Source of the DNA: Candidatus Omnitrophota bacterium
Lineage (GTDB): Bacteria; Omnitrophota; Gorgyraeia; Zapsychrales; JAHFFX01
Direction: 5' to 3'
DNA length: 64,000 nucleotides
NCBI GenBank assembly: GCA_023247725.1
Contig: JAHFFW010000003.1
Location: forward strand, 64,704-128,703
In this document: one piece after another, positions 1 to 64,000 of the stretch
How positions within the stretch are numbered: the stretch's first letter is position 1
Layout of the letters: each line of letters begins with the position of its first letter
Made by a program: the position numbers and the translations under genes
The notes under the pieces: model-generated
Told to the model about the DNA's origin: nothing
Seen by the model: the letters and a program-made list of their open reading frames with translations, nothing else
Database searches by the model: none

Positions 1-988
1 GCTCAAAAGTGTCCTTTCGAGTTCCGGGAACCTGATCGAAGATCCCCGCACCAATAGTCTCATTATTTCAGATTATCCCGCACAGTTCGCCTTGATTGAG
101 CAGACACTAGCTCGGTTGGATGTTCCTATCCCCCAAATTTTGATTGAAGTCGAAATGCTGGATGTTTCGAAGAATACAGCGGATCTTTTAGGCGTTAAAT
201 TTGGAGATACGCCATTGACCTTTACCGGCGCCGAACGTGATCATGTTTATCCCTGGAATCAAAATCAGCTTTTACGCAAAGGACTCATTGAAGATCCGCA
301 ATATCGGGTCGGGACCATCAGCGCTGCAGGACTCATAATGACCTTAAATTTCTTGCGCACGCAAACGGATACCAAAAATCTCGCGCGTCCTAGGATTTTG
401 ACCTTGAATAATGAAATGGCGGAAATCAAAATATCCACGAGTGAAGCCATCGGAGTCAGCCAAAAATCCAGTGGGACTGGAGGAGAAACCACAACCGTGC
501 AAGAAGCCGAACGGGTGCAAACTGGCGTTTTTCTCACGGTCACACCTCAGGCCAATCTGTTGACGGGTGAAATCACCATGGCCATCACCCCCAAAGTCAT
601 TCAGGCGAGGACCGGAGCCACATTTCAAGGCACAACCTTTAAAGATCCGGAGGAGCGCGGGACCCAATCTCTCTTGCGGGTCAAAAATGGTGACACGATT
701 GTCCTTGGTGGCCTGGTTCGAACCGACGTCAGCCATACGATTACAAAGTTGCCCTTTCTCGGGGATCTTCCGGTCATCGGCCGGGTCTTTCGCCATAATG
801 ATGAAGCCGAAGTGGAAAGGGAATTAATCATCTTCATCACTCCGCATATTTTGGCCGAAGATGGGACCATCCTTTCCGCCCAAGCCCAAAAAGTTTCGTT
901 CAATCCCATTTCACGCGAACAGGATATTCCAGCCCATCGTAAACAAGAAATCGACAAGGCTTTATTGATCATCGAAAACAAACGCTAA
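1..988 (+). CDS. Secretin (GspD/PilQ family), C-terminal part; the 5' end lies outside the window
   Basis: The reading frame is open from base 2 with no upstream stop. The translation has the secretin N-domain-like stretch NSLIISDYPAQFALIEQTLARLD and the conserved secretin C-domain (VKNGDTIVLGGLV, LPFLGDLPVIGRVF, ELIIFITPHIL). Confidence 0.85.
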   Translation, partial: LKSVLSSSGNLIEDPRTNSLIISDYPAQFALIEQTLARLDVPIPQILIEVEMLDVSKNTADLLGVKFGDTPLTFTGAERDHVYPWNQNQLLRKGLIEDPQYRVGTISAAGLIMTLNFLRTQTDTKNLARPRILTLNNEMAEIKISTSEAIGVSQKSSGTGGETTTVQEAERVQTGVFLTVTPQANLLTGEITMAITPKVIQARTGATFQGTTFKDPEERGTQSLLRVKNGDTIVLGGLVRTDVSHTITKLPFLGDLPVIGRVFRHNDEAEVERELIIFITPHILAEDGTILSAQAQKVSFNPISREQDIPAHRKQEIDKALLIIENKR

Positions 989-1000
989 AGCGATATCCTT

Positions 1001-2734
1001 ATGGCACATTTGAAACTGGGAGAAATCCTCGTCCAGCAAGGGGTCATTACGGGAGAGCAATTAACCCAGGCCATCGCCGCCCAAAAACAAACCAAAGGCC
1101 GCATCGGTGAACTCCTGGTCAAACAAGGGATCGTCTCTGAAGAAGATATTGTCGTTGCTCTTGCGACCCAATTCTTGCTCCCGTATTCTTCCAAAAAGAA
1201 TGACCTTCTCAAACCCCAGGCAGGACAAGGCCTCGAAAAAATCATACCTAAAGAATTTGCGGAAAAAAATGCGGTCCTGCCTTTATCCGTCAGTGATAAT
1301 CTCCTAACCGTAGCCGTTCATGATCCGCTGGATTTGATGCTCATTGACAATCTTAAAAGGATCTCGGGCTGTGAAGTGAATCTGGTCCTTGCGACCAAGT
1401 CCGAAATCAACCAGGCCATGCAGAGTTTTTATGGAATCATTCGTGCCAGCGGCGGAGCCTTATTAGGGCAAGCGGTGCAAAACACTTATGAAGCGGAAAC
1501 AACCTCAACCACCTTGAGTGCCGAAACGGAAACCTCCGGTTCCGAGGCCCAACTCAGTCTTGACAAGCTCATCGCTAAGGCCGAGGAAGCCCCGGTCATT
1601 AAATTGGTCGATTTGATTATCCGTCAGGCCATTGATGAACGAGCGAGCGACATCCACATTGAACCTTTCAAAGATAAAATCCGTTTGCGCTACCGCATCG
1701 ATGGATCGCTCTATGAAATTCCACCTCCGGCGAGGCATTTGCATTTGCCCATCGTTTCCCGCATCAAAATTCTTTCCAAATTGGATATTGCCGAAAAAAG
1801 ACTCCCGCAGGACGGCGCCATTGCGGCCAAATTGGAAAACCGGACCGTTGACCTGAGAGTCTCCACAGTTCCGACCGTCTGGGGAGAAAAGGCGGTCATG
1901 AGAATCTTGGATAAAGAGGCGGTGCCGCTGGAACTGAGCCGGTTAGGTTTTGATACCAAACAACTGGAGATCTTGCGCAAGGCGCTGCATAGCCCTTACG
2001 GGCTTTTCTTCGTGACTGGTCCGACGGGCAGCGGCAAATCCACCACCCTTTACTCGGCGCTCAATGAAACCATTGATCCCAAAAAGAATGTCATGACGGT
2101 CGAAGATCCGGTCGAATTTAAAATCGAAGGGATCAATCAGGTGGGAATAAAATCAGACATCGGATTAACCTTTGCCTCAGCCTTGCGGGCCTTTTTGCGC
2201 CAAGATCCGGATGTGATTATGGTTGGAGAAGTCCGGGATCTGGAAACCGCCCAAATCTGCGTTCGGGCCGCTCTCACGGGACACTTTGTTTTAAGTACAT
2301 TACACACCAATGATGCGTCCTCCGCAGTCACGCGCCTTATGGATATCGGCATTGAATCATACCTGTTGACGCCGTCCTTAATCCTGGTTTTGGCCCAGCG
2401 CCTCGCCCGCCGACTTTGCCAAAAATGCAAAGAGCCCTATGAACCGACTCTGGAAAATTCCGGAGGCATCAAATTTCATACGGATCTCATTTACCGCCCC
2501 AAAGGTTGCCACGAATGCAACCACACCGGCTACCGTGGCCGTTTGGTGATTGGAGAAGTTTTGCCCATCAATGACAGTATCCGCAATCTGATCGCCCAAA
2601 AAGCTCCCTACACGCAGATTCGTGATGCGGCCAGGAAAAATGGGATGAATACGCTTTTTGAAAGCGGCCTCAAAAGAGTCGAAGACGGTTTAACCAGCCT
2701 AGAGGAAATCCTCAATACAACGGCCTTGATGTAA
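1001..2734 (+). CDS. Type II secretion / type IV pilus assembly ATPase (GspE/PilB family)
   Basis: 577 aa. N-terminal T2SS-E N domain, Walker A motif GPTGSGKSTT, Asp/His boxes, and the tetracysteine motif CQKC...CHEC characteristic of GspE/PilB. Confidence 0.93.
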   Translation: MAHLKLGEILVQQGVITGEQLTQAIAAQKQTKGRIGELLVKQGIVSEEDIVVALATQFLLPYSSKKNDLLKPQAGQGLEKIIPKEFAEKNAVLPLSVSDNLLTVAVHDPLDLMLIDNLKRISGCEVNLVLATKSEINQAMQSFYGIIRASGGALLGQAVQNTYEAETTSTTLSAETETSGSEAQLSLDKLIAKAEEAPVIKLVDLIIRQAIDERASDIHIEPFKDKIRLRYRIDGSLYEIPPPARHLHLPIVSRIKILSKLDIAEKRLPQDGAIAAKLENRTVDLRVSTVPTVWGEKAVMRILDKEAVPLELSRLGFDTKQLEILRKALHSPYGLFFVTGPTGSGKSTTLYSALNETIDPKKNVMTVEDPVEFKIEGINQVGIKSDIGLTFASALRAFLRQDPDVIMVGEVRDLETAQICVRAALTGHFVLSTLHTNDASSAVTRLMDIGIESYLLTPSLILVLAQRLARRLCQKCKEPYEPTLENSGGIKFHTDLIYRPKGCHECNHTGYRGRLVIGEVLPINDSIRNLIAQKAPYTQIRDAARKNGMNTLFESGLKRVEDGLTSLEEILNTTALM

Positions 2735-2750
2735 TCTTAAAGGAAGAACC

Positions 2751-4001
2751 TTGACCAAATTCACCTACGTTGCCAAAGATAGCAACGGTAAAACAGTTAC
2801 TGAAATCACTGAAGCCAATGATCAAGAGAGTCTGATTGAACGCTTGCAGGGCCAGGGTTTTTTTGTCGTCAGCCTTCAGGAATTCAAGGCTCCCGCCCCC
2901 AGATCCCAACGTAAAGAAAAAGTTGACGACACTGGAAAAAAACTTAAAGAAAATTTCACTCACTCTAATATCGTCCTTGAAGACCAGCTGGTTTTTGCCC
3001 GCCAGTTAGCCACAATGCTCGAAGCCGGCGTGACGCTCCTGCGCAGTCTGGATGTTATCGTGGCTCAAGTGGAAAGCAAGGGGTTCTCCAAAGTTCTTAA
3101 TGAGGTCCGCCGTGATGTGGAGCAGGGGTCATCTTTAAGCGCCTCTCTCTCGAAACATCCCAAAGTCTTCAATCAATTCTGGGTGAGCCTCGTCGAAGTT
3201 GGGGAGGCCTCTGGAACCATGCCACTCGTTTTGGAAAAGTTAGCCTTTTATTTGGAGCAGCAGGAGGCTTTCAATTCAACGATTGTTTCCGCGATCATTT
3301 ATCCCGCCATTCTTTTTTGTGTGGCTGTCGGAGCCATTGCCTTTTTCGCTTTTTTTGTCGGGCCGAAATTTCAGGAAATTTTCGATTCCTTTGGAGTCAA
3401 ACTGCCTTTCATCACGATCGCGCTTTTGACCACATTCAAATTTGTCAAAACCAAATTCATCTTTATCGTTGCGGTGATCGCAGCGATCTTTTACGCATTC
3501 AAAAATTATATCCGCACTCCAAACGGTCAACTTCAATTTGAATGGTTTCTCTTCAATATACCTAGCTTCGGACGAGTCTTTAAACTCATCATCGTAGAGC
3601 GTTTTTCCTCACAAATGTCCATCCTCATTGATAGCGGGGTTCCCATTCTTTATGCCTTAGACATCACTCAACGACTGGTCAGCAACAAGACCTGTGAAAT
3701 AATCGTCGGTGAAATCAAAGAAAGCGTCCGGGAAGGCGAACTCCTCGTCGGCCCTATGCAAAAAAGCAATTTCTTTCCACCCATGGCTATACAGATGATC
3801 ATGGTTGGAGAAGAAACCGGCGAATTAAGTAAAATGCTCAAACACGTCTCTGCCTTTTACCAAAAGCAGGTGGAAACCTTTATGAAACGCTTCGCGACGA
3901 TGGTTGAGCCCATTATGCTCGTCTTTATGGGAGGTGTCATCGGTGTCATTGTGCTCGCGATGTTTTTGCCTATGTTTAATCTGACCCAGTTGGGACGATG
4001 A
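2751..4001 (+). CDS. Inner-membrane platform protein (GspF/PilC family)
   Basis: 416 aa with two repeated GspF domains and three TM segments. TTG start preceded by AAGGAAG. Directly follows the ATPase gene. Confidence 0.9.
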   Translation: MTKFTYVAKDSNGKTVTEITEANDQESLIERLQGQGFFVVSLQEFKAPAPRSQRKEKVDDTGKKLKENFTHSNIVLEDQLVFARQLATMLEAGVTLLRSLDVIVAQVESKGFSKVLNEVRRDVEQGSSLSASLSKHPKVFNQFWVSLVEVGEASGTMPLVLEKLAFYLEQQEAFNSTIVSAIIYPAILFCVAVGAIAFFAFFVGPKFQEIFDSFGVKLPFITIALLTTFKFVKTKFIFIVAVIAAIFYAFKNYIRTPNGQLQFEWFLFNIPSFGRVFKLIIVERFSSQMSILIDSGVPILYALDITQRLVSNKTCEIIVGEIKESVREGELLVGPMQKSNFFPPMAIQMIMVGEETGELSKMLKHVSAFYQKQVETFMKRFATMVEPIMLVFMGGVIGVIVLAMFLPMFNLTQLGR

Positions 4002-4411
4002 TTCGTCAATCTTGTGCATTTACCATGCTGGAAATGTTGGTGACAATCATGATTATCGGCGTTTTGGCAGCCGCGGCTCTTCCGGTATTTTTCCAGACCA
4101 TCGAATATTCTCGTGGCTCTGAAACCATGATTGCTCTTTCCACTTTGCGAAATTCCGTTGAACGCTGTTATTTAATGACCGCAGATTATACGCGTTGCAA
4201 TAGTATGATGATTCTGGACGTCGAGGATCCATCCAACCTTCCTAACGCCCACTTTTCATATACGGTTAACCCCAGCGCTCCAACCGCATTCTCCATTACT
4301 GCAGTGCGCAATACCCGTGACGGCGGTTCAACCGCCAGCACGATTTGGCTGAATTTCGACGGTTCAACAATTACGAAAGGAGGGACAGGAGCTTTTGGAG
4401 CGGTATATTGA
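3998..4411 (+). CDS. Prepilin-type pseudopilin / type IV pilin-like protein (paralog A)
   Basis: N-terminal class III signal with hydrophobic helix: AFTMLEMLVTIMIIGVLAAAALP (Ala rather than Gly at -1). The C-terminal end TAVRNTRDGGSTASTIWLNFDGS...GTGAFGAVY is shared with the 4764 gene. Confidence 0.75.
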   Translation: MIRQSCAFTMLEMLVTIMIIGVLAAAALPVFFQTIEYSRGSETMIALSTLRNSVERCYLMTADYTRCNSMMILDVEDPSNLPNAHFSYTVNPSAPTAFSITAVRNTRDGGSTASTIWLNFDGSTITKGGTGAFGAVY

Positions 4412-4431
4412 TTTACTCTTTCAAAATACAG

Positions 4432-4560
4432 TGGATCAATATACGATCATGGCCAAGCGCAACACCCGTGACGGCGGTAGCACCTCTAGTACTATTTTTT
4501 TTGACGAAACCACGATTGCGCGGGGAGGGAGCGGATCTTTCGGTGCAATCATGCGAACAG
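4432..4560 (+). pseudogene. Promoter-less pilin C-terminal cassette fragment (third copy of the RNTRDGGST...G(T/S)G(A/S)FGA(V/I) module)
   Basis: Translates as AKRNTRDGGSTSSTIFFDETTIARGGSGSFGAI. It shares a near-identical 21-nt stretch (cgcaa[t/c]acccgtgacggcggt) with the 3' end of the upstream pilin gene. It has no prepilin N-terminus and no RBS. Confidence 0.6.
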
Positions 4561-4617
4561 TCCAAAATTCTATAACTTATCCAAATTCCTGGACTTATAA
4601 AATAATTGAAATTCTTT

Positions 4618-4645
4618 TTGCTTTGCTTTTTTTGTCGGCTATAAT
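4618..4645 (+). promoter_or_regulatory. Sigma70-like promoter (TTGCTT-N16-TATAAT) in front of pilin paralog B
   Basis: Hexamers read directly: TTGCTT at 4618-4623 and TATAAT at 4640-4645, about 120 nt upstream of ATG 4764. Confidence 0.45.
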
Positions 4646-4763
4646 TTAAATGATAAACCAAAAAAAGGGGGTGATGTGCGCACAAGTAAACGGGCTGTGG
4701 TAACTTGCAAGCTAGGCTTTTAAAAAGCTAAAGTTGCATCCATTGAGGAGGGAAAGTAAGCAA

Positions 4764-5186
4764 ATGAGAAAAAATAATCGAAGCGGTTTTACCTTACTGG
4801 AAGTGATCATTGTCATCATCATCATCGGTGTTCTGGCAAGCTTGGCCCTGCCGCGATTCTTCAGTACCGTTGAATACTCCCGAGCTACGGAAGCCATGCA
4901 GTCCCTGGCCACGGTGCGGCAATCCGTCGAGCGTTGCTACCTGATGAGAAACAGTTTTGCGGCGCCCTGTAATGCCTTCGCAAACTTGGATGTGGAGGAT
5001 CCGGGTGGTGTTCCAAACGCGCACTTCACTTACGGATTCACCAACACCGCGAACGCATACACGATCACGGCGACCCGTAACACGCGTGATGGTGGCAGCA
5101 CTGCTAATACCGTTTGGCTCATGTTTGACGGAGCCGCGGGAACCGTATCCCGAGGCGGTACAGGCGCCTTTGGTGCAGTAAACTAA
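4764..5186 (+). CDS. Prepilin-type pilin/pseudopilin (paralog B of 3998); probable major subunit with its own promoter
   Basis: MRKNNRSGFTLLEVIIVIIIIGVLASLALP is a canonical G|FTLLE prepilin peptidase site. RBS GAGGAGGGAAAG. It is about 60% identical to the 3998 product along its length. Confidence 0.85.
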   Translation: MRKNNRSGFTLLEVIIVIIIIGVLASLALPRFFSTVEYSRATEAMQSLATVRQSVERCYLMRNSFAAPCNAFANLDVEDPGGVPNAHFTYGFTNTANAYTITATRNTRDGGSTANTVWLMFDGAAGTVSRGGTGAFGAVN

Positions 5187-5203
5187 GAAGTTCTGATCGG
5201 CTA

Positions 5204-5246
5204 AAAACCCCTGGCCACGTCCCCTCCAAAGATGTGGCCAGGGTTT
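5204..5246 (+). terminator. Stem-loop (10-bp stem CCCTGGCCAC/GTGGCCAGGG) after pilin B with a weak T-tract
   Basis: Perfect inverted repeat at 5208-5218 / 5234-5243 followed by TTT. The U-tract is poor, so terminator function is uncertain. Confidence 0.35.
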
Positions 5247-5490
5247 AAATATGAAAAGAGGAAGCAAATATCTTCATCAAAGACACGGAAAGACCACCGT
5301 GTCTTTTTTCCTTCGCCGGTCAAAAATTTATGGATCCCTACGGGCAAACCCTTGGTACCTTCATTATGCCCCGCCTGATCAGCAGCGGGCTTATCCGCTA
5401 ATGAATGCGATCGGCTTACCCCTCAGCAAACATCCAGCTTCGCTCAATTACTTTCCTGTTGAGCTTCGCAGAATAGCCCTGCGAAGCCGA

Positions 5491-6021
5491 ATGCGAAAGC
5501 AGTTCGACGAAGAAGGGCATCCGACGAAGCAGAAGCCTATTCGCATTCAAACACGGGCAAGCCTATCTTCTGCGAAGGCGGATAAAAATTCGTTCAGGGC
5601 CACACTCATACCTTCTCTCAAAAAAAATTCGGGATTCACCTTGATGGAAGCCATTGTCGTGATCATTATCCTGGGAACTATTGCAGCCCTGGCGATTCCC
5701 AATTATCAATCCGCTGTAGAGACGGTCCGTTCGCGCGAAGGGGTTAATACTTTAACCGCGCTCCTCAATGCTCAGCAGCGCTATGGTCTAGAAAATGGAG
5801 GGGTATTCACCAACGCTCTCGGCAATCTGGATATCACGATTCCCGGGTCCACCAGTTTTAATGCCCCCACGGTCGCCGCTGCGGTCAATCCCGGGGACAT
5901 CGCCGCTTCGGTACAGCGAACTGGCGGTACCTATGGAACTTATACTTTATCAATTACGCGGGGAGGGACGGTTTCCTGTGCGGGTGGTTCGGGTGGAATT
6001 TGTGGAAAAATAGGGTATTGA
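5491..6021 (+). CDS. Prepilin-type pseudopilin with an unusually long leader; start uncertain (the open frame begins at 5251)
   Basis: Internal class III signal KKNSGFTLMEAIVVIIILGTIAALAIPNYQ at about 5620. There is no ATG/GTG/TTG within 40 codons upstream of the G|F site. The nearest in-frame ATGs are 5491 (48-aa leader) and 5251 (125-aa leader). Confidence 0.55.
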   Translation: MRKQFDEEGHPTKQKPIRIQTRASLSSAKADKNSFRATLIPSLKKNSGFTLMEAIVVIIILGTIAALAIPNYQSAVETVRSREGVNTLTALLNAQQRYGLENGGVFTNALGNLDITIPGSTSFNAPTVAAAVNPGDIAASVQRTGGTYGTYTLSITRGGTVSCAGGSGGICGKIGY

Positions 6022-6022
6022 T

Positions 6023-6433
6023 ATGAAACAGTCAATAGAAAAAAATCCCCAAACCGGATTCACCATGCTGGAATTGATGGTCGTCGTCGTTATTATTGCG
6101 GTCATCGCCGGTTTTGCTATTCCTAATTATCAGCGGGCGGTGGAACGTTCCTATTTACGGACCGCCACGGCCAATTTGCAAGCCCTGCACAGCGTTCAGC
6201 AGATTTATCGTACCCAGAATGGGAATTACTGGGGAACAGGCGATGTCGCCGCCATTAATACCAATCTGGGTCTCAACATTATTGAAAGCGGAATGACCTA
6301 CACCTCGACAGCAGGGGGTGCCAATTTTACGGTAACAGCGGTCCGGTGGGGACCGGCAGCCACATTCACGGTGACCGTCACGGATACGGCGCTTTCCGGG
6401 GCCAATCCGGCGTGCTCGGGTTCATGTCCATAA
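6023..6433 (+). CDS. Prepilin-type pseudopilin (GspH/PilE-like)
   Basis: MKQSIEKNPQTGFTMLELMVVVVIIAVIAGFAIPNYQRA, 136 aa. Confidence 0.85.
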   Translation: MKQSIEKNPQTGFTMLELMVVVVIIAVIAGFAIPNYQRAVERSYLRTATANLQALHSVQQIYRTQNGNYWGTGDVAAINTNLGLNIIESGMTYTSTAGGANFTVTAVRWGPAATFTVTVTDTALSGANPACSGSCP

Positions 6434-6828
6434 CGAGAATCAAAAATCTCAAGATTTTACAATCCTCCGGCGGATTCACGATTGTGGAGGTCCTCGTTGC
6501 TACTGTCATTTTTACCATCGCTGCCTTAGGAACATTTTCCACGATTGCCTCGATCCGCAAACCCGCTGCGGTTTCTGAACGCAAACTGCAAGGCGCTTAC
6601 TACGCCAAACAGATTCTGGAAGATCTTCGGCCTCAGGTCGACGCACGTAACTGGAACCCGGCCACCGGTCAATACAGCAGCGGCGATCTGACGATGGGAA
6701 CCCATCTTCTTAGTACGACCACGATTAACGGAACTCCTTATATATCCAGTTATGTTGTTTCAACGGTTGCTGGGACTCCCAACCTTTTTCAAGTTCAGGT
6801 GATGGTCAATTGGACCGAAATTCCTTGA
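6424..6828 (+). CDS. Prepilin-type pseudopilin (GspI/PilV-like)
   Basis: Internal ATG at 6424 gives MSITRIKNLKILQSSGGFTIVEVLVATVIFTIAAL. The longer ORF from 6346 overlaps the previous gene and lacks an RBS. Confidence 0.75.
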   Translation: MSITRIKNLKILQSSGGFTIVEVLVATVIFTIAALGTFSTIASIRKPAAVSERKLQGAYYAKQILEDLRPQVDARNWNPATGQYSSGDLTMGTHLLSTTTINGTPYISSYVVSTVAGTPNLFQVQVMVNWTEIP

Positions 6829-6833
6829 ATGTT

Positions 6834-7463
6834 ATGAAAATTGGCATCCGTATTACACAAAAAAAGGCTCTGACGCTCGTGGAATTGATGATTTCCACGA
6901 TGCTGGTTGGGCTCATCATGCTCGGCGTTGCCTCGATTGATTACGCGACCAAACAGTCCCAGCAAACGACCACTCGGCGCAGCTTGGTGGCCATGCAGGC
7001 CGGGGCCATCCTCATGGACATGGCCAAGAATGCGTCCGTGGCGACAGGGACGTCCACGAATATTGGGATTAATTCCTCGCATATGGGAGCGGCGCCATGG
7101 AATGGCCCGACTGACTTGTGTGTCCGCCGGGATATCGATGCCACGGGGGCCTCCAATAATACGCCCTGGGATTTTGCCGATGATCGATGGGTCTGTTACA
7201 CGATTGCCAGCAGTCAAATGCAGCGATGTATTGTGGCCGCACCCGCGGCTTGTCCTTTGGGCAGTGGCCAAATGATTGCTCCTATCCAGGCTCTCAATGT
7301 TACGATTACGGCGGATAATACGTTAGGGGTAGGGGATTTTAATATTCTCATCACCGTGACGACGCGCTTTACCCCTGGAGCCGCGGTTGACCCCCTGAAT
7401 AATCCCGAGACCTCGGTCAGTACTCGAGTACTTCCATCCTTCCATAGTTGGATAGGTTCATAG
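6834..7463 (+). CDS. Pseudopilin-like protein (GspJ/PilW-like)
   Basis: MKIGIRITQKKALTLVELMISTMLVGLIMLGVA has an N-terminal methylation-type helix (ALTLVE variant). 210 aa, last gene of the pseudopilin run. Confidence 0.65.
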   Translation: MKIGIRITQKKALTLVELMISTMLVGLIMLGVASIDYATKQSQQTTTRRSLVAMQAGAILMDMAKNASVATGTSTNIGINSSHMGAAPWNGPTDLCVRRDIDATGASNNTPWDFADDRWVCYTIASSQMQRCIVAAPAACPLGSGQMIAPIQALNVTITADNTLGVGDFNILITVTTRFTPGAAVDPLNNPETSVSTRVLPSFHSWIGS

Positions 7464-7569
7464 GATTTAACTTTTCAGAATTGAAGATTTTGGTGGGAGA
7501 GCAGCCCCAAATTTCCTTTTAGAGAATCTATGGTATCGAGTGTTGCGCCGGTCTTTTTCTATTTAAATC

Positions 7570-7642
7570 GGGTCGGTAGCTCAGTTGGGAGAGCGTCTGC
7601 TCCGCAAGCAGAAGGCCGGGGGTTCGACTCCCCCCCGATCCA
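7570..7642 (+). tRNA. tRNA-Ala (anticodon CGC)
   Basis: Cloverleaf folded by hand: acceptor GGGTCGG/CCGATCC with the G3:U70 Ala identity pair, D-arm GCTC-AGTTGGGA-GAGC, anticodon stem TCTGC/GCAGA with loop TCCGCAA, T-arm GGGGG-TTCGACT-CCCCC, discriminator A. CCA is not encoded. Position 33 is C rather than the usual U. Confidence 0.8.
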
Positions 7643-7662
7643 TTAATTTCAAATTTCATCCT

Positions 7663-8406
7663 GTGCATCGCTTTTATAGCCCATCGATTCTTTCTGTGGG
7701 GACAACGATTGAAATCCTCGATCCCGCCGAGTTTCATCATCTGAAAAATGTTCTGCGGTTAAAGCTTCATGCGCCGGTAACGATTTTTGATGGGAAAGGC
7801 CAAGAAGCCTTCGGCATCATTGCGGCCATCAAGAAATCTTCCGCAACGGTACAGCTGCAAAAAGTGAAAAAATCGGAAGAAACAAAGCCCCGCCTCATTT
7901 TAGCCTGTGCCATTCCCAAAAATGCCAAATTCGAATTCATTATCGAAAAATGTACCGAATTAGGCATTGATGAACTGATCCCCATGCAAACCAGCCGCAC
8001 GATTGTGCGATTTTCGACTCAACAAAAAGAAAAAAAATTCCTCCGCTATCAAACCGTGGCCCTCAATGCGGCGAAACAATGCGTACGCTCGATGATCCCT
8101 CGCATTCATCCGGTGACTTCGTTCACGCAAGTTTTAAGACAACGCTCGCCCAATGGCCTCGGTCTTATTCCCATTCTGTTCGGAAATCGTCAACTGCTTC
8201 TGCCCGCGCTGCAACAAGCCATCAGCGCCCCTCAAATCATATTTCTGATCGGACCCGAGGGGGATTTTACAAAAGAAGAGGGGGCGGCCGCCGGCGCAGC
8301 GGGCTTCTCACCCGTATCATTAGGTCCAACGACATTAAAGGTGGACACAGCCGCCATTTCGGTCGTGGCGGCGGCTCATTTCGTTTTTGACGCGCACTCC
8401 CCTTGA
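7663..8406 (+). CDS. rsmE: 16S rRNA (uracil1498-N3)-methyltransferase RsmE
   Basis: HRFY N-terminal motif, PUA-like N domain, SPOUT-type C domain with LIGPEGDFT. The annotated ORF start at 7585 overlaps the tRNA, so the in-frame GTG at 7663 was chosen. Confidence 0.8.
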   Translation: MHRFYSPSILSVGTTIEILDPAEFHHLKNVLRLKLHAPVTIFDGKGQEAFGIIAAIKKSSATVQLQKVKKSEETKPRLILACAIPKNAKFEFIIEKCTELGIDELIPMQTSRTIVRFSTQQKEKKFLRYQTVALNAAKQCVRSMIPRIHPVTSFTQVLRQRSPNGLGLIPILFGNRQLLLPALQQAISAPQIIFLIGPEGDFTKEEGAAAGAAGFSPVSLGPTTLKVDTAAISVVAAAHFVFDAHSP

Positions 8407-10211
8407 TGAAAAATCTTTCTAAAACATTCTTTAGCCAGAACCGTCGTGCGGTCGAATTTTTTTTGCTCGCCCTCGGATTGCGCCTGGCCTACTGGCTGAT
8501 TCTCAAATCCTTTTATCTTTTTTATGACTCGCCCAGCGGTGATGCCCTGTATTATCAAAGCTGGGCCCAAGACATTCTCGCCGGTGGCAGACCCGGCGTT
8601 TTTTTTGGTTTGCCTTTATATGCTTATTTTTTAGCGGTCCTCAAGATATTAACGCTCAATAACGGATTTTGGATCCGGCTTTTGCATCTTGTTCTAGGAT
8701 CGGCCAATTGCGTCTTAGTGTATTATCTAGCCCGTCGGGTCTTTAATGAACGCGCTGCAGCCTTAACCGCCATCCTTGTCGCGATCAACTTTAGTCTCAT
8801 CCATTACGACTGGTTGATGATGCCGGTCACCGTCTTAATCAGCCTGTCGCTCATGATCCTCTTATTTTTGGAACGACAGGAATTTGAAAAAAATAAAAGG
8901 CAGTGGTTTTTTTTAGGAATTTTGGTCGGGATCGCCGCACTGGGCGATGGCAAGTTCCTTTTTTTTGCCTTTTTCCTCAGCCTTTATTACTGGAGCAGAT
9001 TTCCTGCCGAGCGTTTTGTTAACTTAAGGTTTATCCTTATTCCCTTTTTATGCGGAATGTGCCTCATCTTGGCTGCGGTTGGCCTGCGCAATCGTCTCGT
9101 GGGTGGAGATTGGGTTTTGATCAGCGCCCAAAGTGGATTGAGTTTTTATATTGGGAATAATCCGGCATCGACAGGAGTTTTTGAGAATCCGGATTTCATC
9201 CGGCCGACGCATGAAGGCCAGGACCTAGACCAAGTCCTGATGGCGCAAAAAGCCTTGAACCGGACCCTCAAACCCAGCGAGGTTTCTTCATTTTATCGTC
9301 GTCAGGGATGGGAATTCATCTGGCAAAATCCTCGCGCTTTTTTCGATCTCTTGCGGAAAAAATTTTTGGCCTTCTGGTGTGAGCATGAAGGCGCCTATGA
9401 CCTGGATCTCTTATTTCAAAGGAGGGCTAAAAATTTTCTGGATTTCAATCCCTATTTTTGCATCGTTCCCCTTGCACTTTTGGGTATCGTTTTCTCGATC
9501 CGAAAGAATTTCCGGACGAGGTTTTCCTTTTTTTTAATTCTGAGTCAGCTGGCGATGACACTGGTTTTCTTCCTAACCCATCGCCACCGGACAACGATCC
9601 TGCCTTTGTTGATCATGTTTGAATCCTGGGGCATCTTTTGGATCTGGGGCAAGATCAAAGAGAAGAACTATTCGCTTCTGGCCTTCGTTGGTGTTTGTCT
9701 ATTGATTCTTTTCGTCAGTTTTCGACCGGTCAGCTTGGATAAAAATTCTATGGACTTCCTCTGGCTTTCGAAGGCGGGAGCCCTTCAAGAAAAGAAAGGG
9801 CGGTTGGATGAAGCCAAGGCCGATTACGTAAAGGCACTTCAAATCAATCCCCATGATCCCAACATCCTCTGTAATCTGGCGAATGTCTTTTTTCAACAAA
9901 AGAATTACAACGAGGCTATTCGTAACTATAAAAAAGCCCTGCAGATCCTGCCCTTTCACTTGGATGCCCTTTATAATCTAGCCTTCACTTACGAGCGTAT
10001 CCAGGATTTTTCCTCTGCCATGGCCTATTTTTATCAGGTCATCACCCTTGATCCGTCGAGTTATGACGCGCATTTCCATCTCGGTCAACTCCATCTAGCC
10101 CAAGGCCAATGCGAGAACGCCCTCTATCACTTCCACGAAACCCTTCGCTTGAAACCTATCCTGAAAAAAGAAATTGAACCCTTACTAAGCTCCTGCCTCA
10201 ATAATCCTTAA
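8403..10211 (+). CDS. Membrane glycosyltransferase of the ArnT/PMT (family 39-like) type fused to C-terminal TPR repeats
   Basis: About 12 predicted TM helices with a periplasmic-loop SGDALYY motif. The C-terminal ~150 aa carry at least four TPR units (ALQINPHD..., NYNEAIRNYKKALQILP..., ...). Confidence 0.6.
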   Translation: MMKNLSKTFFSQNRRAVEFFLLALGLRLAYWLILKSFYLFYDSPSGDALYYQSWAQDILAGGRPGVFFGLPLYAYFLAVLKILTLNNGFWIRLLHLVLGSANCVLVYYLARRVFNERAAALTAILVAINFSLIHYDWLMMPVTVLISLSLMILLFLERQEFEKNKRQWFFLGILVGIAALGDGKFLFFAFFLSLYYWSRFPAERFVNLRFILIPFLCGMCLILAAVGLRNRLVGGDWVLISAQSGLSFYIGNNPASTGVFENPDFIRPTHEGQDLDQVLMAQKALNRTLKPSEVSSFYRRQGWEFIWQNPRAFFDLLRKKFLAFWCEHEGAYDLDLLFQRRAKNFLDFNPYFCIVPLALLGIVFSIRKNFRTRFSFFLILSQLAMTLVFFLTHRHRTTILPLLIMFESWGIFWIWGKIKEKNYSLLAFVGVCLLILFVSFRPVSLDKNSMDFLWLSKAGALQEKKGRLDEAKADYVKALQINPHDPNILCNLANVFFQQKNYNEAIRNYKKALQILPFHLDALYNLAFTYERIQDFSSAMAYFYQVITLDPSSYDAHFHLGQLHLAQGQCENALYHFHETLRLKPILKKEIEPLLSSCLNNP

Positions 10212-10302
10212 CTAGAATATTTACTAAAATATTTTTCTAAAGATTCCAGCGGCACTTATTTTCTAAAACAAGCGGGCGAATGACACAAACCGGCCGAATG
10301 GA

Positions 10303-10331
10303 TTGACAACCATGGCCTTCTCTTTTATAAT
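10303..10331 (+). promoter_or_regulatory. Consensus sigma70 promoter for recA (TTGACA-N17-TATAAT)
   Basis: TTGACA at 10303-10308 and TATAAT at 10326-10331 with an exact 17-nt spacer; RBS AAAGGAGA precedes ATG 10371. Confidence 0.6.
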
Positions 10332-10370
10332 AGCCCTCTCCCATGACAACCGTGAAAGGAGAATGAAACC

Positions 10371-11417
10371 ATGGTAGAATCCAAAAAGTTGGCCGAGAAA
10401 GAAAAAACCCTTCCCGAAACGAGTGTTAGCAATAATAAACAAAAGGCCCTGGAACTGGCCCTGTCCCAGATTGAAAAACAATTTGGCAAGGGTTCCATCA
10501 TGAAACTCGACGGGGCAACGCATCTGGATGTCCCGGCGATTCCGACTGGTTCGCTCAGTCTGGATGCTGCCTTAGGGATCGGCGGTTTCCCGCGCGGACG
10601 AATCGTCGAGGTTTATGGTCAGGAATCTTCGGGAAAGACCACTCTGACGTTAAGCGTGATTAGCCAAGTGCAAAAACAGGGAGGGGTGGCGGCCTTTATT
10701 GATGCCGAACATGCCTTTGATTCCAACTATGCGAAAAGAGTCGGCGTCAAATTGGAAGACCTTTTGATTTCACAGCCCGATACCGGCGAGCAGGCGTTGG
10801 AAATTACCGAAACCCTGGTGCGTTCCAATGCCGTCGATCTGATCGTGGTGGATTCCGTCGCCGCCCTGACTCCCCGGGCCGAAATCGAGGGGGAGATGGG
10901 CGATGCTCACATGGGTCTTCAAGCCCGGCTTATGTCGCAAGCCTTGCGCAAATTGACCGGAGCCATCAGCAAATCCAAAACCTGTGTGGTCTTCATCAAC
11001 CAAATCCGGATGAGGATCGGCGTCATGTTTGGCAATCCCGAAACGACGACGGGCGGACGCGCTTTGAAATTCTACGCCTCGGCCCGCATTGAATTGCGAA
11101 AAATCGAATCGCTCAAAGTCGGTGAAGAGATCGTCGGCAACCGGGTCCGGGCGAAGGTAGTCAAAAACAAAGTGGCGCCGCCATTCAAAGACGCCGAATT
11201 TGAAATCCTCTTCAGCGAAGGAATTTCCCGGATCAGCGACATTCTGGATTTAGGATCCCAGACCGAGGTCATCGCCAAAAGCGGTTCTTGGCTTTCGTTT
11301 GAAAATGAAAAGATTGGACAAGGCCGGGAAAGCGCCCGCAAATTTCTGCAGGAAAACCCCAAAACCCTTTCCCGGATCGAAAAACAAATCCTGGATAAAT
11401 TGAATATCAAACGCTGA
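10371..11417 (+). CDS. recA: Recombinase RecA
   Basis: [24 protein letters not shown], Walker [13 protein letters not shown], and the L1/L2 loops are conserved. 348 aa. Confidence 0.97.
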
Positions 11418-11446
11418 CGTTCCATCATTAGCGTTAAAAGGACCAT

Positions 11447-12934
11447 ATGAAACCGAAGTTCCAGCCTCGATCGCTGATCGGCCGGATCACGGTCGTTGCC
11501 TTGCTTGCGTTGTGCCTCTCCCGCCAACTGTTAGCGGCAGCTCCTAAGACGGAGACCAAAACACTCAACCCGCAGGATTTTACCAATGCCGTAGTGAATG
11601 TGGCTGCCTCCGTCGGGCCTGCCGTCGTTTCCATTCAAGCGGAAAAAGTCGAACGGGTTCAGCCGTACTCGCCATTTTCTGGCAGTCCCTTTGAAGACGA
11701 AATGCTCAACCGTTTCTTCTCGGACTTTTTTGGCGAGCCACCGATGCGCGAATTGCACCGTTCTTCGCTGGGCTCGGGCGTCATTATCGATGAAAAAGGT
11801 TATATCCTCACCAATGATCATGTGGTGCGTGACACCGACAAGATCACGGTGACGTTAGCCGATGGACGGGAATTTGTCGGGACGGTCAAGGGAACCGATC
11901 CCCGCTCGGATTTGGCCGTCGTCAAAATTGATGCGCCGGATTTGCCGTATGTTCACCTCGGAGATTCGGATGCCCTGCAGATCGGGCAGTGGGTGGTTGC
12001 CATTGGCTATCCTTTTGGTTTTCTTTTGCCCAACACCGAACCCGCCGTGACCGCCGGAGTCATTAGCGCCTTGCATCGTTCGCTTCCCCGAACCGAGCGC
12101 CGCGATACCGACTACACGGATTTGATTCAAACCGACGCGGCGATTAATCCAGGCAATTCCGGCGGGCCGCTGGTGAATTTGAATGGAGAAATCATTGGGA
12201 TCAATGTCGCGATCTTCTCCACCTCGGGAGGATATCAGGGAATTGGTTTTACAATTCCCTCCAATGCGGCCCGACGCATCGTTGCGCGATTGATTGAAGG
12301 TAAATCCGTGGATTACGGCTGGATCGGCGTGAGCGTTCAGGACATTGACAGCCGGCTGGCAGAATATTTTAATCTCCCCAACGCCGAGGGAGTTCTGGTC
12401 AATAAAATTTTGGAAGGGGGCCCAGCGAGCCGCGCCGGCATTAAGGAAGGCGATATCATTATAACCTTTAACGGCAAGCCAACCAAAAATACAGTGACCC
12501 TCATCAAAATGATCGGCAATACCCCGGTTGATGAACAGGTCAAGATGAAGATCTGGCGGGATAAGAAATCTCAGGAGGTCGACGTCAAAATTGCCAAGCG
12601 TCCGGCCTTCGATGCGCAAGGACAGATCATCCTTCCGGACAATGAACAATCCGACCAAAATAAAGCCACCATCCATTGGCGAGGCCTGACCGTGCGGGAT
12701 ATTCCCGCCTCGATCAAAAACCGAATCCTTTCTCCCAACGTCGATGGGGTCATTGTGACCGACGTGGAAAACAAATCTCCCGCGCAGCTGGCCGGTTTAA
12801 AAAAAGGCGATGTCATCATCAGTGTGAATCAACGGCCAATCAGTAATTTGAAAGAATTGGATGCCGTTTTATCCAAGGCCAAAGGTGATTGTTTACTCCG
12901 GACGGTTCGCGGGTTCTTTGTCGTCAAAGAATAA
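11447..12934 (+). CDS. htrA: Periplasmic serine endoprotease DegP/HtrA with two PDZ domains
   Basis: Signal peptide; catalytic triad contexts ILTNDHVV, DLAVVKI, GNSGGPLVN; two PDZ domains. Confidence 0.93.
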   Translation: MKPKFQPRSLIGRITVVALLALCLSRQLLAAAPKTETKTLNPQDFTNAVVNVAASVGPAVVSIQAEKVERVQPYSPFSGSPFEDEMLNRFFSDFFGEPPMRELHRSSLGSGVIIDEKGYILTNDHVVRDTDKITVTLADGREFVGTVKGTDPRSDLAVVKIDAPDLPYVHLGDSDALQIGQWVVAIGYPFGFLLPNTEPAVTAGVISALHRSLPRTERRDTDYTDLIQTDAAINPGNSGGPLVNLNGEIIGINVAIFSTSGGYQGIGFTIPSNAARRIVARLIEGKSVDYGWIGVSVQDIDSRLAEYFNLPNAEGVLVNKILEGGPASRAGIKEGDIIITFNGKPTKNTVTLIKMIGNTPVDEQVKMKIWRDKKSQEVDVKIAKRPAFDAQGQIILPDNEQSDQNKATIHWRGLTVRDIPASIKNRILSPNVDGVIVTDVENKSPAQLAGLKKGDVIISVNQRPISNLKELDAVLSKAKGDCLLRTVRGFFVVKE

Positions 12935-12939
12935 GTACC

Positions 12940-13413
12940 ATGCCTAAGGGTCAAGCGGATACTCCGGATTTGCAAAAAGCCAAATCCTTTGCCTTCCGGC
13001 TTTTGAAAATACGCCAGCGCAGCGAACGTGAACTCATTGATCGACTGCAACGAAAAAAGATTCCTCAGGAAACCATCGACAGAACCCTGCAGTACCTGCG
13101 GAACTATCAATTCGTTGGTGATAGAGAATTTACGAAATGGTGGGTCCGCTCCCGCCTGAATAAACCCTTTGGCTTAAAACGCATCCGCGAGGAATTGAAA
13201 GATAAAGGAATCGCCGAAGAACTCATCCGCAGCGAATTGTCTTGTATCCAGCCGGAGCTCGATGAATCGCAGATGATCGGGCATTTGTTGGCGAAGCGTC
13301 TGAATCGTTATCGTGGACTTGACCCGATCAAACGCAAACGGCGGATTTTTGAATTTTTATGCCGGCGAGGGTTTTCCTTAGAGGCGGTTGAGCAAGCCAT
13401 CAAAAATTTATGA
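12940..13413 (+). CDS. recX: RecA regulator RecX
   Basis: AFRLLKIRQRSERELIDRLQRKKIPQETIDRTLQYLRNYQFVGDREF is the three-repeat RecX fold. Start set at the internal ATG 12940 just after the htrA stop. Confidence 0.85.
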   Translation: MPKGQADTPDLQKAKSFAFRLLKIRQRSERELIDRLQRKKIPQETIDRTLQYLRNYQFVGDREFTKWWVRSRLNKPFGLKRIREELKDKGIAEELIRSELSCIQPELDESQMIGHLLAKRLNRYRGLDPIKRKRRIFEFLCRRGFSLEAVEQAIKNL

Positions 13414-16076
13414 ACACCAACCAAATTCGGGAAGAGTTCTTAAGCTTTTTTAAAAGCAAAGGGCATACCATCATCGCCAGCGATTCGGTCGTTCCCAAAG
13501 ACGACCCGACGGTTCTTTTTACGACCGCCGGCATGCAGCAGTTCAAGCAGCAATTCCTCGGCCATATCGAAGGGTATACCCGCGCAGCGTCGGTGCAAAA
13601 ATGTTTGCGAACCGATGATCTGGACAAAGTGGGCAAAACCCCGGTTCACCACACGTTCTTTGAAATGTTAGGCAACTTTTCTTTCGGCGATTATTTTAAA
13701 AAACAAGCCATTGCCTGGGCCTGGGAATTTCTCACGCAGGCCTTGCACATCCAGGCAGAAAGGTTGTGGGTTTCCGTCTATCAAGAAGATCAAGAAGCCG
13801 AACAGATTTGGCTTTCGGACATTCACTTGCCATCGCACAAATTGATGAAGTTCGGTGATAAGGACAATTTTTGGCCGGCCGAGGCCAAAGAAAAAGGACC
13901 CAATGGTCCCTGCGGCCCGTGTTCCGAAATTTTCTTTGACTACGGCGTTAATCCGGCTTGTCCGGCCAAAGACCGCTGTGATCCTTCCTGTCCCTGCGGT
14001 CGTTTTTCCGAAATTTGGAATCTTGTCTTTACGCAATTCAACCGTAAGGAGGGAGGGATTCTCGAACCGCTTCCCGGAAAAAACATTGACACGGGCATGG
14101 GGCTGGAACGACTCTCGGCGGTCATTCAAGGTAAAAAGAGCAATTATGAAACCGATTTATTTCTCCCCATTCTATCCGAGATCAAAAAAATCCCCGTCAA
14201 GCTGAACGACATCGATCAAAGGGTGATCGCCGATCATATCCGCGCGATTGTCTTTGCCATTCATGACGGGGTTATTCCTACGAACGAAGGCCGCGGATAC
14301 GTCATTAAAAAGCTCATTGTGGACTCTGCCGATATCTTTCTGCGTCAGGATTACGACGAACCAGCCCTTTACCGCCTGGTTCAAAGTGTCGTCGACACGA
14401 TGAGTCATCCGTATCCAGAACTCACTAAAAATACGGCAATGATCGCCAATATCATCAAGAAAACCGAGGAATCTTATCTTGCCGTGATTAAAGAAAAGGT
14501 TCCTCAACTAGAGGCCAGGATCGAGGTCATCAAGCACTCCAAAGGCCTCTCCCAAACCGATCAATCGATCCGTTTGGGCAACCTTGCCTTTGAATACCAC
14601 GACACTCATGGCTTGAGCCTTTCGCGCATTGAGCGGATCCTGACGATCCAGGGAATTCCTAAGGATATGCAAAAAGATGCGATTCACCGTTACCAGCAGT
14701 TAATGGAAGAACAAAAGACGCGTTCCCGGCAAATGAGCAAAATGACGGGTGATGTATTTGCCGACACCGTCTTTGATTTCAATGTTCCTAAAACGCAGTT
14801 CGTCGGATACGATTCATTCTCTTCCACGAGCAAGATTTTGAAAATGTTCCAAGGGTCCGAAGAAGCTGAATCGATCCAGCCGGGACAAGAAACAAAGATC
14901 ATTTTGGACCAGACGCCTTTTTATGCCGAGGCCGGTGGCCAGGTCGGCGATACGGGTTCCATCATCAAGGAGGACGCGGTTTTTAAAGTGATGGATACCC
15001 AAAAAATTGGTGACATCTATGTGCACACGGGTAAAGTCGAACTGGGAAGTTTTGAGCTTGATGATATGGTCCAGACTCATATCGATGAAGAACGCCGTAT
15101 TAACATCATGCGCAATCATACGGCCACGCATTTATTGCAGGCCGCCTTGCGGCAGGTCCTCGGTCATCATGTCCAGCAGCAGGGATCGTTGGTCGCAGAG
15201 GACCGCCTAAGATTTGACTTTACTCATCCCCAGGCTGTCAATAAAGATGAACTGCAGCAAATCGAATCCCTCATCAACCATCAGATTATGGCGAGCGATC
15301 CCGTCGATAAAAAAAGCATGGGATTGCGAGAGGCGAAGGAAAAAGGCGCCATGGCCTTTTTTGCCGAAAAATATAAGGATATTGTAAGGGTGGTCTTAAT
15401 TGGCAACTATTCCAAGGAACTCTGCGGCGGGACGCATTTACGAACAACCGGTCAGATTGGTCTTTTTAAAATCATCGGCGAAAATTCCGTCGCGCAGGGC
15501 ATCCGCCGCATTGAAGCCTTGACGGGAACCGCGGCGCTGGAATATTCCCGGCAGAAAGAATTGCAATTGGAAGAAATCTCCCATACGATCAAGGCTCCGG
15601 TCTCAGAAGTGGTGAGCCGAGTGATCAACCAGGCCAAACGACTCAAGCATCTGGAAAAACAATTGGAAATGGTTCGTTTGGAAAAGATTCGCAACTCCCT
15701 CGATGAATTGATCAAAAAGGCAGAGACGGTCGATCACACTCAAGTCATCAGTCTGGCTTTTACGGATACCGACGCCAATGTTCTGCGGCAGGTGGCGGAT
15801 CTCATTCGGCAGAAAGTGGCCTCGGGCGTGATCTGCCTCGGGGGACAGTATGAAGATACCGCGCACCTCATCATCGGCGTATCGAAAGATCTGACCCAGC
15901 GCGGGATCAAGGCCAATGAACTGATGAAACGCATCGCACCCTTGATTGGCGGAACAGGCGGCGGCCGGCCGGAAATGGCACAGGCGGGCAGCAAAGAACC
16001 GGATAAACTCTTCGCGGCGATTTCTCTAGCGAAAGAAATTATCAAACGAAATTTGCAAGGCCATGAAAGTTCTTAA
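13410..16076 (+). CDS. alaS: Alanine--tRNA ligase
   Basis: 888 aa with class II aaRS motifs; N-terminus MNTNQIREEFLSFFKSKGH; editing domain HxxxH motifs; C-terminal DHHA1 domain. Confidence 0.97.
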   Translation: MNTNQIREEFLSFFKSKGHTIIASDSVVPKDDPTVLFTTAGMQQFKQQFLGHIEGYTRAASVQKCLRTDDLDKVGKTPVHHTFFEMLGNFSFGDYFKKQAIAWAWEFLTQALHIQAERLWVSVYQEDQEAEQIWLSDIHLPSHKLMKFGDKDNFWPAEAKEKGPNGPCGPCSEIFFDYGVNPACPAKDRCDPSCPCGRFSEIWNLVFTQFNRKEGGILEPLPGKNIDTGMGLERLSAVIQGKKSNYETDLFLPILSEIKKIPVKLNDIDQRVIADHIRAIVFAIHDGVIPTNEGRGYVIKKLIVDSADIFLRQDYDEPALYRLVQSVVDTMSHPYPELTKNTAMIANIIKKTEESYLAVIKEKVPQLEARIEVIKHSKGLSQTDQSIRLGNLAFEYHDTHGLSLSRIERILTIQGIPKDMQKDAIHRYQQLMEEQKTRSRQMSKMTGDVFADTVFDFNVPKTQFVGYDSFSSTSKILKMFQGSEEAESIQPGQETKIILDQTPFYAEAGGQVGDTGSIIKEDAVFKVMDTQKIGDIYVHTGKVELGSFELDDMVQTHIDEERRINIMRNHTATHLLQAALRQVLGHHVQQQGSLVAEDRLRFDFTHPQAVNKDELQQIESLINHQIMASDPVDKKSMGLREAKEKGAMAFFAEKYKDIVRVVLIGNYSKELCGGTHLRTTGQIGLFKIIGENSVAQGIRRIEALTGTAALEYSRQKELQLEEISHTIKAPVSEVVSRVINQAKRLKHLEKQLEMVRLEKIRNSLDELIKKAETVDHTQVISLAFTDTDANVLRQVADLIRQKVASGVICLGGQYEDTAHLIIGVSKDLTQRGIKANELMKRIAPLIGGTGGGRPEMAQAGSKEPDKLFAAISLAKEIIKRNLQGHESS

Positions 16077-17295
16077 ACAAAACGGCAAGGGCATTGAAAA
16101 AATCTTTAACCGGAATCTTCTTTTCCGCAAAAAGCACATTGAAGAAAAGGTCCGCAAGATCGTCGCCGAGGTCCAACTCAATGGCGATGAAGCCCTTCTT
16201 AAGTTCACCCGGAAGTTTGATCAATGCAAATTGCTAGCGAAACACATCCGGGCGGATGAAAGCGAAATCAGCGGCGCCTTCCAGAATATCACCAGTGATT
16301 TTATTGCAGCTTTGAAACTCATCATTAATAATGTGGAAGTCTTTTACAAGAAGCAGCTCAAAAAACCGGCCCGGGTCAAGGACCACGAGGGAATCGTCCT
16401 CAAAGAAAATATTCTCCCATTGGAATCCGTTGGAATTTATATCCCGGCGGGAACCGCGCCCTTGGTTTCATCGGTCTATATGACCGTCATTCCGGCAAAG
16501 GTGGCCGGCGTCAAACGGATCGCCATTGCCACTCCACCGAATCGAGAAGGGCATATCCATCCTTACATTCTGGCGGTTGCGAATCTTCTGAAGGTCAATG
16601 AAATTTACAAAATCGGCGGGGCGCAGGCGGTCGCGGCATTGGCGATGGGAACCAAGAGCATTCCCAAAGTCGATAAGATCATCGGCCCCGGCAACATGTA
16701 TGTCACCGAGGCCAAGCGCCAGTTGTTCGGCTATGTGGACATCGACATGCTGGCCGGTCCGACGGAGCTTGTGGTCATTGCCAATCGCTTCAGTGATCCG
16801 GATTACATCATTGCGGATCTGGAGGCCCAGATGGAACACATTGGTGGACTCTCGATCCTGATCACGCCGTCCAAGCAGTTGATTCGACAAATCCGCAAAC
16901 GCGCCACCTCGGGTTATTGTATTCCAGTCAAAAATATGGATGAGGCGGTGGAGGTGGCCAATCGCATTGCCCCCGAACATTTGCAAATCCTGACGAATAA
17001 CCCCTTAAGCATCGCCAAAAAGATTCATAATGCCGCGGCGATTTTCTTGGGACCCTATAGTCCGACGGCGGTGGGGGACTATGTCGCCGGACCGAGCCAC
17101 GTATTGCCGACGCTGGGCACCGCGCGATTTTTCTCTGGCCTATGCCTTTCGGATTTTATGAAGACCAGCCATGTGATTTCGTATTCCCGCAAGGCCCTGG
17201 AACGCATTCGCGAACCTCTGGATAAAATCGCAACGATCGAAGGTCTTCCGAAACATTCGGCCTCGATCAAGATCCGGTTTAATGGAAAGGAATAA
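16063..17295 (+). CDS. hisD: Histidinol dehydrogenase
   Basis: 410 aa HisD family; overlaps the alaS stop by 14 nt. Confidence 0.92.
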   Translation: MKVLKQNGKGIEKIFNRNLLFRKKHIEEKVRKIVAEVQLNGDEALLKFTRKFDQCKLLAKHIRADESEISGAFQNITSDFIAALKLIINNVEVFYKKQLKKPARVKDHEGIVLKENILPLESVGIYIPAGTAPLVSSVYMTVIPAKVAGVKRIAIATPPNREGHIHPYILAVANLLKVNEIYKIGGAQAVAALAMGTKSIPKVDKIIGPGNMYVTEAKRQLFGYVDIDMLAGPTELVVIANRFSDPDYIIADLEAQMEHIGGLSILITPSKQLIRQIRKRATSGYCIPVKNMDEAVEVANRIAPEHLQILTNNPLSIAKKIHNAAAIFLGPYSPTAVGDYVAGPSHVLPTLGTARFFSGLCLSDFMKTSHVISYSRKALERIREPLDKIATIEGLPKHSASIKIRFNGKE

Positions 17296-17297
17296 TC

Positions 17298-17915
17298 ATG
17301 CCGCCATCACCCCGTCGAGCTTCTTTTGAGCGCAAAAGTTCCGAGACCGTCATCAAAGTCAGTTTGAACTTGGACGGTCGGGGCAAAACCAAAATCAAGA
17401 CGCCGATCGGACTTTTGTCGCACATGCTCGACTTATTCTGTTTCCATGGATTTTTTGATCTGTCCCTCGAGGTAAAAGGCGATACTCATATCGATATCCA
17501 CCACACCAATGAAGATATCGGGATTGTTTTGGGAAAGGCCTTTAAAGAAGCGCTCAAGGATAAAAAGGGCATTCGCCGTTTTGGTTGGGCCTTTACGCCG
17601 ATGGAGAATACTCTTGGCCAGACTGTTATTGATATCAGCGGGCGGGGTCATTGCACAATGAACTTTGATGGTCCTTCCCAAGGTTCCAACAAGGAAGAGG
17701 GATATACATTTCAAGATCTAGAACATTTTTTGGATTCCTTCGCGAAAAGTTTGGGGGCGAATTTGATCGTTACCATTAAAGATCCTAAAAGCACGGCAGA
17801 TTTACATACCGTTCTCGAAACTGTTTTCAAATCTTTAGGTATGGCACTCGATCAGGCGACTGCGATCGATCCAAGACGTAAAGGGATTCCCTCGACGAAG
17901 GGGATTATTGATTAG
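17298..17915 (+). CDS. hisB: Imidazoleglycerol-phosphate dehydratase
   Basis: IGLLSHMLDLF...HHTNEDIGIVLG IGPD motifs; monofunctional, 205 aa. Confidence 0.93.
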   Translation: MPPSPRRASFERKSSETVIKVSLNLDGRGKTKIKTPIGLLSHMLDLFCFHGFFDLSLEVKGDTHIDIHHTNEDIGIVLGKAFKEALKDKKGIRRFGWAFTPMENTLGQTVIDISGRGHCTMNFDGPSQGSNKEEGYTFQDLEHFLDSFAKSLGANLIVTIKDPKSTADLHTVLETVFKSLGMALDQATAIDPRRKGIPSTKGIID

Positions 17916-17920
17916 GATAA

Positions 17921-18064
17921 ACGTAGGACGTGGGAAGTCCGTTCCCCCGCCGACTGTCTGACGACAGTCAGACGGCGGAGTCACTGGGACGTGGGATGTC
18001 AATATTTCACGTCCTACGTCCCAGAGAATCCGCGAAGCGGATGAGCGGACGTCCAACGTCCTAC
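17921..18064. repeat. Structured intergenic element between hisB and hisH: nested imperfect palindromes built from GGGACGTGGGA / GGACGTCC units
   Basis: Read directly: ACGTAGGACGTGGGAAGTCC (17921-40); hairpin CCGCCG-actg-TCTGAC-gaca-GTCAGA-CGGCGG (17947-78); CTGGGACGTGGGATGTCAATATTTCACGTCCTACGTCCCAG, a 19-bp-arm palindrome centred on AATATT; ATCCGC-GAA-GCGGAT; GGACGTCCAACGTCCTACGG, which is nearly the reverse complement of the first unit. Confidence 0.6.
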
Positions 18065-18079
18065 GGTTAAAGGACAAAT

Positions 18080-18682
18080 ATGATCGCCATCATCGACTAC
18101 GGCATGGGAAATCTGCGCAGCGTGCAAAAGGCCTTTGAACGAGTGGGTGCCGCCGCTTTAGTCACGCAAAATCCGGATGATATCGCCCAGGCCGATCAAG
18201 TGGTTTTACCCGGTGTGGGGGCGATGCAACCGGCCATGGAACGGCTCGATGAATTGGGATTAATTCCCGTCGTCCGCGAGTCGATTTCGGTTGGCAAGCC
18301 ATTTTTAGGAATTTGCCTCGGATTGCAACTTTTGTTTGAAACGAGTTCCGAAGGCGGCCAGGTCCAAGGCTTAGGAATTTTACCCGGAACCGTGGAGCGC
18401 TTTCATGCACTCAAGGTGCCGCACATGGGATGGAACCAAATTTCGTTCCGCGACCACAGCCCGCTCCTCGCTGGGTTAAAGGACGGCAGTTACCTTTATT
18501 TTTGTCATTCGTATTTTGTTCGCCCCAAAGATGAATCAGTGATCTGTGCCACCACGGATTATGGAATTGGATTTGTTTGTGCGATTCATTGGAATAATAT
18601 TTTCGGCGTGCAATTTCATCCGGAAAAAAGCCAAGATCTGGGTTTAGGCATCCTTAAAAATTTCACCGAGGTCAGGGCATGA
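18080..18682 (+). CDS. hisH: Imidazole glycerol phosphate synthase, glutamine amidotransferase subunit
   Basis: MIAIIDYGMGNLRSV, catalytic Cys in GICLGLQ, HPEKS. Confidence 0.95.
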   Translation: MIAIIDYGMGNLRSVQKAFERVGAAALVTQNPDDIAQADQVVLPGVGAMQPAMERLDELGLIPVVRESISVGKPFLGICLGLQLLFETSSEGGQVQGLGILPGTVERFHALKVPHMGWNQISFRDHSPLLAGLKDGSYLYFCHSYFVRPKDESVICATTDYGIGFVCAIHWNNIFGVQFHPEKSQDLGLGILKNFTEVRA

Positions 18683-19416
18683 TCGTCATCCCGGCCATTG
18701 ACATCAAAGACGGGCAGGTCGTCCGACTCCTCAAAGGTCAAGTGGAGCAAACGACGGTTTATTCCGACGATCCGGTGGCGATCGCCAAAAAATGGCAGGG
18801 CTGCGGCGCCCAATGGCTGCATGTGGTTGATCTGGATGCGGCCATGACTGGAACCCAGGCCAGCCAAAATTTTGAAGTGATCAGCCGCATTGCGACCGCC
18901 GTGCAAATCCCGATTCAATTGGGCGGCGGCATCCGCAATAAATACGATATTGCCAGATATTTATCCAGTGGTGTTTCCCGGATTATTTTGGGCACAAAGG
19001 CCGTCGAGAATCGGGAATTCTTGAAGGAAGTATTGGAAGAATGGAAGGGCCAGATTGTGGTGAGCATTGATTGTATGGATGGTAAGGTTGCGCATCACGG
19101 ATGGAAGGAACTTTCCAACATTCAGGCGGTGGATTTTGCCAAAGAACTCAAAGGATTTGGGCTCGAATGTTTGATTTATACCGATATCAGCCGCGACGGA
19201 ACCTTAAGCGGCCCCAACGTTGCGGGTCTCACGCAGATTTTGGATTCGGTCAATATGTCCGTCATTGCCTCCGGCGGCATTGGCAGCATGGAGGACATCA
19301 AAGCGCTCCTGGAATTGGAAAGCCGCGGGCTTTGGGGGGTCATCACCGGCAAAGCCATTTATGAGGGGAAAATCGATTTGCGCGAGGCGATCAATTTATG
19401 CTCGCCAAAAGAATAA
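18679..19416 (+). CDS. hisA: ProFAR isomerase
   Basis: [17 protein letters not shown]..., (beta/alpha)8 HisA family. Confidence 0.95.
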
Positions 19417-20153
19417 TTCCCTGCCTTGATGTCAAAGACGGACGGGTGGTTAAAGGAATCCGCTTTGTTCATTTGAAAGATGCCGGCGATCCGGTTGCGA
19501 TTGCCGAGGCCTATGACCGGGCGGGCGCCGATGAATTGGTTTTTTTGGATATCACGGCCAGCCATGAACAGCGATCCATCTTGCTCGAAATTGTTCGCAA
19601 AACCGCCGAGAAGGTCTTTATGCCTTTGACCGTCGGCGGCGGGATCCGCGATCTTTTGGATATCCGCCGGCTTTTGCAATACGGCGCCGATAAGGTTTCC
19701 ATCAACACGGCCGCGGTCAATCAACCAAGGCTCATTACGGAGGCCGCTCAACAATTCGGAAGCCAATGCATTGTCATTGCCATCGACGCAAAAAAGGTCA
19801 ATCGTGGTTGGCAGGTCTTCACGCACGGGGGACGAACACCCACCGGCAAAGACGCCATTGCCTGGGCTCGCCAAGCGGAAAACCTCGGTGCTGGCGAAAT
19901 TTTATTGACCAGCATGGATTTTGATGGGACCAAAAACGGTTATGATCTCGACCTCACGAAGGCGATTTGTGAGGCAGTCAAAATCCCGGTCATTGCGTCG
20001 GGCGGCGCGGGCAAACTTGAACACTTCTATGCGGTCTTTTCGAAAACCGGCGCGGATGCGGCCTTGGCCGCTTCGGTTTTCCATTTTGGCGAAATTCCAA
20101 TTCCCAACGTAAAAAAATATCTCAAACAAAAATCGGTCGAAATCCGGTTATGA
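19398..20153 (+). CDS. hisF: Imidazole glycerol phosphate synthase cyclase subunit
   Basis: [20 protein letters not shown]; HisF family. Confidence 0.95.
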
Positions 20154-20569
20154 AAAATCCCGAAACCATTGTTTTGACGCCGCGATCATTGCACAAACTC
20201 AAATTCGATAGTCAGGGTTTGATTCCGGCCATCATCCAGGATTATCAAACGCACGAAGTTCTGATGCTGGCGTATGTTAATCTTGAATCCATCAAACGCA
20301 CGATCAAAACCGGAAAGGTGACCTATTGGTCCCGTTCGCGCCAGCAATATTGGGTCAAAGGCGAAACCTCGGGGCATTTCCAATATCCCCAAGAGATCCG
20401 TTATGACTGCGACCTCGATACCTTGTTGATCAAAGTGCAACAAATTGGTTCGGCATGCCACACGATGAAAGGAAGTTGTTTCTACCGAAAGCTTAAAATA
20501 ATTCCCCGGGGCCCTTGGGATGCTGGAGCTTTGGGGCACCATGATGATCCTAGAAAAAAATCAGCATGA
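20150..20569 (+). CDS. hisI: Phosphoribosyl-AMP cyclohydrolase (CH domain only; no fused HisE)
   Basis: [27 protein letters not shown]...[17 protein letters not shown]...CDLDTLL; 139 aa. Confidence 0.9.
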
Positions 20570-21534
20570 GCCGTTACCGTCGACTGCGCCGTCATGAAAC
20601 GCTGCGCCAGCTGGTGCGAGAAACGCGGGTGAGCCCCGCTGACTTGATCCAGCCTTTTTTTGTGATCGAAGGCAAGGAGAAAAGAGAAGCGATTGTTTCC
20701 ATGCCGGGCATTTACCGGTATAGCGCGGACAAACTCTTGAGGGCCATTGAACAGTATCGCAACTTAGGCGGAAAGGCGGGAATATTTTTCGGAATTCCCG
20801 GCCGCAAAGATGCGCAAGGAAGTTCGGCGCATTCTGATAATGGGGTTATCCAGAAGGCGGTCAAACTCATTAAAAAAACCTTTCCTGATTTTCTGGTCAT
20901 TACCGATGTCTGTCTGTGCGAGTATACGACTCACGGCCATTGCGGCCTTCTGACCGGAGGGGATGTCGATAATGACAAGACGCTTCCGGTTTTGGCGAGG
21001 GTGGCGCTCTCCCATGCCCAGGCTGGCGCCGATATCATTGCCCCGTCGGATATGATGGATTTGCGGATCAAATCCATTCGGACTGAACTCGATAGAAATG
21101 GTTTTGCGGATATTCCGATTCTCTCTTACGCGGCCAAATATGCCTCGGCCTTTTATGGGCCTTTTCGCACGGCGGTGAATTCTGCCCCGCAATTTGGCGA
21201 CCGCAAATCATACCAGATGGATATCGCCAATCGCCGCGAAGCGATCAAAGAGGCCCTCGCCGACTTCGACCAAGGCGCAGACCTCATTATGGTCAAACCC
21301 GCCCTCGCTTATCTGGATGTCATTGCTTTATTCAAGGCGCAGCTTAATGTTCCCATCGTTGCCTACAGTGTGAGTGGGGAATATTCCATGGTGAAGGCAG
21401 CCGCGATGGCCAGCTGGATCAGTGAACAAGATGCCGCCATGGAAATCCTCACGGCGATTAAACGCGCCGGCGCTGATCTCATCATCAGTTATTATGCACA
21501 GGAGGCCCTGCGGTGGCTATCACCCAATCGATAA
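20566..21534 (+). CDS. hemB: Porphobilinogen synthase (delta-aminolevulinate dehydratase)
   Basis: [29 protein letters not shown]; active-site Lys regions; the Cys-rich [12 protein letters not shown] stretch indicates a Zn-type enzyme. Confidence 0.93.
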
Positions 21535-22790
21535 AATTATTCCAAAAGGCCAGGGAGGTCATGGTCGCCGGGGTCAATAGTCCGGTGCGTTCTTTTATGT
21601 CCGTGGGAGGGCATCCTCTGGTCATGGCGCGGGGAAAAGGATCCCTTTTTTTTGATGTCGATGGAAATGCCTATACGGACTATTGTCTTTCCTGGGGGGC
21701 CTTGATCTTGGGCCATGCCCACAATGATGTGGTTTCCGCTGTGCGGCGGGCCATTGTTCATGGATCGAGTTTTGGCACGACGACTCAAGTCGAAATTGAG
21801 ATGGCGAGGTTCGTTGTTCGACATGTCCCTTCCATCGATTTAGTTCGGTTGGTGAATTCCGGGACCGAAGCGACGATGAGCGCCATTCGCTTGGCCCGCG
21901 GGTTTACCGCAAAAAAGATGATCGTCAAATTTGATGGCTGTTATCATGGTCATTTCGATGACTTGTTAATCCAGGCCGGCTCCGGCGTGGCCAAATTGCC
22001 GGAATCCTCGAGTCAGGGAATCACGCCAAACCATATTCAAGAGACCCTCAGCCTTCCCTATAATAATACGAGGGTTCTCTCAGACATTTTGAATCGGTTT
22101 CATAAGGACATTGCCTGTGTTATTGTGGAACCCGTCGCCGGCAACATGGGAGTGGTAAGACCCGAGAAGGATTTTTTGAAAACCCTGAGAGAATTGACGC
22201 AAAAGTTCAAAATCGTTTTGATTTTTGATGAAGTCATGACCGGATTTCGGATGGGGTTGGGATGCGTGCAATCGGATTTGGGAATCATTCCGGATCTCAC
22301 TTGTCTGGGGAAAATTATAGGCGGCGGTTTTCCCATGGGGGCTTATGGCGGAAGAAAGGATATCATGCAATGCGTGGCCCCTCTGGGGAGGGTTTATCAG
22401 GCGGGGACATTTTCTGGGAATCCGGTGACTCTCTGCGCCGGTCTGGCGACTTTAAAAAATTTGTCAAAGGGATTTTACCTCCGGCTTAATACCCGCAGTG
22501 AAGAATTTGCCGAGCAGATGAATCGATTTTTTGTCAGCCAAAATAGCCCGGCCTATCTTTCTGGTTACAAATCCATGCTGAGTCTCCGATTCCAAGCGGG
22601 CCCGGTTAAAAATTATGCGCAGGCCCAAAAGGCTTCCTCGGTTCAACTCTATGCTAAACTTTTTCAAAAGCTTTTAAAGAATGGCGTCTACTGGCCGCCG
22701 GCGGATCTGGAGGCCTTTTTCCTCAGTGCGGCTCATTCCAACAGGGATTTAAGGCGCTTGGCGGATTTGTTGAAAGATTTTTTTGCATAA
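21513..22790 (+). CDS. hemL: Glutamate-1-semialdehyde 2,1-aminomutase
   Basis: Class III aminotransferase; AGVNSPVRSF; PLP lysine context CLGKIIGGGFP. Confidence 0.93.
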   Translation: MAITQSIKLFQKAREVMVAGVNSPVRSFMSVGGHPLVMARGKGSLFFDVDGNAYTDYCLSWGALILGHAHNDVVSAVRRAIVHGSSFGTTTQVEIEMARFVVRHVPSIDLVRLVNSGTEATMSAIRLARGFTAKKMIVKFDGCYHGHFDDLLIQAGSGVAKLPESSSQGITPNHIQETLSLPYNNTRVLSDILNRFHKDIACVIVEPVAGNMGVVRPEKDFLKTLRELTQKFKIVLIFDEVMTGFRMGLGCVQSDLGIIPDLTCLGKIIGGGFPMGAYGGRKDIMQCVAPLGRVYQAGTFSGNPVTLCAGLATLKNLSKGFYLRLNTRSEEFAEQMNRFFVSQNSPAYLSGYKSMLSLRFQAGPVKNYAQAQKASSVQLYAKLFQKLLKNGVYWPPADLEAFFLSAAHSNRDLRRLADLLKDFFA

Positions 22791-22881
22791 CCAATCACGA
22801 AGCAAATCCAAATGACCAAATCACAAATTTCCAAAGTCAAGACTGTGTGCACAATCAGTTTTTAAACCAAAGGGGGGACCT

Positions 22882-23277
22882 ATGCTCACGAACCTGCGTC
22901 AACAATTTGTTTTGATCTGTCTCTTGGGGATTTTCTCCCTTAGTTCAACGGGATGTTGGCTTCTGGTGGGCGCGGCGGCTGGCGCCGGCGGCGTGATCTG
23001 GGTAAAGGGGAGATTAGCGCAAGAGTTGAATGCGCCACTGGATCGGGTCCATGCCGCCAGCCTCAAGGCCTTGGAAAAAATGGAATTGCCCCTCATTATC
23101 GACCAAAAAGATAAACTGAGCGCAAAAATCGAATCGGAATTTTCCGACCGGGCAAGGGTGAGGATTAACATCAAATCGATCACCACCCGCTCGAGTCGAA
23201 TCGAAATCCGCGTGGGCACGCTCGGCGATGAACAACGCTCTCGGCAGATTCTCGATAACATCGAACATTATTTATAA
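22882..23277 (+). CDS. Small lipoprotein of unknown function (DUF3568-like)
   Basis: Lipobox LSSTGC, then a glycine-rich GAAAGAGGVIWVKG segment and a short alpha/beta domain. Confidence 0.4.
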   Translation: MLTNLRQQFVLICLLGIFSLSSTGCWLLVGAAAGAGGVIWVKGRLAQELNAPLDRVHAASLKALEKMELPLIIDQKDKLSAKIESEFSDRARVRINIKSITTRSSRIEIRVGTLGDEQRSRQILDNIEHYL

Positions 23278-23281
23278 TCCC

Positions 23282-23638
23282 ATGAATAATAAACCCGAAC
23301 TGCCCCTCCGGCCTTGGGGAAATTTTCAGAAACTTTTTCAGGAGCCGGGTCTTTGGGTCAAACGGATCGAAGTCAATCCTGGCGCGCGGCTGAGCCTGCA
23401 AAGGCATGAGAAGCGTTCGGAGAAATGGGTTTTTGTTCATGGTCTTGGGCTGGCCATTGTCGAGGGCAAACAGATCCCGGTGAAAAAAGGAACCGTTGTC
23501 GATATCCCATTGGGGGCGGTGCATCGGATTGGCAATACCGGCGAAGATCCGCTCATCTTCATTGAAGTCGCCACCGGCAGCTATTTGGCGGAGGATGATA
23601 TTGTGCGGATAGAGGATGATTATGATAGGAAAAGTTGA
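23282..23638 (+). CDS. Stand-alone cupin protein (resembles the C-terminal cupin domain of mannose-6-phosphate isomerase / ManC type II)
   Basis: WGNFQKL...VKRIEVNPGARLSLQRHEKRSEKWVFVHG...AVHRIGNTGEDPLIFIEV; start at the internal ATG 23282. Confidence 0.6.
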   Translation: MNNKPELPLRPWGNFQKLFQEPGLWVKRIEVNPGARLSLQRHEKRSEKWVFVHGLGLAIVEGKQIPVKKGTVVDIPLGAVHRIGNTGEDPLIFIEVATGSYLAEDDIVRIEDDYDRKS

Positions 23639-23651
23639 TCTCAGTCACAAG

Positions 23652-23700
23652 TCACCAGTCAAGGTTACACCTCACACGTCACATGTCACAAAAAATTTTC
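23652..23700. repeat. Degenerate heptanucleotide tandem repeat (GTCACAN) x7 between the convergent cupin and rpoN genes
   Basis: gtcacaa gtcacca gtcaagg ttacacc tcacacg tcacatg tcacaaa, read directly. Confidence 0.5.
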
Positions 23701-23712
23701 CTATGACCTTGA

Positions 23713-25083
23713 TTATTCCTTCCGCAAATGCGACGGCAAAATATTGAGCTGCTGACGATACTTGCTGATCGTTCGGCGGGCGATGTTGAAACCTTTTTTC
23801 TGAAAATGTTCCTGCAGTTCCTGATCAGAGAGAGGGGCGGTCTTTTGTTCAGCATCAATCAAATCCTTGATCTCTTCTTTGATACTGCGGCTGGAGACGG
23901 GACCTTGTGTTTGATGGGGAAGACCTTGAGAAAAGAAAAACCGCAAGGGCACCAAGCCTTGCGGTGTATCCACATACTTGTTTTGGATGGCCCGGCTGAC
24001 GGTTGATTCATTATGGTTGATGGCGACAGCGACATCCTTGAGCGTCATGGGATGAATCGATAAGTGTGCTCCGCCAAAAAAATCTTTTTGCTTGTCTAGA
24101 ATATACTCCGCGATCTCCTTGATGGTTTGCCCTCGCTGCTCAAGGCTACGGATGAAATTCGTGGCATTGCGCAACTTCTCCTTCACAAATTCCTTCTCCG
24201 CCTCCTTGAGGTTTTTATCCAGAAGCAGTCTTTGATAAAGCAGGTTGATCCGCAGATTAGGCAACCCTTCCTGATTGACCGTCACTTGAAAACCTTCAAT
24301 GGGATCCTGGTGGATGATGACGTCGGGTTTGATATAAATATTGGCATTGATCGGACGGTAATTACGCGCAGGTTTTGGCTCGAGACTGGCGATTTTGTTC
24401 GCAGCGTCTTTAACCAGCTCTAAGCTTGTTGCCAATTTGCGGGCGATCTCACTATATTTGCGCGAGCCCACCTCGGCCAGAAATGAATCGATCATGGTGG
24501 CGCCCAAATCGGCAGGGTCATCATACTTAGCCGACAATTGAATCTTTAAACATTCCTTCAAATCACGGGAAGCAATTCCGACCGGTTCAAAATTCTGAAT
24601 TCGCTGCAAAACATGTTCAACCAAGGCCAGATGATTTGGGCAAAGGCTTTGGGCAATCTCATCGCAGGAGATCCGTAAATACCCATCTTCGTCCAAGTTC
24701 CCGATAATTGTTTCTCCAATTTTTAACTGCAGAGGTTCTGAAAATTCAAAGCGCAGCTGTTCTAGCAATGAATCTTCCAAAGGAAGTTCCTTAAAAAGAG
24801 GTTTTTCCTCCCAGCGTTCATCTTCGCTAAAAGACTCCATCCGTTGCAATCGGAGGATTTCTCTTTGGCGTTGAATGTTGTTTTTCGTGATGTCAGCATG
24901 AGCTGCCACAGAAACCATCTGGGGTTCATCTTCATTGATTTCTAAAAGGGGATTATTTTGCAATTCTTGTTCGATGGCAAGGTCAAGATCGGCCAATGGC
25001 AATGCGAGAATTGAGATCGATTGTTGCATGGAAGGAGCGAGGATGGTTTTTTGTACTTGGGACAAAGCAAGCTTTGTTTTCAT
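23713..25083 (-). CDS. rpoN: RNA polymerase sigma-54 factor
   Basis: N-terminal Gln/Leu-rich region I (LAPSMQQSISILALP), core-binding region, C-terminal HTH and RpoN box ARRTISKYR. Start taken at MKTKLALSQ. Confidence 0.93.
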   Translation of the reverse strand: MKTKLALSQVQKTILAPSMQQSISILALPLADLDLAIEQELQNNPLLEINEDEPQMVSVAAHADITKNNIQRQREILRLQRMESFSEDERWEEKPLFKELPLEDSLLEQLRFEFSEPLQLKIGETIIGNLDEDGYLRISCDEIAQSLCPNHLALVEHVLQRIQNFEPVGIASRDLKECLKIQLSAKYDDPADLGATMIDSFLAEVGSRKYSEIARKLATSLELVKDAANKIASLEPKPARNYRPINANIYIKPDVIIHQDPIEGFQVTVNQEGLPNLRINLLYQRLLLDKNLKEAEKEFVKEKLRNATNFIRSLEQRGQTIKEIAEYILDKQKDFFGGAHLSIHPMTLKDVAVAINHNESTVSRAIQNKYVDTPQGLVPLRFFFSQGLPHQTQGPVSSRSIKEEIKDLIDAEQKTAPLSDQELQEHFQKKGFNIARRTISKYRQQLNILPSHLRKE

Positions 25084-25224
25084 AGCAAGAAGTATACCAT
25101 ATTGCATTTTTTAAAGTAAAAATTTTTATCGGCACGACGAAATAGACCTCCGTAGATAAAAAACGCGTGGGATGTCCATTGATGTTTTTATTGGACAATA
25201 CCTTAAGTCGCTGCTGTGAGTTAT

Positions 25225-25408
25225 TTTCTATGATTGTCCAGGCTTGTCCTAGACAATCATGTTTAGTGAATTGAACATTGCTGAGTTTGAATCCTTTGAC
25301 CATCATTATTTGTAGAAAGATTGTGTAATTATAAAATAATGCATAACATGACCTTATAGAACATTCGTTTTTATTTGTCCGGGCTTGTCCAAGATGGCAT
25401 GTTACTTG
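25225..25408. promoter_or_regulatory. Two ~32-bp direct repeats (TGATTGTCCAGGCTTGTCCTAGACAATCATGTT / TATTTGTCCGGGCTTGTCCAAGATGGCATGTT) plus extra TTGTCC/GGACAA half-sites in the AT-rich region between rpoN and the EPS operon
   Basis: Read directly. Copy 1 is at 25231-25263 and copy 2 at 25373-25404. Copy 1 is flanked by the inverted heptamers GATTGTC/GACAATC. TTGGACAA occurs at 25191. Confidence 0.45.
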
Positions 25409-25547
25409 CTGTATTATGGGGTACGAAGGCATTGACGACAATTAAAGAGATGGTCATCCCACATTTCAATCACCTAATAACTATCGCTACCCCGAAAGCA
25501 GTTTTACATTCTTTTAAAGATTGCCATTAGAGTTCACGGAAGGAAGG

Positions 25548-25775
25548 ATGCACATGATCGAGGAACGCTTAACTCAAGGAGGCTTGGAAGTGAAAAAAAG
25601 GATGACCATAACTGAGGTCGCGGACCTGATAGGCATCAGTCCGAAAACGCTGGCGCGATGGGAAAAGGTCGGCAAGATCAAAAAGCCCAAACGGGACTGG
25701 CGGGGCTGGCGGGTTTATGATGAAACTGACTTCTTACACATAAAAGAGTTTCATGAAACCGTTTTTGAAGTCTGA
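25548..25775 (+). CDS. Small MerR/excisionase-family helix-turn-helix DNA-binding protein
   Basis: MTITEVADLIGISPKTLARWEKVGKIKKP...RVYDETD; RBS GGAAGGAAGG upstream of ATG 25548; first gene of the EPS operon. Confidence 0.6.
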   Translation: MHMIEERLTQGGLEVKKRMTITEVADLIGISPKTLARWEKVGKIKKPKRDWRGWRVYDETDFLHIKEFHETVFEV

Positions 25776-25806
25776 GTCATATATATTAAAGAAAGGAAGA
25801 CCGACT

Positions 25807-26601
25807 ATGAAGCGAGGCGTTTCTATTTTTTGGTTGTTCATCATCATGGCCGGATTGGCGGGTTTAAACTCTCCCTGGGTCATGGCCCAGAATTTTGCTG
25901 ACCGACCACCGGTTCATGAAGAACCGCAAGCTGTGACGAAAGCTGATCCATCGCAAAGTGATCAAGAACTTTCCGCGGAGGAAATCCTCAAGAAAACCAA
26001 ATTTTTTGAGAATGGCAAGCAATACACCTTAGGGAGAGATGATGTCCTGGACATTTCCATCATGCGTCACCCGGAAGTATCCGGGCAATACATCATTAAT
26101 GCCGAAGGCAATATACAATATGAATTTGTTGGCGATATCAGAGTGAGCGGTTTGACAAAAGATGAGGTGCGCGATGCAATTGCCGAAAAATTGTCCAACT
26201 TCATTGTCTCTCCGGATGTGACGGTCAAGATTGTGGGTTATAACAGCAAGGTGGTGTATGTCATTGGAGAAGTTGGTCGTCCAGGAAAGATTTTTATGCG
26301 TGGCGACACGATCACCGTCCGAGAAGCCCTTCTGGAAGCGGGTCTTCCTTTATTGACGGCCTCCCCCAAAAAGGGCCGATTGATCACCCCCTCTATGACG
26401 GGTAAACCCGAACAGAAAAAGGTCAATGTCGAAGCCTTGCTCTATAAGGGCGATTTGCGTGAAAACCTGGTGATGAAGCCAGGAGATACGCTTTATATCC
26501 CGGCCACAGTTTTGGCGAAGGCCATGCGGGCGATTTACCCTGTCACTCAACCCGTCGGCGAGGCAGCCGGTACGACCCGGGCGGTTTATCCGGGATTTTA
26601 A
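25807..26601 (+). CDS. Periplasmic polysaccharide export protein (Wza/OPX family, PEP-CTERM-locus type)
   Basis: Signal peptide; Poly_export domain (LGRDDVLDISI...GNIQYEFVGDIRVSGLTKDEVRDAIAEKL) followed by an SLBB domain (VYVIGEVGRPG...GDTITVREALLEAGL). Confidence 0.85.
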   Translation: MKRGVSIFWLFIIMAGLAGLNSPWVMAQNFADRPPVHEEPQAVTKADPSQSDQELSAEEILKKTKFFENGKQYTLGRDDVLDISIMRHPEVSGQYIINAEGNIQYEFVGDIRVSGLTKDEVRDAIAEKLSNFIVSPDVTVKIVGYNSKVVYVIGEVGRPGKIFMRGDTITVREALLEAGLPLLTASPKKGRLITPSMTGKPEQKKVNVEALLYKGDLRENLVMKPGDTLYIPATVLAKAMRAIYPVTQPVGEAAGTTRAVYPGF

Positions 26602-26646
26602 ACTTCGATGACTTTTTTTACGATTACAACTTAGCGAGGATCTGAC

Positions 26647-27942
26647 ATGGACGAATTAAATCAGACAGCATTTTCACCTTTGAATTATTTAAAAATCTTT
26701 TTCCGCCGCAAAAGCCTTTTTATTGTGCCTTTGTACGCGGGTTTAATCCTGGGAATTTGCGTGGGGATGATTATGCCCAAGAAGTACCGGTCTTCGACGA
26801 TTATCCAGGTGGAAGAAGGTAAATCCGATAATCCTTTGTTTGATAACCTAGCGGTTTCAACCAGTGTCAATCAAAGGATGGGGGCCATCCAAGAGTCCAT
26901 GCTCGGATGGAATAGCCTGGTCAAGCTCGTCAAGAGACTCGGGTTGGATAAGGAGGTCAAGACGCCGGGAGACTTAGAAAATCTCATCATGAAGATCCGC
27001 CGCAATATCGATATTCGCCTGCGGGGAGGAAACATCATCGATCTGGCCTATGTGGGGGATGATCCCCAGATCACCCAATCCGTGGTCAAAACGATCACCG
27101 AAATTTTCATCGAGCGCAATATTGAAATTCAGAATTCTGAAACTTCCGACGCCATTGCCTTCATCGAGGCGCAGCTGAAAATTTATAAAGGGAAAATCAA
27201 ATCTTCCGAGATTGCGCTTCTCAAAGAACAGCTGGATGGCTTATTGCTCGATTCCACCGAACAGCATCCGCGGGTGCGCGAATTGAGGACTCAGATTGAA
27301 CAAAAAAAGAAGGAGTTAGAAAAAGAAAAATTGCAATACTCGGAGGATATGGTTCTGGAAGAGCGCACGACCAATCCCATTATCGAAGAGATCAAGCGTG
27401 CCCTCGACAGCATGGAATCAACGACGGTCTCAATCAATCAAGCCGCTCCGCGCAAAGAAAAAGAGGGCGATTTATACAAGGTCATGCTCATCGACAAGAT
27501 GGACAATGTCATGGCCAGAGACGTGGGAGTCAATACGGCCATTTACAATATGCTTTTGCAGCGTCTGGAAACGGCAAAAATCACCCAGCGATTGCAATCC
27601 TCGAAGGAAGGAACAAAATACACAATCCTCGATCCGCCCCGGGTGCCCTTGAGCCCAATTCAACCAAATCGATTATTGGTAGCGTTCATGGGAATGTTTT
27701 TGGGTGGAGTGGCAGGAATTGGGTTGGTCCTGTTAACCGAATTTCTGGATAAATCCTTTCTCGATGTTCAGGAGGCCAAAGAATATCTGGGCGTCCCCTT
27801 ATTGGGCGCGATCTCAAAAATCAATACGATTGAAAGCATTCAGCAAGAAAAAGAACGACAAGGATGGTTTGCCAGCCTTACGGTCATCACCGGATTGGTG
27901 TTGGTTCTCATTACCGTGGTTCTGTCCGGATTGATTCATTAA
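26647..27942 (+). CDS. Polysaccharide chain-length determinant protein (Wzz/PCP family; the kinase is separate)
   Basis: N-terminal TM, Wzz domain, long coiled-coil periplasmic region, C-terminal TM; no kinase domain. Confidence 0.82.
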   Translation: MDELNQTAFSPLNYLKIFFRRKSLFIVPLYAGLILGICVGMIMPKKYRSSTIIQVEEGKSDNPLFDNLAVSTSVNQRMGAIQESMLGWNSLVKLVKRLGLDKEVKTPGDLENLIMKIRRNIDIRLRGGNIIDLAYVGDDPQITQSVVKTITEIFIERNIEIQNSETSDAIAFIEAQLKIYKGKIKSSEIALLKEQLDGLLLDSTEQHPRVRELRTQIEQKKKELEKEKLQYSEDMVLEERTTNPIIEEIKRALDSMESTTVSINQAAPRKEKEGDLYKVMLIDKMDNVMARDVGVNTAIYNMLLQRLETAKITQRLQSSKEGTKYTILDPPRVPLSPIQPNRLLVAFMGMFLGGVAGIGLVLLTEFLDKSFLDVQEAKEYLGVPLLGAISKINTIESIQQEKERQGWFASLTVITGLVLVLITVVLSGLIH

Positions 27943-27975
27943 AAAGCCTTTCGCCCCAGATGAGGAGGAAGTTGC

Positions 27976-28866
27976 ATGTATCAACAATATTTCGGTTTTA
28001 AAGAATCTCCCTTTAATATCACGCCTAATTCCAAGTTCTTTTTTGCAAGCCTCAGACATACCGAGGCGCTCAATACCATGGTCTACGCAGTTTCGGAACG
28101 AAAAGGTTTTGTGGTCATTACCGGGGATATTGGCGCCGGCAAAACCACCGTTTGCCGGGCCCTCGTTAATCAGTTGGATTCCCGAACCCAAGTCGCGTTG
28201 ATCACCAACACCCTCATGAACGGCCGCGATTTGATTAGCACCATCCTCGAAGATTTGGAAGCGCAATACACCCCTGGGTCGAAGGCCAAATTGCTTTTCC
28301 AATTGAATAATTATCTGATTGAGCAATTGCGCGAAAATAATAATGTCGTCCTCATCATTGATGAAGCCCAGAACCTCACGCCTTCGGTTCTCGAAGAGGT
28401 GCGCCTTTTATCCAACCTCGAGACCGAAAGCGAGAAACTCATTCAGATCATTTTCCTTGGCCAGCCGGAATTAAAGAAAAAATTGGCAATGAATCGGCTC
28501 GAGCAATTGCGACAACGGGTCGCCGTCTATTATCATCTCTCGCCTTTAACCAAAGATGAAGCCCGGGAGTACATTCTTCATCGATTAAAAATTGCCAGCA
28601 AGAGCGACCGCCAGTATTTTACGGAGGAAGCCTTGGAGACGGTTTATAATTTTTCCAACGGAGTTCCGCGATTGATCAACCAAATCTGCGACAGCGCCCT
28701 CTTAAGCGCTTATGTCGCCGAAGCGGCCCAAGTCACTGACCAGACGATGCGGGAAGTCATTGCGGAATCTCCCATGATCCAAATCACAAGCGGCCAGCCG
28801 GTCTTGCCTAAAAAAGAGTCGGCCTTGGCTGAGGATCTGACAACGAAGATTTACTTCAAAGGGTGA
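27976..28866 (+). CDS. ExeA/GspA-like AAA ATPase (the ATPase family associated with PEP-CTERM loci)
   Basis: MYQQYFGFKESPFNITPNSKFFF...ITGDIGAGKTTVCRAL...LIIDEAQNLTPSVLEEVRLLSN. Confidence 0.85.
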   Translation: MYQQYFGFKESPFNITPNSKFFFASLRHTEALNTMVYAVSERKGFVVITGDIGAGKTTVCRALVNQLDSRTQVALITNTLMNGRDLISTILEDLEAQYTPGSKAKLLFQLNNYLIEQLRENNNVVLIIDEAQNLTPSVLEEVRLLSNLETESEKLIQIIFLGQPELKKKLAMNRLEQLRQRVAVYYHLSPLTKDEAREYILHRLKIASKSDRQYFTEEALETVYNFSNGVPRLINQICDSALLSAYVAEAAQVTDQTMREVIAESPMIQITSGQPVLPKKESALAEDLTTKIYFKG

Positions 28867-28929
28867 GATGGAACGTGCTCGTTTCTGCCTTAGGGTCAAT
28901 TGCGCTCGCACCAAAAAAGGAGAGACCAA

Positions 28930-29577
28930 ATGAGCAAAATACTCAAAGTGCAAGAAGAAATGAAGGGACACAATTTCAACTTCGTTTCTGCAGCGGTGGA
29001 GAAAATGGCGGGTGAAAAAAGCGGTAATTCCTTCGCCGCCAGCCTCGCCCATACCGGCTTTCGCCAGGCCGGTGGACCTTCACCAAAATTAGGCCTCTTG
29101 ATCAGCATCCTGTCAGGCAGTGCCGTGGTTGGTTTTTCCCTGGCCTTATTGCTTGTTAATATGAAAATGCTGGATCAGGTTAAAACCAATTCGCACTCAA
29201 GCCTTCAACTCGATCATGAGTTAAGCCAATTAAACCAGCGGCTGGCAAAGCTGGAGCAGTTCACGGGCGATTTTAAGGAAATGGCTGTCAAAGATCATGA
29301 GGATTTCCGAGGCCGATTAACGCAAATCAAAGGTTCAATGACCCATCAGGAAAATGATCTTTTGACCATTGACGAACACATAAAAGGGCTGCAGGGGAAC
29401 ATATCGCAAATAAGCGGCACCATTCAACAAAATGCAGATGAAATCGCCGAAATCAAACACAATAGTAATCTGCTCCAAGCCAAATTAAGCTCTCTGAATT
29501 CTATGGGCCAGAATTTGAAAGGGCAATATGATGAGCTCAGGGGCATGTTGAGATTAACGACGGGAAAGACGCAGTAA
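28930..29577 (+). CDS. Single-pass membrane protein with a long C-terminal coiled coil; hypothetical
   Basis: TM helix LGLLISILSGSAVVGFSLALLLV followed by about 130 aa of heptad-rich sequence. RBS AAAAAGGAGAGACC upstream of ATG 28930. Confidence 0.5.
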   Translation: MSKILKVQEEMKGHNFNFVSAAVEKMAGEKSGNSFAASLAHTGFRQAGGPSPKLGLLISILSGSAVVGFSLALLLVNMKMLDQVKTNSHSSLQLDHELSQLNQRLAKLEQFTGDFKEMAVKDHEDFRGRLTQIKGSMTHQENDLLTIDEHIKGLQGNISQISGTIQQNADEIAEIKHNSNLLQAKLSSLNSMGQNLKGQYDELRGMLRLTTGKTQ

Positions 29578-29619
29578 CCATCAAGCCTAAGTCATCAGCT
29601 AACGAGAGAAAGGATCACT

Positions 29620-30405
29620 ATGGGAAAGATCACCAGTGCCTTAAAAAAAGCCGCGGAAGAACGCTTGTACCGGATTGATAAGATTGCCAAGATTCGCGAA
29701 GAAAGCCGTTTGGTTGTTCGCAAAATGGGCAATTCCAGGGTGGATAGTCGGATTGTTTCCTATTTTGATCCCAAGGCCCTGATCACGGAACAGTATAAAG
29801 TTCTGCGGACCAATTTTCTTTCCTTAAATAAAGGTCGGCCGCCCAAAACCATGGTGATCACCAGTTCCCTTCATTCAGAAGGCAAGACCATCACCGCTCT
29901 AAACCTGGCTGTTTCTTTGGCGCACACGGTCCATAAGCCAAAGATTCTTATGATTGACGCGGACTTGCGCCGGGGGCGAATTTCTAAATATCTTGGAGTC
30001 GAACAGGAAAAAGGATTAACCGAAATCCTGGAGGGAAAAGGCCTTCTTGAAGAAGCCATGTTTCACATCGATCTAGAAAATCTGACATTCATGGCCTCTG
30101 GATCGGTACCACCGAACCCTTCGGAGTTATTGGCTTCTGATGCTATGCGCAATCTGATCCATGAAGTTCGGGGAAAGTTTGATTACGTTCTCATCGATAC
30201 CCCACCCATCATTTCCGTCACCGATGCTGGTATTGTGGGTGCGCTCGCCGAAGGTGTGCTCATGGTAATCCAGGCCGGGCGGACCCAGCGCGGCATTGTT
30301 GACCGTGCCACAGAACTTCTGCACCAGGCTCATGCCCGCTTGATCGGGCATGTGTTGACCAATATTGAGTATCATTTGCCGGAATATATTTATCGGTATT
30401 TATAA
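29620..30405 (+). CDS. Chain-length-determinant-associated protein tyrosine kinase (BY-kinase, EpsG/CpsD type)
   Basis: Walker A' and B motifs (ITSSLHSEGKTITALNLA, ILMIDADLRRG, VLIDTPP) and a C-terminal tyrosine cluster YHLPEYIYRYL. Confidence 0.85.
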   Translation: MGKITSALKKAAEERLYRIDKIAKIREESRLVVRKMGNSRVDSRIVSYFDPKALITEQYKVLRTNFLSLNKGRPPKTMVITSSLHSEGKTITALNLAVSLAHTVHKPKILMIDADLRRGRISKYLGVEQEKGLTEILEGKGLLEEAMFHIDLENLTFMASGSVPPNPSELLASDAMRNLIHEVRGKFDYVLIDTPPIISVTDAGIVGALAEGVLMVIQAGRTQRGIVDRATELLHQAHARLIGHVLTNIEYHLPEYIYRYL

Positions 30406-30475
30406 AATCACCAGGCTTATCGGTAACGGCCACGGTCACGAAGCCCGTTTCGTCTCTCGGTAAAGGTAACGAATG

Positions 30476-30880
30476 GAAGAAAAAAGACGAATAGCTAGTT
30501 TTGAAGACCTGGAGGTGTATTGAAACTCTTAGAGCGCGATGCTGATTGTCATGAGGGAGATCATTCCCAAACTTCCTATAAAGGAAAAATTCGATTTAGT
30601 CGATCAATTACGTCGTGCTTCTAAGGCACTCCCAAGATTGATCGCGGAAGGATTGCGAAGAGGCATCAAAAATCTGGATTCCAAAAATATCTCGATGACG
30701 CCATGGCAGAAAGTAATGAAATGGTTGTGAGTTTGAGACAAACGAAAGATCTTTATTCTCAACATGGGGATTGTCAGCTTTGCATTAAGCTCCTTGATGA
30801 TGACGATAAGTGTAGTCGACAGTTATATAAACTTGGCGAGGTCTGGAATAATTTCAAAAGTCGATGAACGTCACCGAATA
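30476..30880 (+). pseudogene. Decayed gene for a four-helix-bundle protein (the family once called 23S rRNA intervening-sequence protein)
   Basis: SFEDLEVY followed by a stop, then in other frames IIPKLPIKEKFDLVDQLRRASKALPRLIAEGLRRG and a C-terminal helix fragment. This matches the FEDLEVW...IPANIAEG signature but is broken by at least two frameshifts or stops. Confidence 0.5.
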
Positions 30881-31006
30881 CCGATACGGGCATCGTGCCC
30901 GTGACCGAAAAACGAAACATAGCGGCTATTGGTTCTGGTGACTTCAACAGTTCCCTGGGACCCCGGGTCAGCTTGCAGACTTGGGGCTGGGGACGAAAGG
31001 ACAACC

Positions 31007-31969
31007 ATGTCACGATTCCTCATTACCGGCGGCGCAGGGTTTATCGGATCCAATATCGCGGAATATCTGGTTAAGCAAAATCATTTTGTCCGGGTCCTGG
31101 ATAATTTTGTTTCCGGCAAAGAATCCAATCTGGAATTCTCAAAAGAATTGGGCAGGGATCGATTCGAATTGATCCGGGGAGATATCCGGTCGAAAGACGA
31201 TTGTGGCCGTGCCTGCCATGGCATGGATTATGTCTTGCATCAAGCGGCCTTGCGTTCGGTCCCCAAATCTCTGACCGATCCTTTGAGTTATAATGATGTC
31301 AATATCAATGGAACGCTTTTTATGCTTCAGGCCGCTGCAAAAAACAAAGTGAAGCGCTTTGTGTTTGCCTCTTCCAGTTCGATTTATGGCGACACTGACA
31401 AATTCCCGCAAAAAGAGGAGCACTTGCCCCTTTTGATTTCCCCTTATGCATTAAGCAAATTGACGGGCGAATACTATTGCCGAATTTTCTCGGAATTCTT
31501 CCAGGTTGAAACCGTGTGCCTGCGTTATTTCAACGTCTTCGGTCCCAAACAGGCCCTCGATGACGAATATGCCGTTGTCATTCCCAAATTCATTCATTGT
31601 CTCATGCACGATGAACCACCGCCGATCTTTGGGACAGGTAAACAATCGCGTGACTTTACCTATATTGACAACGTAATCAGCGCGAATTATTTAGCCGCGA
31701 CGACTTCCAGCATTAAACATGAGATTTTCAATGTTGCCAATGGCCAGGATAACACCGTCCTCGAGCTGGTCCGCGCGCTTAACCGAATTTTGAAGAAAAA
31801 TATTGAGCCCGGCTTTCTTCCCGTCAGACCCGGCGATGTATTTCGTACGTTCGCGGATGTTTCTAAAATCAAGGCAAAATTGAATTTTACTCCCTTAGTG
31901 GATTTTGAGGCCGGACTTTTCCGAACCGTCGAGTATTTTAAAACCTTATACAGTGGGGCCACGAAATGA
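31007..31969 (+). CDS. NAD-dependent nucleotide-sugar epimerase/dehydratase (UDP-GlcNAc/UDP-Glc 4-epimerase WbpP/CapD-like)
   Basis: ITGGAGFIGSNIAEYL Rossmann motif and YxxxK catalytic motif (YALSKLTGEYY); start at ATG 31007 with RBS GAAAGGACAACC. Confidence 0.85.
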   Translation: MSRFLITGGAGFIGSNIAEYLVKQNHFVRVLDNFVSGKESNLEFSKELGRDRFELIRGDIRSKDDCGRACHGMDYVLHQAALRSVPKSLTDPLSYNDVNINGTLFMLQAAAKNKVKRFVFASSSSIYGDTDKFPQKEEHLPLLISPYALSKLTGEYYCRIFSEFFQVETVCLRYFNVFGPKQALDDEYAVVIPKFIHCLMHDEPPPIFGTGKQSRDFTYIDNVISANYLAATTSSIKHEIFNVANGQDNTVLELVRALNRILKKNIEPGFLPVRPGDVFRTFADVSKIKAKLNFTPLVDFEAGLFRTVEYFKTLYSGATK

Positions 31970-32763
31970 AGATTTTGTTACCCAAAAGCCTCAGAGAAAT
32001 TCTGCACTATCGCGACCTGTGGTGGATGCTCACCCTGCGAGATATCCGAATCCGTTATAAGCAGGCCATCATGGGATTTTTATGGGCGCTCTTTATGCCC
32101 ATTGTAGCCATCTTTGCCGGCATCCTTATCAAAAAGGCCATGGCATTCATGGCCGGACAGGCCATGGATGAAAAGGCCATTGTAGCCATGACCTTTAAGG
32201 TGCTACCCTGGACCTTTTTTGCCAGCTCCATCCGTTTCGCGGTGCAAAGCCTCGTCGGCAATAGCAGTCTCATCACCAAAATTTATTTCCCCAGGGCGGT
32301 TCTTCCTTTGTCGGCAGTCTCCGCCTGTTTTTTTGATTTTTTAATAGCCGCGCTCATTCTGCCTGTTTTAATCGTCATTTTTCGAGCCCCGGTTAATCTT
32401 TACTATCTTTATCTGCCATATCTCATCTTGCTTGTTGTGCTTTTCACCTTGGGCGTCGGTTTATTGCTCTCGGCGGCGAATTTATTTTACCGAGACGTAA
32501 AGTACATCGTGGAGATCATCCTCATGTTCGGTATTTTTTTCACCCCGGTTTTCTATGATGCGAATTCCTTGGGGAAGTTTGGAACAATCATGCGGTTAAA
32601 CCCAATCGGGAGCATTCTGGAATCCATCAACCAGGTCATCAGCTTCAATCAGCCGCCGGATTCGGGTTGGTTAAGCTATGCTTCGGTTTGCTCATTGGGA
32701 ATGTTTTTACTGGGATTTTACTTTTTTCACAAATTTGAACCGGCTTTTGCCGAAAACATTTAA
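31966..32763 (+). CDS. ABC-2 type polysaccharide exporter permease (Wzm/KpsM family)
   Basis: Six TM segments; IRIRYKQAIMGFLWALFMP; YFPRAVLPL. Confidence 0.85.
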   Translation: MKILLPKSLREILHYRDLWWMLTLRDIRIRYKQAIMGFLWALFMPIVAIFAGILIKKAMAFMAGQAMDEKAIVAMTFKVLPWTFFASSIRFAVQSLVGNSSLITKIYFPRAVLPLSAVSACFFDFLIAALILPVLIVIFRAPVNLYYLYLPYLILLVVLFTLGVGLLLSAANLFYRDVKYIVEIILMFGIFFTPVFYDANSLGKFGTIMRLNPIGSILESINQVISFNQPPDSGWLSYASVCSLGMFLLGFYFFHKFEPAFAENI

Positions 32764-32781
32764 AAAAAGGGTACAAGGTCG

Positions 32782-34080
32782 ATGAATGATTCCATGAAGT
32801 TTGAAGGTATTTGGAAAAAGTTTCGGCGGGGAGAAAAGTTTAATTCTCTGCGAGATGCTATTCCGGCATTTTTTAAGAATGCCTTGAACACCAAAGCCGA
32901 GGAAATCTTGGCCGACCAGGAATTCTGGGCGGTCAAAGACGTCAGTTTCTCCATTAAGAAGGGAGAGGTCGTCGGTATTATGGGACTCAACGGCGCCGGA
33001 AAAAGCACCATCCTCAAACTTTTGTCCCGAATTATGTTTCCGACGCGAGGACGGATAACAATTCATGGAAGACTTTCGGCGCTCATCGAGGTGACCGCCG
33101 GATTTCATCCGGACCTAACTGGACGAGAGAACGTGTATCTCAATGGAGCGATCCTGGGAATGAAAAGGAAAGAAATCGACGCCAAATTTGATCAAATCGT
33201 GGATTTCTCAGGAATTGCGGAATTCATTGATACGCCGGTCAAGCGGTATTCTTCTGGCATGTATTCGCGGCTGGGTTTCTCGGTGGCCGCCCATGTCGAT
33301 CCGGAAATTCTTCTGGTCGATGAAGTATTATCCGTGGGCGATATTTCTTTTCAGGCCCGCTGCGCTGAAAAGATGCGCGACCTACTCAAATCGGGTGTGA
33401 CCATCATCCTCGTGTCCCATAATTTGGCCCTGATTCAAAGCTTGTGCCAGCGGGCCATCCTCGTTGATCATGGACAGGTTCTCAGAGACGGCACGACCAT
33501 AGAGGTCCTTCCCCATTATGAAAACATCGTCCTAAAAATGCGCGAGGATATGATTCATCGCAGAATCGAGGATACCTCAGGCCGCGGCATCAAGGCCAAG
33601 GTTCACAATCCGGTTATGATCACGGGAGTCGGACTGTTTGATCAATTGGGGCAAAGTAAAAACAGATTTCAATTGGGCGATGAACTTCACCTGGCCATCC
33701 ATTACCGGGCCATTGAGAGAATTGAATCACCGATTTTTTCCGTTGAGATCATTCGTGCGGATGGCGTCGTGTGTTGTTTGGCGCGGACCGATGTCAATAA
33801 TCCCCTGCTTCCCTATATACAGGGAGAGGGCAGGATTAAACTCGATTTCGGCGTTCTGAATCTCGGGGCCGGAATCTATCAGGTGAAAGTCGTCATTTAT
33901 GACCAGGTCACGATGCATCCTTATGTCACCCGGGCCGAGGAGATTGTCAGATTCGATGCCGGAGGGAACACCATTGTTTATCAACCAATTTTCTATCCTC
34001 CGTCGCGTTGGGAGATCAGGCATTTGAATCCACCCTCAAGAGAAAAAGTGAAGACGGTTTACGAAAATGATTTTCAATAA
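32782..34080 (+). CDS. ABC polysaccharide exporter ATP-binding protein (Wzt/KpsT family) with a C-terminal ~180-aa substrate-binding-like extension
   Basis: Walker A GLNGAGKSTILK, signature YSSGMYSRLGF, Walker B ILLVDEVLSVGD; extra C-terminal beta-rich domain. Confidence 0.85.
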   Translation: MNDSMKFEGIWKKFRRGEKFNSLRDAIPAFFKNALNTKAEEILADQEFWAVKDVSFSIKKGEVVGIMGLNGAGKSTILKLLSRIMFPTRGRITIHGRLSALIEVTAGFHPDLTGRENVYLNGAILGMKRKEIDAKFDQIVDFSGIAEFIDTPVKRYSSGMYSRLGFSVAAHVDPEILLVDEVLSVGDISFQARCAEKMRDLLKSGVTIILVSHNLALIQSLCQRAILVDHGQVLRDGTTIEVLPHYENIVLKMREDMIHRRIEDTSGRGIKAKVHNPVMITGVGLFDQLGQSKNRFQLGDELHLAIHYRAIERIESPIFSVEIIRADGVVCCLARTDVNNPLLPYIQGEGRIKLDFGVLNLGAGIYQVKVVIYDQVTMHPYVTRAEEIVRFDAGGNTIVYQPIFYPPSRWEIRHLNPPSREKVKTVYENDFQ

Positions 34081-35380
34081 GAAGAAAAAGAACATTCGCG
34101 AGCATTTGGTTCTGCTCAGAAGAATCCCCGCACCGCCCAAAGGGGAGTGGGGGGGAATGGAACGATTAATGCTGGATTGGCTGGAGCGGATTGATTACGA
34201 ATCCTGCCATGCCACCATTGCGGTTTCGCCGGGATGGGGAGGCAGATTTCATCAGGAAACCGTGGCGCGGAATTTACCGGTTCGGGTTGTGGAATTCCCT
34301 TTCTCGCTTGAAGTTGGACCGGGGCGGAGATTTGTAAGGATATTTTTATTTCTGAAGAGGCTCCGGCCCACGGTCACGGTTTTTCTCCAAGGGTGGTTTT
34401 GGGAATTCCGTTTACCGGATTTGATCGCCGCTAATCTTTTGACCGGCGGTCGGGTATTCATGCATGAAAATTTGGGCGCGGATGCTCCGATACCAAAAAC
34501 CAGCCGGAAATATTTTGGTTTGATTCCAGGATTCGCGCTCTGGTGGTATCACCAGATAGGAATGTCCAGCGGCAGAGCCCTATTGACCAAAAAAATTATT
34601 ACCGTCAGCCAAGGTTTGAAAGATCGCATGGTGGAATTATGGAAATATCCTTCCAATAAAATTCAGGTCATTTACCACGGGGTCGATACGGCTCGTTTGA
34701 GTCATTCCGGGGAATTGCGCGAGCGGATGAGACAAGAGCATGGAATTAAGTCAGAAGAGAAGATGATCATGATGCTTTGCCGGCTGACAAAACAAAAGCG
34801 CGTCGATCGGGCCCTGGAGGCATTCGCCGCCATCTCGAAGGAGTCACCGCAAGTCCGAATGACGATTATTGGCGGAGGGCCTCAGGAACAGGAATTAAAA
34901 CGACTGGCGGCGACGTACTCACTCAACGGGACCGTCAGGTTTCTTGGCCATGTGGATCATCCTAAGATTTATTTGACGATGAGCGATATTTATCTTTTAA
35001 CCAGTGATAACGAAGGTCTGAGTCTGTCGCTCATGGAAGCCATGGCTTGCGGATTAATTTGTGTTTCCACCGATTGCCCTGGCTCTGGTGAGGCTATTGA
35101 GAATGGCGTCAATGGGTTTCTCACCGAAATGAGTCCATCGGGGGTACGGGCGGGTCTAAAGAAGGCTTTAACCCTGACTTTGGAACAAAGAATCCAGATG
35201 GGCGAGCTCGCCAGAAAGACCGCCTTGGAAAAATTTGAAATTAATCAGAATATCCAAAGAATATTCGAGGTTTTTGGTATTCCATTTGACCACAAAGCTT
35301 TTTCCAATTCGTTCTCGCAACCCGCAAGCCAGGCACTCATCGGTTCGCGGGAATTTATTGAATGGTTGAATAAGGCATGA
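34067..35380 (+). CDS. Glycosyltransferase family 4 (GT-B, GT1 superfamily)
   Basis: C-terminal EGLSLSLMEAMACGLICVSTDCPGSGEAIENGVNGFL motif. Confidence 0.8.
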   Translation: MIFNKKKKNIREHLVLLRRIPAPPKGEWGGMERLMLDWLERIDYESCHATIAVSPGWGGRFHQETVARNLPVRVVEFPFSLEVGPGRRFVRIFLFLKRLRPTVTVFLQGWFWEFRLPDLIAANLLTGGRVFMHENLGADAPIPKTSRKYFGLIPGFALWWYHQIGMSSGRALLTKKIITVSQGLKDRMVELWKYPSNKIQVIYHGVDTARLSHSGELRERMRQEHGIKSEEKMIMMLCRLTKQKRVDRALEAFAAISKESPQVRMTIIGGGPQEQELKRLAATYSLNGTVRFLGHVDHPKIYLTMSDIYLLTSDNEGLSLSLMEAMACGLICVSTDCPGSGEAIENGVNGFLTEMSPSGVRAGLKKALTLTLEQRIQMGELARKTALEKFEINQNIQRIFEVFGIPFDHKAFSNSFSQPASQALIGSREFIEWLNKA

Positions 35381-37800
35381 TGAACCCAAAGATATTTATT
35401 ATCACGGTCAACTGGAACAGTTTTTTGGATGTCTCGGTCTGTTTGGAGTCTCTGCGGAAAGTGGACTATCCCAATTTTCGCGTGATCGTCGTTGATAATG
35501 GCTCAACCGACGATTCCTTAAAACGCATTCGGGAATTGTATCCGGAAGTGATCCTCATTGCGCATGCCGAAAATCTAGGCCTGGCTGCCGCGAATAATAG
35601 CGGGATCCGATATGGGCTAAAGGATGGAATGGACTTCGGTTTGATCCTCAACAACGATGCGGTGGTGGATTCCCAGATCTTGAAGATTTTTATACAAGCA
35701 GCCCATGATCATCCCAAAGCCGGGATCTTTGGTGCCAGGATTTTTTATTTATCGTCGCCTGATCGGATCTGGTGGGCGAAACCGCAATGGAACCCCGAAA
35801 CTGGCGAATTCTTCAACGAAGGCCACGATCAAATCGAGGATCCACAAAATCCTTTATTGCCGGGAGAAATCGCTTATGCCAATGGCTGTGCGTTATTTTT
35901 CCGTCGGGAAGTCGCGGAAACAATTGGCCTCATGGATGAGCGATTCTTTATTTATTTTGAGGAAATCGATTGGTGCTGGCGCGCTCGGTCCGCCGGATTC
36001 CAAATCAGGTTCGAACCACAGGCCAAGGTCTGGCATAAGGTCGCGGCTTCTTCTGGTGGCAGGCGCTCGCCGGTTATGACCTATTTCGAAACCCGTAACA
36101 AATTTCTTTGGGCCAGCCGCAATCTGTCGAGGTCAGAGCGACGTCGGTTTTGTGGGAAACTGATCAGATCCTTTCTTTCTTCCACTTTTTATAGCAAAGA
36201 GACCCTCTTGGCCAAAAGAATTTATTGGGACCTGCGTCATCTCATGAGCTCCCACGGAAAGGCTAAACTTCGCGGCCTTCTGGACTATGTCTGCGGTCGA
36301 TTTGGGAATTGCCCGCCCTGGATCCGCCGTTTGCCATCACCCCCGATTTTTTCCTTAAGAAAAAAAATATTATTGATTGTTAAAGGTTTTTATTTCCCTT
36401 TGCGGAATGGCGGGCAAATGCGGACTTGGAATTTTATCCGAGCCTTGGCCCCGGAGCATGATTTGTTTTTATTAAATATTTATGAAGAGCCGATGGAACC
36501 GAGGTTCGATGAAAAGGATTGTGCCGCGAAATTTCAACGGACCTGGCAAGGGAGGAAGCGGCCGGACAATGGATACGGCCTTTCTCTGCGGCAAAGAATC
36601 AGCAAATTCATCCGCGGGATTCCCTGGGAATTAAATCCCGATGGGCAACCAGAGATTACCGACGAGCTTGCCCGGGCCTTTTCGCAAGCGCCGTTTGACT
36701 ATGTGTTGGTGCGTTACCTGGCCCAGGCTCAATACCTGGAAAAATACCGGGGGCGCTTGCGGGAAAAAATCATTTTGGATCTGGACGATTTGGAAACCCA
36801 AAAAATTTTCCCTCTGACAGCCATCGAAGGATATCGTGATCTCTATGATTTGTGGAGAAAGCGCCTCAATTTGTGGATCTATGAACGCTATCATAAAAGC
36901 TTTCTTAGGCAAGTGGCCTGCACGATTGTTTGCTCAGAAAAGGATCGTCAATATCTTCTAAAAAATGATTGGACCAAAAAAATTACAGTCATTGCCAATG
37001 CGCTCGATTTGGATACCATCTCCTTAACATCGCGAAGATTCCCATCGGCTGCGAAGGCAAGTCCCGCGCTCTCGGGGGAAGGCGAAGCCGTCGCTGTCTC
37101 GGTTCCCTCTCAACCCTTTAATTTTCCTCGGGACCAAGGTCTTGAGCCTCTCGAAGACGCCTCGGGCCAACCACCATCCACCTTCACCCTGGCCTCAAAC
37201 GAAGGGACGCCGAGAGAGAGATTCGGCAACCTCGTCGGATCGATCAATGAAAACAAAACCAAGGAGATTCTTTTTGTAGGATCTTTATTTTATAAACCAA
37301 ACTGGGAAGGTATCGTTTGGTTTGCGGAAAAAATTTTTCCAAACATTTTGCTGAAGGAACCCGAGGCAAGATTAGTGATTGTGGGGTGCCGTCCGCGGCC
37401 GGAGGTTATTGCTTTGAGCCGGCAAGAAGCCATCACGCTCTATGCGGATGTCGACGATCTTTCCACTTTCTACCAGCGCTCTAGCCTCGTTATTGTCCCG
37501 ATCCGCATTGCGGGAGGAACAAGAATTAAAATTCTGGAGGCTGCTTTATTTCAGAGACCGGTCGTGACAACGACCATTGGAGCCCAAGGATTGGAGATGG
37601 TGGCCAACAAGCATTGTTTGGTTGCCGATAGCGAAGACGGCTTTGCCCAGGCTTGCCTTAGACTTCTCCGGGAACCATCCTTAACGGCAAGATTAGTTCA
37701 GGAAAATGCGCATCTGGTCCGATCTTTGTACAGTTACTCGACGGCAAAAAAAAAGATTTTAGAAATATTCAATGGGTGTCTTAAAGCGGGGGCAGCTTAA
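35377..37800 (+). CDS. Bifunctional glycosyltransferase: N-terminal GT2 (rhamnosyltransferase-like) fused through a Pro/Ser-rich linker to a C-terminal GT4 domain
   Basis: FIITVNWNSFLDVSVCLESL...VVDNGSTDDS with a DxD motif, then a linker PSAAKASPALSGEGEAVAVSVP, then GT4 sequence (RIAGGTRIKILEAALFQRPVVTT). Confidence 0.75.
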   Translation: MMNPKIFIITVNWNSFLDVSVCLESLRKVDYPNFRVIVVDNGSTDDSLKRIRELYPEVILIAHAENLGLAAANNSGIRYGLKDGMDFGLILNNDAVVDSQILKIFIQAAHDHPKAGIFGARIFYLSSPDRIWWAKPQWNPETGEFFNEGHDQIEDPQNPLLPGEIAYANGCALFFRREVAETIGLMDERFFIYFEEIDWCWRARSAGFQIRFEPQAKVWHKVAASSGGRRSPVMTYFETRNKFLWASRNLSRSERRRFCGKLIRSFLSSTFYSKETLLAKRIYWDLRHLMSSHGKAKLRGLLDYVCGRFGNCPPWIRRLPSPPIFSLRKKILLIVKGFYFPLRNGGQMRTWNFIRALAPEHDLFLLNIYEEPMEPRFDEKDCAAKFQRTWQGRKRPDNGYGLSLRQRISKFIRGIPWELNPDGQPEITDELARAFSQAPFDYVLVRYLAQAQYLEKYRGRLREKIILDLDDLETQKIFPLTAIEGYRDLYDLWRKRLNLWIYERYHKSFLRQVACTIVCSEKDRQYLLKNDWTKKITVIANALDLDTISLTSRRFPSAAKASPALSGEGEAVAVSVPSQPFNFPRDQGLEPLEDASGQPPSTFTLASNEGTPRERFGNLVGSINENKTKEILFVGSLFYKPNWEGIVWFAEKIFPNILLKEPEARLVIVGCRPRPEVIALSRQEAITLYADVDDLSTFYQRSSLVIVPIRIAGGTRIKILEAALFQRPVVTTTIGAQGLEMVANKHCLVADSEDGFAQACLRLLREPSLTARLVQENAHLVRSLYSYSTAKKKILEIFNGCLKAGAA

Positions 37801-37803
37801 ACG

Positions 37804-39030
37804 ATGAATATCTGTCTCTTGTGCCGAAATTTTCATAAAGATAGAGGAGGGATTGAGACCTTCACCCGCGACTTTGCCTTGGCCCTTGTCTTACAGGGGC
37901 ACGCGGTCCATATCATTGCTCAGGATATTGGAGAATATAACCGGAGGATTCTGAATCCTTTGATTCATGTTCATCATGCGGCATTTAAGGTGAAACCGTT
38001 TTTAGGTTATTGGAGGCTGGACCATTTTTTCCCCATTGAAGACCTTCACTATTCCAAGGCCGTCGCTGCAAAAGTGAGAGAAGTCAGCCAAATTCATCAC
38101 CTTGATATTGTGGAAACCATGGATTATTTTCGGCAAGGGTATTGGTTGGCCCGCCAAAAAAATCTCCCGTTATTTTTTCGGCTGCACGGCTGGATCTTTA
38201 ATCGTTCCCACGGCCGGATCGATCCTTTTCCGACGTTGAGCTTAAGGGAACTGATTTCTTGGAAAATGCAAAAGGATACCTTGGCTGCTTCCGATGGGAT
38301 TGCGGCCGTTTCCGCCGATACTGCCGATTTCGCCAAAAAAATCTGGAATCTCCATAATAAAAATGTCAAAGTCATCCACAATGGAATCGACAGCCAACAC
38401 TTTTATCCAGGAGAAACTATTCGTCACCAAAGCGTATTGTTTTCCGGAAGGCTGACTCGTAATAAAGGGATTCATACCTTGGCCGAGGCGATCCCTTTGG
38501 TTTTGAATCAGTGCCCGCAGACCACCTTCATCATTGCCGGGAAGGAAACCACCGTTCAAAAAGATCAATCCGTGATCGAAATGATGAAGGCGACGGTTCC
38601 CGCCGATAATTTCGTTTGTTTGGGAGAAATATCGAAGCAAGAATTGATCTCGTATTATCAAAAAAGTTCTATTTTTGTGCTGCCTTCCATCTATGAATCA
38701 TTTGGTTTGGTGGCCCTGGAAGCCATGGCCAGTGGTTGTGCGGTTGTCGCTTCCAATGTGGGAGGGCTTAAAGAAATCATCGAAAACGAAAAGGATGGAT
38801 TGCTTGTGCCGCCCGCCGATCCCGTTGCCCTGGCCGAGGCGGTTATCCGGTTGTTGAAGAATCCGGCATTCCGAAAGGAACTGAGCGTCCAAGCCATGGC
38901 TAAAGTCAATCAAAAATTCACTCTGGAGCGCGTGGTCCGGGAATCCATTGAGGCTTACGAAGAAGCCATTGCTTCCTTTAGAAATGAGCGACCGCGGCAG
39001 GTGTTAAGAGGAGACATCGCCTCAGCTTAA
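37804..39030 (+). CDS. Glycosyltransferase family 4
   Basis: ESFGLVALEAMASGCAVVASNVGGLKEIIENEKDGLLV. Confidence 0.8.
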   Translation: MNICLLCRNFHKDRGGIETFTRDFALALVLQGHAVHIIAQDIGEYNRRILNPLIHVHHAAFKVKPFLGYWRLDHFFPIEDLHYSKAVAAKVREVSQIHHLDIVETMDYFRQGYWLARQKNLPLFFRLHGWIFNRSHGRIDPFPTLSLRELISWKMQKDTLAASDGIAAVSADTADFAKKIWNLHNKNVKVIHNGIDSQHFYPGETIRHQSVLFSGRLTRNKGIHTLAEAIPLVLNQCPQTTFIIAGKETTVQKDQSVIEMMKATVPADNFVCLGEISKQELISYYQKSSIFVLPSIYESFGLVALEAMASGCAVVASNVGGLKEIIENEKDGLLVPPADPVALAEAVIRLLKNPAFRKELSVQAMAKVNQKFTLERVVRESIEAYEEAIASFRNERPRQVLRGDIASA

Positions 39031-39060
39031 TTGTGAACGTCATCAAGGAAAAACAGATTT

Positions 39061-40338
39061 ATGGAAAACACATCCACCATTGTTGACAACCGGGGGAAAA
39101 ACATGAAAACAACTAGGCCTGATCAAACTTGCGTGCCACAATTCTTAAATGGCGCAGACCAAAAAAAAACTGTGCCCGCCATCCGCATTATGTTCATCAA
39201 CTCCGCTGCCAATATTTTCGGCGCCGAACGCTGTCTTTTGACCATCCTCGATCATCTGGACCATTCGCGTTTTCATCCGGTCGTGCTGTTGCCGCACTCC
39301 GGATCACTTCAGGAGGAGCTGGAAAAACGAGGAGTGAAAACCATTTTGTACGACTACAAGTTTAGGCCTTTGAAAAACAGCCTCCGGCGATTTTGGGATT
39401 TGACCCGTTTTATGACGCAGCTCATTCGAAACGAAAGAATCTCCATTGTTCATATCAATCTGCACTATTACGCCAGCAATTTCTGGCTGGCATTTTTCTT
39501 AACGAAGGTTACGGTCGTCAGCCATGTTCGATCGCCGTTATGGTTTCATCCGTTTGAGAAATTCGTGATGAGCCGACACCACAAAATTCTGTTTGTCTCA
39601 AAGGCGGTGCGGCAAAAGTTTGTACAAAAGCGCCGCTCGGATGCGTTGATCCGATTTCGCCCTGAGCAACTGGAAGTGCTTTATGATGGGCATGACCTGC
39701 AAAAATTCCAGTTGCCCAAACGCGATATCTTAAGGAAAGAATTCAAGCTCGACCCGCAAGACAGAATTATTTGTCTCATTGGGGCCATTGATTCGGTCAA
39801 AGGCCAGGATGTGTTGATCGAAGCCGCGGGCATCGTCAACCGGACGTATCCCAACGCTCGTTATTTCATCATCGGAAGCCAATACAAACACAGTCCGGAA
39901 AAACAGGCTTATGCCCTCAGGCTCAGAATAATGGTCGATGAATTAGGGTTAAAGGGAAAGGTTTTCTTCACCGGATACCGTGATGATGTCCCGGAAATTC
40001 TTCCGGAGATTGACATCCTCGTCCAACCCAGCTCTCACGAGGCCTTGGGCGGCAGCATGCTCGAGGCGATGTGTGCGGCAAAGCCCGTCATCGGGTTCCA
40101 GATTGACGCAGCGATGGAAGTGATCGGTGAGGAAGAAGCCGGCATTGTGCTCAAAGAACGGACCGGGAAATCTTTGGCCCAGGCCTTAATTTTTCTTTTG
40201 GAGAACCCAAAGGAGGCAAGACACCGAGGCTTGGCCGGGCAAAGTCGGGCGCGGCGGTTTTTTGATATTAAGAACAGCAATGAACGATTGATGCAAATTT
40301 ATACTCAAGCGGTTTCGAAAAGATCGGAGAGGCCCTAA
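39061..40338 (+). CDS. Glycosyltransferase family 4
   Basis: HEALGGSMLEAMCAAKPVIGFQIDAAMEVI; the start may be an internal Met (39103 or later). Confidence 0.75.
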   Translation: MENTSTIVDNRGKNMKTTRPDQTCVPQFLNGADQKKTVPAIRIMFINSAANIFGAERCLLTILDHLDHSRFHPVVLLPHSGSLQEELEKRGVKTILYDYKFRPLKNSLRRFWDLTRFMTQLIRNERISIVHINLHYYASNFWLAFFLTKVTVVSHVRSPLWFHPFEKFVMSRHHKILFVSKAVRQKFVQKRRSDALIRFRPEQLEVLYDGHDLQKFQLPKRDILRKEFKLDPQDRIICLIGAIDSVKGQDVLIEAAGIVNRTYPNARYFIIGSQYKHSPEKQAYALRLRIMVDELGLKGKVFFTGYRDDVPEILPEIDILVQPSSHEALGGSMLEAMCAAKPVIGFQIDAAMEVIGEEEAGIVLKERTGKSLAQALIFLLENPKEARHRGLAGQSRARRFFDIKNSNERLMQIYTQAVSKRSERP

Positions 40339-41283
40339 ATGGTCGACGTGATTATGCCCGTGTATAACAGCGCGGACTTCATCGAAGAGGCCTTGGAATC
40401 AGTGTTAGCTCAAACCTATCAGCCCTTGCGAATCTGGGTGATCAATGACGGCTCCAGCGATCAAACGCCGCAGCTGCTTAAATCTTATGAGAGGCGCTAT
40501 CCCGATAAGATCAGGATCCTGCATAAACCAAATGGTGGACCGGCCTCGGCCAGGAATATGGGTTTGCAAAAAACAACGGCTCCCTATATTGCATTTCTGG
40601 ATGCCGATGATATTTGGTTGCCGCAAAAATTGGAGAAAGAGGTGGCGGTCCTTAAAGCCAATCCTGCGATCGGGTTGGTTTACTGTGACAATTTTTTTGT
40701 CAATGAGCATGGCGCGACGATCGAAAATTACATCCGCAAGGTGGGATTTTACCGAGGCGCCGCGCTTTTGGATTTCTTCATGGAATTTTTTCTCATGATT
40801 CCGGGAGTCGTTGTGCGCCAAGCCTGTTTTATGGATGTCGGACTATTCGACGAAAATCTGCAAGTCGGCGAGGATTTTGATCTTTTCTTACGAATTTTGC
40901 AAAAATACCCAATCGAGTGTGTCCGGGAAAAATTATGGAAACGCCGGGTGCTTTCCAATAGTTTGAGCCGACGGGATTTTATTCTGGCGGCCACCAATGA
41001 TCTGAAAACGGTTCATCGTTTCCTGGAACGCAATCCGGATTTCTATGTTCAGTTTGAGCCGCAGATCAACGAGCGCCTGGCACAACTGCATTTTTCTCTG
41101 GCCTATCAGGCCTTGGAAAAAGGCAAAAATGACGTCGCGCTTAAAAATTTTCTCGCCTCGCTCGAGAGAAAATTTTCTTTGGTCACGGTTAAGAATATTG
41201 CCCTTTGCAGTTTGCCTTATCAGGTCAGGACTCAATTAAAAAAAACCCGGACCGCATTTGTAGCCGGAACCACCATCTTCTAA
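40339..41283 (+). CDS. Glycosyltransferase family 2
   Basis: MVDVIMPVYNSADFIEEALESVLAQTY...INDGSSDQT; FLDADD (DxD). Confidence 0.85.
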   Translation: MVDVIMPVYNSADFIEEALESVLAQTYQPLRIWVINDGSSDQTPQLLKSYERRYPDKIRILHKPNGGPASARNMGLQKTTAPYIAFLDADDIWLPQKLEKEVAVLKANPAIGLVYCDNFFVNEHGATIENYIRKVGFYRGAALLDFFMEFFLMIPGVVVRQACFMDVGLFDENLQVGEDFDLFLRILQKYPIECVREKLWKRRVLSNSLSRRDFILAATNDLKTVHRFLERNPDFYVQFEPQINERLAQLHFSLAYQALEKGKNDVALKNFLASLERKFSLVTVKNIALCSLPYQVRTQLKKTRTAFVAGTTIF

Positions 41284-41287
41284 TCCC

Positions 41288-42166
41288 ATGGTTTCTATCC
41301 TCATCCCCACATACAACTGTGCGAAATATTTACCGAATGCGTTGGCAAGCGTCTTGACCCAGACTTACGGTGATTATGAAGTCTTGGTGATCGATGATGG
41401 ATCAACCGATGGCACAGCCCAAGTCGTGGCCAAATTTCAGGATGATTTTGGCGGCCGTTTGAAATACATTTACCAGGAAAATCAGGGTCTCGCCTGCGCC
41501 CGCAATACGGCCATTGAAAATGCCAAAGGAACATATTTGGCGCTTTTGGATGCGGATGATGTGTGGCTTCCCCATCGACTGAAAGAAACTCTCCACTCCA
41601 TGGAGGCGGACGCCCAAATTGGGCTGGTTCACGCCAACATCCGCTGCATTGATGAGCAGGGAAAAACGATTGGGGTTCCTCATCGGGACCCAGCCTATCT
41701 ATCCGGGAACATCTTTGACCATATCTTTGTCCGACGGGCAGATATTTCGTGTCCAACGGTCCTGTTCCGCAGAGAGTGCTGCGAGAAAGTGGGTTTGTTT
41801 GATCCAAACTTAGCGCGGCTGGGGTGTGAGGATCGAGATTTATGGTTGCGGATCGCCCGCCATTATAAGATTGCCTACGTCCATAAAGTTCTGGCTTTGT
41901 ATCGGGTGAGTCCGGCCAGCATGAGCCGGCAGCGTTTGAAAATGTTGCAGGCGCGGCTTTACGTCATCAATAAATTTTGTCCGCCCGATTCAGCCCACCG
42001 AGGTTTACGCAATGAAGCCCTCGCTAAAGTTTACCGCGACCTTGGAGACGAAGCGCTCCTCGCGCAGGATTTTGCCGAGGCGCGGCGGCAATATGGGCGG
42101 TCGATCCGATTGAATCCGAGAGGGGTCTGGAGCTGGATTAATTTTTGTAAAACCATTGGTAAATGA
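41288..42166 (+). CDS. Glycosyltransferase family 2
   Basis: MVSILIPTYNCAKYLPNALASVLTQTY...IDDGSTDGT; LLDADD. Confidence 0.85.
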   Translation: MVSILIPTYNCAKYLPNALASVLTQTYGDYEVLVIDDGSTDGTAQVVAKFQDDFGGRLKYIYQENQGLACARNTAIENAKGTYLALLDADDVWLPHRLKETLHSMEADAQIGLVHANIRCIDEQGKTIGVPHRDPAYLSGNIFDHIFVRRADISCPTVLFRRECCEKVGLFDPNLARLGCEDRDLWLRIARHYKIAYVHKVLALYRVSPASMSRQRLKMLQARLYVINKFCPPDSAHRGLRNEALAKVYRDLGDEALLAQDFAEARRQYGRSIRLNPRGVWSWINFCKTIGK

Positions 42167-42710
42167 AGATCTTCCCCAACTTGCGCGCCGATATTGGTCG
42201 ATCTATTCGGGATCCCAAAGATCCTAAAAATATTTACTTGATATTTGAACAGGGGATCTGGGCCTTGATCGCGTATCGCTTTGGCCGCTGGGTAAGGACG
42301 ATTCCCATCCCATCGTGTCGCACCTGTTGAAGGGGTTGGCTTTTTTGTGGCTTTAATCGATCGAATTGACGATGGGAATTTCCATTCCGACCAGCGTCCG
42401 CATCGGCAAAGGGTGTTCCATCGGACACTTTGGCGGAATCATTCTTCATAGCGATGTCGTGATGGGCGAAGATTGCTCGCTCAGGCCCGGCGTTATTTTG
42501 GAAACACGCGGACTGGGCCAAAGGGGTGCGCCGCATTTGGGCGACCATGTTTACGTCGGGGTGGGGGCCAAAATCCTGGGGCCGGTGCGCATCGGCCACC
42601 ATGCCAAAATCGGCGCCAATGTGGTGGTCCTTAGGAACGTCCCGGACTGCGCGACCGCCGTCGGAATTCCAGCCAAAATTGTGAGGGAAACCCATGCTGG
42701 CGACACTTAA
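42163..42710 (+). pseudogene. Hexapeptide-repeat O-acetyltransferase (serine acetyltransferase / WcaB-like), interrupted
   Basis: ATG 42163 overlaps the stop of the upstream GT2 gene. The first frame gives MKIFPNLRADIGRSIRDPKDPKNIYLIFEQGIWALIAYRFGRWVRTIPIP. The frame then shifts near 42315 to give IVSHLLKGLAFLWL, there is an in-frame TAA at about 42351, and it continues SIELTMGISIPTSVRIGKGCSIGHFGG...IGANVVVL (left-handed beta-helix). Confidence 0.55.
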
Positions 42711-44064
42711 AGAGTTCGGTCCCATTACGTTTTATATTATTGCGTTGGGCTTTTTTCTTTTGTCGGTGACGGGCCGGCCCAAATGGAGCTTACTATTGAC
42801 CATTGGACTGGCGCCTTTGCGCAATGTCGTTGAGCGTCTTGACATCTTTCCCATGGGCAAAGACCTTTTGGATGTCTTGATATTCGGACTTTTGGTTGGC
42901 TGGATCCTAACGTCGCTCCTGCGCCGCGACAAATTGTTCACCCGTTGTGCCGTCAATCCGATTGCCATCACCCTCATCCTTTATTCCCTTTTTACCGTGA
43001 TCATGGGAAGCCTGTATTTAAAGAATCCATTGCTTTTTGATGTCACCGATGACCGGATCCAAGACTGGAAGAATTTCATTCTTCTCCCCGTCCTGTTTTT
43101 TTTAACCTTCAATCTCATCGAGGATCGCAAATGGATCAAACGTGTTTTATGGGTGATGGCCGGTTCCATGATTTTGATGAATTGCTACACGACGACTCAG
43201 ATCTCCTGGTTTACGAATCTGGCCTCTCGGGAAAAAATTGTTTCGACCTTTGTTTATTTGGGGCCCAACGAGGTCGCGGCCTTTTATAACCAATACACCA
43301 TCATTCTTTTAGGAATCTATTTCTGTATGCGCAAAAGCCTCATCAAGCTATTGTTGCTGGGACTGATTGCGACCAATATTTTTTGTGTCTTGTTTTTGTT
43401 TTCACGGGGGGCTTATCTGGGGCTCTTGGGTGGCATGGTCCTTCTGGCATTCTTCAAGAAGAGAATCTTGATTGTCCCATTGATTCTGTTCGGGATTTTT
43501 TGGCAGGCGGTTCTGCCGCAAAAAGTGATTGAGCGCATTGAAATGACGACGGATGTTTATGGACACTTGGAATCATCGGCCGCCGACCGGCTGGTCATCT
43601 GGGGCGAAACGATGGATGTCATCACCAAGCAGCCGGTTTTTGGTTTGGGGTTTGGTGTCTTTCGGCATCTGGGTTTTATTTTGAAAGACACGCATAATAT
43701 TTATTTGAAAATTTTGGTGGAACAGGGCGTCTTTGGATTATTCATTTTCCTGATTCTCATCATCGTTTTTTTCCGGGAAGGGTGGAGTCTGTATCGACAA
43801 GGCAACGATGATTTATCGCGGGGATTGGGATTAGGATTTGCGATCGCGATCGGTGTTCTTTTGGTGAACAATCTGTTCGGTGACCGCTGGACTTACTGGG
43901 AGATCAGCGCCTTTATGTGGGCCTTTGCCGGACTGGTCTGCCGTTACCGTGTCATTGTGCAAGAAGAAGCCAAGTACCGCAAGACTGTCTCTGCGCCACA
44001 AAAGCCCTTCAAATCTAAACGCAAGGTTTTTCCCGACGAACCGCTGCTGGGATACAGTAATTAG
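42694..44064 (+). CDS. O-antigen ligase/polymerase-like membrane protein (Wzy_C domain; the putative O-glycosylation ligase type found in exosortase loci)
   Basis: About 11 TM segments; Wzy_C core LFLFSRGAYLGLLGGMVLLAF with the periplasmic loop VFGLGFGVFRH. Confidence 0.75.
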   Translation: MLATLKEFGPITFYIIALGFFLLSVTGRPKWSLLLTIGLAPLRNVVERLDIFPMGKDLLDVLIFGLLVGWILTSLLRRDKLFTRCAVNPIAITLILYSLFTVIMGSLYLKNPLLFDVTDDRIQDWKNFILLPVLFFLTFNLIEDRKWIKRVLWVMAGSMILMNCYTTTQISWFTNLASREKIVSTFVYLGPNEVAAFYNQYTIILLGIYFCMRKSLIKLLLLGLIATNIFCVLFLFSRGAYLGLLGGMVLLAFFKKRILIVPLILFGIFWQAVLPQKVIERIEMTTDVYGHLESSAADRLVIWGETMDVITKQPVFGLGFGVFRHLGFILKDTHNIYLKILVEQGVFGLFIFLILIIVFFREGWSLYRQGNDDLSRGLGLGFAIAIGVLLVNNLFGDRWTYWEISAFMWAFAGLVCRYRVIVQEEAKYRKTVSAPQKPFKSKRKVFPDEPLLGYSN

Positions 44065-44140
44065 TGCATCGGTTCGCCTGAAATTTTCATGCTCATCGCG
44101 CATTGTGTGTGCAGTCCGGTTGTACCCTTGAGGTTTCAAT

Positions 44141-46441
44141 TTGGAATTACCAACTCCTAAAATCGAGATCGTCTTATTGACCGATTGCTTGGCTGATCTT
44201 GGGGCCGGCGCGGAAAAGCAAATTTTTGAACTCGCCCGCCGGCTCGACAAAGAACGCTACTCGGTGACCGTGGTTAGTCAGGACACCATCAGTCCAATAA
44301 CCCGCCAACAATTGGACCAAGCCAATTGTTCGGTTTTGGTACTTCGGGTTAAGCGAATCTATGGACTTTCGGGTCTCATCCAAGGTCGAAAATTTTATCG
44401 CTTCCTTCGCCAAAGACGGGTGAAGATCGTTCAAACCTATCATTTTGGTTCGGATATCTGGGGGGCATTTTGGGCCCGGCGCGCCGGGGTTCCTTTGATC
44501 ATTTCGAATCGCCGCGACATGGGATTTTGGCGCCGGCCATGGCACGGGGTTTGTTACTGGCTGATCCGTGGATGGGTCAAAAAAATTGTTGCGGTCAGCC
44601 ATTCGGTCAAGGCACGAGTCATGCAAACCGAAAACGTTTCGGCCAACCGTATTGAGGTCATTTATAACGGCGTCGAGATTCCCCGCGGTCTTCCGGCCTC
44701 GAAAAAAAAAGATTTGCGAAGATCCCTGGGGATTTCGGATGAGGACGTGGTTCTTATTCAGGTGGCCAATCTTCGCCCGGTCAAAGGGCATGGCTTCCTC
44801 ATCGAGGCCCTCGGGCGTCTCGTGACCCAATTCCCCCAGGTGAAATTGGCCCTCGTTGGCGAAGACACGATGAGGGGAGACTTGCAACGACGCGTTGAAA
44901 AAAGTGGATTAAAAAAGCAGGTTTTATTTTTGGGAAAACGTGATGACGTGCAGGAGCTTCTTACAATCGCCGATATCGGCGTCATGCCGTCTTTAAGTGA
45001 AGGGATGTCCAATGCGATTCTTGAATATATGGCGGCAGGGATACCGGTTGTGGCCACCTCCGTTGGAGGGAATCCCGAATTGGTCAAGGATGGTTTCAAT
45101 GGTCTATTGGTTCTTCCTCAAGATGTGGATCAGCTCGAATTAGCCCTGGCCGCTCTCATCCGTGATTCCTCTAAACGTGATCTCATGGGCGCCATCGGAC
45201 GGCGCATGGCCGAAGAGGATTTCTCCTTCGCCAAAATGGTAAAGGATTACGCAGCCCTGTATGAAACTGTCTTCCCGCCGCCGGTGCGGATCTTGCATTT
45301 TGTCAGCAGTCAAGGAGTCTTTGGGGCCGAACAAGTCATCCTTTCCTTGGCCAAGTTTTTTAACAATGGAAATTATCAAGCGGTCATCGGTGCCGTCCAT
45401 GACCGGCGTTTTCCCCAGAGCGACGCAGTGATTCAAGCCGCCCAGGAGCTCAAACTCCCGACGATTCGAGTGTCTTGTTCCTACCGTTTTGATTGGGCTG
45501 CGATTTTTGAATTGAAAAAATTGCTTCAAGAGATGCGCATCGATGTTCTTCATACCCACAACTACAAATCGGATCTCATAGGACTCCTGGCCGCGCGCTT
45601 AGCCGGAGTGCCCGTGGTCGCAACGGCTCATGGCTTTACGGGAATGACGAAGGCAGTTTCGAGTTATGAAAAATGGGATCGGTTTATTCTGGAACGGTTC
45701 TTTGACCGGGTGATTGTGGTGACCGAAGAGCTATTGACGAAATGTTCTCCAGAAAAACGACGGGTCATCCGTAATGGACTGGATATTTCCCGTTTCCATG
45801 TCGAAGCAGCCAAGGGTTTGGAATTCCGCAAAAAATTTGGGCTTTCGCGCCATCATGTGGTTGTCGGAACCGTGGGACGGTTAAGTCCGGAGAAAAACCA
45901 GAAGTTGCTGTTAGAAGGCATGCGGCCTTCCTTAAAGAAAAATCCCGAGCTTCGGGTCATGATCGTCGGAGAAGGGCCGGAGAAGGGCAACCTCGTTTCG
46001 TTTTGCTGGCAAGAAGAGATCACATCCAATGTGATTTTTTGCGGCCATATCAAGGATATGCCTTCGGCCTATCAGGCCATGGATCTTTTTGTGCTTCCTT
46101 CCTTAAGGGAAGCAATGCCATTGACGATCTTTGAAGCCATGGCATCGAGCGTGGCGGTCATTGCCACTCGAGTCGGCGGAGTCCCATCGGTGATTGAAGA
46201 TGGGCGGACCGGCCTCTTGGTCGAGGCCGGCGACAGTCCGGCATTGGCGGCGAAGATTGAATTCCTTTTGAATCGTCCGTCGCACCGTTCGGCTTTAGCA
46301 AAGGCCGGTTTGCAGGCCGTGCAAAAGCATTTTTCCAATTTGGAAATGTGCGAGCAGTACAAAAAAGTTTACGAAGAATTAATCCGCTTAAAATCCAACC
46401 CTACCAACCAAGCCAAGCGGGAACAATATGCCACTGCTTAA
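44141..46441 (+). CDS. Tandem double GT4 glycosyltransferase (two complete GT-B modules in one polypeptide)
   Basis: Module 1 runs to about aa 380 (SEGMSNAILEYMAAGIPVVATSVGGNPELV). Module 2 runs from about aa 385 (REAMPLTIFEAMASSVAVIATRVGGVPSVI). Confidence 0.75.
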   Translation: MELPTPKIEIVLLTDCLADLGAGAEKQIFELARRLDKERYSVTVVSQDTISPITRQQLDQANCSVLVLRVKRIYGLSGLIQGRKFYRFLRQRRVKIVQTYHFGSDIWGAFWARRAGVPLIISNRRDMGFWRRPWHGVCYWLIRGWVKKIVAVSHSVKARVMQTENVSANRIEVIYNGVEIPRGLPASKKKDLRRSLGISDEDVVLIQVANLRPVKGHGFLIEALGRLVTQFPQVKLALVGEDTMRGDLQRRVEKSGLKKQVLFLGKRDDVQELLTIADIGVMPSLSEGMSNAILEYMAAGIPVVATSVGGNPELVKDGFNGLLVLPQDVDQLELALAALIRDSSKRDLMGAIGRRMAEEDFSFAKMVKDYAALYETVFPPPVRILHFVSSQGVFGAEQVILSLAKFFNNGNYQAVIGAVHDRRFPQSDAVIQAAQELKLPTIRVSCSYRFDWAAIFELKKLLQEMRIDVLHTHNYKSDLIGLLAARLAGVPVVATAHGFTGMTKAVSSYEKWDRFILERFFDRVIVVTEELLTKCSPEKRRVIRNGLDISRFHVEAAKGLEFRKKFGLSRHHVVVGTVGRLSPEKNQKLLLEGMRPSLKKNPELRVMIVGEGPEKGNLVSFCWQEEITSNVIFCGHIKDMPSAYQAMDLFVLPSLREAMPLTIFEAMASSVAVIATRVGGVPSVIEDGRTGLLVEAGDSPALAAKIEFLLNRPSHRSALAKAGLQAVQKHFSNLEMCEQYKKVYEELIRLKSNPTNQAKREQYATA

Positions 46442-46454
46442 GGAAGGGATCTCA

Positions 46455-47657
46455 ATGCAGCTACTTTTTCTTGCGCCTCGCCTGCCTTTACCGGCCGATA
46501 CCGGCGGGAAAATCCGCACGTACCATATTTTGAATCAATTGGCTAAACGATTTACGGTGCACCTGGTCTGTTTTTCCTTCGATGAAAATGACCGGCCATG
46601 GGCCCATTCCTTGGAAAAAAAGGGATTGAAAATAACGTTGGTCCCGTATCAGGAACCGCCATTCTTTGCGAAAACCAGCCGGATTCTATTTTCGTCCTTG
46701 CCCTATTCCATTCTCAAATATTATTCCCGGGCGATGGAAAATGTTTTGGAACGATTGATTCAAGCGGAAAAATTCGACGCGGTGCATGTGGACCATTTGC
46801 ACATGGCTATTTACGGTTCTCGGTTTTCTGGCCAACCTCGCGTCCTGGATGAACACAATGTGGAGTACGTGATTCTCAGGCGCTGCGCGCAGATTGAGAA
46901 ATCCCGGATCAAAAAGAAAATTTTTATCGATCAGTCGCAGAAAATGCAGGCCTTTGAAATGCGCGCTGTCCACGGATTCTCCCGGTGTTTGACGGTGTCG
47001 TTAGAGGATTGCCGGTCTTTAATGAATGGGACTCTCGATGCCGGGCATTGCCAGGTGGTTCCCAACGGGGTCGATACCCAATATTTTCGTCCGGCCATCG
47101 GCATACCGAGGGATGAGGAACAAAGTTTGGTGTTCACCGGTTCCTTGGACTGGTGGCCGAATGAAGACGCCATTGTTTACTTTTGTCAGGATATTTTGCC
47201 GCAAATTTGGCGCCAATTGCCGCGATTAAAATTTGTGATCGTAGGAAAATCTCCCAGTCAGCGGATTCGGGCATTGATGGCCGCCGAACCGCGAATCGTG
47301 GTGACGGGAAGGGTTGACGATGTTCGTCCGTTTCTTTCTGCGGCGCGAGTTTTTGTTGTCCCTTTGCGCGTCGGCGGCGGCACGCGGCTGAAAATTCTCG
47401 AGGCGATGGCCATGCAAAAAGCGGTCGTATCGACCACGCTGGGAGCCGAGGGTATCCAATGCGCTTCGGGAAAAAATATTCTCATCGCCGACGAACCGCA
47501 GGACTTCGCCAGCCAGGTCGTGGCCCTGGTGCGTGACGAAGGCAGAGCCATGTCAATCGGCAAAGCGGGCCGTGACCTCGTATGTTCCACCTATGATTGG
47601 GAGATCGTGGGAAATAAATTGGAATCGATTTATCGGGAACTCTTCCATGCGAGTTAA
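46455..47657 (+). CDS. GT4 glycosyltransferase of the PEP-CTERM/EpsH1-associated sugar transferase type
   Basis: MQLLFLAPRLPLPADTGGKIRTYHILNQLAKRFTVHLVCF is the hallmark N-terminus of that family; RVGGGTRLKILEAMAMQKAVVST. Confidence 0.8.
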   Translation: MQLLFLAPRLPLPADTGGKIRTYHILNQLAKRFTVHLVCFSFDENDRPWAHSLEKKGLKITLVPYQEPPFFAKTSRILFSSLPYSILKYYSRAMENVLERLIQAEKFDAVHVDHLHMAIYGSRFSGQPRVLDEHNVEYVILRRCAQIEKSRIKKKIFIDQSQKMQAFEMRAVHGFSRCLTVSLEDCRSLMNGTLDAGHCQVVPNGVDTQYFRPAIGIPRDEEQSLVFTGSLDWWPNEDAIVYFCQDILPQIWRQLPRLKFVIVGKSPSQRIRALMAAEPRIVVTGRVDDVRPFLSAARVFVVPLRVGGGTRLKILEAMAMQKAVVSTTLGAEGIQCASGKNILIADEPQDFASQVVALVRDEGRAMSIGKAGRDLVCSTYDWEIVGNKLESIYRELFHAS

Positions 47658-49452
47658 AACCAAACAAGGTCAAATCAACGTTGGCAATATTCTCATGGGC
47701 GGATTCTTGACCGGAATCATCCTCGCCTTCATTGTTGCCTTTTTTCTCTACGGCATCTACAAAACTTATAAAGCGATGAAAGCCCCGCGGCGTTTTTCCG
47801 CGGTCGCGCCGGTTCCTCCCCAAGAAGGAACCACGTTGTTTGTGGCCTCCAGCCTTGACCGTATTTTTTCCGATGGAATGACCTTGAAAGAACCCGCCTT
47901 TTCGACGGAGGTTTCCCTTGCTCAGGCAAAAAATGAATATGAATCCTTCCAGGTGGTTGTTCAAACAACCAACACGGCACTTAAAAAGGTCTGGTTCGAG
48001 GTCTCCGACCTCATTGATCCCGCCTCCGGGGCCAGGATTGATCACGGCAATATCCTTTGGCGCGTGGTGGGCTATGTTCCGACGAAGCAACCGTATTATC
48101 CCGTCAAATTCGTAGGGAACTGGCCTGATCCTTTATTGCCCGCTCAACCGATCGATGTGGACGCACCGAAGACTCAACCATTTTGGTTTACCATTTACGT
48201 CCCCCAAAACGCTCAAGCCGGTCGCTATCAAGCAAAGATCTGGATGAAGGCCGAAGGACTTTCGACGCCTCGGGAAATTCCGGTATCTTTAAAGGTGTTC
48301 AATTTTGAATTGCCCAAACAAAACACCTTGAAAACCGCCTTTGATTTTTACGAAGGACAAACGTACAAACGTTATCCGCAAAAGGAGAATGAAAGTAACG
48401 AGGCTTATCAGGCCAGAATCGGTGCGCTCAATGACAAATTCCTCATCCTGATGCTGCAATACCGAATGAATCCGATCCTCAATGTGGATCCAACCTCTCC
48501 ATCAGATTTGGCCAGGGTGGATCGGTACCGCTGGTTTGGGCTCAATAACTTTTCCATCGGGAAAAAGGGAGGGACCTTCAACAATAATTGGCCGGCGACC
48601 GACGAGGAAATCGAGGCCTTGCGACCCGTTTATCAGGGCTATGGCGAAATGCTAAAATTCAACAAACTTCTTCCTTACAACTACATCTACACGTGGGACG
48701 AGGGGAATGTTGGCAATCCCCGCGTCGCAAAGATTTGTTCTATGATCCATCGGGCCTATCCGAAATTAAAAAATATGGTCTGTTACCACGGATTCTGGGA
48801 CCCGGCGGCGCAGCCGGACTGGGGAAAAGATATTGATATCTGGTGTTTTAATATTGATAATTTTGTCGAATCCCAAATGCGCCGAATCCAGCAAGCCGGA
48901 AAAGAAATGTGGATGTACATTTCGGGGCCCAGTGGTTTCTCCACGCCCAATTTGGCCATTGATTTTGATTCCATCGATTATCGCATCATTCCTTGGTTGT
49001 GCTGGAAATACGACATCCGCGGATTCCTTTATTGGTGTGTGAATTGGTGGCCTTTCGTTGATCCCTTCCAAAGTGCAGCGAACACTCAATGGGAACAAAA
49101 TGGCAATGGGTTGTTATTTTATCCGGGGCCGGAAGGCCCCATCGCGTCGTTGCGCGCCGAGCTTTTTCGCGACGGGATGGAAGATTACGAATATACACAA
49201 ATTCTTTTGCAGAATCTCTGGGCTTTTGAAGATCTGAGCCCCGCCTTCGGCTATAGTGCCTTAGTGAAAGAAATCAAAGGCATTTTGACGATGGATGACT
49301 CGCTCATCAAATCGATGTTTGAATACACGCGGGACGGTCGCATTTTATTCAAGCGCCGTCAGGCCATTGCGGAAAAGATCGAAGAGACTGACAAAATCCT
49401 CCGTGATTTAGCCGGCAAAAAAACCAAGATCTCTGCGACAGGTGCGGAATAA
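47647..49452 (+). CDS. Membrane-anchored hypothetical protein, possibly glycoside-hydrolase-like (DUF4091-type C-terminal region)
   Basis: N-terminal TM (ILMGGFLTGIILAFIVAFFLYGIY) and a large extracytoplasmic domain rich in W/Y (YHGFWDPAAQPDWGKDIDIWCFNIDNF...). The assignment rests on recalled family resemblance only. Confidence 0.3.
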   Translation: MRVKTKQGQINVGNILMGGFLTGIILAFIVAFFLYGIYKTYKAMKAPRRFSAVAPVPPQEGTTLFVASSLDRIFSDGMTLKEPAFSTEVSLAQAKNEYESFQVVVQTTNTALKKVWFEVSDLIDPASGARIDHGNILWRVVGYVPTKQPYYPVKFVGNWPDPLLPAQPIDVDAPKTQPFWFTIYVPQNAQAGRYQAKIWMKAEGLSTPREIPVSLKVFNFELPKQNTLKTAFDFYEGQTYKRYPQKENESNEAYQARIGALNDKFLILMLQYRMNPILNVDPTSPSDLARVDRYRWFGLNNFSIGKKGGTFNNNWPATDEEIEALRPVYQGYGEMLKFNKLLPYNYIYTWDEGNVGNPRVAKICSMIHRAYPKLKNMVCYHGFWDPAAQPDWGKDIDIWCFNIDNFVESQMRRIQQAGKEMWMYISGPSGFSTPNLAIDFDSIDYRIIPWLCWKYDIRGFLYWCVNWWPFVDPFQSAANTQWEQNGNGLLFYPGPEGPIASLRAELFRDGMEDYEYTQILLQNLWAFEDLSPAFGYSALVKEIKGILTMDDSLIKSMFEYTRDGRILFKRRQAIAEKIEETDKILRDLAGKKTKISATGAE

Positions 49453-50354
49453 TGGTTTGGAAAAAAATGGCCATCTTTTTGTTCGGCCTCCTCTTGGGAG
49501 TCGCATTCATTGGGGCTCTCGGCTCAGTGGCTTTTAAATACAGAGATAAAATCGATCTTGAGCGAATTCACAAAGTTTTTGACATCCTTCGTTCGAAATG
49601 GAGAAGCTCAAAGCTTTATAGAGAAGAATTTCGTCAACCTATTCAGGCAACCGGAGGATCAAGCTTTGGACCGCAGGGACAATTGACATTCGAATTGTAC
49701 CGTCAAGGAAAATTCCAAATCGATGGCTCTGGTTACGCCTGGCAAAAATCCGACCATTATGGAGATGTCGCGGTCATTCGTTCAACGCGTCCTCTTCCCC
49801 AAACTTATAAGATCACGATCGTTGCCGGAGCGATTGATTATGGACTGGAAAAGCTCGACGGTCTTTCGAACGACCCCCAATACCCGGAAGGGCCGGCCAA
49901 TGAGAATGGTTGTTATTTGTTGGCCATCACCGACGTCAATCCAGCGGGACATCACACCAATATCTGGTGGCATCAGCATCGCAAGCTGGTCGTGGATGTG
50001 GACAATAATGTGTGGGGCCACGGAATGCCCAACCCGATTTTTATGGTGTATTTTGATCGGGACAATAAAATGATGTCTTTTCCCGGCGAAGAGAAAACTT
50101 GGCAGCCGGATTGGCGCGCCGCCGCGCATTATGATCCCTCCCAATGGTACCGCATCGATTTGGAAAAAACCGCGGAGCGTTTTCTCTTTACCCTTTCGCA
50201 GGAAAACGGTCCGCTCCTCGCCAGAGGAGAAGCAGCCCTTAAGGACATCTGGCATGAAGACGGGAATCATTCCGATTACTTGGTCATCGGTGATCCGCAT
50301 GAAAATTATTACCAGGGGAGTTTTAAAATTAAAAGCATCGCCTTGAAACTATAG
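49452..50354 (+). CDS. Hypothetical protein with an N-terminal signal anchor
   Basis: MVWKKMAIFLFGLLLGVAFIGALG is followed by a 270-aa domain with no motif I recognise. Confidence 0.4.
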   Translation: MVWKKMAIFLFGLLLGVAFIGALGSVAFKYRDKIDLERIHKVFDILRSKWRSSKLYREEFRQPIQATGGSSFGPQGQLTFELYRQGKFQIDGSGYAWQKSDHYGDVAVIRSTRPLPQTYKITIVAGAIDYGLEKLDGLSNDPQYPEGPANENGCYLLAITDVNPAGHHTNIWWHQHRKLVVDVDNNVWGHGMPNPIFMVYFDRDNKMMSFPGEEKTWQPDWRAAAHYDPSQWYRIDLEKTAERFLFTLSQENGPLLARGEAALKDIWHEDGNHSDYLVIGDPHENYYQGSFKIKSIALKL

Positions 50355-50364
50355 GTCAAGCAAA

Positions 50365-51138
50365 ATGAGTTCGGGATTACCTCCTATATTAATGTACCAT
50401 GGCATTATCGATGTTGAGAAAAACTTCCCCGAAGACCGGGAACCCGGAGCTTCTCTTTATGATTTACCGCTAGCGGTCTTTCGTCAGCATTTGGAGTTTT
50501 TGAAGAAAAACAATTTCCAAGTCAACACATGTGATTCGGATAAAAAGAAAAATGGCGGCAAGCAGGTTGTCCTGACATTTGATGACGGAGAGATGAACAA
50601 CTTCCTTCACGTGTTTCCAATGTTGCAACAATACGACTTTCCGGCTTATTTTTTTATCACGGTCGATCGGATCGGGAAAAAAGGATATATGGATTGGCCC
50701 CATCTTAAAGTGATGATTCAAAATAATCTGATCATTGGTTCGCATGGGATGCGCCATGAGATTCTGACCAAGTTGAATGAAGCGGAGTTGGTCCAAGAGT
50801 TGCGGTTGTCTCGCAAAATTTTAGAAGATCGTCTTCAAAAAAATATTTTTAGCTTCTCGGTCCCGCGGGGATTTTTCAATCTGCGAATTTTAAAACTTGC
50901 GAAGGAGGCCGGTTATTCAGAAATTTTTGTTTCCGGTTGTCCGCAGAATTTACCGGATGAATGCTGGGGCCGAATCGCCGTCAAAAGCCGCTGGGGAACA
51001 GATCGGTTAGCCATGGCGTTGGAAGGGCGTATCCCTTTGAACGAAAAAATTTTTGAGGCGGTCAAAAATACAATCCAATCCTGCATAGGGGATGAAAACT
51101 ACGATCGGTGGCGGGACAAAATATTAATGAAGTCTTGA
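50365..51138 (+). CDS. Polysaccharide deacetylase (CE4 / NodB homology domain; the exosortase-locus-associated type)
   Basis: VVLTFDDGEMNNF (the TFDDG motif), GSHGMRHE, and further His/Asp metal-binding contexts. Confidence 0.85.
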   Translation: MSSGLPPILMYHGIIDVEKNFPEDREPGASLYDLPLAVFRQHLEFLKKNNFQVNTCDSDKKKNGGKQVVLTFDDGEMNNFLHVFPMLQQYDFPAYFFITVDRIGKKGYMDWPHLKVMIQNNLIIGSHGMRHEILTKLNEAELVQELRLSRKILEDRLQKNIFSFSVPRGFFNLRILKLAKEAGYSEIFVSGCPQNLPDECWGRIAVKSRWGTDRLAMALEGRIPLNEKIFEAVKNTIQSCIGDENYDRWRDKILMKS

Positions 51139-51304
51139 CCCTAATTTCAATCTTGTGGATAATAAAAACACCGGAGGATGTTGTCGGGAAAAAATTCGGG
51201 CACTCTTTCCCGACGAGAAATGACGGTTTGACAACAAAAGAGGGCCGTGTTATACTTCCAGCGTAATAAATCCCGTTCTTTTGTTCGTCAATGTTCTGAA
51301 GTGA

Positions 51305-51390
51305 TAAAGGCAAACCCGGGGAAACCCGGCGACGCAAAACTACAGGGCCTAAACCCTCGTTTATCGAGGCAAAGGTAGCCAGTTGCCAAA
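51305..51390 (+). ncRNA. Candidate cyclic-di-GMP-I (GEMM) riboswitch aptamer
   Basis: Read directly: GGCAAACC-[CCGGG-GAAA-CCCGG]-CGACGCAAAAC-TACA-GGGCCTAAACC-[CTCG-TTTAT-CGAG]-GCAAAGGTAGCC-AGTTGCC. This gives a GNRA-capped P2, an ACGCAAA(A/G)C linker, a GGCCUAAACC P3 segment and a P1 pairing GGCAA/TTGCC, matching GEMM-I hallmarks as I recall them. Confidence 0.6.
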
Positions 51391-51428
51391 ACAGAGAATA
51401 TTCAACCCGTCTTTATTTAACCTTCTAT

Positions 51429-51478
51429 GCCTATTCTTTGGTGTTTTGCGTGTGCCCGAGAATAGGGTTTTTATTTTC
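51429..51478 (+). terminator. Intrinsic terminator forming the riboswitch expression platform
   Basis: 8-bp stem CCTATTCT/AGAATAGG at 51430-51437 / 51459-51466, followed by GTTTTTATTTT. It lies 58 nt upstream of the RBS GGAAAGGAG and ATG 51536. Confidence 0.5.
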
Positions 51479-51535
51479 TGGTCAGATCATGTCCGTATGC
51501 TACTTTGGGTAACACAAGAGGGAAAGGAGTCAGGA

Positions 51536-53827
51536 ATGTCAGCTAATGAGTTAAGCAAAAGAGTTTTGCCCCTCGGTCTTATGTTTTTGTTCATGATGCC
51601 CTTGGCCTTACAGGCGTCGACATATTATGTCCGTCCGGATGGTGGCTCGGCAAGCCAGTGCACGGGGTTAAGCGATGCCCCTTATCCTGGTTCTGGCAAT
51701 AACCAAGCCTGTGCTTTTAATCATCCCTATTGGGCGCTGGCACCGCTGGGAAACAATCCGACTAAATTCGTCGGAGGAGACACACTGATCATTGATGGTT
51801 CTAATGGCGCCCAGTATATGATGGGATATGGAGCCCCGAATTCTGGCGACACCTCCATCTGTTATGCCAACTGGCCCTGGGATTGTTTCATGCGGCCGAT
51901 TCCTTCCGGACCCCGTCCCGACCAGCCGACGCGAATTCTGGGCAAGGGTTGGAATAACGGTTGCGCCAATCCGCCGCAATTGTGGGGCAATGAACGACCC
52001 AACACCATCATCAACTTAAATGGAAGCAGTAATGTCGAGGTGCAGTGTCTGGAAGTGACCGATCATTCCTCCTGCCAACTGGGAGGCCCAAGTCCTTGTA
52101 ATCGGGACAATCCTCCTTTCGGGCCTTGGGCGGTCACTGGCATTTCCGCATCCGATAGTTCGAATGTCTTACTAAAGAATCTCAATATCCATGGCTTGTA
52201 CCGCGGCCTTCACGCCGGCCGCTTGAAGGACTGGACTTTGGAAGACGTGAAGATTGTCGCGAATTCATTCGTTGGTTGGGATGGGGATATCGGCGCGTAC
52301 AATTCTTCCAATTCCGGGACGTTGAGTTTCAACCGGGTTAAAATCCTTTATAACGGTTGCGGGGAAACTTATCCGGATCGAAAGCCCTATAATTGTTACA
52401 GCCAGGACCAAGGCGGATATGGGGACGGATTGGGTACGCACCAGACCGGCGGCTACTGGATTTTTAATAATGTGGACTTCAGCCATAATGTTTCCGACGG
52501 ATTGGACCTTTTGTATCACAACGGCAATGGATCTATCACCATCAAGCGTTCTCGATTTGAAGGCAATGCCGGTAATCAGGTGAAGGTCAATGCCAATACC
52601 CTGATCGAAAATTCCTTGCTCGTAGGAAATTGTGGATACTTTAAAACGCAACCCTTCACCTATAATCCCAGCACGTTCAATAATTGTCGTGCTGCTGGCA
52701 GCACATTGGCTGCAGGGTTCGCAGCTGGCCGAACCATTGAAATCCGTAATTCGACGATCACGAGCAACGGCGATGTCGTGATCATGTCCTCCGGCGATGG
52801 TTGTAATGGAACCGAGGTCTTAAGGTCCAGGAATAATATCTTTTTGGGAGGAACGGAGTTTAATGACGGCTACGATCTTTCCGCTCTCTATTATGCGTCT
52901 GGCCGAACCGGTAATGGCGACGGGACTTGCGGCTCCGTGCCGTTTGATGACGATTATTCCGTGATTTGGAATACGAAGGGGAATAGCGCGGTCTGTTCCG
53001 GAAAACCTCATTCAAAATGTCTAGATCCGAAGCTCATCGGGCCGATTGTTCAATATTTCACTGGCGATACGTACAATCTTAATCTTTTATCGGATAGTCC
53101 AGCGAAAGATATTGCCTTGGTCATTGCGGGAATGTCGAGCCTTGATTACAACAGTTTTGATCGCGGATCGGTTTGGGATTCGGGTGCGTTCGAGTATGGA
53201 TCCGTTCCATCCGTGCCATCAGGAGGCGGGTCGAATCTGCTGCCGGTTTGTGGCAATGGAAAATTGGAGAGTCCTGAGCAATGCGATGACGGTAATCTCA
53301 ATAATGGTGACGGCTGCAATAACCTCTGTGTCAAAGAAATCGCTCTGACCCCGGTCTGCGGTAATGGGAAACTGGAAGGAACCGAGCAGTGCGATGATGG
53401 GAACCTCAATAATGGAGATGGCTGCAGCAGCGTTTGCGTTAAGGAAGCGCCAGTCTCGGTTTGCGGAAACGGAAAATTGGAAAGCGGCGAGCAATGCGAT
53501 GACGGTAATCTCGTTTCCGAGGATGGATGCAGCGCCAGCTGCCAAAAGGAACCTCCTCGGACGCCGGTCTGTGGTAACCGTGTCGTTGAACCCGGTGAAA
53601 CGTGTGATGATGGCAATACCATCGATGAAGATGGATGCAGCAGTCGTTGCCAAATCGAACCTCCCACAACCAAATTTGTTTGCGGTAACGGGAAAAGAGA
53701 GGGTTCGGAACAATGCGATGATGGGAATTTGAGAGATGGCGATGGGTGCAGCCACAGTTGCACAATTGAATATAAGTCTCCTCCTAGAAAACAACCGGTC
53801 ATAAAAAAGCGAGTCATTCGAAGGTAA
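51536..53827 (+). CDS. Secreted right-handed beta-helix (pectate-lyase-fold) protein with five C-terminal cysteine-rich repeats (CGNGxxExxEQCDDGNxxxGDGCSxxC)
   Basis: Signal peptide MSANELSKRVLPLGLMFLFMMPLALQAS. Parallel beta-helix sequence features (NVEVQCLEVTD, NVLLKNLNIHG, repeated N/G-rich rungs). Five ~35-aa Cys-rich repeats of the Myxococcus-type disulfide repeat. No PEP-CTERM motif. Confidence 0.7.
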   Translation: MSANELSKRVLPLGLMFLFMMPLALQASTYYVRPDGGSASQCTGLSDAPYPGSGNNQACAFNHPYWALAPLGNNPTKFVGGDTLIIDGSNGAQYMMGYGAPNSGDTSICYANWPWDCFMRPIPSGPRPDQPTRILGKGWNNGCANPPQLWGNERPNTIINLNGSSNVEVQCLEVTDHSSCQLGGPSPCNRDNPPFGPWAVTGISASDSSNVLLKNLNIHGLYRGLHAGRLKDWTLEDVKIVANSFVGWDGDIGAYNSSNSGTLSFNRVKILYNGCGETYPDRKPYNCYSQDQGGYGDGLGTHQTGGYWIFNNVDFSHNVSDGLDLLYHNGNGSITIKRSRFEGNAGNQVKVNANTLIENSLLVGNCGYFKTQPFTYNPSTFNNCRAAGSTLAAGFAAGRTIEIRNSTITSNGDVVIMSSGDGCNGTEVLRSRNNIFLGGTEFNDGYDLSALYYASGRTGNGDGTCGSVPFDDDYSVIWNTKGNSAVCSGKPHSKCLDPKLIGPIVQYFTGDTYNLNLLSDSPAKDIALVIAGMSSLDYNSFDRGSVWDSGAFEYGSVPSVPSGGGSNLLPVCGNGKLESPEQCDDGNLNNGDGCNNLCVKEIALTPVCGNGKLEGTEQCDDGNLNNGDGCSSVCVKEAPVSVCGNGKLESGEQCDDGNLVSEDGCSASCQKEPPRTPVCGNRVVEPGETCDDGNTIDEDGCSSRCQIEPPTTKFVCGNGKREGSEQCDDGNLRDGDGCSHSCTIEYKSPPRKQPVIKKRVIRR
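53243..53770 (+). repeat. Five tandem ~105-bp coding repeats (the Cys-rich modules of the 51536 gene)
   Basis: Direct DNA repeats ccggt(t/c)tg(t/c)gg(c/t)aatgg(a/g)aaa(t/c)tggaa... repeated five times. They also create spurious long antisense ORFs. Confidence 0.8.
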
Positions 53828-53928
53828 GAATGACGAAAGATGCCGGGAAGGGCCCCCAGACCTTTCCCGGCGTCAACCCTTGAATCAAATCCCTAGACCT
53901 TTTTGACCAAAATCAATCGAATTATGGC

Positions 53929-53957
53929 TTGACAAGCTCTTCCAGCCTGCTAATAAT
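53929..53957 (+). promoter_or_regulatory. Sigma70-like promoter (TTGACA-N16-TAATAAT) in front of the second pseudopilin operon
   Basis: TTGACA at 53929-53934 and TAATAAT at 53951-53957; about 60 nt upstream of ATG 54018. Confidence 0.4.
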
Positions 53958-54017
53958 CGTTCTTGCCCGGCTTCCTCCAAGAATTCACGTTGCACCAAGT
54001 AACTTCTTTTATCCTCA

Positions 54018-54404
54018 ATGAAGAGAATGAAAACCGCCAAGGGTCTCACGCTGGTTGAGTTGCTCATTGCCGTGTTTCTGCTTTCTGTCGGTATCGCCAG
54101 CACCCTCATGTTTTTTTCGAATGCCATGCTCTCGGCGGATTTTGCCGGGGACATCAGCGTCGCTTCGACCCATGCCGAACATGTTCTTGAAGAGATGAAG
54201 TCTCGTCGGAGCCTAGAAGAGATCCAGGGCACCAATTGGCAAGAATGGGCCTTGCAACAGGATTTCAATATGCTGCCGAATGAAAGGGTGGAGGTCAACT
54301 TCGGCAATATTGAAGGTGCCCTTATGGATGTTACAGCCCAAATCCATTGGATCAAACGGGCCCGCGATAATCAGGTTTCTTTTATGACGACCTTATCCCG
54401 ATGA
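54018..54404 (+). CDS. Prepilin-type protein (PilV/GspI-like minor pilin)
   Basis: MKRMKTAKGLTLVELLIAVFLLSVGIAS; possibly starts at ATG 54027. Confidence 0.75.
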   Translation: MKRMKTAKGLTLVELLIAVFLLSVGIASTLMFFSNAMLSADFAGDISVASTHAEHVLEEMKSRRSLEEIQGTNWQEWALQQDFNMLPNERVEVNFGNIEGALMDVTAQIHWIKRARDNQVSFMTTLSR

Positions 54405-54883
54405 AGATACAAAAGCGGAAGGCTTTCACCTTACTGGAAATTTTGGTGACGGTCGCCCTGTTCACCTTTTTGGTGGCAGCGGTCTATCAGGCTTTTTTGG
54501 TAGGAAATCGATCCTGGACTAGTTATAACTACAGGGTCTCCATGCAAAGAGAATTGCGCTGGACCCTTTATGCATTGGTCAAGGATCTGCGAGAAGCCAA
54601 GGAAATTTTGGTGACTCAAGATGATACGAAGAGCGTTTTGAGCTTTAATAAACCAGGATCTGGCATCATCATTTACACCTGGTTCAAAGCGGGTGATCGG
54701 GCACAGCATTTGCTCCGGCAAGAAGAATCCAAAGAACGAACGATTGCCCAGCATGTTTCAAATCTGGAATTTATTCAGCCTTCCACCAAAGAAATTTTCG
54801 TTGATATCACGGTCACAGAGAGACCATTATTCGCCGCGCCATTGAGCTTGAATTTGAAACAAAAAGTCAAGGTCCGAATATAA
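54401..54883 (+). CDS. Prepilin-type protein (PilW/GspJ-like minor pilin)
   Basis: MKIQKRKAFTLLEILVTVALFTFLVAAVYQAFL. Confidence 0.75.
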   Translation: MKIQKRKAFTLLEILVTVALFTFLVAAVYQAFLVGNRSWTSYNYRVSMQRELRWTLYALVKDLREAKEILVTQDDTKSVLSFNKPGSGIIIYTWFKAGDRAQHLLRQEESKERTIAQHVSNLEFIQPSTKEIFVDITVTERPLFAAPLSLNLKQKVKVRI

Positions 54884-54897
54884 ATTTATAAAAGTCC

Positions 54898-56037
54898 ATG
54901 GGCCACAGAATTTCAAACAATAGGGGAGCTGCCCTCATCCTGGCCTATATTGTCATGGCTGCTTTAGTGACTCTTTCCGCCGGGTTTGCCCTTTCCACAT
55001 TCAATGAACTCAACGATGCCCGTCGATACCGGGATTCGTTGGCTGCCTTTTGGCTGGCGGAATCGGCCCTGGCGTCTTTTCTGCAAAATACCTCCATGCT
55101 GGATAAATCCGGAGCCATGAATATGACTTACCCTCAGGGCAGCGTGGTTTTACAAAAAGATGATTCTTATCCCACGAAAAGGTTGGTCACCGCGACGGGC
55201 AACGTGGGTGGGACCAAACGCAGTTTGCAGTTGGAGTTTCCCGCGTTAGCGCCGGAGGTATTCAATAATACGGTTTCGGTCAAAGGGGATATTCTTATTT
55301 CTGGGAAAAAATCCAATCTTGCGTTTAACGACAAAACCCGGATCAGCGGCCAGGTCGCCAAGAGCTCGCAGTTTTCTACGGTTAATTTTGAAGACCTCAA
55401 AGAAAAAACCGATTCGCATCTGGTTTCCATGCTGTATCCCGACGCAAATAATAATGGAGTCGTGGACGAATTTGAGGATTTTGTTCAGGTGAATCGAAAT
55501 TTGGTCACGACCTACCCGAAGGAGGAAGTCATTTATGTCAAGGGCAACGATACTTATACGGTTGTTCCCAGCAGTGCCTTGAAGGGCAAAAAGATTATTT
55601 TCGTGGAAGGAAGCCGCAGCGGCAAAGGCAATGTGATCATTCAATATATGGATGGCTGGCAAGATGACGAAAATTTAACCATCATCGCGACCGGCAATGT
55701 CACCTTCAATCAGCTGGGGATGGGCCAAACCAATTCGCAGCTTAATGTCATTGCCTGGGGCGGTTATTCGGAAACTGCCGCTTTGCCGGGAACTCGTCGA
55801 GGCATGATCTATACGCATGGAATCGCGAGTTTTGATGCCATTGATGAAACCTCGATCACTTACGGCAGTGTCGTGGCCAATGAAGGCTTAAAAATCAAAG
55901 AAATCTGGTCATATAAATCCTTTTACTATGCGGATACTCGCATCAATGGAGTTGTGCCTCCAGGTTTTGAAGGTCTTATCGGTGGAAGACTTTCGAGTGG
56001 GTATGCCGTCAAACCTAATGCATGGCGGGAAATTTAG
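54898..56037 (+). CDS. PilX-N-domain minor pilin / large pseudopilin
   Basis: MGHRISNNRGAALILAYIVMAALVTLSAGFALSTFNELNDARRYRDSLAAFWLAESAL has the PilX N-terminal architecture; 379 aa. Confidence 0.65.
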   Translation: MGHRISNNRGAALILAYIVMAALVTLSAGFALSTFNELNDARRYRDSLAAFWLAESALASFLQNTSMLDKSGAMNMTYPQGSVVLQKDDSYPTKRLVTATGNVGGTKRSLQLEFPALAPEVFNNTVSVKGDILISGKKSNLAFNDKTRISGQVAKSSQFSTVNFEDLKEKTDSHLVSMLYPDANNNGVVDEFEDFVQVNRNLVTTYPKEEVIYVKGNDTYTVVPSSALKGKKIIFVEGSRSGKGNVIIQYMDGWQDDENLTIIATGNVTFNQLGMGQTNSQLNVIAWGGYSETAALPGTRRGMIYTHGIASFDAIDETSITYGSVVANEGLKIKEIWSYKSFYYADTRINGVVPPGFEGLIGGRLSSGYAVKPNAWREI

Positions 56038-56038
56038 A

Positions 56039-56611
56039 ATGAGCCACAGAATTTATCTTGTGATTGGAATTGGGATTACGATTTTTGTGATTTTTTCCGC
56101 AATCGTTAACCGTTCCATCAATAAAACTTTTCGCGGACCGGAGATTGCACAACCAAAGGCACAAAAAACATCACCATCACCACCGCCGGAAAAAAAGTCA
56201 AAGCTTCCCGAACCTTTGGTTGTGCCGCCAAAGTCGGTTGGCCGACATACCTTGGACCCCGATGATCCTGCGCGGTTCGGAATTCTTGTGCAAAAAGAAG
56301 GGCAGGTCAAAACCCAGTCTCAATGGGACATCGATATGGATCGGGTTTTGATCCGTTCCCAAGTCCCAATACAGAAAGCGCCGGCCTTTGCTCAAACCAA
56401 AGTAACCGCAAAGGAATTTCAAAAAAAAATGCAACTCGTCAATGAACGGATTACACAATGCGAACGCCTCGCGGCTAACGATCCCAGCAATGAAGAAGCT
56501 AGGCAAAAACTACAGACCTTTTACATGCTCAAGTCGACACTGGCCTCTTTGGAACATGCGATTGTTATCCCCGAATCCTCCAATTCCGGTTTAGAAAATT
56601 CGCCGAAGTGA
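56039..56611 (+). CDS. Membrane-anchored Pro-rich / coiled-coil protein; hypothetical (possible pilus-assembly accessory)
   Basis: TM YLVIGIGITIFVIFSAIV, a Pro-rich stretch KTSPSPPPEKKSKLPEPLVVPP, and a C-terminal helical region. Confidence 0.4.
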   Translation: MSHRIYLVIGIGITIFVIFSAIVNRSINKTFRGPEIAQPKAQKTSPSPPPEKKSKLPEPLVVPPKSVGRHTLDPDDPARFGILVQKEGQVKTQSQWDIDMDRVLIRSQVPIQKAPAFAQTKVTAKEFQKKMQLVNERITQCERLAANDPSNEEARQKLQTFYMLKSTLASLEHAIVIPESSNSGLENSPK

Positions 56612-56809
56612 TTTGGCCTTTCTAAATTTTGCGAAATTTCACAAATATTTGTTTTGAAAAAACTTCCGCCAGATATGATAATTCCCCTGTTCGTTAAATT
56701 ATTCCATTCTTGTTGGGGCCATTAACGCTGGCCAGGAACTCTCGATCATGATAGTGGATGATCCGCAAGCAGAGGGTTTTTAAAAGTAAAATTGAGGCCA
56801 GGATGGGCC

Positions 56810-57964
56810 ATGGCAAAATTTCTTTTTTGGTATTTTTTATTTTTAATCGGATATTGCTATTTTGGTTATCCGATCATACTGAGCCTCCTTGCTCGTCTAC
56901 GACCGAGACCGATTAAGAAGGCGCCTATGTTTCCTTTTGTTAGTATCATTATTTCCGTCTGCAATGAAGCGGAGGTGATTGAAAAAAAACTAAAGAATCT
57001 TCTGGCTTCGGATTACCCGGCGGAACAAATGGAAATACTGGTCGGTTCCGATGGGTGCGTGGATCAAACAGTCCAAATCATAAAGGAATTTTCTGATTAT
57101 AGGATAAGGCTCTTTGAATTCCCCTCCCGCCGGGGAAAATCGAGTGTTTTAAATGATCTTGTCCCGCAGGCTAAAGGTGAGATCCTGATCTTCACCGATG
57201 CTAGGCAAATCTTTGCTAAGAATGGCATAGAGGCTTTAGTCCAAAATTTTGCCGATCCGAAGGTCGGCTGCGCCAGTGGAGAATTGATTCTGGGCCAAAG
57301 TCAGGCATCGACTGGCAAGGGCATTCACTTGTATTGGAATTATGAAAAATTTTTACGCCGCGCCGAAAGCCAAATCCATTCGATGATCGGAGCGACCGGC
57401 GCCATTTATGCAATCCGCAAAGAACTGTACACCCCACTGCCGCCCGATGTCGTGCTTGATGACGTGTATATCCCGTTGAGGGTGGTGGAACGCGGTTTCC
57501 GGTGCATTTTTGACAACGAGGCTAGGGCCTACGATCAGGTTGCAGAAAACCCGTCGCAGGAGCATGCCCGCAAAGCGCGGACCCTGTATGGGAATTACCA
57601 GATCTTTACCCTCTTTTCCGATATGTTCAATCCGGCCAAAAGTTATTTGGCTTTTCAGCTTTTCTCTCATAAATTTTTGCGCGTTATGGTGCCTTTTTTA
57701 CTGGTGGGATTATTCGCGGTCAATATCCCTCTTATGTTTGAACCATTCTACCGGGTGATATTTTTTTCGCAGGTCATATTTTATGGGCTGGCTTTTTTAG
57801 GGTACCAGTTAAGAAATTCAAAATGGATTATCCCTGAGCCTATTTCCCGACTGACATACATTCCATATGTTTTTTGCCTGTTGAATTATTCGGCATTGGT
57901 AGGATTTGTTCGATTTGTGACTTCCGGGCAAAGCGTGGCTTGGGAAAAGGCCGGGGATGTCTAA
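56810..57964 (+). CDS. Integral-membrane GT2 family glycosyltransferase
   Basis: Two N-terminal TM segments, a GT2 catalytic domain (FVSIIISVCNEAEV...LVGSDGCVDQT, FTDARQ) and four C-terminal TM segments. No QxxRW motif was found. Confidence 0.75.
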   Translation: MAKFLFWYFLFLIGYCYFGYPIILSLLARLRPRPIKKAPMFPFVSIIISVCNEAEVIEKKLKNLLASDYPAEQMEILVGSDGCVDQTVQIIKEFSDYRIRLFEFPSRRGKSSVLNDLVPQAKGEILIFTDARQIFAKNGIEALVQNFADPKVGCASGELILGQSQASTGKGIHLYWNYEKFLRRAESQIHSMIGATGAIYAIRKELYTPLPPDVVLDDVYIPLRVVERGFRCIFDNEARAYDQVAENPSQEHARKARTLYGNYQIFTLFSDMFNPAKSYLAFQLFSHKFLRVMVPFLLVGLFAVNIPLMFEPFYRVIFFSQVIFYGLAFLGYQLRNSKWIIPEPISRLTYIPYVFCLLNYSALVGFVRFVTSGQSVAWEKAGDV

Positions 57965-58805
57965 GGCTCTTAAAGATTTTATGCAAAAAATCATCAAAAT
58001 TTATTCTCGCGAGTTGATTGTGGCCGTGGTGTTTTTGCTGGCCTATGCGCCCATATTCGTTTGGATGTGGAACCGCTGGTTTGCCCCGGATTCCTATTAC
58101 AGCCACGGGATTCTTGTCCCTTTTGTGACCGGCTATCTCATTTGGCTAAATAGAGACACCTTAAAAAATGTGGAAAAGCGACAAGGTGAAATGGTGGGCA
58201 TGGTTATGCTCGCCTTCGGGATCTTTGCCCTGATCTTAAGTTCGTTTTTACGGAGCTATCCGGCGGGGGCACTCACGATGATTGTGGTGTTGGCGGGTCT
58301 TATCATTACGTTTTTTGGCACTCGCGTCATGAAGACGATCGCCTTCCCGATTGCCTTTTTATTTTTCATGATTCCTTTGCCTGAGTATATGATTACGAAG
58401 ATCAGTTTTAATATGAAAATTTTTGCCGCTCAAATCGCTACCGATATCCTTAATAATCATTTGCGTATTCCGGCCTTGCGCGAAGGAAGTCTGATTAAAA
58501 TGAGAAGCGCTTATGTGATGGTCGATGATGTGTGCAGTGGTTTGCGTTCGCTGATTTCGTTATCAGCGCTGGGAAGTGTTTTTGCTTACTGGATGAAACG
58601 GCCTATGTACAAGCGGATCCTACTTTTTCTTCTCACCATTCCCATTGCGATCATCACGAATGTCGTTCGTGTCATCCTTTTGGCCACGATCAGTGAAGTT
58701 TGGGGACCGCAATTTGCAACCGGCTTGACTCACGATATTTCGGGTTTTTTGATGTTCGCCTTGGCTTTTGTTTTATTATACGCAACCGCGAAAGTGATTG
58801 AATGA
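57957..58805 (+). CDS. Exosortase (XrtA/EpsH family)
   Basis: Eight TM segments with conserved exosortase motifs YSHG, FFMIPLPE, the catalytic Cys in DDVCSGLRSL, and NVVRVILL. Confidence 0.92.
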   Translation: MSKALKDFMQKIIKIYSRELIVAVVFLLAYAPIFVWMWNRWFAPDSYYSHGILVPFVTGYLIWLNRDTLKNVEKRQGEMVGMVMLAFGIFALILSSFLRSYPAGALTMIVVLAGLIITFFGTRVMKTIAFPIAFLFFMIPLPEYMITKISFNMKIFAAQIATDILNNHLRIPALREGSLIKMRSAYVMVDDVCSGLRSLISLSALGSVFAYWMKRPMYKRILLFLLTIPIAIITNVVRVILLATISEVWGPQFATGLTHDISGFLMFALAFVLLYATAKVIE

Positions 58806-59443
58806 GATTAAATCAAAACCAGACATTTTGGGGGACAATTTTTTTTCTTGGTTTGGCCGGAATTATTTCTTGGATATTTTATTACCGAGAATTTACTCAA
58901 AAAGATACCATCGATATCCACAATTTTCCGAAGACAATTGGTGAATGGAAAGGGGAGGACCTGCCAATTTCAGAATACGAATACGGTATTTTAGAAACGC
59001 GCAACGTCCTCGCCCGAAAATATATTCATCCCGATCAACGGATTGTCTATCTTTTGCTCGTCTATTCGCAACATAATCGGAAAGTGACGCATCCTCCAGA
59101 AATCTGCTACACCGGAGGAGGGATTTCCATTCTCGAAAATGTCACTACTCCTATTGAACCCCTACACTTCACTGAAAAGATTATGGCAAACCGGCTTTTA
59201 TTGGAATACAAAGGGGCAAGGCAATATGCGTTTTACTGGTTCAAAGTTGGATCTTCCTACACGCCCAGTTACTGGAAACAGCAAATCCTCATTGTTTCTA
59301 ATATTCTAGAGGGGCGCTCCCGCGGTTGTGCCCTGATTCGCGTCTCCAGCGATATCCTTGACAAAAATACCGACATCGCTACAAGAAATGTAACAGAGTT
59401 TACCAATCTTCTTTTACCCTTGCTCTCTACCTACCTGCCTTAA
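58802..59443 (+). CDS. Exosortase-associated EpsI family protein
   Basis: N-terminal TM, then the conserved HPPEICYTGGG motif typical of EpsI; translationally coupled to the exosortase gene. Confidence 0.85.
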   Translation: MRLNQNQTFWGTIFFLGLAGIISWIFYYREFTQKDTIDIHNFPKTIGEWKGEDLPISEYEYGILETRNVLARKYIHPDQRIVYLLLVYSQHNRKVTHPPEICYTGGGISILENVTTPIEPLHFTEKIMANRLLLEYKGARQYAFYWFKVGSSYTPSYWKQQILIVSNILEGRSRGCALIRVSSDILDKNTDIATRNVTEFTNLLLPLLSTYLP

Positions 59444-59673
59444 CCATTTCCAATTCAACATCCTCGTCTCCTAATTTCCAAAAAAGTTACCTGCCTCTCT
59501 TTGTATATAAAATAAACATTGTCTAAAATTATAAACCACACAATGGGGTAGTTTGTCTATAGATGTCTGAGTGTGTCATAGGTTGGGAAGATTTTTCCAT
59601 TTCATTGTTCCTATAACTATAAGTGCCACAAGTAATTAAATAAATATTGAATTCTAAAAATGCAATCCAACCT

Positions 59674-59689
59674 TGGCATAGAAGTTGCT
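59674..59689 (+). promoter_or_regulatory. Sigma-54 (-24/-12) promoter: TGGCAT-A-GAAG-TTGCT
   Basis: GG at 59675-76 and GC at 59687-88 with the canonical 10-nt separation. Matches TGGCAC-G-N4-TTGCW at 11 of 12 defined positions. It sits in an AT-rich 300-bp intergenic region about 70 nt upstream of ATG 59757. Confidence 0.65.
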
Positions 59690-59756
59690 TATATAAGGAT
59701 GCGTTGTTGTATAGGAAAAGAATTTCAACTTTTTGAACCCTACAACTCATTACACT

Positions 59757-60605
59757 ATGCAACCATCCAAACTGAACTCCCCAAGGTATCTGGTAATAAG
59801 TCTTCTTTTACTGATGGTCTTTGGTTCTTTACCGAGACAGGCAGAGGCCGTGACTTTTGTAAAGCCACAGGACGCTCGCCTCGTAATTGCAGAGGGGAAG
59901 ATTAATGAAATTCCAGAAAATTTGCCTTCCGAGTCTAAATCTCATGCCCCTGAACCTGCGACTCTAGCTTTGTTTGGCAGCGGAATCTTTGGAATGATCG
60001 TTAGTTTTTTGAAGAGGGCTTATTTGGTTGCCAAAAGAATTTTTGATATAATCGTGTCTTTATTAGGCATTTTAATTCTATCGCCTTTATTTCTTCTGGC
60101 TGCAATTCTTATCAAAAGCTCATCCAAGGGGCCGATTCTCTATAAACAAATTCGGGTTGGCCAAAAGGGGAAACTCTTTGAAATTTACAAATTTCGCTCT
60201 ATGAAAATGGATGCGGAAAAGGAGTGCGGGCCAGTCTGGGCCAAGAAAGATGATGACCGCTTGATTACGGTAGGAAAATTTTTAAGAATGAGTCGAATTG
60301 ATGAGTTGCCCCAATTTTTCAATATCCTCAAGGGCGATATGAGCTTGATCGGTCCTAGGCCCGAACGGCCGGTTTTTGTGGAAAAGTTTAAAGAAATGAT
60401 CCCAGATTACGAAAAGCGATTATTGGTTAAGCCAGGGATCACCGGTTTAGCCCAGGTTTGGCATAAGTACGATGAAACCATTAAGGATGTACGTAAAAAG
60501 ATCAAATACGATGTTCTTTACATTAAGAAACTGAATTTTGGGACTGATGTGAGAATTTTTTTGAGAACCTTTCTGGTCGTTTTAACAGGGCAGGGGGCCC
60601 AATAG
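59757..60605 (+). CDS. Polyprenyl-phosphate sugar phosphotransferase (bacterial sugar transferase, small WbaP/PssY-like type) whose open frame begins with a signal peptide plus an internal PEP-CTERM-like motif
   Basis: Catalytic domain RIFDIIVSLLGILILSPLFLLAAILIK...FEIYKFRSM...SLIGPRPERP. N-terminally in the same frame: signal peptide MQPSKLNSPRYLVISLLLLMVFGSLPRQAEA, a 35-aa spacer, then PEPATLALFGSGIFGMIVSFLKR. Confidence 0.8.
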   Translation: MQPSKLNSPRYLVISLLLLMVFGSLPRQAEAVTFVKPQDARLVIAEGKINEIPENLPSESKSHAPEPATLALFGSGIFGMIVSFLKRAYLVAKRIFDIIVSLLGILILSPLFLLAAILIKSSSKGPILYKQIRVGQKGKLFEIYKFRSMKMDAEKECGPVWAKKDDDRLITVGKFLRMSRIDELPQFFNILKGDMSLIGPRPERPVFVEKFKEMIPDYEKRLLVKPGITGLAQVWHKYDETIKDVRKKIKYDVLYIKKLNFGTDVRIFLRTFLVVLTGQGAQ

Positions 60606-60686
60606 TCCACGGCATAATAGCCATTAAGACTTATGGAGAATTTTGATTAATTGGTTGTAGGTTTTAAAGATTGAAAGGAGAAAAAG

Positions 60687-61553
60687 ATGAAAAAGTCATT
60701 CATTACAATTGGGGCATTGCTCATCTGCACAGCTCCAGTTTGGGCTCAGCCTTTTTCCGCGCCCATGGGCAGCGATACCTACGGAATCAGTCAAGGAGGA
60801 GCCAATAATCTTTTGATCCCGACGCCTAACGACGATAACGATAATCCCGGGCCTTATGGCGGAACCCCTTATACTCTAGGTGGAGGACCCAATCCGGCTG
60901 ACATCAATGACGCTATCAATCTATTATTGGGCACAAACTATGTCCATAATTCCGACGTGGATTTTCTTCGCCATACTGGACCGGATAATGCCTGGCAGGA
61001 TTTAAGTTCCCAAAATCAACAGGGACCTTTCGTTTTTATTTCGTTAACCGCAGATTTTACTAACAGCCTTTATACATACGACGTCGGTGATCCGACCACT
61101 CTTTATCAAGTCATTCCCGGCCAGACAGGATACGGTTTTGTGGGTGACGGAAGCGCAGGAAAGCCGTTTGTTGGCGGGGTCAATCCTTTATCGTCAAACA
61201 ATTTTGGCTGGGCTCTGGTGAGTGATTATAATGGCACGGAATATATTTGGGATTCTAACCCGGCGTTCAATCCGGATGATTTAGATCACATGCTAACCTA
61301 TCATTTGGCTAACCTCCAGGGTCGTACCGTTTATGTCGATGTCGATGGAAATATTCAGCAATATAAATTTAACGATCCTTACCTTTTGGCTTGGGAAGAC
61401 CTTCCATTACGAAATGGTAAACTTGGGGACGAAGATTACGACGATTCCATATTTCTGGTTGATCGAGTTCGGCCTATACCAGAACCCATCAGTTTAGTCT
61501 TATTGGCCAGTGGCTTCATGGGAATGATCGGATTGAAAAGAAAAATAGGATAA
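60687..61553 (+). CDS. PEP-CTERM sorting-domain protein (exosortase substrate)
   Basis: Signal peptide MKKSFITIGALLICTAPVWAQ; C-terminal PIPEPISLVLLASGFMGMIGLKRKIG. Confidence 0.9.
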   Translation: MKKSFITIGALLICTAPVWAQPFSAPMGSDTYGISQGGANNLLIPTPNDDNDNPGPYGGTPYTLGGGPNPADINDAINLLLGTNYVHNSDVDFLRHTGPDNAWQDLSSQNQQGPFVFISLTADFTNSLYTYDVGDPTTLYQVIPGQTGYGFVGDGSAGKPFVGGVNPLSSNNFGWALVSDYNGTEYIWDSNPAFNPDDLDHMLTYHLANLQGRTVYVDVDGNIQQYKFNDPYLLAWEDLPLRNGKLGDEDYDDSIFLVDRVRPIPEPISLVLLASGFMGMIGLKRKIG

Positions 61554-61597
61554 ACTGATCGAAGCAAGGATCAAAAATTCAAAAGGAGAAAAATCTC

Positions 61598-61927
61598 ATG
61601 ATTAGTAAGCTCATCCGCAATGCCAATGTAGCTATCCTTAGCGTGCTTCTACCTTACATCTATGGTTGCTCTGGGGGGGGAGGTGGGGGTGGCAATTCAC
61701 TTTCCGAACTTTTGGGACCAGGAGCAGGAACTGGCGCGGGAGCAACGACTGCAGGAGCCGGCAGCGGGATCGATGCTGGTTTTCTTGCTTCGAGTTTATC
61801 TACCTCGAGCGAAGGCTTAGGAAACCATATTGCTTCAATCCATAATCCTGAGCCAACAACCATGGCCTTATTAGGTTCTGGCATTATGGCCATGGCCTTT
61901 TTAATGAATAAAAGCAAAAAATCATAA
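61598..61927 (+). CDS. Small Gly/Ala/Ser-rich protein with both a lipoprotein signal peptide and a PEP-CTERM domain
   Basis: Lipobox LLPYIYGC followed by Gly7. Low-complexity middle. C-terminal NPEPTTMALLGSGIMAMAFLMNKSKKS. Confidence 0.85.
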   Translation: MISKLIRNANVAILSVLLPYIYGCSGGGGGGGNSLSELLGPGAGTGAGATTAGAGSGIDAGFLASSLSTSSEGLGNHIASIHNPEPTTMALLGSGIMAMAFLMNKSKKS

Positions 61928-61959
61928 TTTAGTATTCTAAATTGAAAAAATTATAAAAT

Positions 61960-61994
61960 AAGGCAGGTTTAAAACACAACCTGCCTTATTTTTT
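61960..61994 (+). terminator. Rho-independent terminator
   Basis: 10-bp perfect stem AAGGCAGGTT/AACCTGCCTT, loop TAAAACAC, then ATTTTTTG. Confidence 0.85.
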
Positions 61995-62199
61995 GGCTGG
62001 TTTCCGGAATTGGTCTATAGGTTGATTTTAAATTTTAGATTGGGAAAGCTTTTTGACTCTTTCGACGGTGCCTTAACACTCGCTTACTTCTAAGCACCGC
62101 TTTTTAGAGCCCACAACCCTAGACTTCCTCAACTTCCGCTCGTTTAGGCTCGGCAGGCCCATTTTGCTGCCGGCCTACCATGACTGGGCCGTCGAAGTG

Positions 62200-62227
62200 T
62201 TGACATTGGCGCAAGCTGTGCTAGAAT
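62200..62227 (+). promoter_or_regulatory. Sigma70-like promoter TTGACA-N16-TAGAAT
   Basis: TTGACA at 62200-05 and TAGAAT at 62222-27; 50 nt upstream of ATG 62277. Confidence 0.45.
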
Positions 62228-62276
62228 CTCCGTAAGTTATTGTTTTAAAGTAGTTTGCGAAAATTCAAAGGCCCCT

Positions 62277-63149
62277 ATGACACCGGAACGCTCTGCCAAA
62301 AATGTCATTGATTTAATTCGTTTCTCACTAAACACCTTATTTCAAAATCCCCTCATCGCCTACCCGTTTGTTATCATTGCCTTTATCCAACTGTTTGTTT
62401 TAGAAATTTTTTATTTCGCTCCTCGTTATCCTTTGTCCATTTTTTTTGGGCCTTTGATCCGAACCCTTTATGGAGAGGGCTATTTGCATTATCCTTACAA
62501 TTTTATCCTTCTACCAAAGATGTTCCAATATGCACAAATCTTTATTTATATTTTTATCAGTAGTTTCTTGATCGCCGTATCGGTTGCTACAATCGAATAT
62601 ATCAACAATGACAAAAAAGTTACTTTTGGCATGATGGTCAAAAAAATGCTTCCCCAATACGTTCACATTTGTTTGGCTTCAATTTTCATGTTTATGGCCA
62701 TCTTTGGCTTCTTGAAACTTTATGGGCTTGCCTATGACCGTGCGTCTCTTATCCAATCCACTTCCGGAAAATTTTACCTGATCAAAAGACTCGTCATGGA
62801 GGGAGCCTCCTATATTACGGTATTGATTCAGATTTTAGTGACGACAATTTTTGCTTATGTCATCACGCTCATTGCCATTGAAAAACGCAAAGTCTTCAGT
62901 GCACTTTGGAAAAATTTCCGTTACCTGCGCACGACATTCTTTTTTATTTTTTCGATGGTTTTAATTCCGACCTTATTTTATCTACCAGTCTTAGTATTGC
63001 GAGACAATATGCCCATCTTGGGCAACGGAATGTTTCCAAGTTTAAGGGGGTGGGTGATCGTTTTAAGCATCCTGGTTTTGACGGCCATTGATTCCATCAT
63101 TTATACTGCGGTGACCAGTTTTTATTTGTTGAAACAGGAACATCGATGA
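62277..63149 (+). CDS. Integral membrane protein, hypothetical (6-7 TM)
   Basis: Hydrophobic segments throughout; no recognisable catalytic motif. Confidence 0.5.
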   Translation: MTPERSAKNVIDLIRFSLNTLFQNPLIAYPFVIIAFIQLFVLEIFYFAPRYPLSIFFGPLIRTLYGEGYLHYPYNFILLPKMFQYAQIFIYIFISSFLIAVSVATIEYINNDKKVTFGMMVKKMLPQYVHICLASIFMFMAIFGFLKLYGLAYDRASLIQSTSGKFYLIKRLVMEGASYITVLIQILVTTIFAYVITLIAIEKRKVFSALWKNFRYLRTTFFFIFSMVLIPTLFYLPVLVLRDNMPILGNGMFPSLRGWVIVLSILVLTAIDSIIYTAVTSFYLLKQEHR

Positions 63150-64000
63150 AGAAATCAGTTTTGGTCATGTTGGGAATCTTGGTTGGGGTTTTTTTATTGT
63201 TTTCTCTTCTAGATCGTAACGGCGAATATGGTGCCGAACAATTGATGTGGTTAACAACTCACCGTTTGCAAGAATTTTCGCATGACCCCAAGTCCGTTCC
63301 CGATCAAGCGTTCGATGCTTTAGAAAAGAATTTCGAGGCCATTATCAAACGCGATCCTCAGTCTGAGCTAGCCTTGCAAGCCTATTTGTCCATTGGCCGG
63401 ATCTATTTGGTGAAAAGGTCATATGGAATTGCTCGACAAAAAATCGAAGAAGGTTTAAACCGGTATCCGCAACGCCCTGACTTTTGCGCCCTAGCATTAT
63501 CGTTTATTGGTCGCACGTATGAACTCGAAGAGGATTTGCCTCAGGCCTTAAGGATTTATAAGCGCCTTGTGAATGAATATCCCCAGACCCCCGTTGGACT
63601 AGAAATGCCTCTGTATATAGGACAGATTTATGAAAGGGAGGGGGCCCAAGCAAAGGCCCAGACTACTTATTCGCAAGCCATTGATCACTATCGCCAACTG
63701 GCCGATGAACATCCAGATTCTGATTTGGAAATAAGAAGTCTACGGATGTTGGCCAATACTTATATCGGTCTGCAGAAATGGCAAGAGGCCGTCGATACCT
63801 TGGGTGAAGTTCTCATTAAATCGGGACCCAATCAGTACCTGGACTCATCGCAGGTCAATTTAATATTGAGGTCAATCAACACCATTTCAATCGTGGAACT
63901 AAAAAATTATACAGTTCCTAAAAAAATTTACAAAGAATATATTCGTCGTCATCCTCAAGACGGTTTAAGTCGAGTAATAAAGGAGCTCATCAAAGGGTTG
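63146..64000 (+). CDS. TPR-repeat protein with an N-terminal signal/anchor; the 3' end lies outside the window
   Basis: MKKSVLVMLGILVGVFLLFSLL followed by repeated TPR-like units (ALQAYLSIGRIY..., ALSFIGRTYE..., ...). The frame is still open at 64000. Confidence 0.65.
   Translation, partial: MKKSVLVMLGILVGVFLLFSLLDRNGEYGAEQLMWLTTHRLQEFSHDPKSVPDQAFDALEKNFEAIIKRDPQSELALQAYLSIGRIYLVKRSYGIARQKIEEGLNRYPQRPDFCALALSFIGRTYELEEDLPQALRIYKRLVNEYPQTPVGLEMPLYIGQIYEREGAQAKAQTTYSQAIDHYRQLADEHPDSDLEIRSLRMLANTYIGLQKWQEAVDTLGEVLIKSGPNQYLDSSQVNLILRSINTISIVELKNYTVPKKIYKEYIRRHPQDGLSRVIKELIKGL

Follow-up and report, generated by a model that had tools for sequence, protein, structure and literature searches.

The type IV pilus locus

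The stretch of DNA analysed here (64,000 nucleotides, called the 64-kb window below) comes from a Candidatus Omnitrophota MAG and contains a locus with the operon order secretin-PilB-PilC-pilin. The genes that adjoin the two pilin genes, g1 and g2, on their upstream side were identified by profile searches as secretin, T2SSE (with an MshEN domain) and T2SSF; PilM_2 is located farther upstream on the full contig. Both pilins are encoded together with the assembly machinery (ATPase, platform protein and secretin), as is expected of type IV pilins. The features of the region are as follows:

2751..4001, + strand: PilC/GspF platform protein gene (PF00482 T2SSF, E = 6e-56)
3998..4411, + strand: g1, prepilin of 137 aa (PF07963 and TIGR02532 above cut-offs)
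4395..4649, + strand: mechanical ORF of 84 codons from the ORF list, with the pilin fragment inside; it enters the g2 promoter
4403..4444, + strand: 15-bp RNA hairpin covering the stop codon of g1 and the initial fragment codons
4419..4552, + strand: orphan 3' pilin fragment of 44 codons (tblastn of g1/g2, E = 6e-11 and 3e-12)
4561..4763, + strand: ancestral PilC-to-major-pilin intergenic region (alignment with the spacers of L006, L007 and L008)
4618-4623 (-35) and 4640-4645 (-10), + strand: g2 promoter, TTGCTT-N16-TATAAT, kept in L006 and L008
4667-4683, + strand: conserved 5'UTR block GGGGGTGATGTGCGCAC, also present in L006 and L008
4745-4752, + strand: RBS GAGGAGGG, 5' of g2
4764..5186, + strand: g2, major-pilin ortholog of 140 aa with a T4a-pilin-like fold
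5205..5312, + strand: two terminator-like hairpins 3' of g2 (5206-5246; 5279-5306, then a T-run)

The locus was compared with a set of 160 sources (1.37 Mb) that holds about 155 related T4P loci. PilC orthologs in Omnitrophota MAGs are 60-80% identical, and the genomes nearest by PilC are L006 (80%), L007 (76%) and L008 (75%); in the JGI metagenomes the top PilC identity is 70%. The ancestral layout, which is kept in the sister genomes, consists of PilC, a spacer with the promoter and the 5'UTR, and the major pilin. In the lineage of the window, g1 and the 3' third of another paralog are inserted between PilC and the ancestral spacer. The sister genomes lack this block of g1 and fragment and have a spacer of 160-370 nt at the position of g1. 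The hairpins that follow g2 fold with -44.9 kcal/mol (z = -5.6), and L006 has a terminator at the equivalent position. A 256-aa ORF at 5251-6021 should not be annotated as a gene.

The two prepilin genes

The genes at 3998 and 4764 had been described as paralogous prepilins in an earlier, sequence-only reading of this DNA, and the profile searches bear this out. The PF07963 score is 25.9 bits for g1 and 34.5 bits for g2 (cut-off 21.2), and the TIGR02532 score is 25.3 and 31.3 bits, respectively (cut-off 16.3). Both proteins have the N-terminal prepilin peptidase cleavage/methylation motif (G or A followed by F-x-x-x-E) and the hydrophobic helix, and their amino acid identity is 59.8%.

The second gene, g2, has its counterpart in the pilin that comes first behind PilC in L006, L007 and L008, with 70-74% identity. 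The region upstream of it (4561-4763) aligns to the sequence found right after PilC in the same three genomes, including the -35 and -10 elements and the GGGGGTGATGTGCGCAC block. The TTGCTT-N16-TATAAT promoter that had been proposed for the downstream paralog is indeed present at 4618-4645, and its counterpart reads TTGCAA/TTGCAT-N16-TATAAT in L006 and L008, whose spacers are orthologous. For the 5'UTR of g2, the predicted fold is no more stable than that of shuffled sequences (z = +1.7). Since the conserved promoter, the strong RBS and the terminators are all retained at g2, this gene is the major pilin.

The AF2 model of g2 (pLDDT 82.5) contains a helix (residues 11-62) and four strands (residues 89-94, 99-105, 115-122 and 127-132). 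The predicted α1 helix and four-stranded antiparallel β-sheet correspond to the fold of type IV pilins. The top PDB match of the model in Foldseek is PAK pilin (1oqw, E = 7.6e-4, TM 0.65), and gonococcal pilin is next. P. aeruginosa PAK PilA (1oqw) and N. gonorrhoeae PilE (5vxx/1ay2) share with g2 the class III signal peptide, Glu5, the long α1 helix and the four-stranded antiparallel sheet, but the sequence identity is about 21% and the cysteines of g2 are not the C-terminal D-region pair. The disulfide-bonded D-region of T4a major pilins is missing from the C-terminal module of g1 and g2, which contains no Cys. The sole family-conserved cysteines are C58 and C69 of g2 (α1 end, αβ-loop).

The first gene, g1, follows PilC directly. 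The stop codon of PilC and the start of g1 overlap as ATGA, g1 has no promoter of its own, and its translation is probably coupled to that of PilC. Its cleavage site has Ala at -1, followed by FTMLE; Ala at this position is also found in the family members P0011 and P0012. The nearest relative of g1 among 5.8e9 protein clusters is only 59% identical. It is a divergent, lineage-specific prepilin paralog.

The pilin fragment between g1 and g2

In the 64-kb window, tblastn finds only three copies of the C-terminal module of these pilins: those of g1 and g2 and a third, partial copy between them (E ~1e-11), which the sequence-only reading had already recognized. This copy does consist of the C-terminal module, as had been stated, but it does not start at AKRNT; the homology begins about 10 codons earlier, at 4419 (FQNTVDQYTI, equivalent to g2 residues 92-101), 8 nt past the stop codon of g1. 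The absence of the N-terminal helix is confirmed, as the homology is limited to g2 residues 92-139, i.e. the end of β1, β2-β4 and the tail. Mapped on the AF2 model of g2, the fragment comprises β-strands and tail alone. It also has no signal peptide and no αβ-loop, there is no stop codon where the homologs have theirs, and the open frame upstream of it, ISTVQQLRKEGQELLERYIDLL, has no prepilin motif. A type IV pilin requires a signal peptide and α1 for export and assembly; the fragment at 4419-4552 has neither and therefore cannot make an assembling pilin. It had been said to have no RBS and no start. As to the start, this is not literally correct, since there is an ATG at 4449-4451, right before AKRNT; no SD and no sigma-70-like site were found 5' of this ATG.

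The nucleotide alignment of the three copies, a check that had been proposed together with these claims, shows one near-identical block. It is shared by the fragment and g1, reads GCGCAA[T/C]ACCCGTGACGGCGGT and encodes the family-invariant RNTRDGG motif, in which six of the seven codons are identical between the two. The block had been given as 21 nt of identity; its length is 15 nt if exact or 22 nt with one mismatch. The longest exact match to g2 is 8 nt. Overall, the DNA of the fragment is 60% identical to g1 and 65% identical to g2.

A non-coding partial copy of the 3' end of a gene that adjoins this gene might represent the template repeat of a diversity-generating retroelement (DGR), the C-terminus of g1 or g2 being the variable repeat. 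DGRs are frequent in uncultured small-celled lineages. The mismatches between the fragment and g1 are not restricted to adenine, however, but are evenly distributed over the four bases of the fragment (A 16, T 15, C 12, G 10), and a template/variable repeat pair is expected to be about 90% identical, compared to about 60% for the fragment. The mismatch spectrum refutes this explanation, the probability of which is practically nil.

Paralogous pilin genes are typical sites of mis-assembly, and the Logan contig L005 terminates at window position 4633. The arrangement might thus represent a chimeric join or a collapsed repeat of pilin paralogs. Against this, three independent assemblies, which were obtained from other samples with different pipelines (ERZ27279563, SRR14366766 and SRR14366760), all give an identical pilin sequence, and two of the three span g1, the fragment and g2. 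Furthermore, the three copies are about 60% identical in DNA and are therefore too different to be collapsed or mis-joined. Such an artefact is extremely unlikely. The assemblies show no differences in 3998-5186 (they are consensus sequences, in which rare variants would not show), though elsewhere, over 11 kb, one of them (L001) departs from the window at 7 sites.

Another explanation is that the region functions in a different way. The 84-codon ORF at 4395-4649, or its version starting at ATG 4449, might be translated, or the hairpin and the spacer might have an mRNA-stabilising or attenuating role between g1 and the promoter of g2. The ORF is open, its TTG start is located 11 nt past a GGAGG, and it was called by the gene caller in one assembly (L005). 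The hairpin is positioned exactly at the g1 stop codon and contains a 10-bp perfect inverted repeat (GTATATTGAT / ATCAATATAC); it folds with -16.4 kcal/mol (z = -3.5), and none of 200 shuffles is equally stable. The GGAGG, however, is present because the conserved Gly-Gly codons of g1 force it, and the hydrophobic tail of the ORF product is merely the translated T-rich promoter. The product has no signal peptide and no Pfam/NCBIfam match, its exact sequence is absent from a collection of 15 billion proteins, and no homologs were found. The hairpin has no U-tract and no match to an Rfam family; the search for known RNA elements in 3900-5700 gave only a sub-threshold hammerhead match inside g2 (E = 0.93). 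The relatives, which have neither g1 nor the fragment, contain nothing comparable. A function of this kind is improbable, and the ORF is judged not to be a gene; nothing suggests its use. The hairpin does join the end of g1 to the start of the fragment, and the region may therefore not be entirely functionless. A +1 frameshift that would fuse g1 to the frame of the fragment was also considered and discarded: a slippery motif is absent, and the β-strands would occur twice in the product.

Origin of the fragment and the question of pilin variation

Of the 91 module copies in the 160 sources, 90 lie in full-length prepilin genes with an open frame and a prepilin motif, the sole orphan being the fragment of the window. 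Duplicated pilin genes, in tandem or dispersed, are common in this clade, and the copies of a pair are 63-93% identical in nucleotides. As in the window, pilins of the same family are located downstream of PilC in L006, L008, L010, L020/L024, L021 and L039, and in Omnitrophota pairs a copy that lacks its own promoter is often found right next to PilC or to its partner. Both copies are full-length in the pairs of these genomes, whereas a truncated third copy occurs only in the window.

The substitutions in the fragment are of the coding type. In codon alignments, pS is 0.67-0.74 and pN is 0.22-0.31; all ten family-invariant residues are kept (P = 0.003), all 44 codons are in frame, the indels are all in-frame and there is no internal stop. 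The low pN/pS and the invariant residues suggest that a long divergence as a functional gene preceded the truncation, and the intact frame with the invariant residues suggests that the truncation is recent relative to this divergence. The substitution pattern makes it probable that the fragment is a piece of a third paralog that was once functional. The signs of decay are the lost stop codon, the deletion of the conserved Trp-Leu and 14 residues that are unique to the fragment, which is consistently the most divergent of the modules. In a relative-rate test, 11 unique changes fall on the fragment and 1 on g2 (P = 0.006), but the outgroup L006a is the ortholog of g2 and is not clean; with other outgroups the test is non-significant, and the excess on the fragment is a weak indication. 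A word-indexed protein search for the parent of the fragment found nothing. The only hits of an exhaustive phmmer search with the 44-aa query, P0013-P0016, are repetitive giant or artefactual proteins and were judged spurious.

The fragment can be compared to the truncated pseudogenes that duplication-deletion turnover leaves in multigene families of bacteria. As in these, the 5' part of the coding sequence is missing together with the expression signals, the homologous stop codon is lost, the sequence is not conserved in sister taxa and it is the most divergent member of its family. It is unlike typical gene remnants in that there are no frameshifts or stops over 44 codons, all invariant residues are kept and pN/pS is well below 1, and not near 1 as dN/dS would be in decay. 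This difference is in keeping with a paralog that was functional for long and was truncated recently, and it gives no positive evidence of decay. The fragment at 4419-4552 is very probably a remnant, without function, of a third tandem paralog of the major pilin. A decaying duplication had been the fallback of the sequence-only reading, and the lost stop codon, the sister loci without the fragment and the divergence of its module all favor it.

The main proposal of that reading, an arrangement like pilS/pilE, has to be weighed against this. In it, the fragment would be a silent donor, and RecA-dependent gene conversion into g1 or g2 would vary the pilus surface. The fragment is promoter-less, truncated at the 5' end and located beside expressed pilin genes in the same orientation, as are the silent copies of Neisseria gonorrhoeae and N. 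meningitidis, which have no promoter and no 5' conserved coding region. In both cases the full-length pilin genes are those of a T4a-like pilus, and the predicted fold of g2 matches gonococcal pilin. The in-frame codons and the intact invariant residues also match the expected look of a cassette under selection. The fragment shares the near-identical 22-nt block with g1, and the six identical RNTRDGG codons could hint at a small conversion tract. The recA gene, to our knowledge a universal gene, is located at 10371-11417, about 5 kb downstream of the pilin region. Recombination tracts in Neisseria are bounded by microhomology only (PMC13321361).

Several properties of the Neisseria system are, however, missing. 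Neisseria has about 19 silent copies and the conserved blocks cys1 and cys2; pilE and each pilS locus are followed by a SmaCla repeat, and pilE is preceded by a G4 motif with the gar sRNA (PMC13321361). In the 64 kb of the window, the part of the genome that was searched for more silent copies, there is one cassette and no second one. With a DNA identity of 60-65%, the fragment has only one near-identical block, and a second one that would enclose variable segments in the manner of cys1/cys2 is absent. No SmaCla-like repeat is common to the stretches that follow g1, the fragment and g2. A G4 motif (G3+N1-7 x4) is found on neither strand of the whole window, and no other initiator is found in it. 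The cassette is absent from the ~155 related loci. Variation with tracts that match the silent copy is not seen in the consensus assemblies, which are identical in 3998-5186 although one of them differs elsewhere; the clusters of g1 and g2 at 90% identity have one member each, and neither a chimeric protein nor a C-terminus of the fragment type is found among 5.8 billion clusters. The fragment covers the more conserved C-terminal module and not the middle region, which is the most variable in the family, and its simple recombination with g1 would result in the loss of the stop codon. Recent gene conversion among the copies was rejected, as g1 and g2 are uniformly about 59% identical over their whole length and the codon-run permutation test of g1 against the fragment is not significant (P = 0.36).

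The pilS-like interpretation is therefore not upheld, and a donor of the Neisseria type is very unlikely. A more modest version, in which a maintained cassette would now and then pass C-terminal (β-sheet) sequence on to g1 or g2 through conversion of short, microhomology-bounded tracts, is likewise highly doubtful and would require further cassettes elsewhere in the genome. If the interpretation were true, an uncultured, possibly host-attached Omnitrophota lineage would provide the first case of pilS-like pilin variation outside the Neisseriaceae. Fragment-derived tracts such as STSSTIFFDETTIARGGSGSFGAI in g1 or g2, should read-level data show them, would mean a second, independent origin of cassette-based pilin variation.

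For the fragment as a remnant of a third paralog, the course of events can be described as follows. The major pilin gene would have been duplicated repeatedly, as in several related genomes, and one copy would have stayed a working gene through a long period of divergence. Deletion or illegitimate recombination would then have cut the 5' two-thirds of this copy, leaving the junction 8 nt past the g1 stop codon; candidate routes to the fragment are a deletion, a duplication of the 3' part or a replacement by foreign DNA. At present, the fragment is probably a passive part of transcripts that read through from the PilB-PilC-g1 operon, and it would be decaying slowly.

For annotation, this means that the ORFs at 4395-4649 and 5251-6021 are not to be called and that g2, not g1, is the conserved major pilin. 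The locus illustrates how the major pilin turns over in Omnitrophota, by duplication, by promoterless capture behind PilC and by truncation.

The pilus operon and its prepilin genes

A type IV pilus or type II secretion-class operon occupies positions 1-7500 of the window on the + strand.

Genes of the operon
92-988, + strand, secretin, cut by the window edge
1001-2734, + strand, PilB/GspE ATPase with MshEN domain
2751-4001, + strand, PilC/GspF platform protein
3998-4411, + strand, prepilin g1 (PF07963, TIGR02532)
4764-5186, + strand, prepilin g2 (PF07963, TIGR02532)
~5617-6021, + strand, prepilin p3
6023-6433, + strand, prepilin p4
~6424-6828, + strand, prepilin p5
~6834-7463, + strand, prepilin p6

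Both g1 and g2 score above the curated thresholds of PF07963 and TIGR02532, and they are 59.8% identical across 132 residues. At its N-terminus the PilB-type ATPase has an MshEN domain (PF05157, E = 5e-17), which in MshE-type ATPases is the module that binds c-di-GMP; this suggests that the pilus is under c-di-GMP control. The gene callers in all assemblies predict a 256-aa protein at 5251-6021. Its pilin homology begins only at ~5617 (TTG; LKKNSGFTLME...), and both terminator hairpins after g2 lie inside 5187-5616; the long ORF is probably p3, a minor pilin, called with a start too far upstream. A tRNA-Ala(CGC) (7570-7642) is situated between p6, the last minor pilin, and rsmE; in L006, a related Omnitrophota locus, the equivalent interval holds a second major-pilin paralog (10485-10901). 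At 54401-56037, another prepilin-like gene (MKIQKRKAFTLLEILV...) with more pilin-like ORFs after it points to a second cluster of pilins or pseudopilins.

The conserved major pilin

PilC orthologs with 60-80% identity are found in Candidatus Omnitrophota MAGs, and the gene order secretin-PilB-PilC-pilin(s)-p3-p4-p5-p6-...-rsmE-PMT is conserved. The three genomes closest by PilC (L006, 80%; L007, 76%; L008, 75%) have a 160-220 nt spacer between PilC and the g2 ortholog (70-74% identity). Positions 4561-4763 of the window align with these spacers from their first bases to the RBS, starting at CCAAAAT, which in L006 comes immediately past the PilC stop. The aligned spacers carry TTGCAA/TTGCAT-N16-TATAAT, the counterparts of TTGCTT(4618-4623)-N16-TATAAT(4640-4645), which the sequence-only reading had correctly given to g2 as its own promoter; a generic scan did not pick it up, since only 3 of 6 positions of its -35 box match. 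About 20 nt 3' of the -10 box, the 5'UTR block GGGGGTGATGTGCGCAC is conserved in the window (4667-4683), L006 (7369-7381), L008 (7367-7379) and, with one mismatch, L007. It may be an operator or a 5'UTR element; no significant structure is predicted in the g2 5'UTR. Two strong hairpins follow g2, as they do in L006.

The orthology of the spacer and the synteny identify g2 as the conserved major pilin, with a predicted transcription unit of its own. The block of g1 and the truncated copy (3998 to ~4560) is an insertion particular to this lineage, placed after the PilC stop and ahead of the ancestral spacer. The g1 start overlaps the PilC stop (ATGA), and g1 has no promoter of its own. It has Ala, not Gly, at -1, as do the pilin family proteins P0011 and P0012, and in 5.8 billion protein clusters none of its relatives exceeds 59% identity.

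The truncated third copy

The C-terminal part of a third copy lies between g1 and g2 (4419-4552, 44 codons), and its tblastn matches (E = 6e-11 against g1, 3e-12 against g2) are far beyond chance; the partial copy noticed earlier is real. It is C-terminal, as described, but its homology begins at 4419 (FQNTVDQYTIMAKRNTRDGG... against FTNTANAYTITATRNTRDGG... in g2), 8 nt past the g1 stop codon and ~10 codons before the AKRNT at which the module had been taken to begin. Nor is it without a start: an ATG at 4449 immediately precedes AKRNT, and an 84-codon open frame (4395-4649) with a TTG start 11 nt past GGAGG contains the fragment. This GGAGG is the conserved Gly-Gly codons of g1. The open frame matches no Pfam or NCBIfam profile, is absent from a collection of 15 billion proteins and showed no homologs. 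The stop codon is missing at the homologous position, and the frame continues into the T-rich g2 promoter. The block shared with g1, GCGCAA[T/C]ACCCGTGACGGCGGT, exists but is 15 nt exact and 22 nt with one mismatch, rather than 21 nt identical; it encodes the family-invariant RNTRDGG motif.

A 15-bp hairpin (4403-4417 / 4430-4444; -16.4 kcal/mol, z = -3.5), 10 bp of which are the perfect inverted repeat GTATATTGAT / ATCAATATAC, straddles the junction. It covers the g1 stop and the first fragment codons and lacks a U-tract. It may be a deletion footprint, a minor mRNA element or 3' stabiliser, or chance; no Rfam family matched in the g1-fragment-g2 region.

The AlphaFold model of g2 (pLDDT 82.5) consists of α1 (11-62), the αβ-loop and four strands (89-94, 99-105, 115-122, 127-132), and in the PDB it most resembles PAK pilin and gonococcal pilin. 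The fragment comprises the last part of β1, strands β2-β4 and the tail. As the signal peptide, α1 and αβ-loop are absent, its product can be neither exported nor polymerised.

The nearest relatives of the fragment are g2 (61% aa, 65% DNA identity by codon alignment) and g1 (55%, 60%), both of the same genome. Against g1 and g2, pS is 0.67 and 0.74, near saturation, and pN is 0.31 and 0.22. Of the family residues that are invariant or nearly so, all 10 are retained (P = 0.003 under random placement), while 17 of 44 positions differ from g2. Neutral drift at such synonymous divergence would erase recognisability; most of the divergence therefore predates the truncation. The parent would have diverged mostly as part of a working gene and been truncated afterwards. 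The lost stop codon, the deletion of the conserved β3 Trp-Leu and 14 unique residues are signs of relaxation. A further sign is that the fragment consistently comes out as the most divergent module; the relative-rate test is not clean, L006a (an L006 pilin) being the ortholog of g2.

The fragment could have arisen when a deletion removed the spacer and the first (5') two-thirds of a middle paralog or, equally, when an incoming g1 replaced that part through one-sided homologous plus illegitimate recombination. It is probably carried passively on read-through transcripts between the PilC-coupled g1 and g2. A DGR template repeat is ruled out by the mismatch spectrum. An assembly artefact is very unlikely: independent assemblies are identical, and the copies share only ~60% identity.

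Silent cassette or paralog remnant

The sequence-only reading likened the fragment to a silent pilS donor for variation of an expressed pilin. Neisseria has ~19 silent copies, conserved cys1/cys2 blocks, a SmaCla repeat on the 3' side of pilE and of every pilS locus, a G4 motif and gar sRNA upstream of pilE, and RecA dependence; microhomology bounds its variant pilE tracts (PMC13321361), so that the short identity of the fragment is not decisive by itself. Here, however, there is a single cassette, tblastn yielding no additional C-terminal part elsewhere in the 64 kb. Unlike in Neisseria, no shared repeat follows g1, the fragment and g2, and neither strand of the whole window contains a G4 motif. 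Nucleotide alignment gives a single near-identical block shared with g1, and no exact match to g2 exceeds 8 nt. Three other assemblies of this population, from three other samples, are identical to the window over 3998-5186 (one only to 4633), although such consensus assemblies can hide rare variants. Clustered at 90% identity, neither g1 nor g2 has another protein in its cluster, and no protein with the fragment-type C-terminus was found in the protein database. The fragment, moreover, corresponds to a relatively conserved C-terminal module, whereas family variability, as in the L021 paralogs, is concentrated mid-gene. The pilS likeness is thus not supported, and a donor cassette is highly improbable.

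In L021, a related Omnitrophota genome, the two full-length paralogs (7655-8122 and 10340-10783) have the same DNA in their first and last 90 nt (100% identity), against 73-97% identity in the middle, a mosaic suggesting that the ends have undergone gene conversion or that the αβ-loop region is under diversifying selection. One of the three other assemblies, ERZ27279563, has 7 positions within 11 kb that differ from the window: 5459, 5598 and, in recA (10371-11417), five more. The five cluster within 140 bp (10751-10890), and in this assembly recA is broken into two ORFs of 127 aa and 217 aa. Strain variation, an error of assembly or, in one population, a recA pseudogene could account for this.

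The fragment is very probably what remains of a third tandem paralog of the major pilin, and the fallback reading of a decaying duplication was right. The window, 79 genome loci and 80 metagenome loci (160 sources, 1.37 Mb) supplied the C-terminal modules of all their prepilin ORFs, and these modules were searched back against all six frames. Open frames with a prepilin motif account for 90 of 92 binned best matches; the fragment accounts for the remaining two and is thus the sole orphan module in these sources. By this survey, the truncated-copy arrangement is not a conserved design. Full-length paralog pairs are common (L006, L008, L010, L020/L024, L021, L039; 63-93% nt identity), and duplication and turnover of the major-pilin gene are therefore routine in this clade. 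The fragment adds a new case to a familiar kind of feature, the truncated paralog that duplication-deletion turnover leaves behind.

Follow-up and report, generated by a model that had tools for sequence, protein, structure and literature searches.

Class I c-di-GMP (c-di-GMP-I, GEMM-I) riboswitches form a family of thousands of members. The described systems closest to the element analyzed here are Vc2 of V. cholerae (structures 3IRW and 3MXH); the GEMM-Ib 3′3′-cGAMP riboswitches of Geobacter (e.g. Gs1761), which are ON switches; and the class I riboswitches of C. difficile, among them the OFF switch that controls ZmpI. Vc2 (RF01051) consists of a three-helix aptamer with GGCAAACC, a GAAA tetraloop, GACGCAAA, the CCUAAAC side of a receptor, and the nucleotides G20, A47, and C92, which take part in ligand contact (PMC5888326). 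Vc2 has no terminator mechanism (PMC6366702). According to the same paper, termination OFF switches of class I are established in C. difficile: in Cd1 and other members, the aptamer is followed by an intrinsic terminator and c-di-GMP raises termination. ZmpI is presented there as a secreted enzyme that releases adhesins. Ligand specificity is set by position 20 (G20 vs. A20), and GEMM-Ib riboswitches carry A20 (PMC6140456). A further relative in the same clan (CL00126), c-di-GMP-I-GGC (RF03167), has G47 within GACGCGAA as its hallmark.

The window, i.e. the whole stretch of 64,000 nucleotides analyzed here, comes from an uncultured Omnitrophota bacterium, as judged from RecA; a full-text search of the paper library turned up no c-di-GMP riboswitch described for this phylum. 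The 5′ leader of its gene at 51536 contains a genuine class I c-di-GMP riboswitch, with binding of the ligand predicted. All aptamer features of Vc2 listed above recur in it, but it differs from Vc2 in host, in regulated gene, and in having a conserved intrinsic terminator. The order of aptamer and terminator is that of the C. difficile switches, although the OFF direction is only predicted in the window. The two systems belong to different phyla, the regulated genes in C. difficile concern flagella and a protease, and the anti-terminator in the window would be built mostly from the ligand-binding core (J2/3 and the P3 5′ strand) rather than from the P1 3′ strand alone. Fold, family clan, and terminator-based expression platform are shared with GEMM-Ib, but the window has G (51309) at position 20; A20 occurs only in one syntenic relative (L084). 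In contrast to c-di-GMP-I-GGC, the window (GACGCAAA) and all aligned homologous leaders have A47, and RF01051 is the best match of the clan. The element is thus a well-supported but ordinary new member, and its general significance is limited since the class has long been known. Its specific value is that it ties the regulation of an exopolysaccharide (EPS) locus of the exosortase type to c-di-GMP, in a concrete and testable way, in a phylum that lacks cultured model organisms.

Aptamer structure and family assignment

A first-pass annotation had proposed a c-di-GMP-I (GEMM) aptamer with a terminator expression platform at 51305-51540 and had suggested searching with RF01051 and RF01786. The Rfam scan of both strands of the 64-kb window was clearly positive for RF01051: the match at 51299-51390 (+ strand) scored 72.2 bits, well above the gathering score of 35 (E = 3.3e-12), covering model positions 1-87 of 87, which is far beyond chance and bears out the aptamer. 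Across all Rfam families, only RF01051 and one tRNA were found in the whole window; RF01786 (c-di-GMP-II) was absent at gathering. Alignment to the Rfam consensus placed the canonical ligand-contacting nucleotides G20, A47, and C92 at 51309, 51336, and 51386, respectively. The functional unit begins outside the proposed interval, at a promoter starting at 51228.

Inspection of the + strand located every motif of the earlier description at its position: GGCAAACC (51309-51316), the hairpin CCGGG/CCCGG with its GAAA loop (51321-51324), CGACGCAAAAC (51330-51340), GGGCCTAAACC (51345-51355), a second hairpin (51354-51369), GGTAGCC (51374-51380), and AGTTGCC (51381-51387). Helix P2 spans 51310-51335 and is capped by the tetraloop, with one mismatch (C51315/C51330) in the RF01051 alignment; P3 spans 51338-51384 and includes a CCUAAA/AAAGG receptor-like internal loop.

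Covariation was computed from an alignment of 16 leaders. In the aptamer helices 99.3% of the cells pair and seven pairs changed on both sides, counts that overstate the number of independent events because the aligned leaders are related, several of them being near-identical. None of 500 shuffles matched the observed covariation, and sliding the structure by 1-3 columns lowered the paired cells to 25-48%. P2 and P3 are therefore supported, and so is a P1, though not the one first suggested, in which AGTTGCC pairs back to GGCAA. The actual P1 combines UUCUG (51294-98) and UG (51302-03) on its 5′ strand (51294-51303, +) with CAGAG (51392-96) and CA (51387-88) on its 3′ strand (51387-51400, +); the latter overlaps CAGAGAAUA (51392-51400), the helper strand of the anti-terminator described below. 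At the same site, 16 of 16 leaders form a P1 of varying sequence (e.g. CUGUU/AACAG, AGCUG/CAGCU, AUUUG/CAAAU, AUCUGU/ACAGAU), and the RF03167 consensus also draws P1 there. GGCAA/UUGCC does not represent the family P1, since AGUU (51381-84) closes P3 with AACU (51338-41) and GC (51310-11) pairs with GC (51334-35). RNAalifold proposed the same GGCAA/UUGCC helix for the aptamer alignment. It was rejected in favor of the pairing of Rfam and the crystal structure because C22:G45 and U22:A45 replace each other as a compensatory change, AGUU is needed in P3, and both G20 and C92 contact the ligand.

Among the homologous leaders, five distinct ones (L010, L011 with its identical copy L013, L024, L087, and L085b) were reported as RF03167 instead of RF01051. 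Together with A20 in L084, this could indicate an aptamer that senses another cyclic dinucleotide (3′3′-cGAMP, as in GEMM-Ib) or the ligand of the c-di-GMP-I-GGC variant class. For the window we regard such a ligand as very improbable: G20, A47, and C92 coincide with the high RF01051 score, and G20 discriminates against cGAMP (PMC6140456). The loci reported as RF03167, moreover, carry A47 in place of the consensus G47. Their RF03167 identity was rejected for this reason: with scores of 59-63 bits, close to the gathering score (59), these assignments are marginal-score artefacts.

Terminator, anti-terminator, and predicted direction of switching

On the strand of the regulated gene, the leader comprises the promoter (51228-56), the aptamer, the terminator (51430-78), and the ATG at 51536. 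The putative sigma-70-type promoter (TTGACA, 17-nt spacer, TATACT; 51228-51256, +) has 11 of 12 matches in the promoter scan and an extended −10 TG at 51248-49, which places a likely transcription start near 51263. Of 19 homologous leaders, 16 likewise have TTGAC-N17-TGnYAYACT, 30-55 nt 5′ of G20. A ribosome-binding site, AAGGAG (51524-51529, +), lies 6 nt 5′ of the ATG and is not sequestered in the predicted leader fold.

The terminator hairpin (51430-51466, +; RNAfold −14.2 kcal/mol) consists of a 5′ arm at 51430-51442, a loop at 51443-51453, and a 3′ arm at 51454-51466, followed by the U-tract UUUUUAUUUU (51468-51478, +). A simple terminator scan did not detect the hairpin at 51430-51466, because its loop is longer than 8 nt; folding the region directly recovered it. 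The canonical terminator noted earlier, 40 nt downstream of the aptamer, is real, but its stem is longer than the strands then given, CCTATTCT (51430-51437) and AGAATAGG (51459-51466) ahead of GTTTTTATTTT (51467-51477, +): it has 12 pairs with one U/C mismatch. Beginning 40 nt 3′ of the aptamer end, the stem does not overlap the aptamer. Each of the 19 leaders (17 distinct sequences) has a terminator, with stem positions 1-9 paired in 15-17 of the 17, and in every homologous leader at least five consecutive U come after the stem. Across the 17 distinct leaders the 5′ arm CCUAUUCUUUGUGU is near-invariant, and changes in the 3′ arm are almost all A↔G opposite U. An invariant 5′ arm beside a drifting 3′ arm is what would be expected if the 5′ arm had to serve two pairing partners.

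A second partner was found in the aptamer itself. Minimum free energy (MFE) structures of the leader, both truncated before the 3′ arm and at full length, engage 51432-51456 (+) in an anti-terminator in which UAUUCUUUG (51432-40) pairs with CAGAGAAUA, GU (51441-42) with AC (51342-43), GUUUUGCGU (51443-51) with ACGCAAAAC (51332-40), and UGCC (51453-56) with GGCA (51309-12). The duplex between the core of the window and its own terminator region reaches −23.4 kcal/mol, compared with −9.2 and −7.8 kcal/mol for the arms of L004 and L014. Eleven distinct leaders were folded through the last nucleotide of the 5′ arm, and in 10 of them the MFE structure paired CUUUGUGU of the arm with ACACAAAG of the aptamer; in eight of these, CCUAU of the 5′ arm also paired with AUAGG. 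In the window, ACGCAAAAC of the core and GUUUUGCGU of the terminator loop have changed together with their complementarity kept, a covariation resting on few independent variants (window, L085a, L084). For L084 and L085b, the core/terminator duplex was no better than that of shuffles.

These pairings exclude both aptamer and terminator in the computed folds and duplex energies, which, along with the conservation of the terminator, supports the transcription-termination switch that had been suggested, with its direction left open, in the first-pass annotation. For the leader at 51264-51467, the free MFE (−50.6 kcal/mol) retains the anti-terminator, and the fold with the aptamer enforced (−41.6 kcal/mol) contains the terminator. 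In this folding model, the gap of 9 kcal/mol is of a size that the ligand plus tertiary contacts can make up; nearest-neighbor folding ignores tertiary contacts as well as co-transcriptional kinetics. For the homologues, the full-length MFE structure is already aptamer plus terminator, so the anti-terminator would need to act kinetically there. The unconstrained MFE of the whole leader has a z-score of 0 relative to shuffles; global stability is therefore uninformative.

Because the aptamer excludes the anti-terminator and is compatible with the terminator, the predicted logic is that of an OFF switch, with 51228-51535 as the complete cis-regulatory unit of the gene at 51536. Without ligand, GGCA (51309-12), ACGCAAAAC with the adjoining AC (51332-43), and CAGAGAAUA (51392-400) would pair with 51432-56, holding the 5′ arm, the loop, and the start of the 3′ arm of the terminator in the anti-terminator, so that RNA polymerase would read through and the secreted beta-helix protein would be made. 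Contacts of c-di-GMP with G51309, A51336, and C51386 would lock P1, P2, and P3 and block the anti-terminator, whereupon the hairpin at 51430-51466 and its U-tract would halt transcription and repress the gene. High c-di-GMP thus most likely switches the gene off through termination, as far as the folding predictions allow a direction to be assigned. Part of the helper helix 51392-400:51432-40 falls beyond the aptamer, and a weak P1 could allow this helix to form in the presence of bound ligand.

The opposite direction, in which bound c-di-GMP would block termination and induce the beta-helix protein along with the production of matrix, would match the intuitive association of high c-di-GMP with matrix implied by the first-pass annotation, and Bc2 of B. 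thuringiensis is a class I precedent (PMC6366702). Nevertheless, we consider an ON switch improbable. The terminator lies well past the aptamer and forms alongside it when the aptamer is enforced, and our analysis found no structure dependent on ligand that would compete with it. For the terminator 5′ arm, the aptamer core is the sole strong alternative in pairing, so that ligand binding would free this arm for termination.

A relic without regulation, or an element acting only via translation or mRNA stability, appears very improbable. Several homologous aptamers are interrupted by large insertions, and some C. difficile c-di-GMP riboswitches are non-functional (PMC6366702). Against this, aptamer, terminator, and their mutual complementarity have been kept with compensatory changes across leaders whose proteins are 55-71% identical to that of the window, the ligand contacts are intact, and the ribosome-binding site is not predicted to be sequestered. 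Taken as a whole, the explanation of promoter, class I aptamer, and terminator as an OFF switch for a likely glycan-modifying or glycan-cleaving enzyme is, in our judgment, probable from sequence and folding.

The regulated gene and its homologous loci

The regulated gene (51536-53827, +) encodes 763 aa. As the earlier description had it, the product is a secreted beta-helix/Cys-repeat protein encoded within an EPS locus: the translation comprises a signal peptide, ~550 aa that form a right-handed beta-helix domain, and five Cys-rich repeats (DUF4215/TIGR02232), with domain matches to Pfam PF13948 (3e-35) and TIGR02232 (1.4e-61), and the surrounding locus contains exosortase (EpsH/EpsI) genes. 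A sequence search of the PDB gave no match to the protein, and a fold search was used for this reason. The AlphaFold model (pLDDT 79, pTM 0.83) had its best fold matches with GH136, PL9 pectate lyase, alginate lyase, AlgE4/AlgG, capsule depolymerases, and RbmB. The TM scores of these matches were only ~0.4 and the adhesin PfbA was also among them, which weakens the enzyme reading.

Most likely, the exosortase-linked EPS locus encodes in this protein a secreted enzyme that modifies or cleaves glycans and is made at low c-di-GMP. We give somewhat less than even weight to the possibility that a riboswitch working as described controls not a depolymerase but a structural adhesin, a component of the matrix, or a modifier in EPS biosynthesis such as an epimerase, in which case OFF control would carry another biological meaning. 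PfbA and the epimerases AlgE4/AlgG among the matches are consistent with this possibility, as are the resemblance of the five Cys-rich DUF4215 repeats to binding or scaffold modules and the conserved position of the gene within a biosynthetic locus. The better matches, on the other hand, are mostly hydrolases and lyases (GH136, PL9, alginate lyase, capsule depolymerases, RbmB), and an enzyme that cleaves matrix would make repression by c-di-GMP easier to understand. The functional analogy would be ZmpI of C. difficile (activity described in PMC6366702), which acts on the matrix and is made when c-di-GMP is low. OFF control thus points to a matrix-modifying or matrix-degrading enzyme rather than to a c-di-GMP-induced adhesin. 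Production of the protein at low c-di-GMP, as predicted, suggests a role in remodeling or dispersal of the matrix rather than in building it.

An aptamer, recognized by Rfam or by signature motifs, precedes a homologue of the protein in ~20 loci from metagenomes and Omnitrophota; the gene order of the window recurs in three of them. A regular expression (GCAAA...ACGCAAA) run over the homologous loci missed all of their aptamers, whose GGUAAA/GACAC it does not match; these aptamers were detected by Rfam. A search of genome contigs yielded three loci, none with an Rfam match at gathering; in one of these (L001) the aptamer is present but split by an insertion. This family of ~20 leaders, with terminator and anti-terminator in common, constitutes a natural data set for the co-evolution of expression platform and aptamer core.

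More tentatively, and in our view rather unlikely in its full extent, the loci may represent an Omnitrophota-wide regulon. In such a regulon, c-di-GMP would switch off a secreted beta-helix glycan-cleaving enzyme, possibly with downstream pseudopilin-like genes, in an exosortase EPS locus; the ligand-binding core would serve as the anti-terminator strand; and the leaders would have diversified by structured insertions (between C44 and A45, or in P3) and by one A20 variant that might sense cGAMP. If true, this would amount to a riboswitch-controlled module for matrix remodeling or dispersal in uncultured, partly host-dependent nanobacteria.

In favor of the riboswitch reading, c-di-GMP signaling is also indicated elsewhere in the same genome, where a PilB/MshE-like ATPase (1001-2734) carries an MshEN c-di-GMP-binding domain.

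Aptamer identity and promoter

At Rfam gathering thresholds, a scan of the whole window returned only two matches, a tRNA (7570-7642) and RF01051 (c-di-GMP-I) at 51299-51390 (+), in the leader of the beta-helix gene (51536-53827, +). The latter covered model positions 1-87 of 87 with 72.2 bits (gathering score 35; E = 3.3e-12) and is not a chance match, in agreement with the first-pass annotation, whose motifs were all found at their positions within 51000-51800. No match to RF01786 (c-di-GMP-II) was obtained in the window at gathering, and assignment to that class was ruled out on family membership.

According to the Rfam alignment (all + strand), the base of P2 is formed by G51310-C51311 with G51334-C51335, and the helix is capped by GAAA (51321-24). 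P3 comprises an outer part (A51338-U51341 with A51381-U51384), a second part (G51345-C51349 with G51374-C51380), and an inner hairpin (51354-51369). The equivalents of G20, A47, and C92 (Vc2 numbering), whose roles in ligand recognition have been described (PMC5888326), are G51309, an unpaired G ahead of GCAAACC; A51336; and C51386. As a G20 selects against cGAMP, whereas A20 leads to cGAMP or dual binding (PMC6140456), the element carries the canonical c-di-GMP signature. Assignments to GEMM-Ib, defined by A20, and to RF03167 (c-di-GMP-I-GGC), defined by G47, were ruled out. With regard to RF01051 membership, the element passes every test open to computation, and it is almost certainly a genuine c-di-GMP-I aptamer.

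Transcription of the leader could start from a strong sigma-70-type promoter with extended -10 at 51228-51256 (+; TTGACA-17-TGtTATACT, 11/12); the ATG at 51536 (+) is preceded by AAGGAG. Between the stop of the upstream deacetylase gene (51138) and this promoter lies an inverted repeat, GTCGGGAAA...TTTCCCGAC (51183-51214, +), lacking a U-tract on the + strand, which may mark where the upstream transcription unit ends.

Conservation and variants of the leader

The beta-helix protein has many homologues, and their loci were drawn from genome contigs, metagenome contigs, and exact look-ups. At 17 loci, Rfam detected an aptamer of the GEMM-I clan in the orientation of the homologous gene and 110-490 nt ahead of it. 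Six more loci (L001, L019, L022, L037, L084, and L009) have aptamers interrupted by large insertions, which the Rfam model cannot score at gathering. Among the loci examined, none was detected for homologues below ~55% identity. For five distinct leaders and L013, an identical copy of L011, RF03167 was reported; we rejected this assignment as a marginal-score artefact, because these loci have A47 instead of the G47 (GACGCGAA) that is the hallmark of that family.

Covariation was assessed in 16 uninterrupted aptamers (alignment A2) with the Rfam-type structure imposed. Standard pairs filled 99.3% of the cells of the aptamer helices, both-sided changes occurred in 7 aptamer pairs, and 0 of 500 shuffles reached the observed covariation values; sliding the partners by 1-3 columns lowered pairing to 25-48%. 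Since several of the 16 leaders are close relatives, cell counts exceed independent events. The base pair of P2 is cleanly exchanged, being U22:A45 in 14 aptamers and C22:G45 in the window and in L085a, the first of two aptamers at locus L085. The helices covary, but the P1 first proposed (GGCAA with UUGCC) is not that of the family: AGUU belongs to the P3 3′ strand, and the GC of GGCAA is the P2 base. The true P1 (+) pairs UUCUG 51294-98 with CAGAG 51392-96, plus UG 51302-03 with CA 51387-88; it was found in 16/16 aligned leaders with differing sequences, and the RF03167 consensus draws a P1 in the equivalent place.

Several leaders depart from the common architecture. In four (L001:2236-2352, L019:1603-1720, L022:15-121, and L037:1299-1404), the GEMM-I aptamer holds an insertion of 40-55 nt exactly between GGGAC and ACAAAG (C44/A45, Vc2 numbering), which appears to fold as two hairpins; these may constitute a structured-insertion subclass of GEMM-I. 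Three others (L084:7700-7960, L027:1713-1900, and L009:1640-1890) carry a large GC-rich insertion within P3, directly after GCUAU/GCUAA. L084 also departs at position 20, with A in place of G (ACTAGTAAACC); in GEMM-Ib, this substitution confers cGAMP or dual specificity (PMC6140456). A palindromic repeat of ~75 nt (..AATGTTTCGTTTTGTAATGTCAAATAATTCAAAACGAAACAG..) is present in one or two copies between terminator and start codon at L004:1855-2000, L005:1660-1870, L007:1815-1915, L016:1800-1985, and L089:1400-1495; it resembles a small mobile or REP-like element. At L085, two complete tandem aptamer-plus-terminator units precede the gene (7293-7691; RF01051 at 7293-7373, second aptamer at 7476-7559), and two paralogous beta-helix genes follow in tandem (7691-13380), of which only the first has a leader. 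Such an arrangement may explain the absence of a riboswitch at some homologous loci.

Expression platform and predicted direction

In each of the 19 leaders examined, the stretch from aptamer to start codon includes a hairpin with at least 5 U after it, which bears out the proposed terminator platform. The terminator 5′ arm, CCUAUUCUUUGUGU, hardly changes among them; the 3′ arm shows mainly A<->G exchanges facing U, and loop and spacer sequences vary freely. The aptamer core ACACAAAG-CU-AUAGG, made up of J2/3 (A47 included) and the P3 5′ strand, has its complement in this 5′ arm. When 11 distinct leaders were truncated after the 5′ arm and folded, CUUUGUGU of the arm paired with ACACAAAG of the core in the MFE structure of 10, with the outer aptamer helices opened, and in 8 of these 10 CCUAU:AUAGG paired as well; the window pairs in another way.

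The window core differs from that of its homologues (ACGCAAAAC) and is matched by GUUUUGCGU in the window's own terminator loop. Its anti-terminator further includes GU:AC, UGCC:GGCA, and a helper helix of CAGAGAAUA (51392-400) with UAUUCUUUG (51432-40) that uses the P1 3′ strand. The duplex of this core with its own terminator region reached -23.4 kcal/mol, compared with -9.2 and -7.8 kcal/mol with the arms of homologous leaders L004 and L014. Folded freely, the window leader (51264-51467) kept the anti-terminator in its MFE structure (-50.6); with the aptamer enforced, the fold (-41.6) contained aptamer and terminator. Full-length homologues have aptamer and terminator in the MFE structure, so that the anti-terminator would there be a kinetic trap.

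In the predicted folds, aptamer and terminator are compatible with each other, and the anti-terminator excludes both; ligand binding should therefore favour termination, making the element an OFF switch. We consider this full mechanism, including its direction, likely. The same OFF logic was experimentally shown in C. difficile for Cd1 and the other class I riboswitches that are functional there, according to a review (PMC6366702). The review also warns against extrapolating switch direction between species, and OFF thus stays a prediction for the window. Overall, interpretation as a c-di-GMP-I riboswitch is supported, with P1 corrected. The family is already known, and there is no conceptual novelty; a full-text search for Omnitrophota and c-di-GMP found no paper on a riboswitch in Omnitrophota, and taxonomic novelty is modest (a phylum without a riboswitch paper, a conserved leader family, and the insertion variants). 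All named best matches of RecA are from Candidatus Omnitrophota (75-85% identity).

Downstream protein and gene neighbourhood

The product (763 aa) was confirmed as a secreted beta-helix/Cys-repeat protein; it combines a signal peptide, an N-terminal domain of ~550 aa modelled by AlphaFold as a right-handed beta-helix (pLDDT 79, pTM 0.83), and five DUF4215/TIGR02232 Cys-rich repeats. Best PDB fold matches, with TM scores of only ~0.4, were GH136 lacto-N-biosidases, PL9 pectate lyase, alginate lyase, AlgE4/AlgG epimerases, capsule depolymerases, and V. cholerae RbmB; the adhesin PfbA was also among them. Repression at high c-di-GMP would fit a secreted enzyme trimming or degrading matrix polysaccharide, a role suggested by these weak matches.

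The setting in an EPS locus was likewise borne out. Upstream lie genes for a Wzy/O-antigen-ligase-like protein, GT4 glycosyltransferases, a GH123-like protein, and a polysaccharide deacetylase, and further upstream XrtA-system-type chain-length and glycosyltransferase genes; downstream follow pseudopilin-like genes, a GT2, exosortase EpsH, and EpsI. This gene order is common to L084 (GCA_964464475.1), L085, and L086. The set at 54018-56611 (+), between the beta-helix gene and the GT2/exosortase genes, consists of small genes encoding prepilin-type N-terminal methylation motifs (PilV/GspJ-like) and two proteins without family match; the arrangement recurs in L084, L085, and L086. An exosortase EPS locus with embedded pseudopilins is unusual.

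Just 3′ of the beta-helix gene are a strong GC-rich hairpin without U-tract (GCCGGGAAGG...CCTTTCCCGGC; 53843-53871, +) and, ahead of four pseudopilin-like genes, a promoter-like TTGACA-17-AATAAT (53929-53957, +; 11/12). The gap holding both spans 190 nt, and the corresponding gap in L086 only 79 nt. The pseudopilin-like genes might be co-transcribed with the beta-helix gene under the riboswitch.

Elsewhere in the window, a PilB/GspE/MshE-like ATPase (1001-2734, +) has an N-terminal MshEN c-di-GMP-binding domain (NF053729, 66 bits; cut-off 38). It is a second, protein-based predicted c-di-GMP receptor, which makes c-di-GMP signalling plausible in this organism.

Follow-up and report, generated by a model that had tools for sequence, protein, structure and literature searches.

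A secreted, putatively glycan-active beta-helix protein behind a predicted c-di-GMP OFF switch in an exosortase-type EPS locus of Omnitrophota

The class I c-di-GMP riboswitches of C. difficile are uniformly of the OFF type, including the one in front of the gene for the secreted release protease ZmpI/PPEP-1, and an ON example of the same class, Bc2, precedes a collagen adhesin (PMC6366702). The leader studied here shares its aptamer class (c-di-GMP-I) and a terminator-based platform with the C. difficile Cd1 (flgB) and zmpI/PPEP-1 switches (PMC6366702). In common with the latter, it also stands before just one gene, whose product is a secreted, presumably enzymatic protein that would counteract attachment or matrix. 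In contrast to the C. difficile systems, the polarity is predicted here, the product is a beta-helix protein and probably a glycanase instead of a protease, the anti-terminator strand of most relatives is the aptamer core ACACAAAGCUAUAGG and not the closing-helix 3' strand, and several relatives' aptamers hold large insertions of hundreds of nt.

On the protein side, the pectate lyase Pel9A (PDB 1RU4) and the lacto-N-biosidase LnbX (5GQC) have the same right-handed parallel beta-helix and were the best Foldseek matches; at a sequence identity of 13-14% to our protein, the comparison is one of fold, and the family described here differs from both in its eight invariant Cys. The Azotobacter AlgE mannuronan C5-epimerases consist of a beta-helix A-module and R-module repeats. 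Our protein is likewise a secreted beta-helix module followed by tandem acidic repeats (AlgE fold ranks 5, 7 and 11), but its repeats are four-Cys TIGR02232 units rather than RTX-type R-modules, and no motif of the epimerases was recognized in it. In V. cholerae, the matrix polysaccharide VPS is broken down by the bacterium's own beta-helix lyase RbmB (PMC11637428, PMC12993940). RbmB is a weak fold match (PDB 9OZD; rank 41, E 6e-3) with no sequence relationship to our protein. To our knowledge, RbmB is not riboswitch-controlled. The Myxococcus repeats of TIGR02232/PF13948 are represented by five clear copies above the family cut-offs, and the NF041518 proteins are comparable in their varied C-terminal anchors or modules, although their name says nothing about function.

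Our overall explanation for the locus, to which we assign a probability of roughly 0.55, is that the gene encodes a c-di-GMP-repressed, secreted, glycan-active beta-helix enzyme of an EPS locus. Within the window (the whole analysed stretch of 64,000 nt from an Omnitrophota genome), the leader of this gene contains the following elements.

51228..51256, plus strand: sigma-70-like promoter (TTGACA, 17 nt, TG-TATACT), 43 nt 5' of the aptamer; consensus scan
51290..51297, plus strand: 5' flank AAUGUUCU, predicted partner of 51395-51402; constrained folding with the aptamer enforced
51299..51390, plus strand: c-di-GMP-I (GEMM-I) riboswitch aptamer; Rfam RF01051
51332..51340, plus strand: aptamer core ACGCAAAAC, perfect complement of GUUUUGCGU in the terminator loop (51443-51451); unconstrained folds
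51392..51402, plus strand: switching strand CAGAGAAUAUU, directly 3' of the aptamer; folding
51430..51477, plus strand: intrinsic terminator, hairpin 51430-51466 (CCUAUUCU...AGAAUAGG) followed by U5-A-U4; folding and conservation

The promoter assignment is purely a consensus match (11/12 positions plus an extended -10 TG). The aptamer belongs to RF01051, which it matched over the full model (1-87 of 87; 72.2 bits, gathering score 35, E 3.3e-12), and it was also found by R1, a covariance model of our own that we used on homologue loci. The conserved ligand-contacting and tertiary elements, namely GGCAAAC, the ACGCAAA junction, the GUUGCC 3' strand and a GAAA (GNRA) tetraloop, are present here and in relatives; we take the G of GGCAAAC, the A of ACGCAAA and the C of GUUGCC to be Vc2 positions G20, A47 and C92. 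The terminator hairpin has a predicted stability of -14 kcal/mol. Hairpin and U-tract are kept in 15 related leaders, with 93.9% of alignment cells paired compared to 42-54% when slid, and two pairs show compensatory changes from U-A to C-G. Assignment of this terminator to the upstream deacetylase gene was rejected, as it sits 3' of both the promoter-like site and the aptamer.

In 15/15 leaders the terminator is self-contained, with both arms 3' of the aptamer. In 10/14 leaders, the aptamer core and the terminator 5' arm are complementary (ACACAAAGCUAUAGG to CCUAUUCUUUGUGU in relatives) at -10 to -14 kcal/mol, with z <= -1.9; in 4/14, complementarity is weak. Aligning core and 5' arm gave 82.6% of cells paired compared to 29-53% when slid; the anti-terminator helix is supported by this complementarity and showed 0 covarying pairs in the in-register leader alignment. 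For the leader investigated here, folding with the aptamer locked yielded the terminator together with an extension of the closing helix, and the free fold was the anti-terminator (-46.9 vs -37.2 kcal/mol). With no ligand constraint, the 5' arm was paired upstream with a probability of 0.79, of which 0.72 fell on 51392-51402. In the predicted folds, CAGAGAAUAUU has two alternative partners: 51290-51297 when the aptamer is folded, and the terminator 5' arm UAUUCUUUG when it is unfolded. The former pairing, with AAUGUUCU, is predicted to lengthen the closing helix of the folded aptamer, and ACGCAAAAC is predicted to form part of the ligand-free anti-terminator.

When folded without the terminator 3' arm, 10/15 leaders had the 5' arm paired upstream (p >=0.5). 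Most leaders favoured the terminator in equilibrium folds with the whole terminator, even unconstrained, which would require a kinetic switch. In most leaders these folds did not separate free from bound states; only foldings cut at the "decision point" did so. The modeled leader thus combines a terminator with a mutually exclusive anti-terminator drawn from aptamer or closing-helix sequence, which is the layout of an OFF switch. Because the 5' arm of the terminator has competitors in the aptamer or the P1 flank, repression by c-di-GMP is predicted, and based on folding predictions and sequence complementarity we consider it likely that the riboswitch is OFF and the gene expressed at low c-di-GMP. 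In the bound state, the aptamer and the closing-helix extension would hold the competing strands, the terminator would form, and transcription would end before the gene. At low c-di-GMP, 51392-51402 and the junction ACGCAAAAC would pair with the terminator 5' arm and loop, so that the gene would be read through.

This polarity bears on the role of the product, as an OFF switch points to matrix trimming or release rather than matrix building. The preliminary description had suggested a matrix scaffold under c-di-GMP control. In such a scenario, the riboswitch would be positive or the protein otherwise made in the biofilm state, where it would act as a structural matrix component or adhesin whose beta-helix binds EPS and whose repeats cross-link or space it. 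The location of the gene inside an EPS biosynthesis locus and the existence of class I ON switches such as Bc2 (PMC6366702) are consistent with this scenario, whereas the arrangement of both terminator arms 3' of the aptamer, with the 5' arm competing with aptamer or flank, argues against positive control.

Downstream of the leader, the gene and its product are organized as follows.

51524..51529, plus strand: Shine-Dalgarno sequence AAGGAG, 6 nt 5' of the ATG; direct sequence reading
51536..53827, plus strand: CDS, 763 aa and stop; ORF listing and translation
51536..51619, plus strand: Sec-type signal peptide, aa 1-28, predicted cleavage between ALQA and ST; hydrophobic core and AXA-like site
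51620..53215, plus strand: right-handed parallel beta-helix domain, aa 29-560, 16 Cys (8 invariant); AlphaFold2, Foldseek, homologue conservation
53246..53761, plus strand: five Cys-rich acidic repeats, aa 571-742, VCGNGxxExxExCDDGNxxxxDGCxxxC; TIGR02232, PF13948
53762..53824, plus strand: basic C-terminal tail (TIEYKSPPRKQPVIKKRVIRR), lacking a transmembrane segment and a PEP-CTERM motif; K+R count of 8 over the final 25 aa
53842..53871, plus strand: 11-bp GC-rich hairpin without U-tract 3' of the stop codon, possibly a 3' end or stabiliser; direct sequence reading

The ATG at 51536 is the credible start because AAGGAG lies 6 nt before it and a longer TTG ORF would open inside the riboswitch; the TTG at 51383 was rejected for this reason, as it begins within the aptamer. 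Public data hold an identical protein (entry P0001). A further promoter-like site (53929-53957; consensus scan) precedes the pseudopilin genes, so the beta-helix gene looks monocistronic and would constitute a stand-alone transcription unit of promoter, c-di-GMP-I aptamer, intrinsic terminator and gene.

Several features of the preliminary description were borne out at this level, namely a gene under a c-di-GMP riboswitch (the aptamer lies directly upstream, with conserved linkage in relatives), located between a deacetylase and pseudopilins and encoding a secreted protein that is no exosortase substrate. The putative signal peptide has a K/R n-region and an 18-aa hydrophobic core (mean Kyte-Doolittle 1.93), as read from the sequence, and AlphaFold2 modeled aa 4-20 as a helix. 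No PF07589 (PEP-CTERM) match was found by Pfam in the 763-aa protein, and the C-terminal tail has no hydrophobic segment (mean Kyte-Doolittle -1.14), with comparable basic ends after the last repeat in relatives. Judged from its sequence, the beta-helix protein is thus not an exosortase substrate; true PEP-CTERM proteins are encoded at 60687-61553 and 61598-61927.

The gene is flanked by a CE4 deacetylase (50365-51138) and two prepilin-type genes (54018-54883) in the order Wzy, GT4, GT4, GH123-like, hypothetical, CE4, [riboswitch and beta-helix], pseudopilins, GT2, EpsH, EpsI, sugar transferase. Neighboring proteins in the syntenic Omnitrophota loci are mostly 30-70% identical to those of this locus, which by sequence is a conserved exosortase/PEP-CTERM EPS locus of the phylum, and the beta-helix gene keeps a fixed slot beside the deacetylase in all of them. 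Aptamer, terminator and beta-helix gene formed one module in 16/18 testable Omnitrophota loci, counting an aptamer directly upstream on the same strand (14 found by covariance model, L003 by eye, and the present locus). The aptamer was missing only from L011 and L016, both of which lie in other contexts outside the EPS locus.

Outside Omnitrophota, the covariance model found no association of the aptamer with the gene in 60 loci from other phyla, and homologue neighborhoods showed no conserved context and no link to EPS loci; these neighborhoods therefore offer no clue to the substrate. Neighboring genes there sometimes encode GH3 or GH114 (one GH114 neighbor, an anecdotal observation). As an alternative, the protein could be an enzyme for foreign polymers, for instance the envelope of a host or prey cell or a polysaccharide from the environment, that the cell produces in its free state at low c-di-GMP. 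The placement of the gene in the EPS locus would then be historical. In line with this, many phyla have a family member encoded by a stand-alone gene for a secreted protein, some members have the dockerin or GDSL esterase fusions and GH3/GH114 neighbors typical of polymer degraders, and the fold resembles phage depolymerases. We nevertheless regard a foreign target as improbable, as the Omnitrophota gene holds one EPS-locus slot with a riboswitch in all syntenic loci, which argues for a function tied to the locus, and both riboswitch-less copies are those outside it.

AlphaFold2 predicted the domain with pLDDT >90 over most of aa 29-560 (502 residues at pLDDT >=90). The strand ladder of the model spans aa 132-478 and consists of stacked three-strand, right-handed coils. 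Significant Foldseek matches were beta-helix proteins without exception. Among PDB entries, the best were LnbX (GH136; E 4.7e-8) and Pel9A (PL9; E 2e-7, TM 0.54 on target); further matches, nearly all of them carbohydrate enzymes, included AlgE4/6, PL6, PL9 rhamnogalacturonan lyase, GH110, AlgG, RbmB and, at rank 23, the adhesin PfbA. Viral matches were pectate-lyase-superfamily and tailspike proteins, i.e. similar to phage depolymerases. The pectate-lyase-like parallel beta-helix that had been proposed, with a suggested structural comparison to GH28/PL families, is therefore well supported by the model, with GH136, PL9, alginate epimerases/lyases and phage depolymerases as best folds. The accompanying profile search was only partly successful: five TIGR02232 copies were recovered, but Pfam gave no Beta_helix (PF13229), Pectate_lyase or lyase-family match at E<=1 for the 763-aa protein. 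Many homologues (45-65% identity) do match PF13229, several of them over the 25.9-bit cut-off.

The sequence family itself stands apart from characterized ones. A phmmer search of the 763-aa protein against PDB sequences returned no match, and a profile from 72 homologues matched only GH110 (40 residues, E 0.038). The protein had no match to the PL9 family model PF22842 (Pel9A-like_beta_helix), to which homologue P0071 aligned over its N-terminal 45 residues only, with 24.8 bits, under the 25.2 cut-off; a homologue's N-terminal cap also weakly matches DUF1565. Against NF041518 (choice-of-anchor Q), a name that homologues carry in NCBI annotation, the protein reached 18.6 bits at aa 506-554, under the cut-off of 25. 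Literature searches on Omnitrophota riboswitches, DUF4215/TIGR02232 and choice-of-anchor Q revealed nothing on the beta-helix family.

The domain family is tight (about 1000 clusters at 50% identity; 44-66% identity across 71 homologues from several phyla), and its members are fused to dockerin, GDSL esterase, PKD, Big or T9SS tails. D176, H219, D251, Y295, D297, D321, D324, N344, K350, R385 and 8 Cys are invariant in the alignment of 72 homologues. The spacing of D297/D321/D324/K350 is suggestive when compared to the Ca2+-binding Asp cluster and catalytic Lys of PL9, and in the model, fold and conserved acidic and basic residues are reminiscent of polysaccharide lyases, hydrolases and epimerases. 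Invariant D/H/K/R/Y/N residues at ~50% identity across phyla are more in keeping with an enzyme than with a scaffold or adhesin, for which so many invariant charged residues would be unusual despite the one beta-helix adhesin among the fold matches. We therefore think that the domain is probably enzymatically active on a glycan.

An EPS-modifying role, as the preliminary description had also put forward, is possible. In a biosynthetic version of this role, the protein would modify the polymer while it is being made, in the periplasm or at the cell surface, as the alginate C5-epimerases AlgG/AlgE do and jointly with the CE4 deacetylase, and the riboswitch would tune polymer composition instead of degradation. 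AlgE4, AlgE6 and AlgG rank high among the fold matches (5, 7 and 14), the combination of beta-helix and repeat modules recalls the AlgE A- and R-modules, and the gene adjoins the deacetylase in all syntenic loci. However, if the switch is indeed OFF, c-di-GMP would repress the gene, whereas an enzyme needed during synthesis should be expressed along with it. Moreover, neither Pfam on the 763-aa protein nor the homologue profile revealed a sequence-level match to epimerase families, and away from EPS loci, family members are common as single genes for secreted proteins. A biosynthetic role thus appears to us rather unlikely.

The C-terminal part matched TIGR02232 with 204 bits (cut-off 20.8, E 1.4e-61) and PF13948 (DUF4215) with 120.7 bits (cut-off 27, E 3e-35), each in 5 stretches, so that the five repeats described initially are confirmed, with a start-to-start spacing of 35-37 aa. 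Instead of the six Cys per repeat originally counted, there are four (C-x10-C-x10-C-x3-C), or 20 across all five. The pLDDT of this region is below 60 (AlphaFold2), too low to define a fold. At the DNA level, the repeats were expected to be direct repeats of about 105 bp that change in copy number by recombination. The number of copies does differ between assemblies: at this locus, the near-identical ENA assembly ERZ27297570 encodes an 835-aa protein that has 7 instead of 5 repeats and is otherwise identical. The DNA repeats (105-111 bp), however, are only 54-74% identical pairwise, the longest exact run in common is 24 nt (7-14 nt for most pairs), the same codon is used at only 51% of identical residues, and Tandem Repeats Finder reported no 105-bp array in 51000-54200, as the repeats are too diverged. 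By sequence, the DNA repeats thus appear to be old, and this copy would be a poor substrate for homologous recombination.

Repeat-bearing close relatives carry 2-10 copies; close relatives as a whole range from 0 to 10 copies or have other modules instead, and on this comparison the repeats are one among several interchangeable C-terminal modules. DUF4215 repeats also occur in a diatom adhesive-trail protein (bioRxiv 10.1101/2023.03.06.531300), in favor of an adhesive function, but repeats that are dispensable or swapped in close relatives speak against a scaffold that depends on them. Taken together with the OFF-type platform and the enzyme-like conservation, a matrix scaffold or adhesin under positive c-di-GMP control is unlikely.

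In the preferred explanation, a c-di-GMP-repressed glycan-active enzyme, the product would be exported via the Sec pathway as a disulfide-stabilised beta-helix, followed by the five acidic four-Cys repeats as a stalk and by a short, basic end. The enzyme would cleave or remodel the polysaccharide made by this very locus at the point where the cell gives up the matrix-building state of high c-di-GMP. As the unit occupies a fixed place in a conserved EPS locus, its own polysaccharide is the most likely target; as the family outside Omnitrophota is unlinked to EPS loci, the substrate need not be the own EPS. That the own EPS is the substrate, with a role in dispersal or trimming, is consequently a tentative proposal. 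More doubtful is a further-reaching version, in which the beta-helix domain founds a new, unclassified polysaccharide-cleaving family that was recruited in Omnitrophota as a c-di-GMP-repressed "self-matrix" depolymerase. Here, the RNA switch would let uncultured nano-sized bacteria leave their exosortase-type EPS, the anti-terminator toehold of most relatives would be the ligand-binding junction of the aptamer, and the aptamer would tolerate insertions of hundreds of nt.

If these predictions hold, the locus would represent a clean cis-encoded case of c-di-GMP-repressed matrix turnover in a phylum without a cultured model, and it would offer a first way into the function of a beta-helix family with about 1000 sequence clusters. 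The conserved leader would be a compact natural OFF switch. Should the substrate be the EPS of the locus, the enzyme would also be a tool for characterizing PEP-CTERM/exosortase-type polysaccharides.

The open reading frame ends at 53827, and its credible start is the ATG at 51536, because an AAGGAG precedes it and a longer TTG-initiated frame, which we rejected, starts within the riboswitch. The N-terminus of the 763-aa product is classical (MSANELSKR, then a hydrophobic core of 18 residues whose mean Kyte-Doolittle value is 1.93, and ALQA|ST), in agreement with the signal peptide assigned in the preliminary description. The product continues into a 530-residue body rich in Gly/Asn/Ser with 16 Cys, five repeats and the tail TIEYKSPPRKQPVIKKRVIRR. 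Neither a PEP-CTERM motif nor a hydrophobic C-terminus was found in the window protein, in line with its earlier placement outside the PEP-CTERM group.

Features of the beta-helix gene and its surroundings (window positions).
51228-51256: near-consensus promoter (TTGACA, 17 nt, TG-TATACT)
51299-51390: c-di-GMP-I aptamer (Rfam, 72.2 bits)
51430-51466: terminator hairpin CCUAUUCU...AGAAUAGG (-14 kcal/mol), then U5AU4; 40 nt 3' of the aptamer
51524-51529: AAGGAG, 6 nt before the ATG
51536-53827, forward strand: beta-helix gene
53246-53761: five repeats VCGNGxxExxExCDDGNxxxxDGCxxxC (aa 571-742)
53842-53871: 11-bp GC hairpin 3' of the stop codon
53929-53957: second promoter-like site, preceding the pseudopilin genes

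The aptamer was the only c-di-GMP-I match of the Rfam search in the window. Judged from its own promoter and terminator, the 3' GC hairpin and the fresh promoter-like site before the pseudopilins, the gene looks monocistronic.

To assess linkage, we scanned homologue-bearing loci with a covariance model built from six aptamers. Among the Omnitrophota loci (L001-L019), an aptamer lies directly 5' of the beta-helix homologue on the same strand in L001, L002, L004-L009, L012-L015, L017 and L019; that of L003 is present too, broken by insertions. It is missing only in L011 and L016, both outside the EPS context, while L010 and L018 offered no upstream sequence. The 60 loci from other phyla gave just three aptamer matches, each 4-8 kb from the gene. 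As side observations, the window aptamer best matches the canonical RF01051, and those of L001, L002, L005 and L012 best match the variant family c-di-GMP-I-GGC (RF03167; 59.5-63.7 bits, gathering score 59); one covarying pair, C-G to U-A, sets relatives apart (GGC...ACGC vs GGU...ACAC). Insertions in relatives (L003 7440-7870; L009, L013, L019; L006, L008) measure between about 40 nt and, in L003, several hundred nt. They occupy two constant positions, one preceding the (A/G)CAAAGC junction and the other following GCUAU, and leave the flanking core and terminator unbroken.

The window's gene order recurs in these Omnitrophota loci (tblastn with the window's neighbours): Wzy, GT4-GT4, GT4, GH123-like, hypothetical, CE4 deacetylase, riboswitch and beta-helix, then two pseudopilins, two hypotheticals, GT2, exosortase EpsH, EpsI and a priming sugar transferase. 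The position between deacetylase and pseudopilins noted earlier is thus a conserved one. In the window, the EPS locus opens near 25.7 kb: Wza-like, Wzz/GNVR, ATPase and ABC/Wzt genes come first, together with numerous glycosyltransferases, and PEP-CTERM proteins close it. Just 5' of the deacetylase, the GH123-like protein (47533-49452) and a 300-aa protein without family match (49452-50354) show 53-63% identity in syntenic loci. After the pseudopilins come two conserved proteins without Pfam or NCBIfam match (54898-56608), the first of which (379 aa) has a hydrophobic, pilin-like N-terminus; together with the pseudopilins they could make up a minor-pilin complex linked to the EPS locus. The priming sugar transferase (59733-60605; Bac_transf, TIGR03025) carries a PEP-CTERM-like motif (aa 72-91) in an N-terminal extension before the transferase domain, an unusual, internal position for that sorting signal. 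On the opposite strand, rpoN (sigma-54; 23713-25107, reverse) lies a few hundred bases 5' of the Wza-like gene (25753) that comes first in the EPS locus. A type II secretion/type IV pilus cluster occupies 92-6828.

Components of the secretion/pilus cluster (window positions).
92-988: secretin
1001-2734: ATPase with MshEN domain
2751-4001: T2SSF platform protein
5251-6021 and 6346-6828: pilin-like genes

MshEN is a c-di-GMP-binding domain. If it binds c-di-GMP here, the window would hold a second c-di-GMP input, and the cluster might serve to export the beta-helix protein.

Every leader, i.e., the riboswitch and terminator region 5' of a beta-helix gene, contains a self-contained terminator of the same kind. 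Across 15 leaders, 93.9% of its cells were paired (42-54% with the partner slid), with compensatory U-A to C-G changes at two pairs. The almost invariant 5' arm, CCUAUUCUUUGUGU, is complementary to the conserved aptamer ACACAAAGCUAUAGG. In 10 of 14 leaders, this arm-core duplex reached -10 to -14 kcal/mol (z <= -1.9 vs shuffled cores). In the alignment of the leaders, 82.6% of its cells were paired versus 29-53% when slid; compensatory changes in it were sought across the leaders and none was found, because both sides hardly vary. The window's aptamer core is ACGCAAAAC, and its exact complement GUUUUGCGU lies in the terminator loop (51443-51451). That loop (51438-51455) resembles a diverged 9-nt tandem duplication, UCUUUGGUG followed by UUUUGCGUG, of the relatives' UCUUUGUGU; the second copy fits the window-specific core substitutions (ACGC, AAAAC). 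Just 3' of the aptamer, CAGAGAAUAUU (51392-51402) can pair with either the 5' flank AAUGUUCU (51290-51297) or the terminator 5' arm. With the aptamer enforced, the window leader folded into flank helix and terminator; unconstrained, it formed a long anti-terminator (-46.9 vs -37.2 kcal/mol). In folds truncated ahead of the 3' arm, the 5' arm was paired upstream with a probability of at least 0.5 in 10 of 15 leaders. Once the whole terminator was included, the equilibrium ensemble mostly favoured termination whatever the constraint; therefore any switch must be kinetic, as is usual. From these folding models and complementarities we infer, with a probability of about 0.7, an OFF layout in which bound c-di-GMP would lead to termination. 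Alternatively, the protein may be an ON-regulated scaffold or adhesin, close to the matrix-scaffold role first proposed, which would call for the opposite polarity.

The domain under this predicted OFF control belongs to a large family. A word-indexed search yielded over 2300 relatives, an exhaustive search of cluster representatives gave 1014 clusters at E<=1e-3, with 564 of them reaching E<=1e-30, and a scan of species-representative genomes gave 325 encoding stretches from Omnitrophota (some labelled 'Planctomycetales'), Chloroflexota, Acidobacteriota, Myxococcota, Bipolaricaulia and others. Homologues share 44-66% identity over the whole domain and 41 invariant columns, including D176, H219, D251, Y295, D297, D321, D324, N344, K350, R385 and eight Cys. 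The pectate-lyase-like beta-helix proposed initially drew no Pfam Beta_helix or pectate-lyase match and no PDB sequence match for the window protein itself; about half of the homologues match PF13229, and one has weak matches as well to DUF1565 and to the Pel9A-like_beta_helix N-terminal cap. The fold is upheld by the AlphaFold2 model (homologue alignment as input), which shows the short-strand ladder typical of a beta-helix, with pLDDT >=90 at 502 residues and <60 for the Cys-rich repeats. Foldseek against the PDB returned right-handed beta-helix proteins only, nearly all carbohydrate-active: GH136 LnbX (4.7e-8), PL9 Pel9A (2e-7, TM 0.54 on target), AlgE4/AlgE6 epimerases, PL6 and other alginate lyases, a PL9 rhamnogalacturonan lyase, GH110, AlgG, phage tailspikes and RbmB; a viral structure library added pectate-lyase-superfamily and tailspike proteins. 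Sequence identity to all fold matches is 8-16%. With epimerases among them, the protein may also be a biosynthetic epimerase-like modifier.

C-terminal to this domain, the window protein has five TIGR02232-type repeats, as described (NCBIfam, 204 bits, E 1.4e-61; Pfam DUF4215, five matches, E 3e-35), each with four Cys rather than the six first counted. Their DNA was described as direct repeats of about 105 bp with changeable copy number. The spacing is indeed 105-111 nt, but the five 84-nt cores are 63-74% identical to a reference copy and 54-74% pairwise, the longest common exact run is 24 nt (most pairs 7-14 nt), identical residues share a codon in just 51% of cases, and TRF reported no array over the region, which argues that the repeats are old and maintained by protein-level selection. 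The changeable copy number stood. The second member of the window protein's 90%-identity cluster, P0121 (ENA assembly ERZ27297570, 132,899-bp contig), has matching surrounding genes and differs solely by an exact 72-aa insertion of two repeats, with repeat 1 exactly duplicated, giving seven; P0001, identical to the window protein, is on a 132,642-bp contig. This reflects either strain-level variation or assembly collapse. As close relatives have 2, 3, 5, 6 or 10 DUF4215 copies, repeat number is labile despite the old, diverged DNA.

Exchange extends beyond the repeats. Some close Omnitrophota relatives stop right after the beta-helix (about 557 aa) and others bear 2-10 DUF4215 repeats; the L004 protein (1148 aa) has ten copies of another four-Cys repeat and a low-complexity tail, that of L001 three DUF4215 repeats and then Ig/CBM-like domains, and those of L012 tails rich in Pro/Thr/Ser. 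In more distant relatives, the beta-helix domain is joined to dockerin, GDSL esterase, PKD, Big, CarboxypepD_reg or T9SS sorting domains. By sequence, this variety is the pattern of a putative secreted catalytic module with exchangeable spacer, binding or anchoring modules. Duplication was also observed: in L012 (4689-9820) one riboswitch precedes two tandem paralogues (about 1000 and 630 aa), and elsewhere single proteins hold two domain copies (P0122, 1691 aa).

A secreted, disulfide-rich domain with enzyme-like conservation and a lyase/hydrolase/epimerase fold, encoded by a gene that is fixed in an EPS locus, with a promoter to itself and a riboswitch predicted to silence it at high c-di-GMP, fits a putative enzyme that would trim or degrade the locus's own polysaccharide when matrix production stops. 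It may instead be aimed at foreign polymers. Homologue neighbourhoods outside Omnitrophota revealed no conserved context. In one of these, L082 (4637-7957, Ardenticatenaceae), a dockerin-bearing homologue adjoins a protein of 1106 aa that combines BNR/Sortilin repeats with a domain of GH114, an endo-alpha-1,4-polygalactosaminidase family. This single neighbour and the GH123-like and CE4 neighbours give an anecdotal hint of an amino-sugar polymer as substrate. The proposed trimming role would be analogous to that of V. cholerae RbmB (PMC11637428), itself only a weak fold match.

The aptamer class, repeat family and fold are all already known, and our literature search found no paper linking the three or treating this beta-helix family. 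What is new is a riboswitch-enzyme module conserved across EPS loci of Omnitrophota, the predicted OFF logic of its leader, and the size and tightness of an uncharacterised family of putative enzymes.
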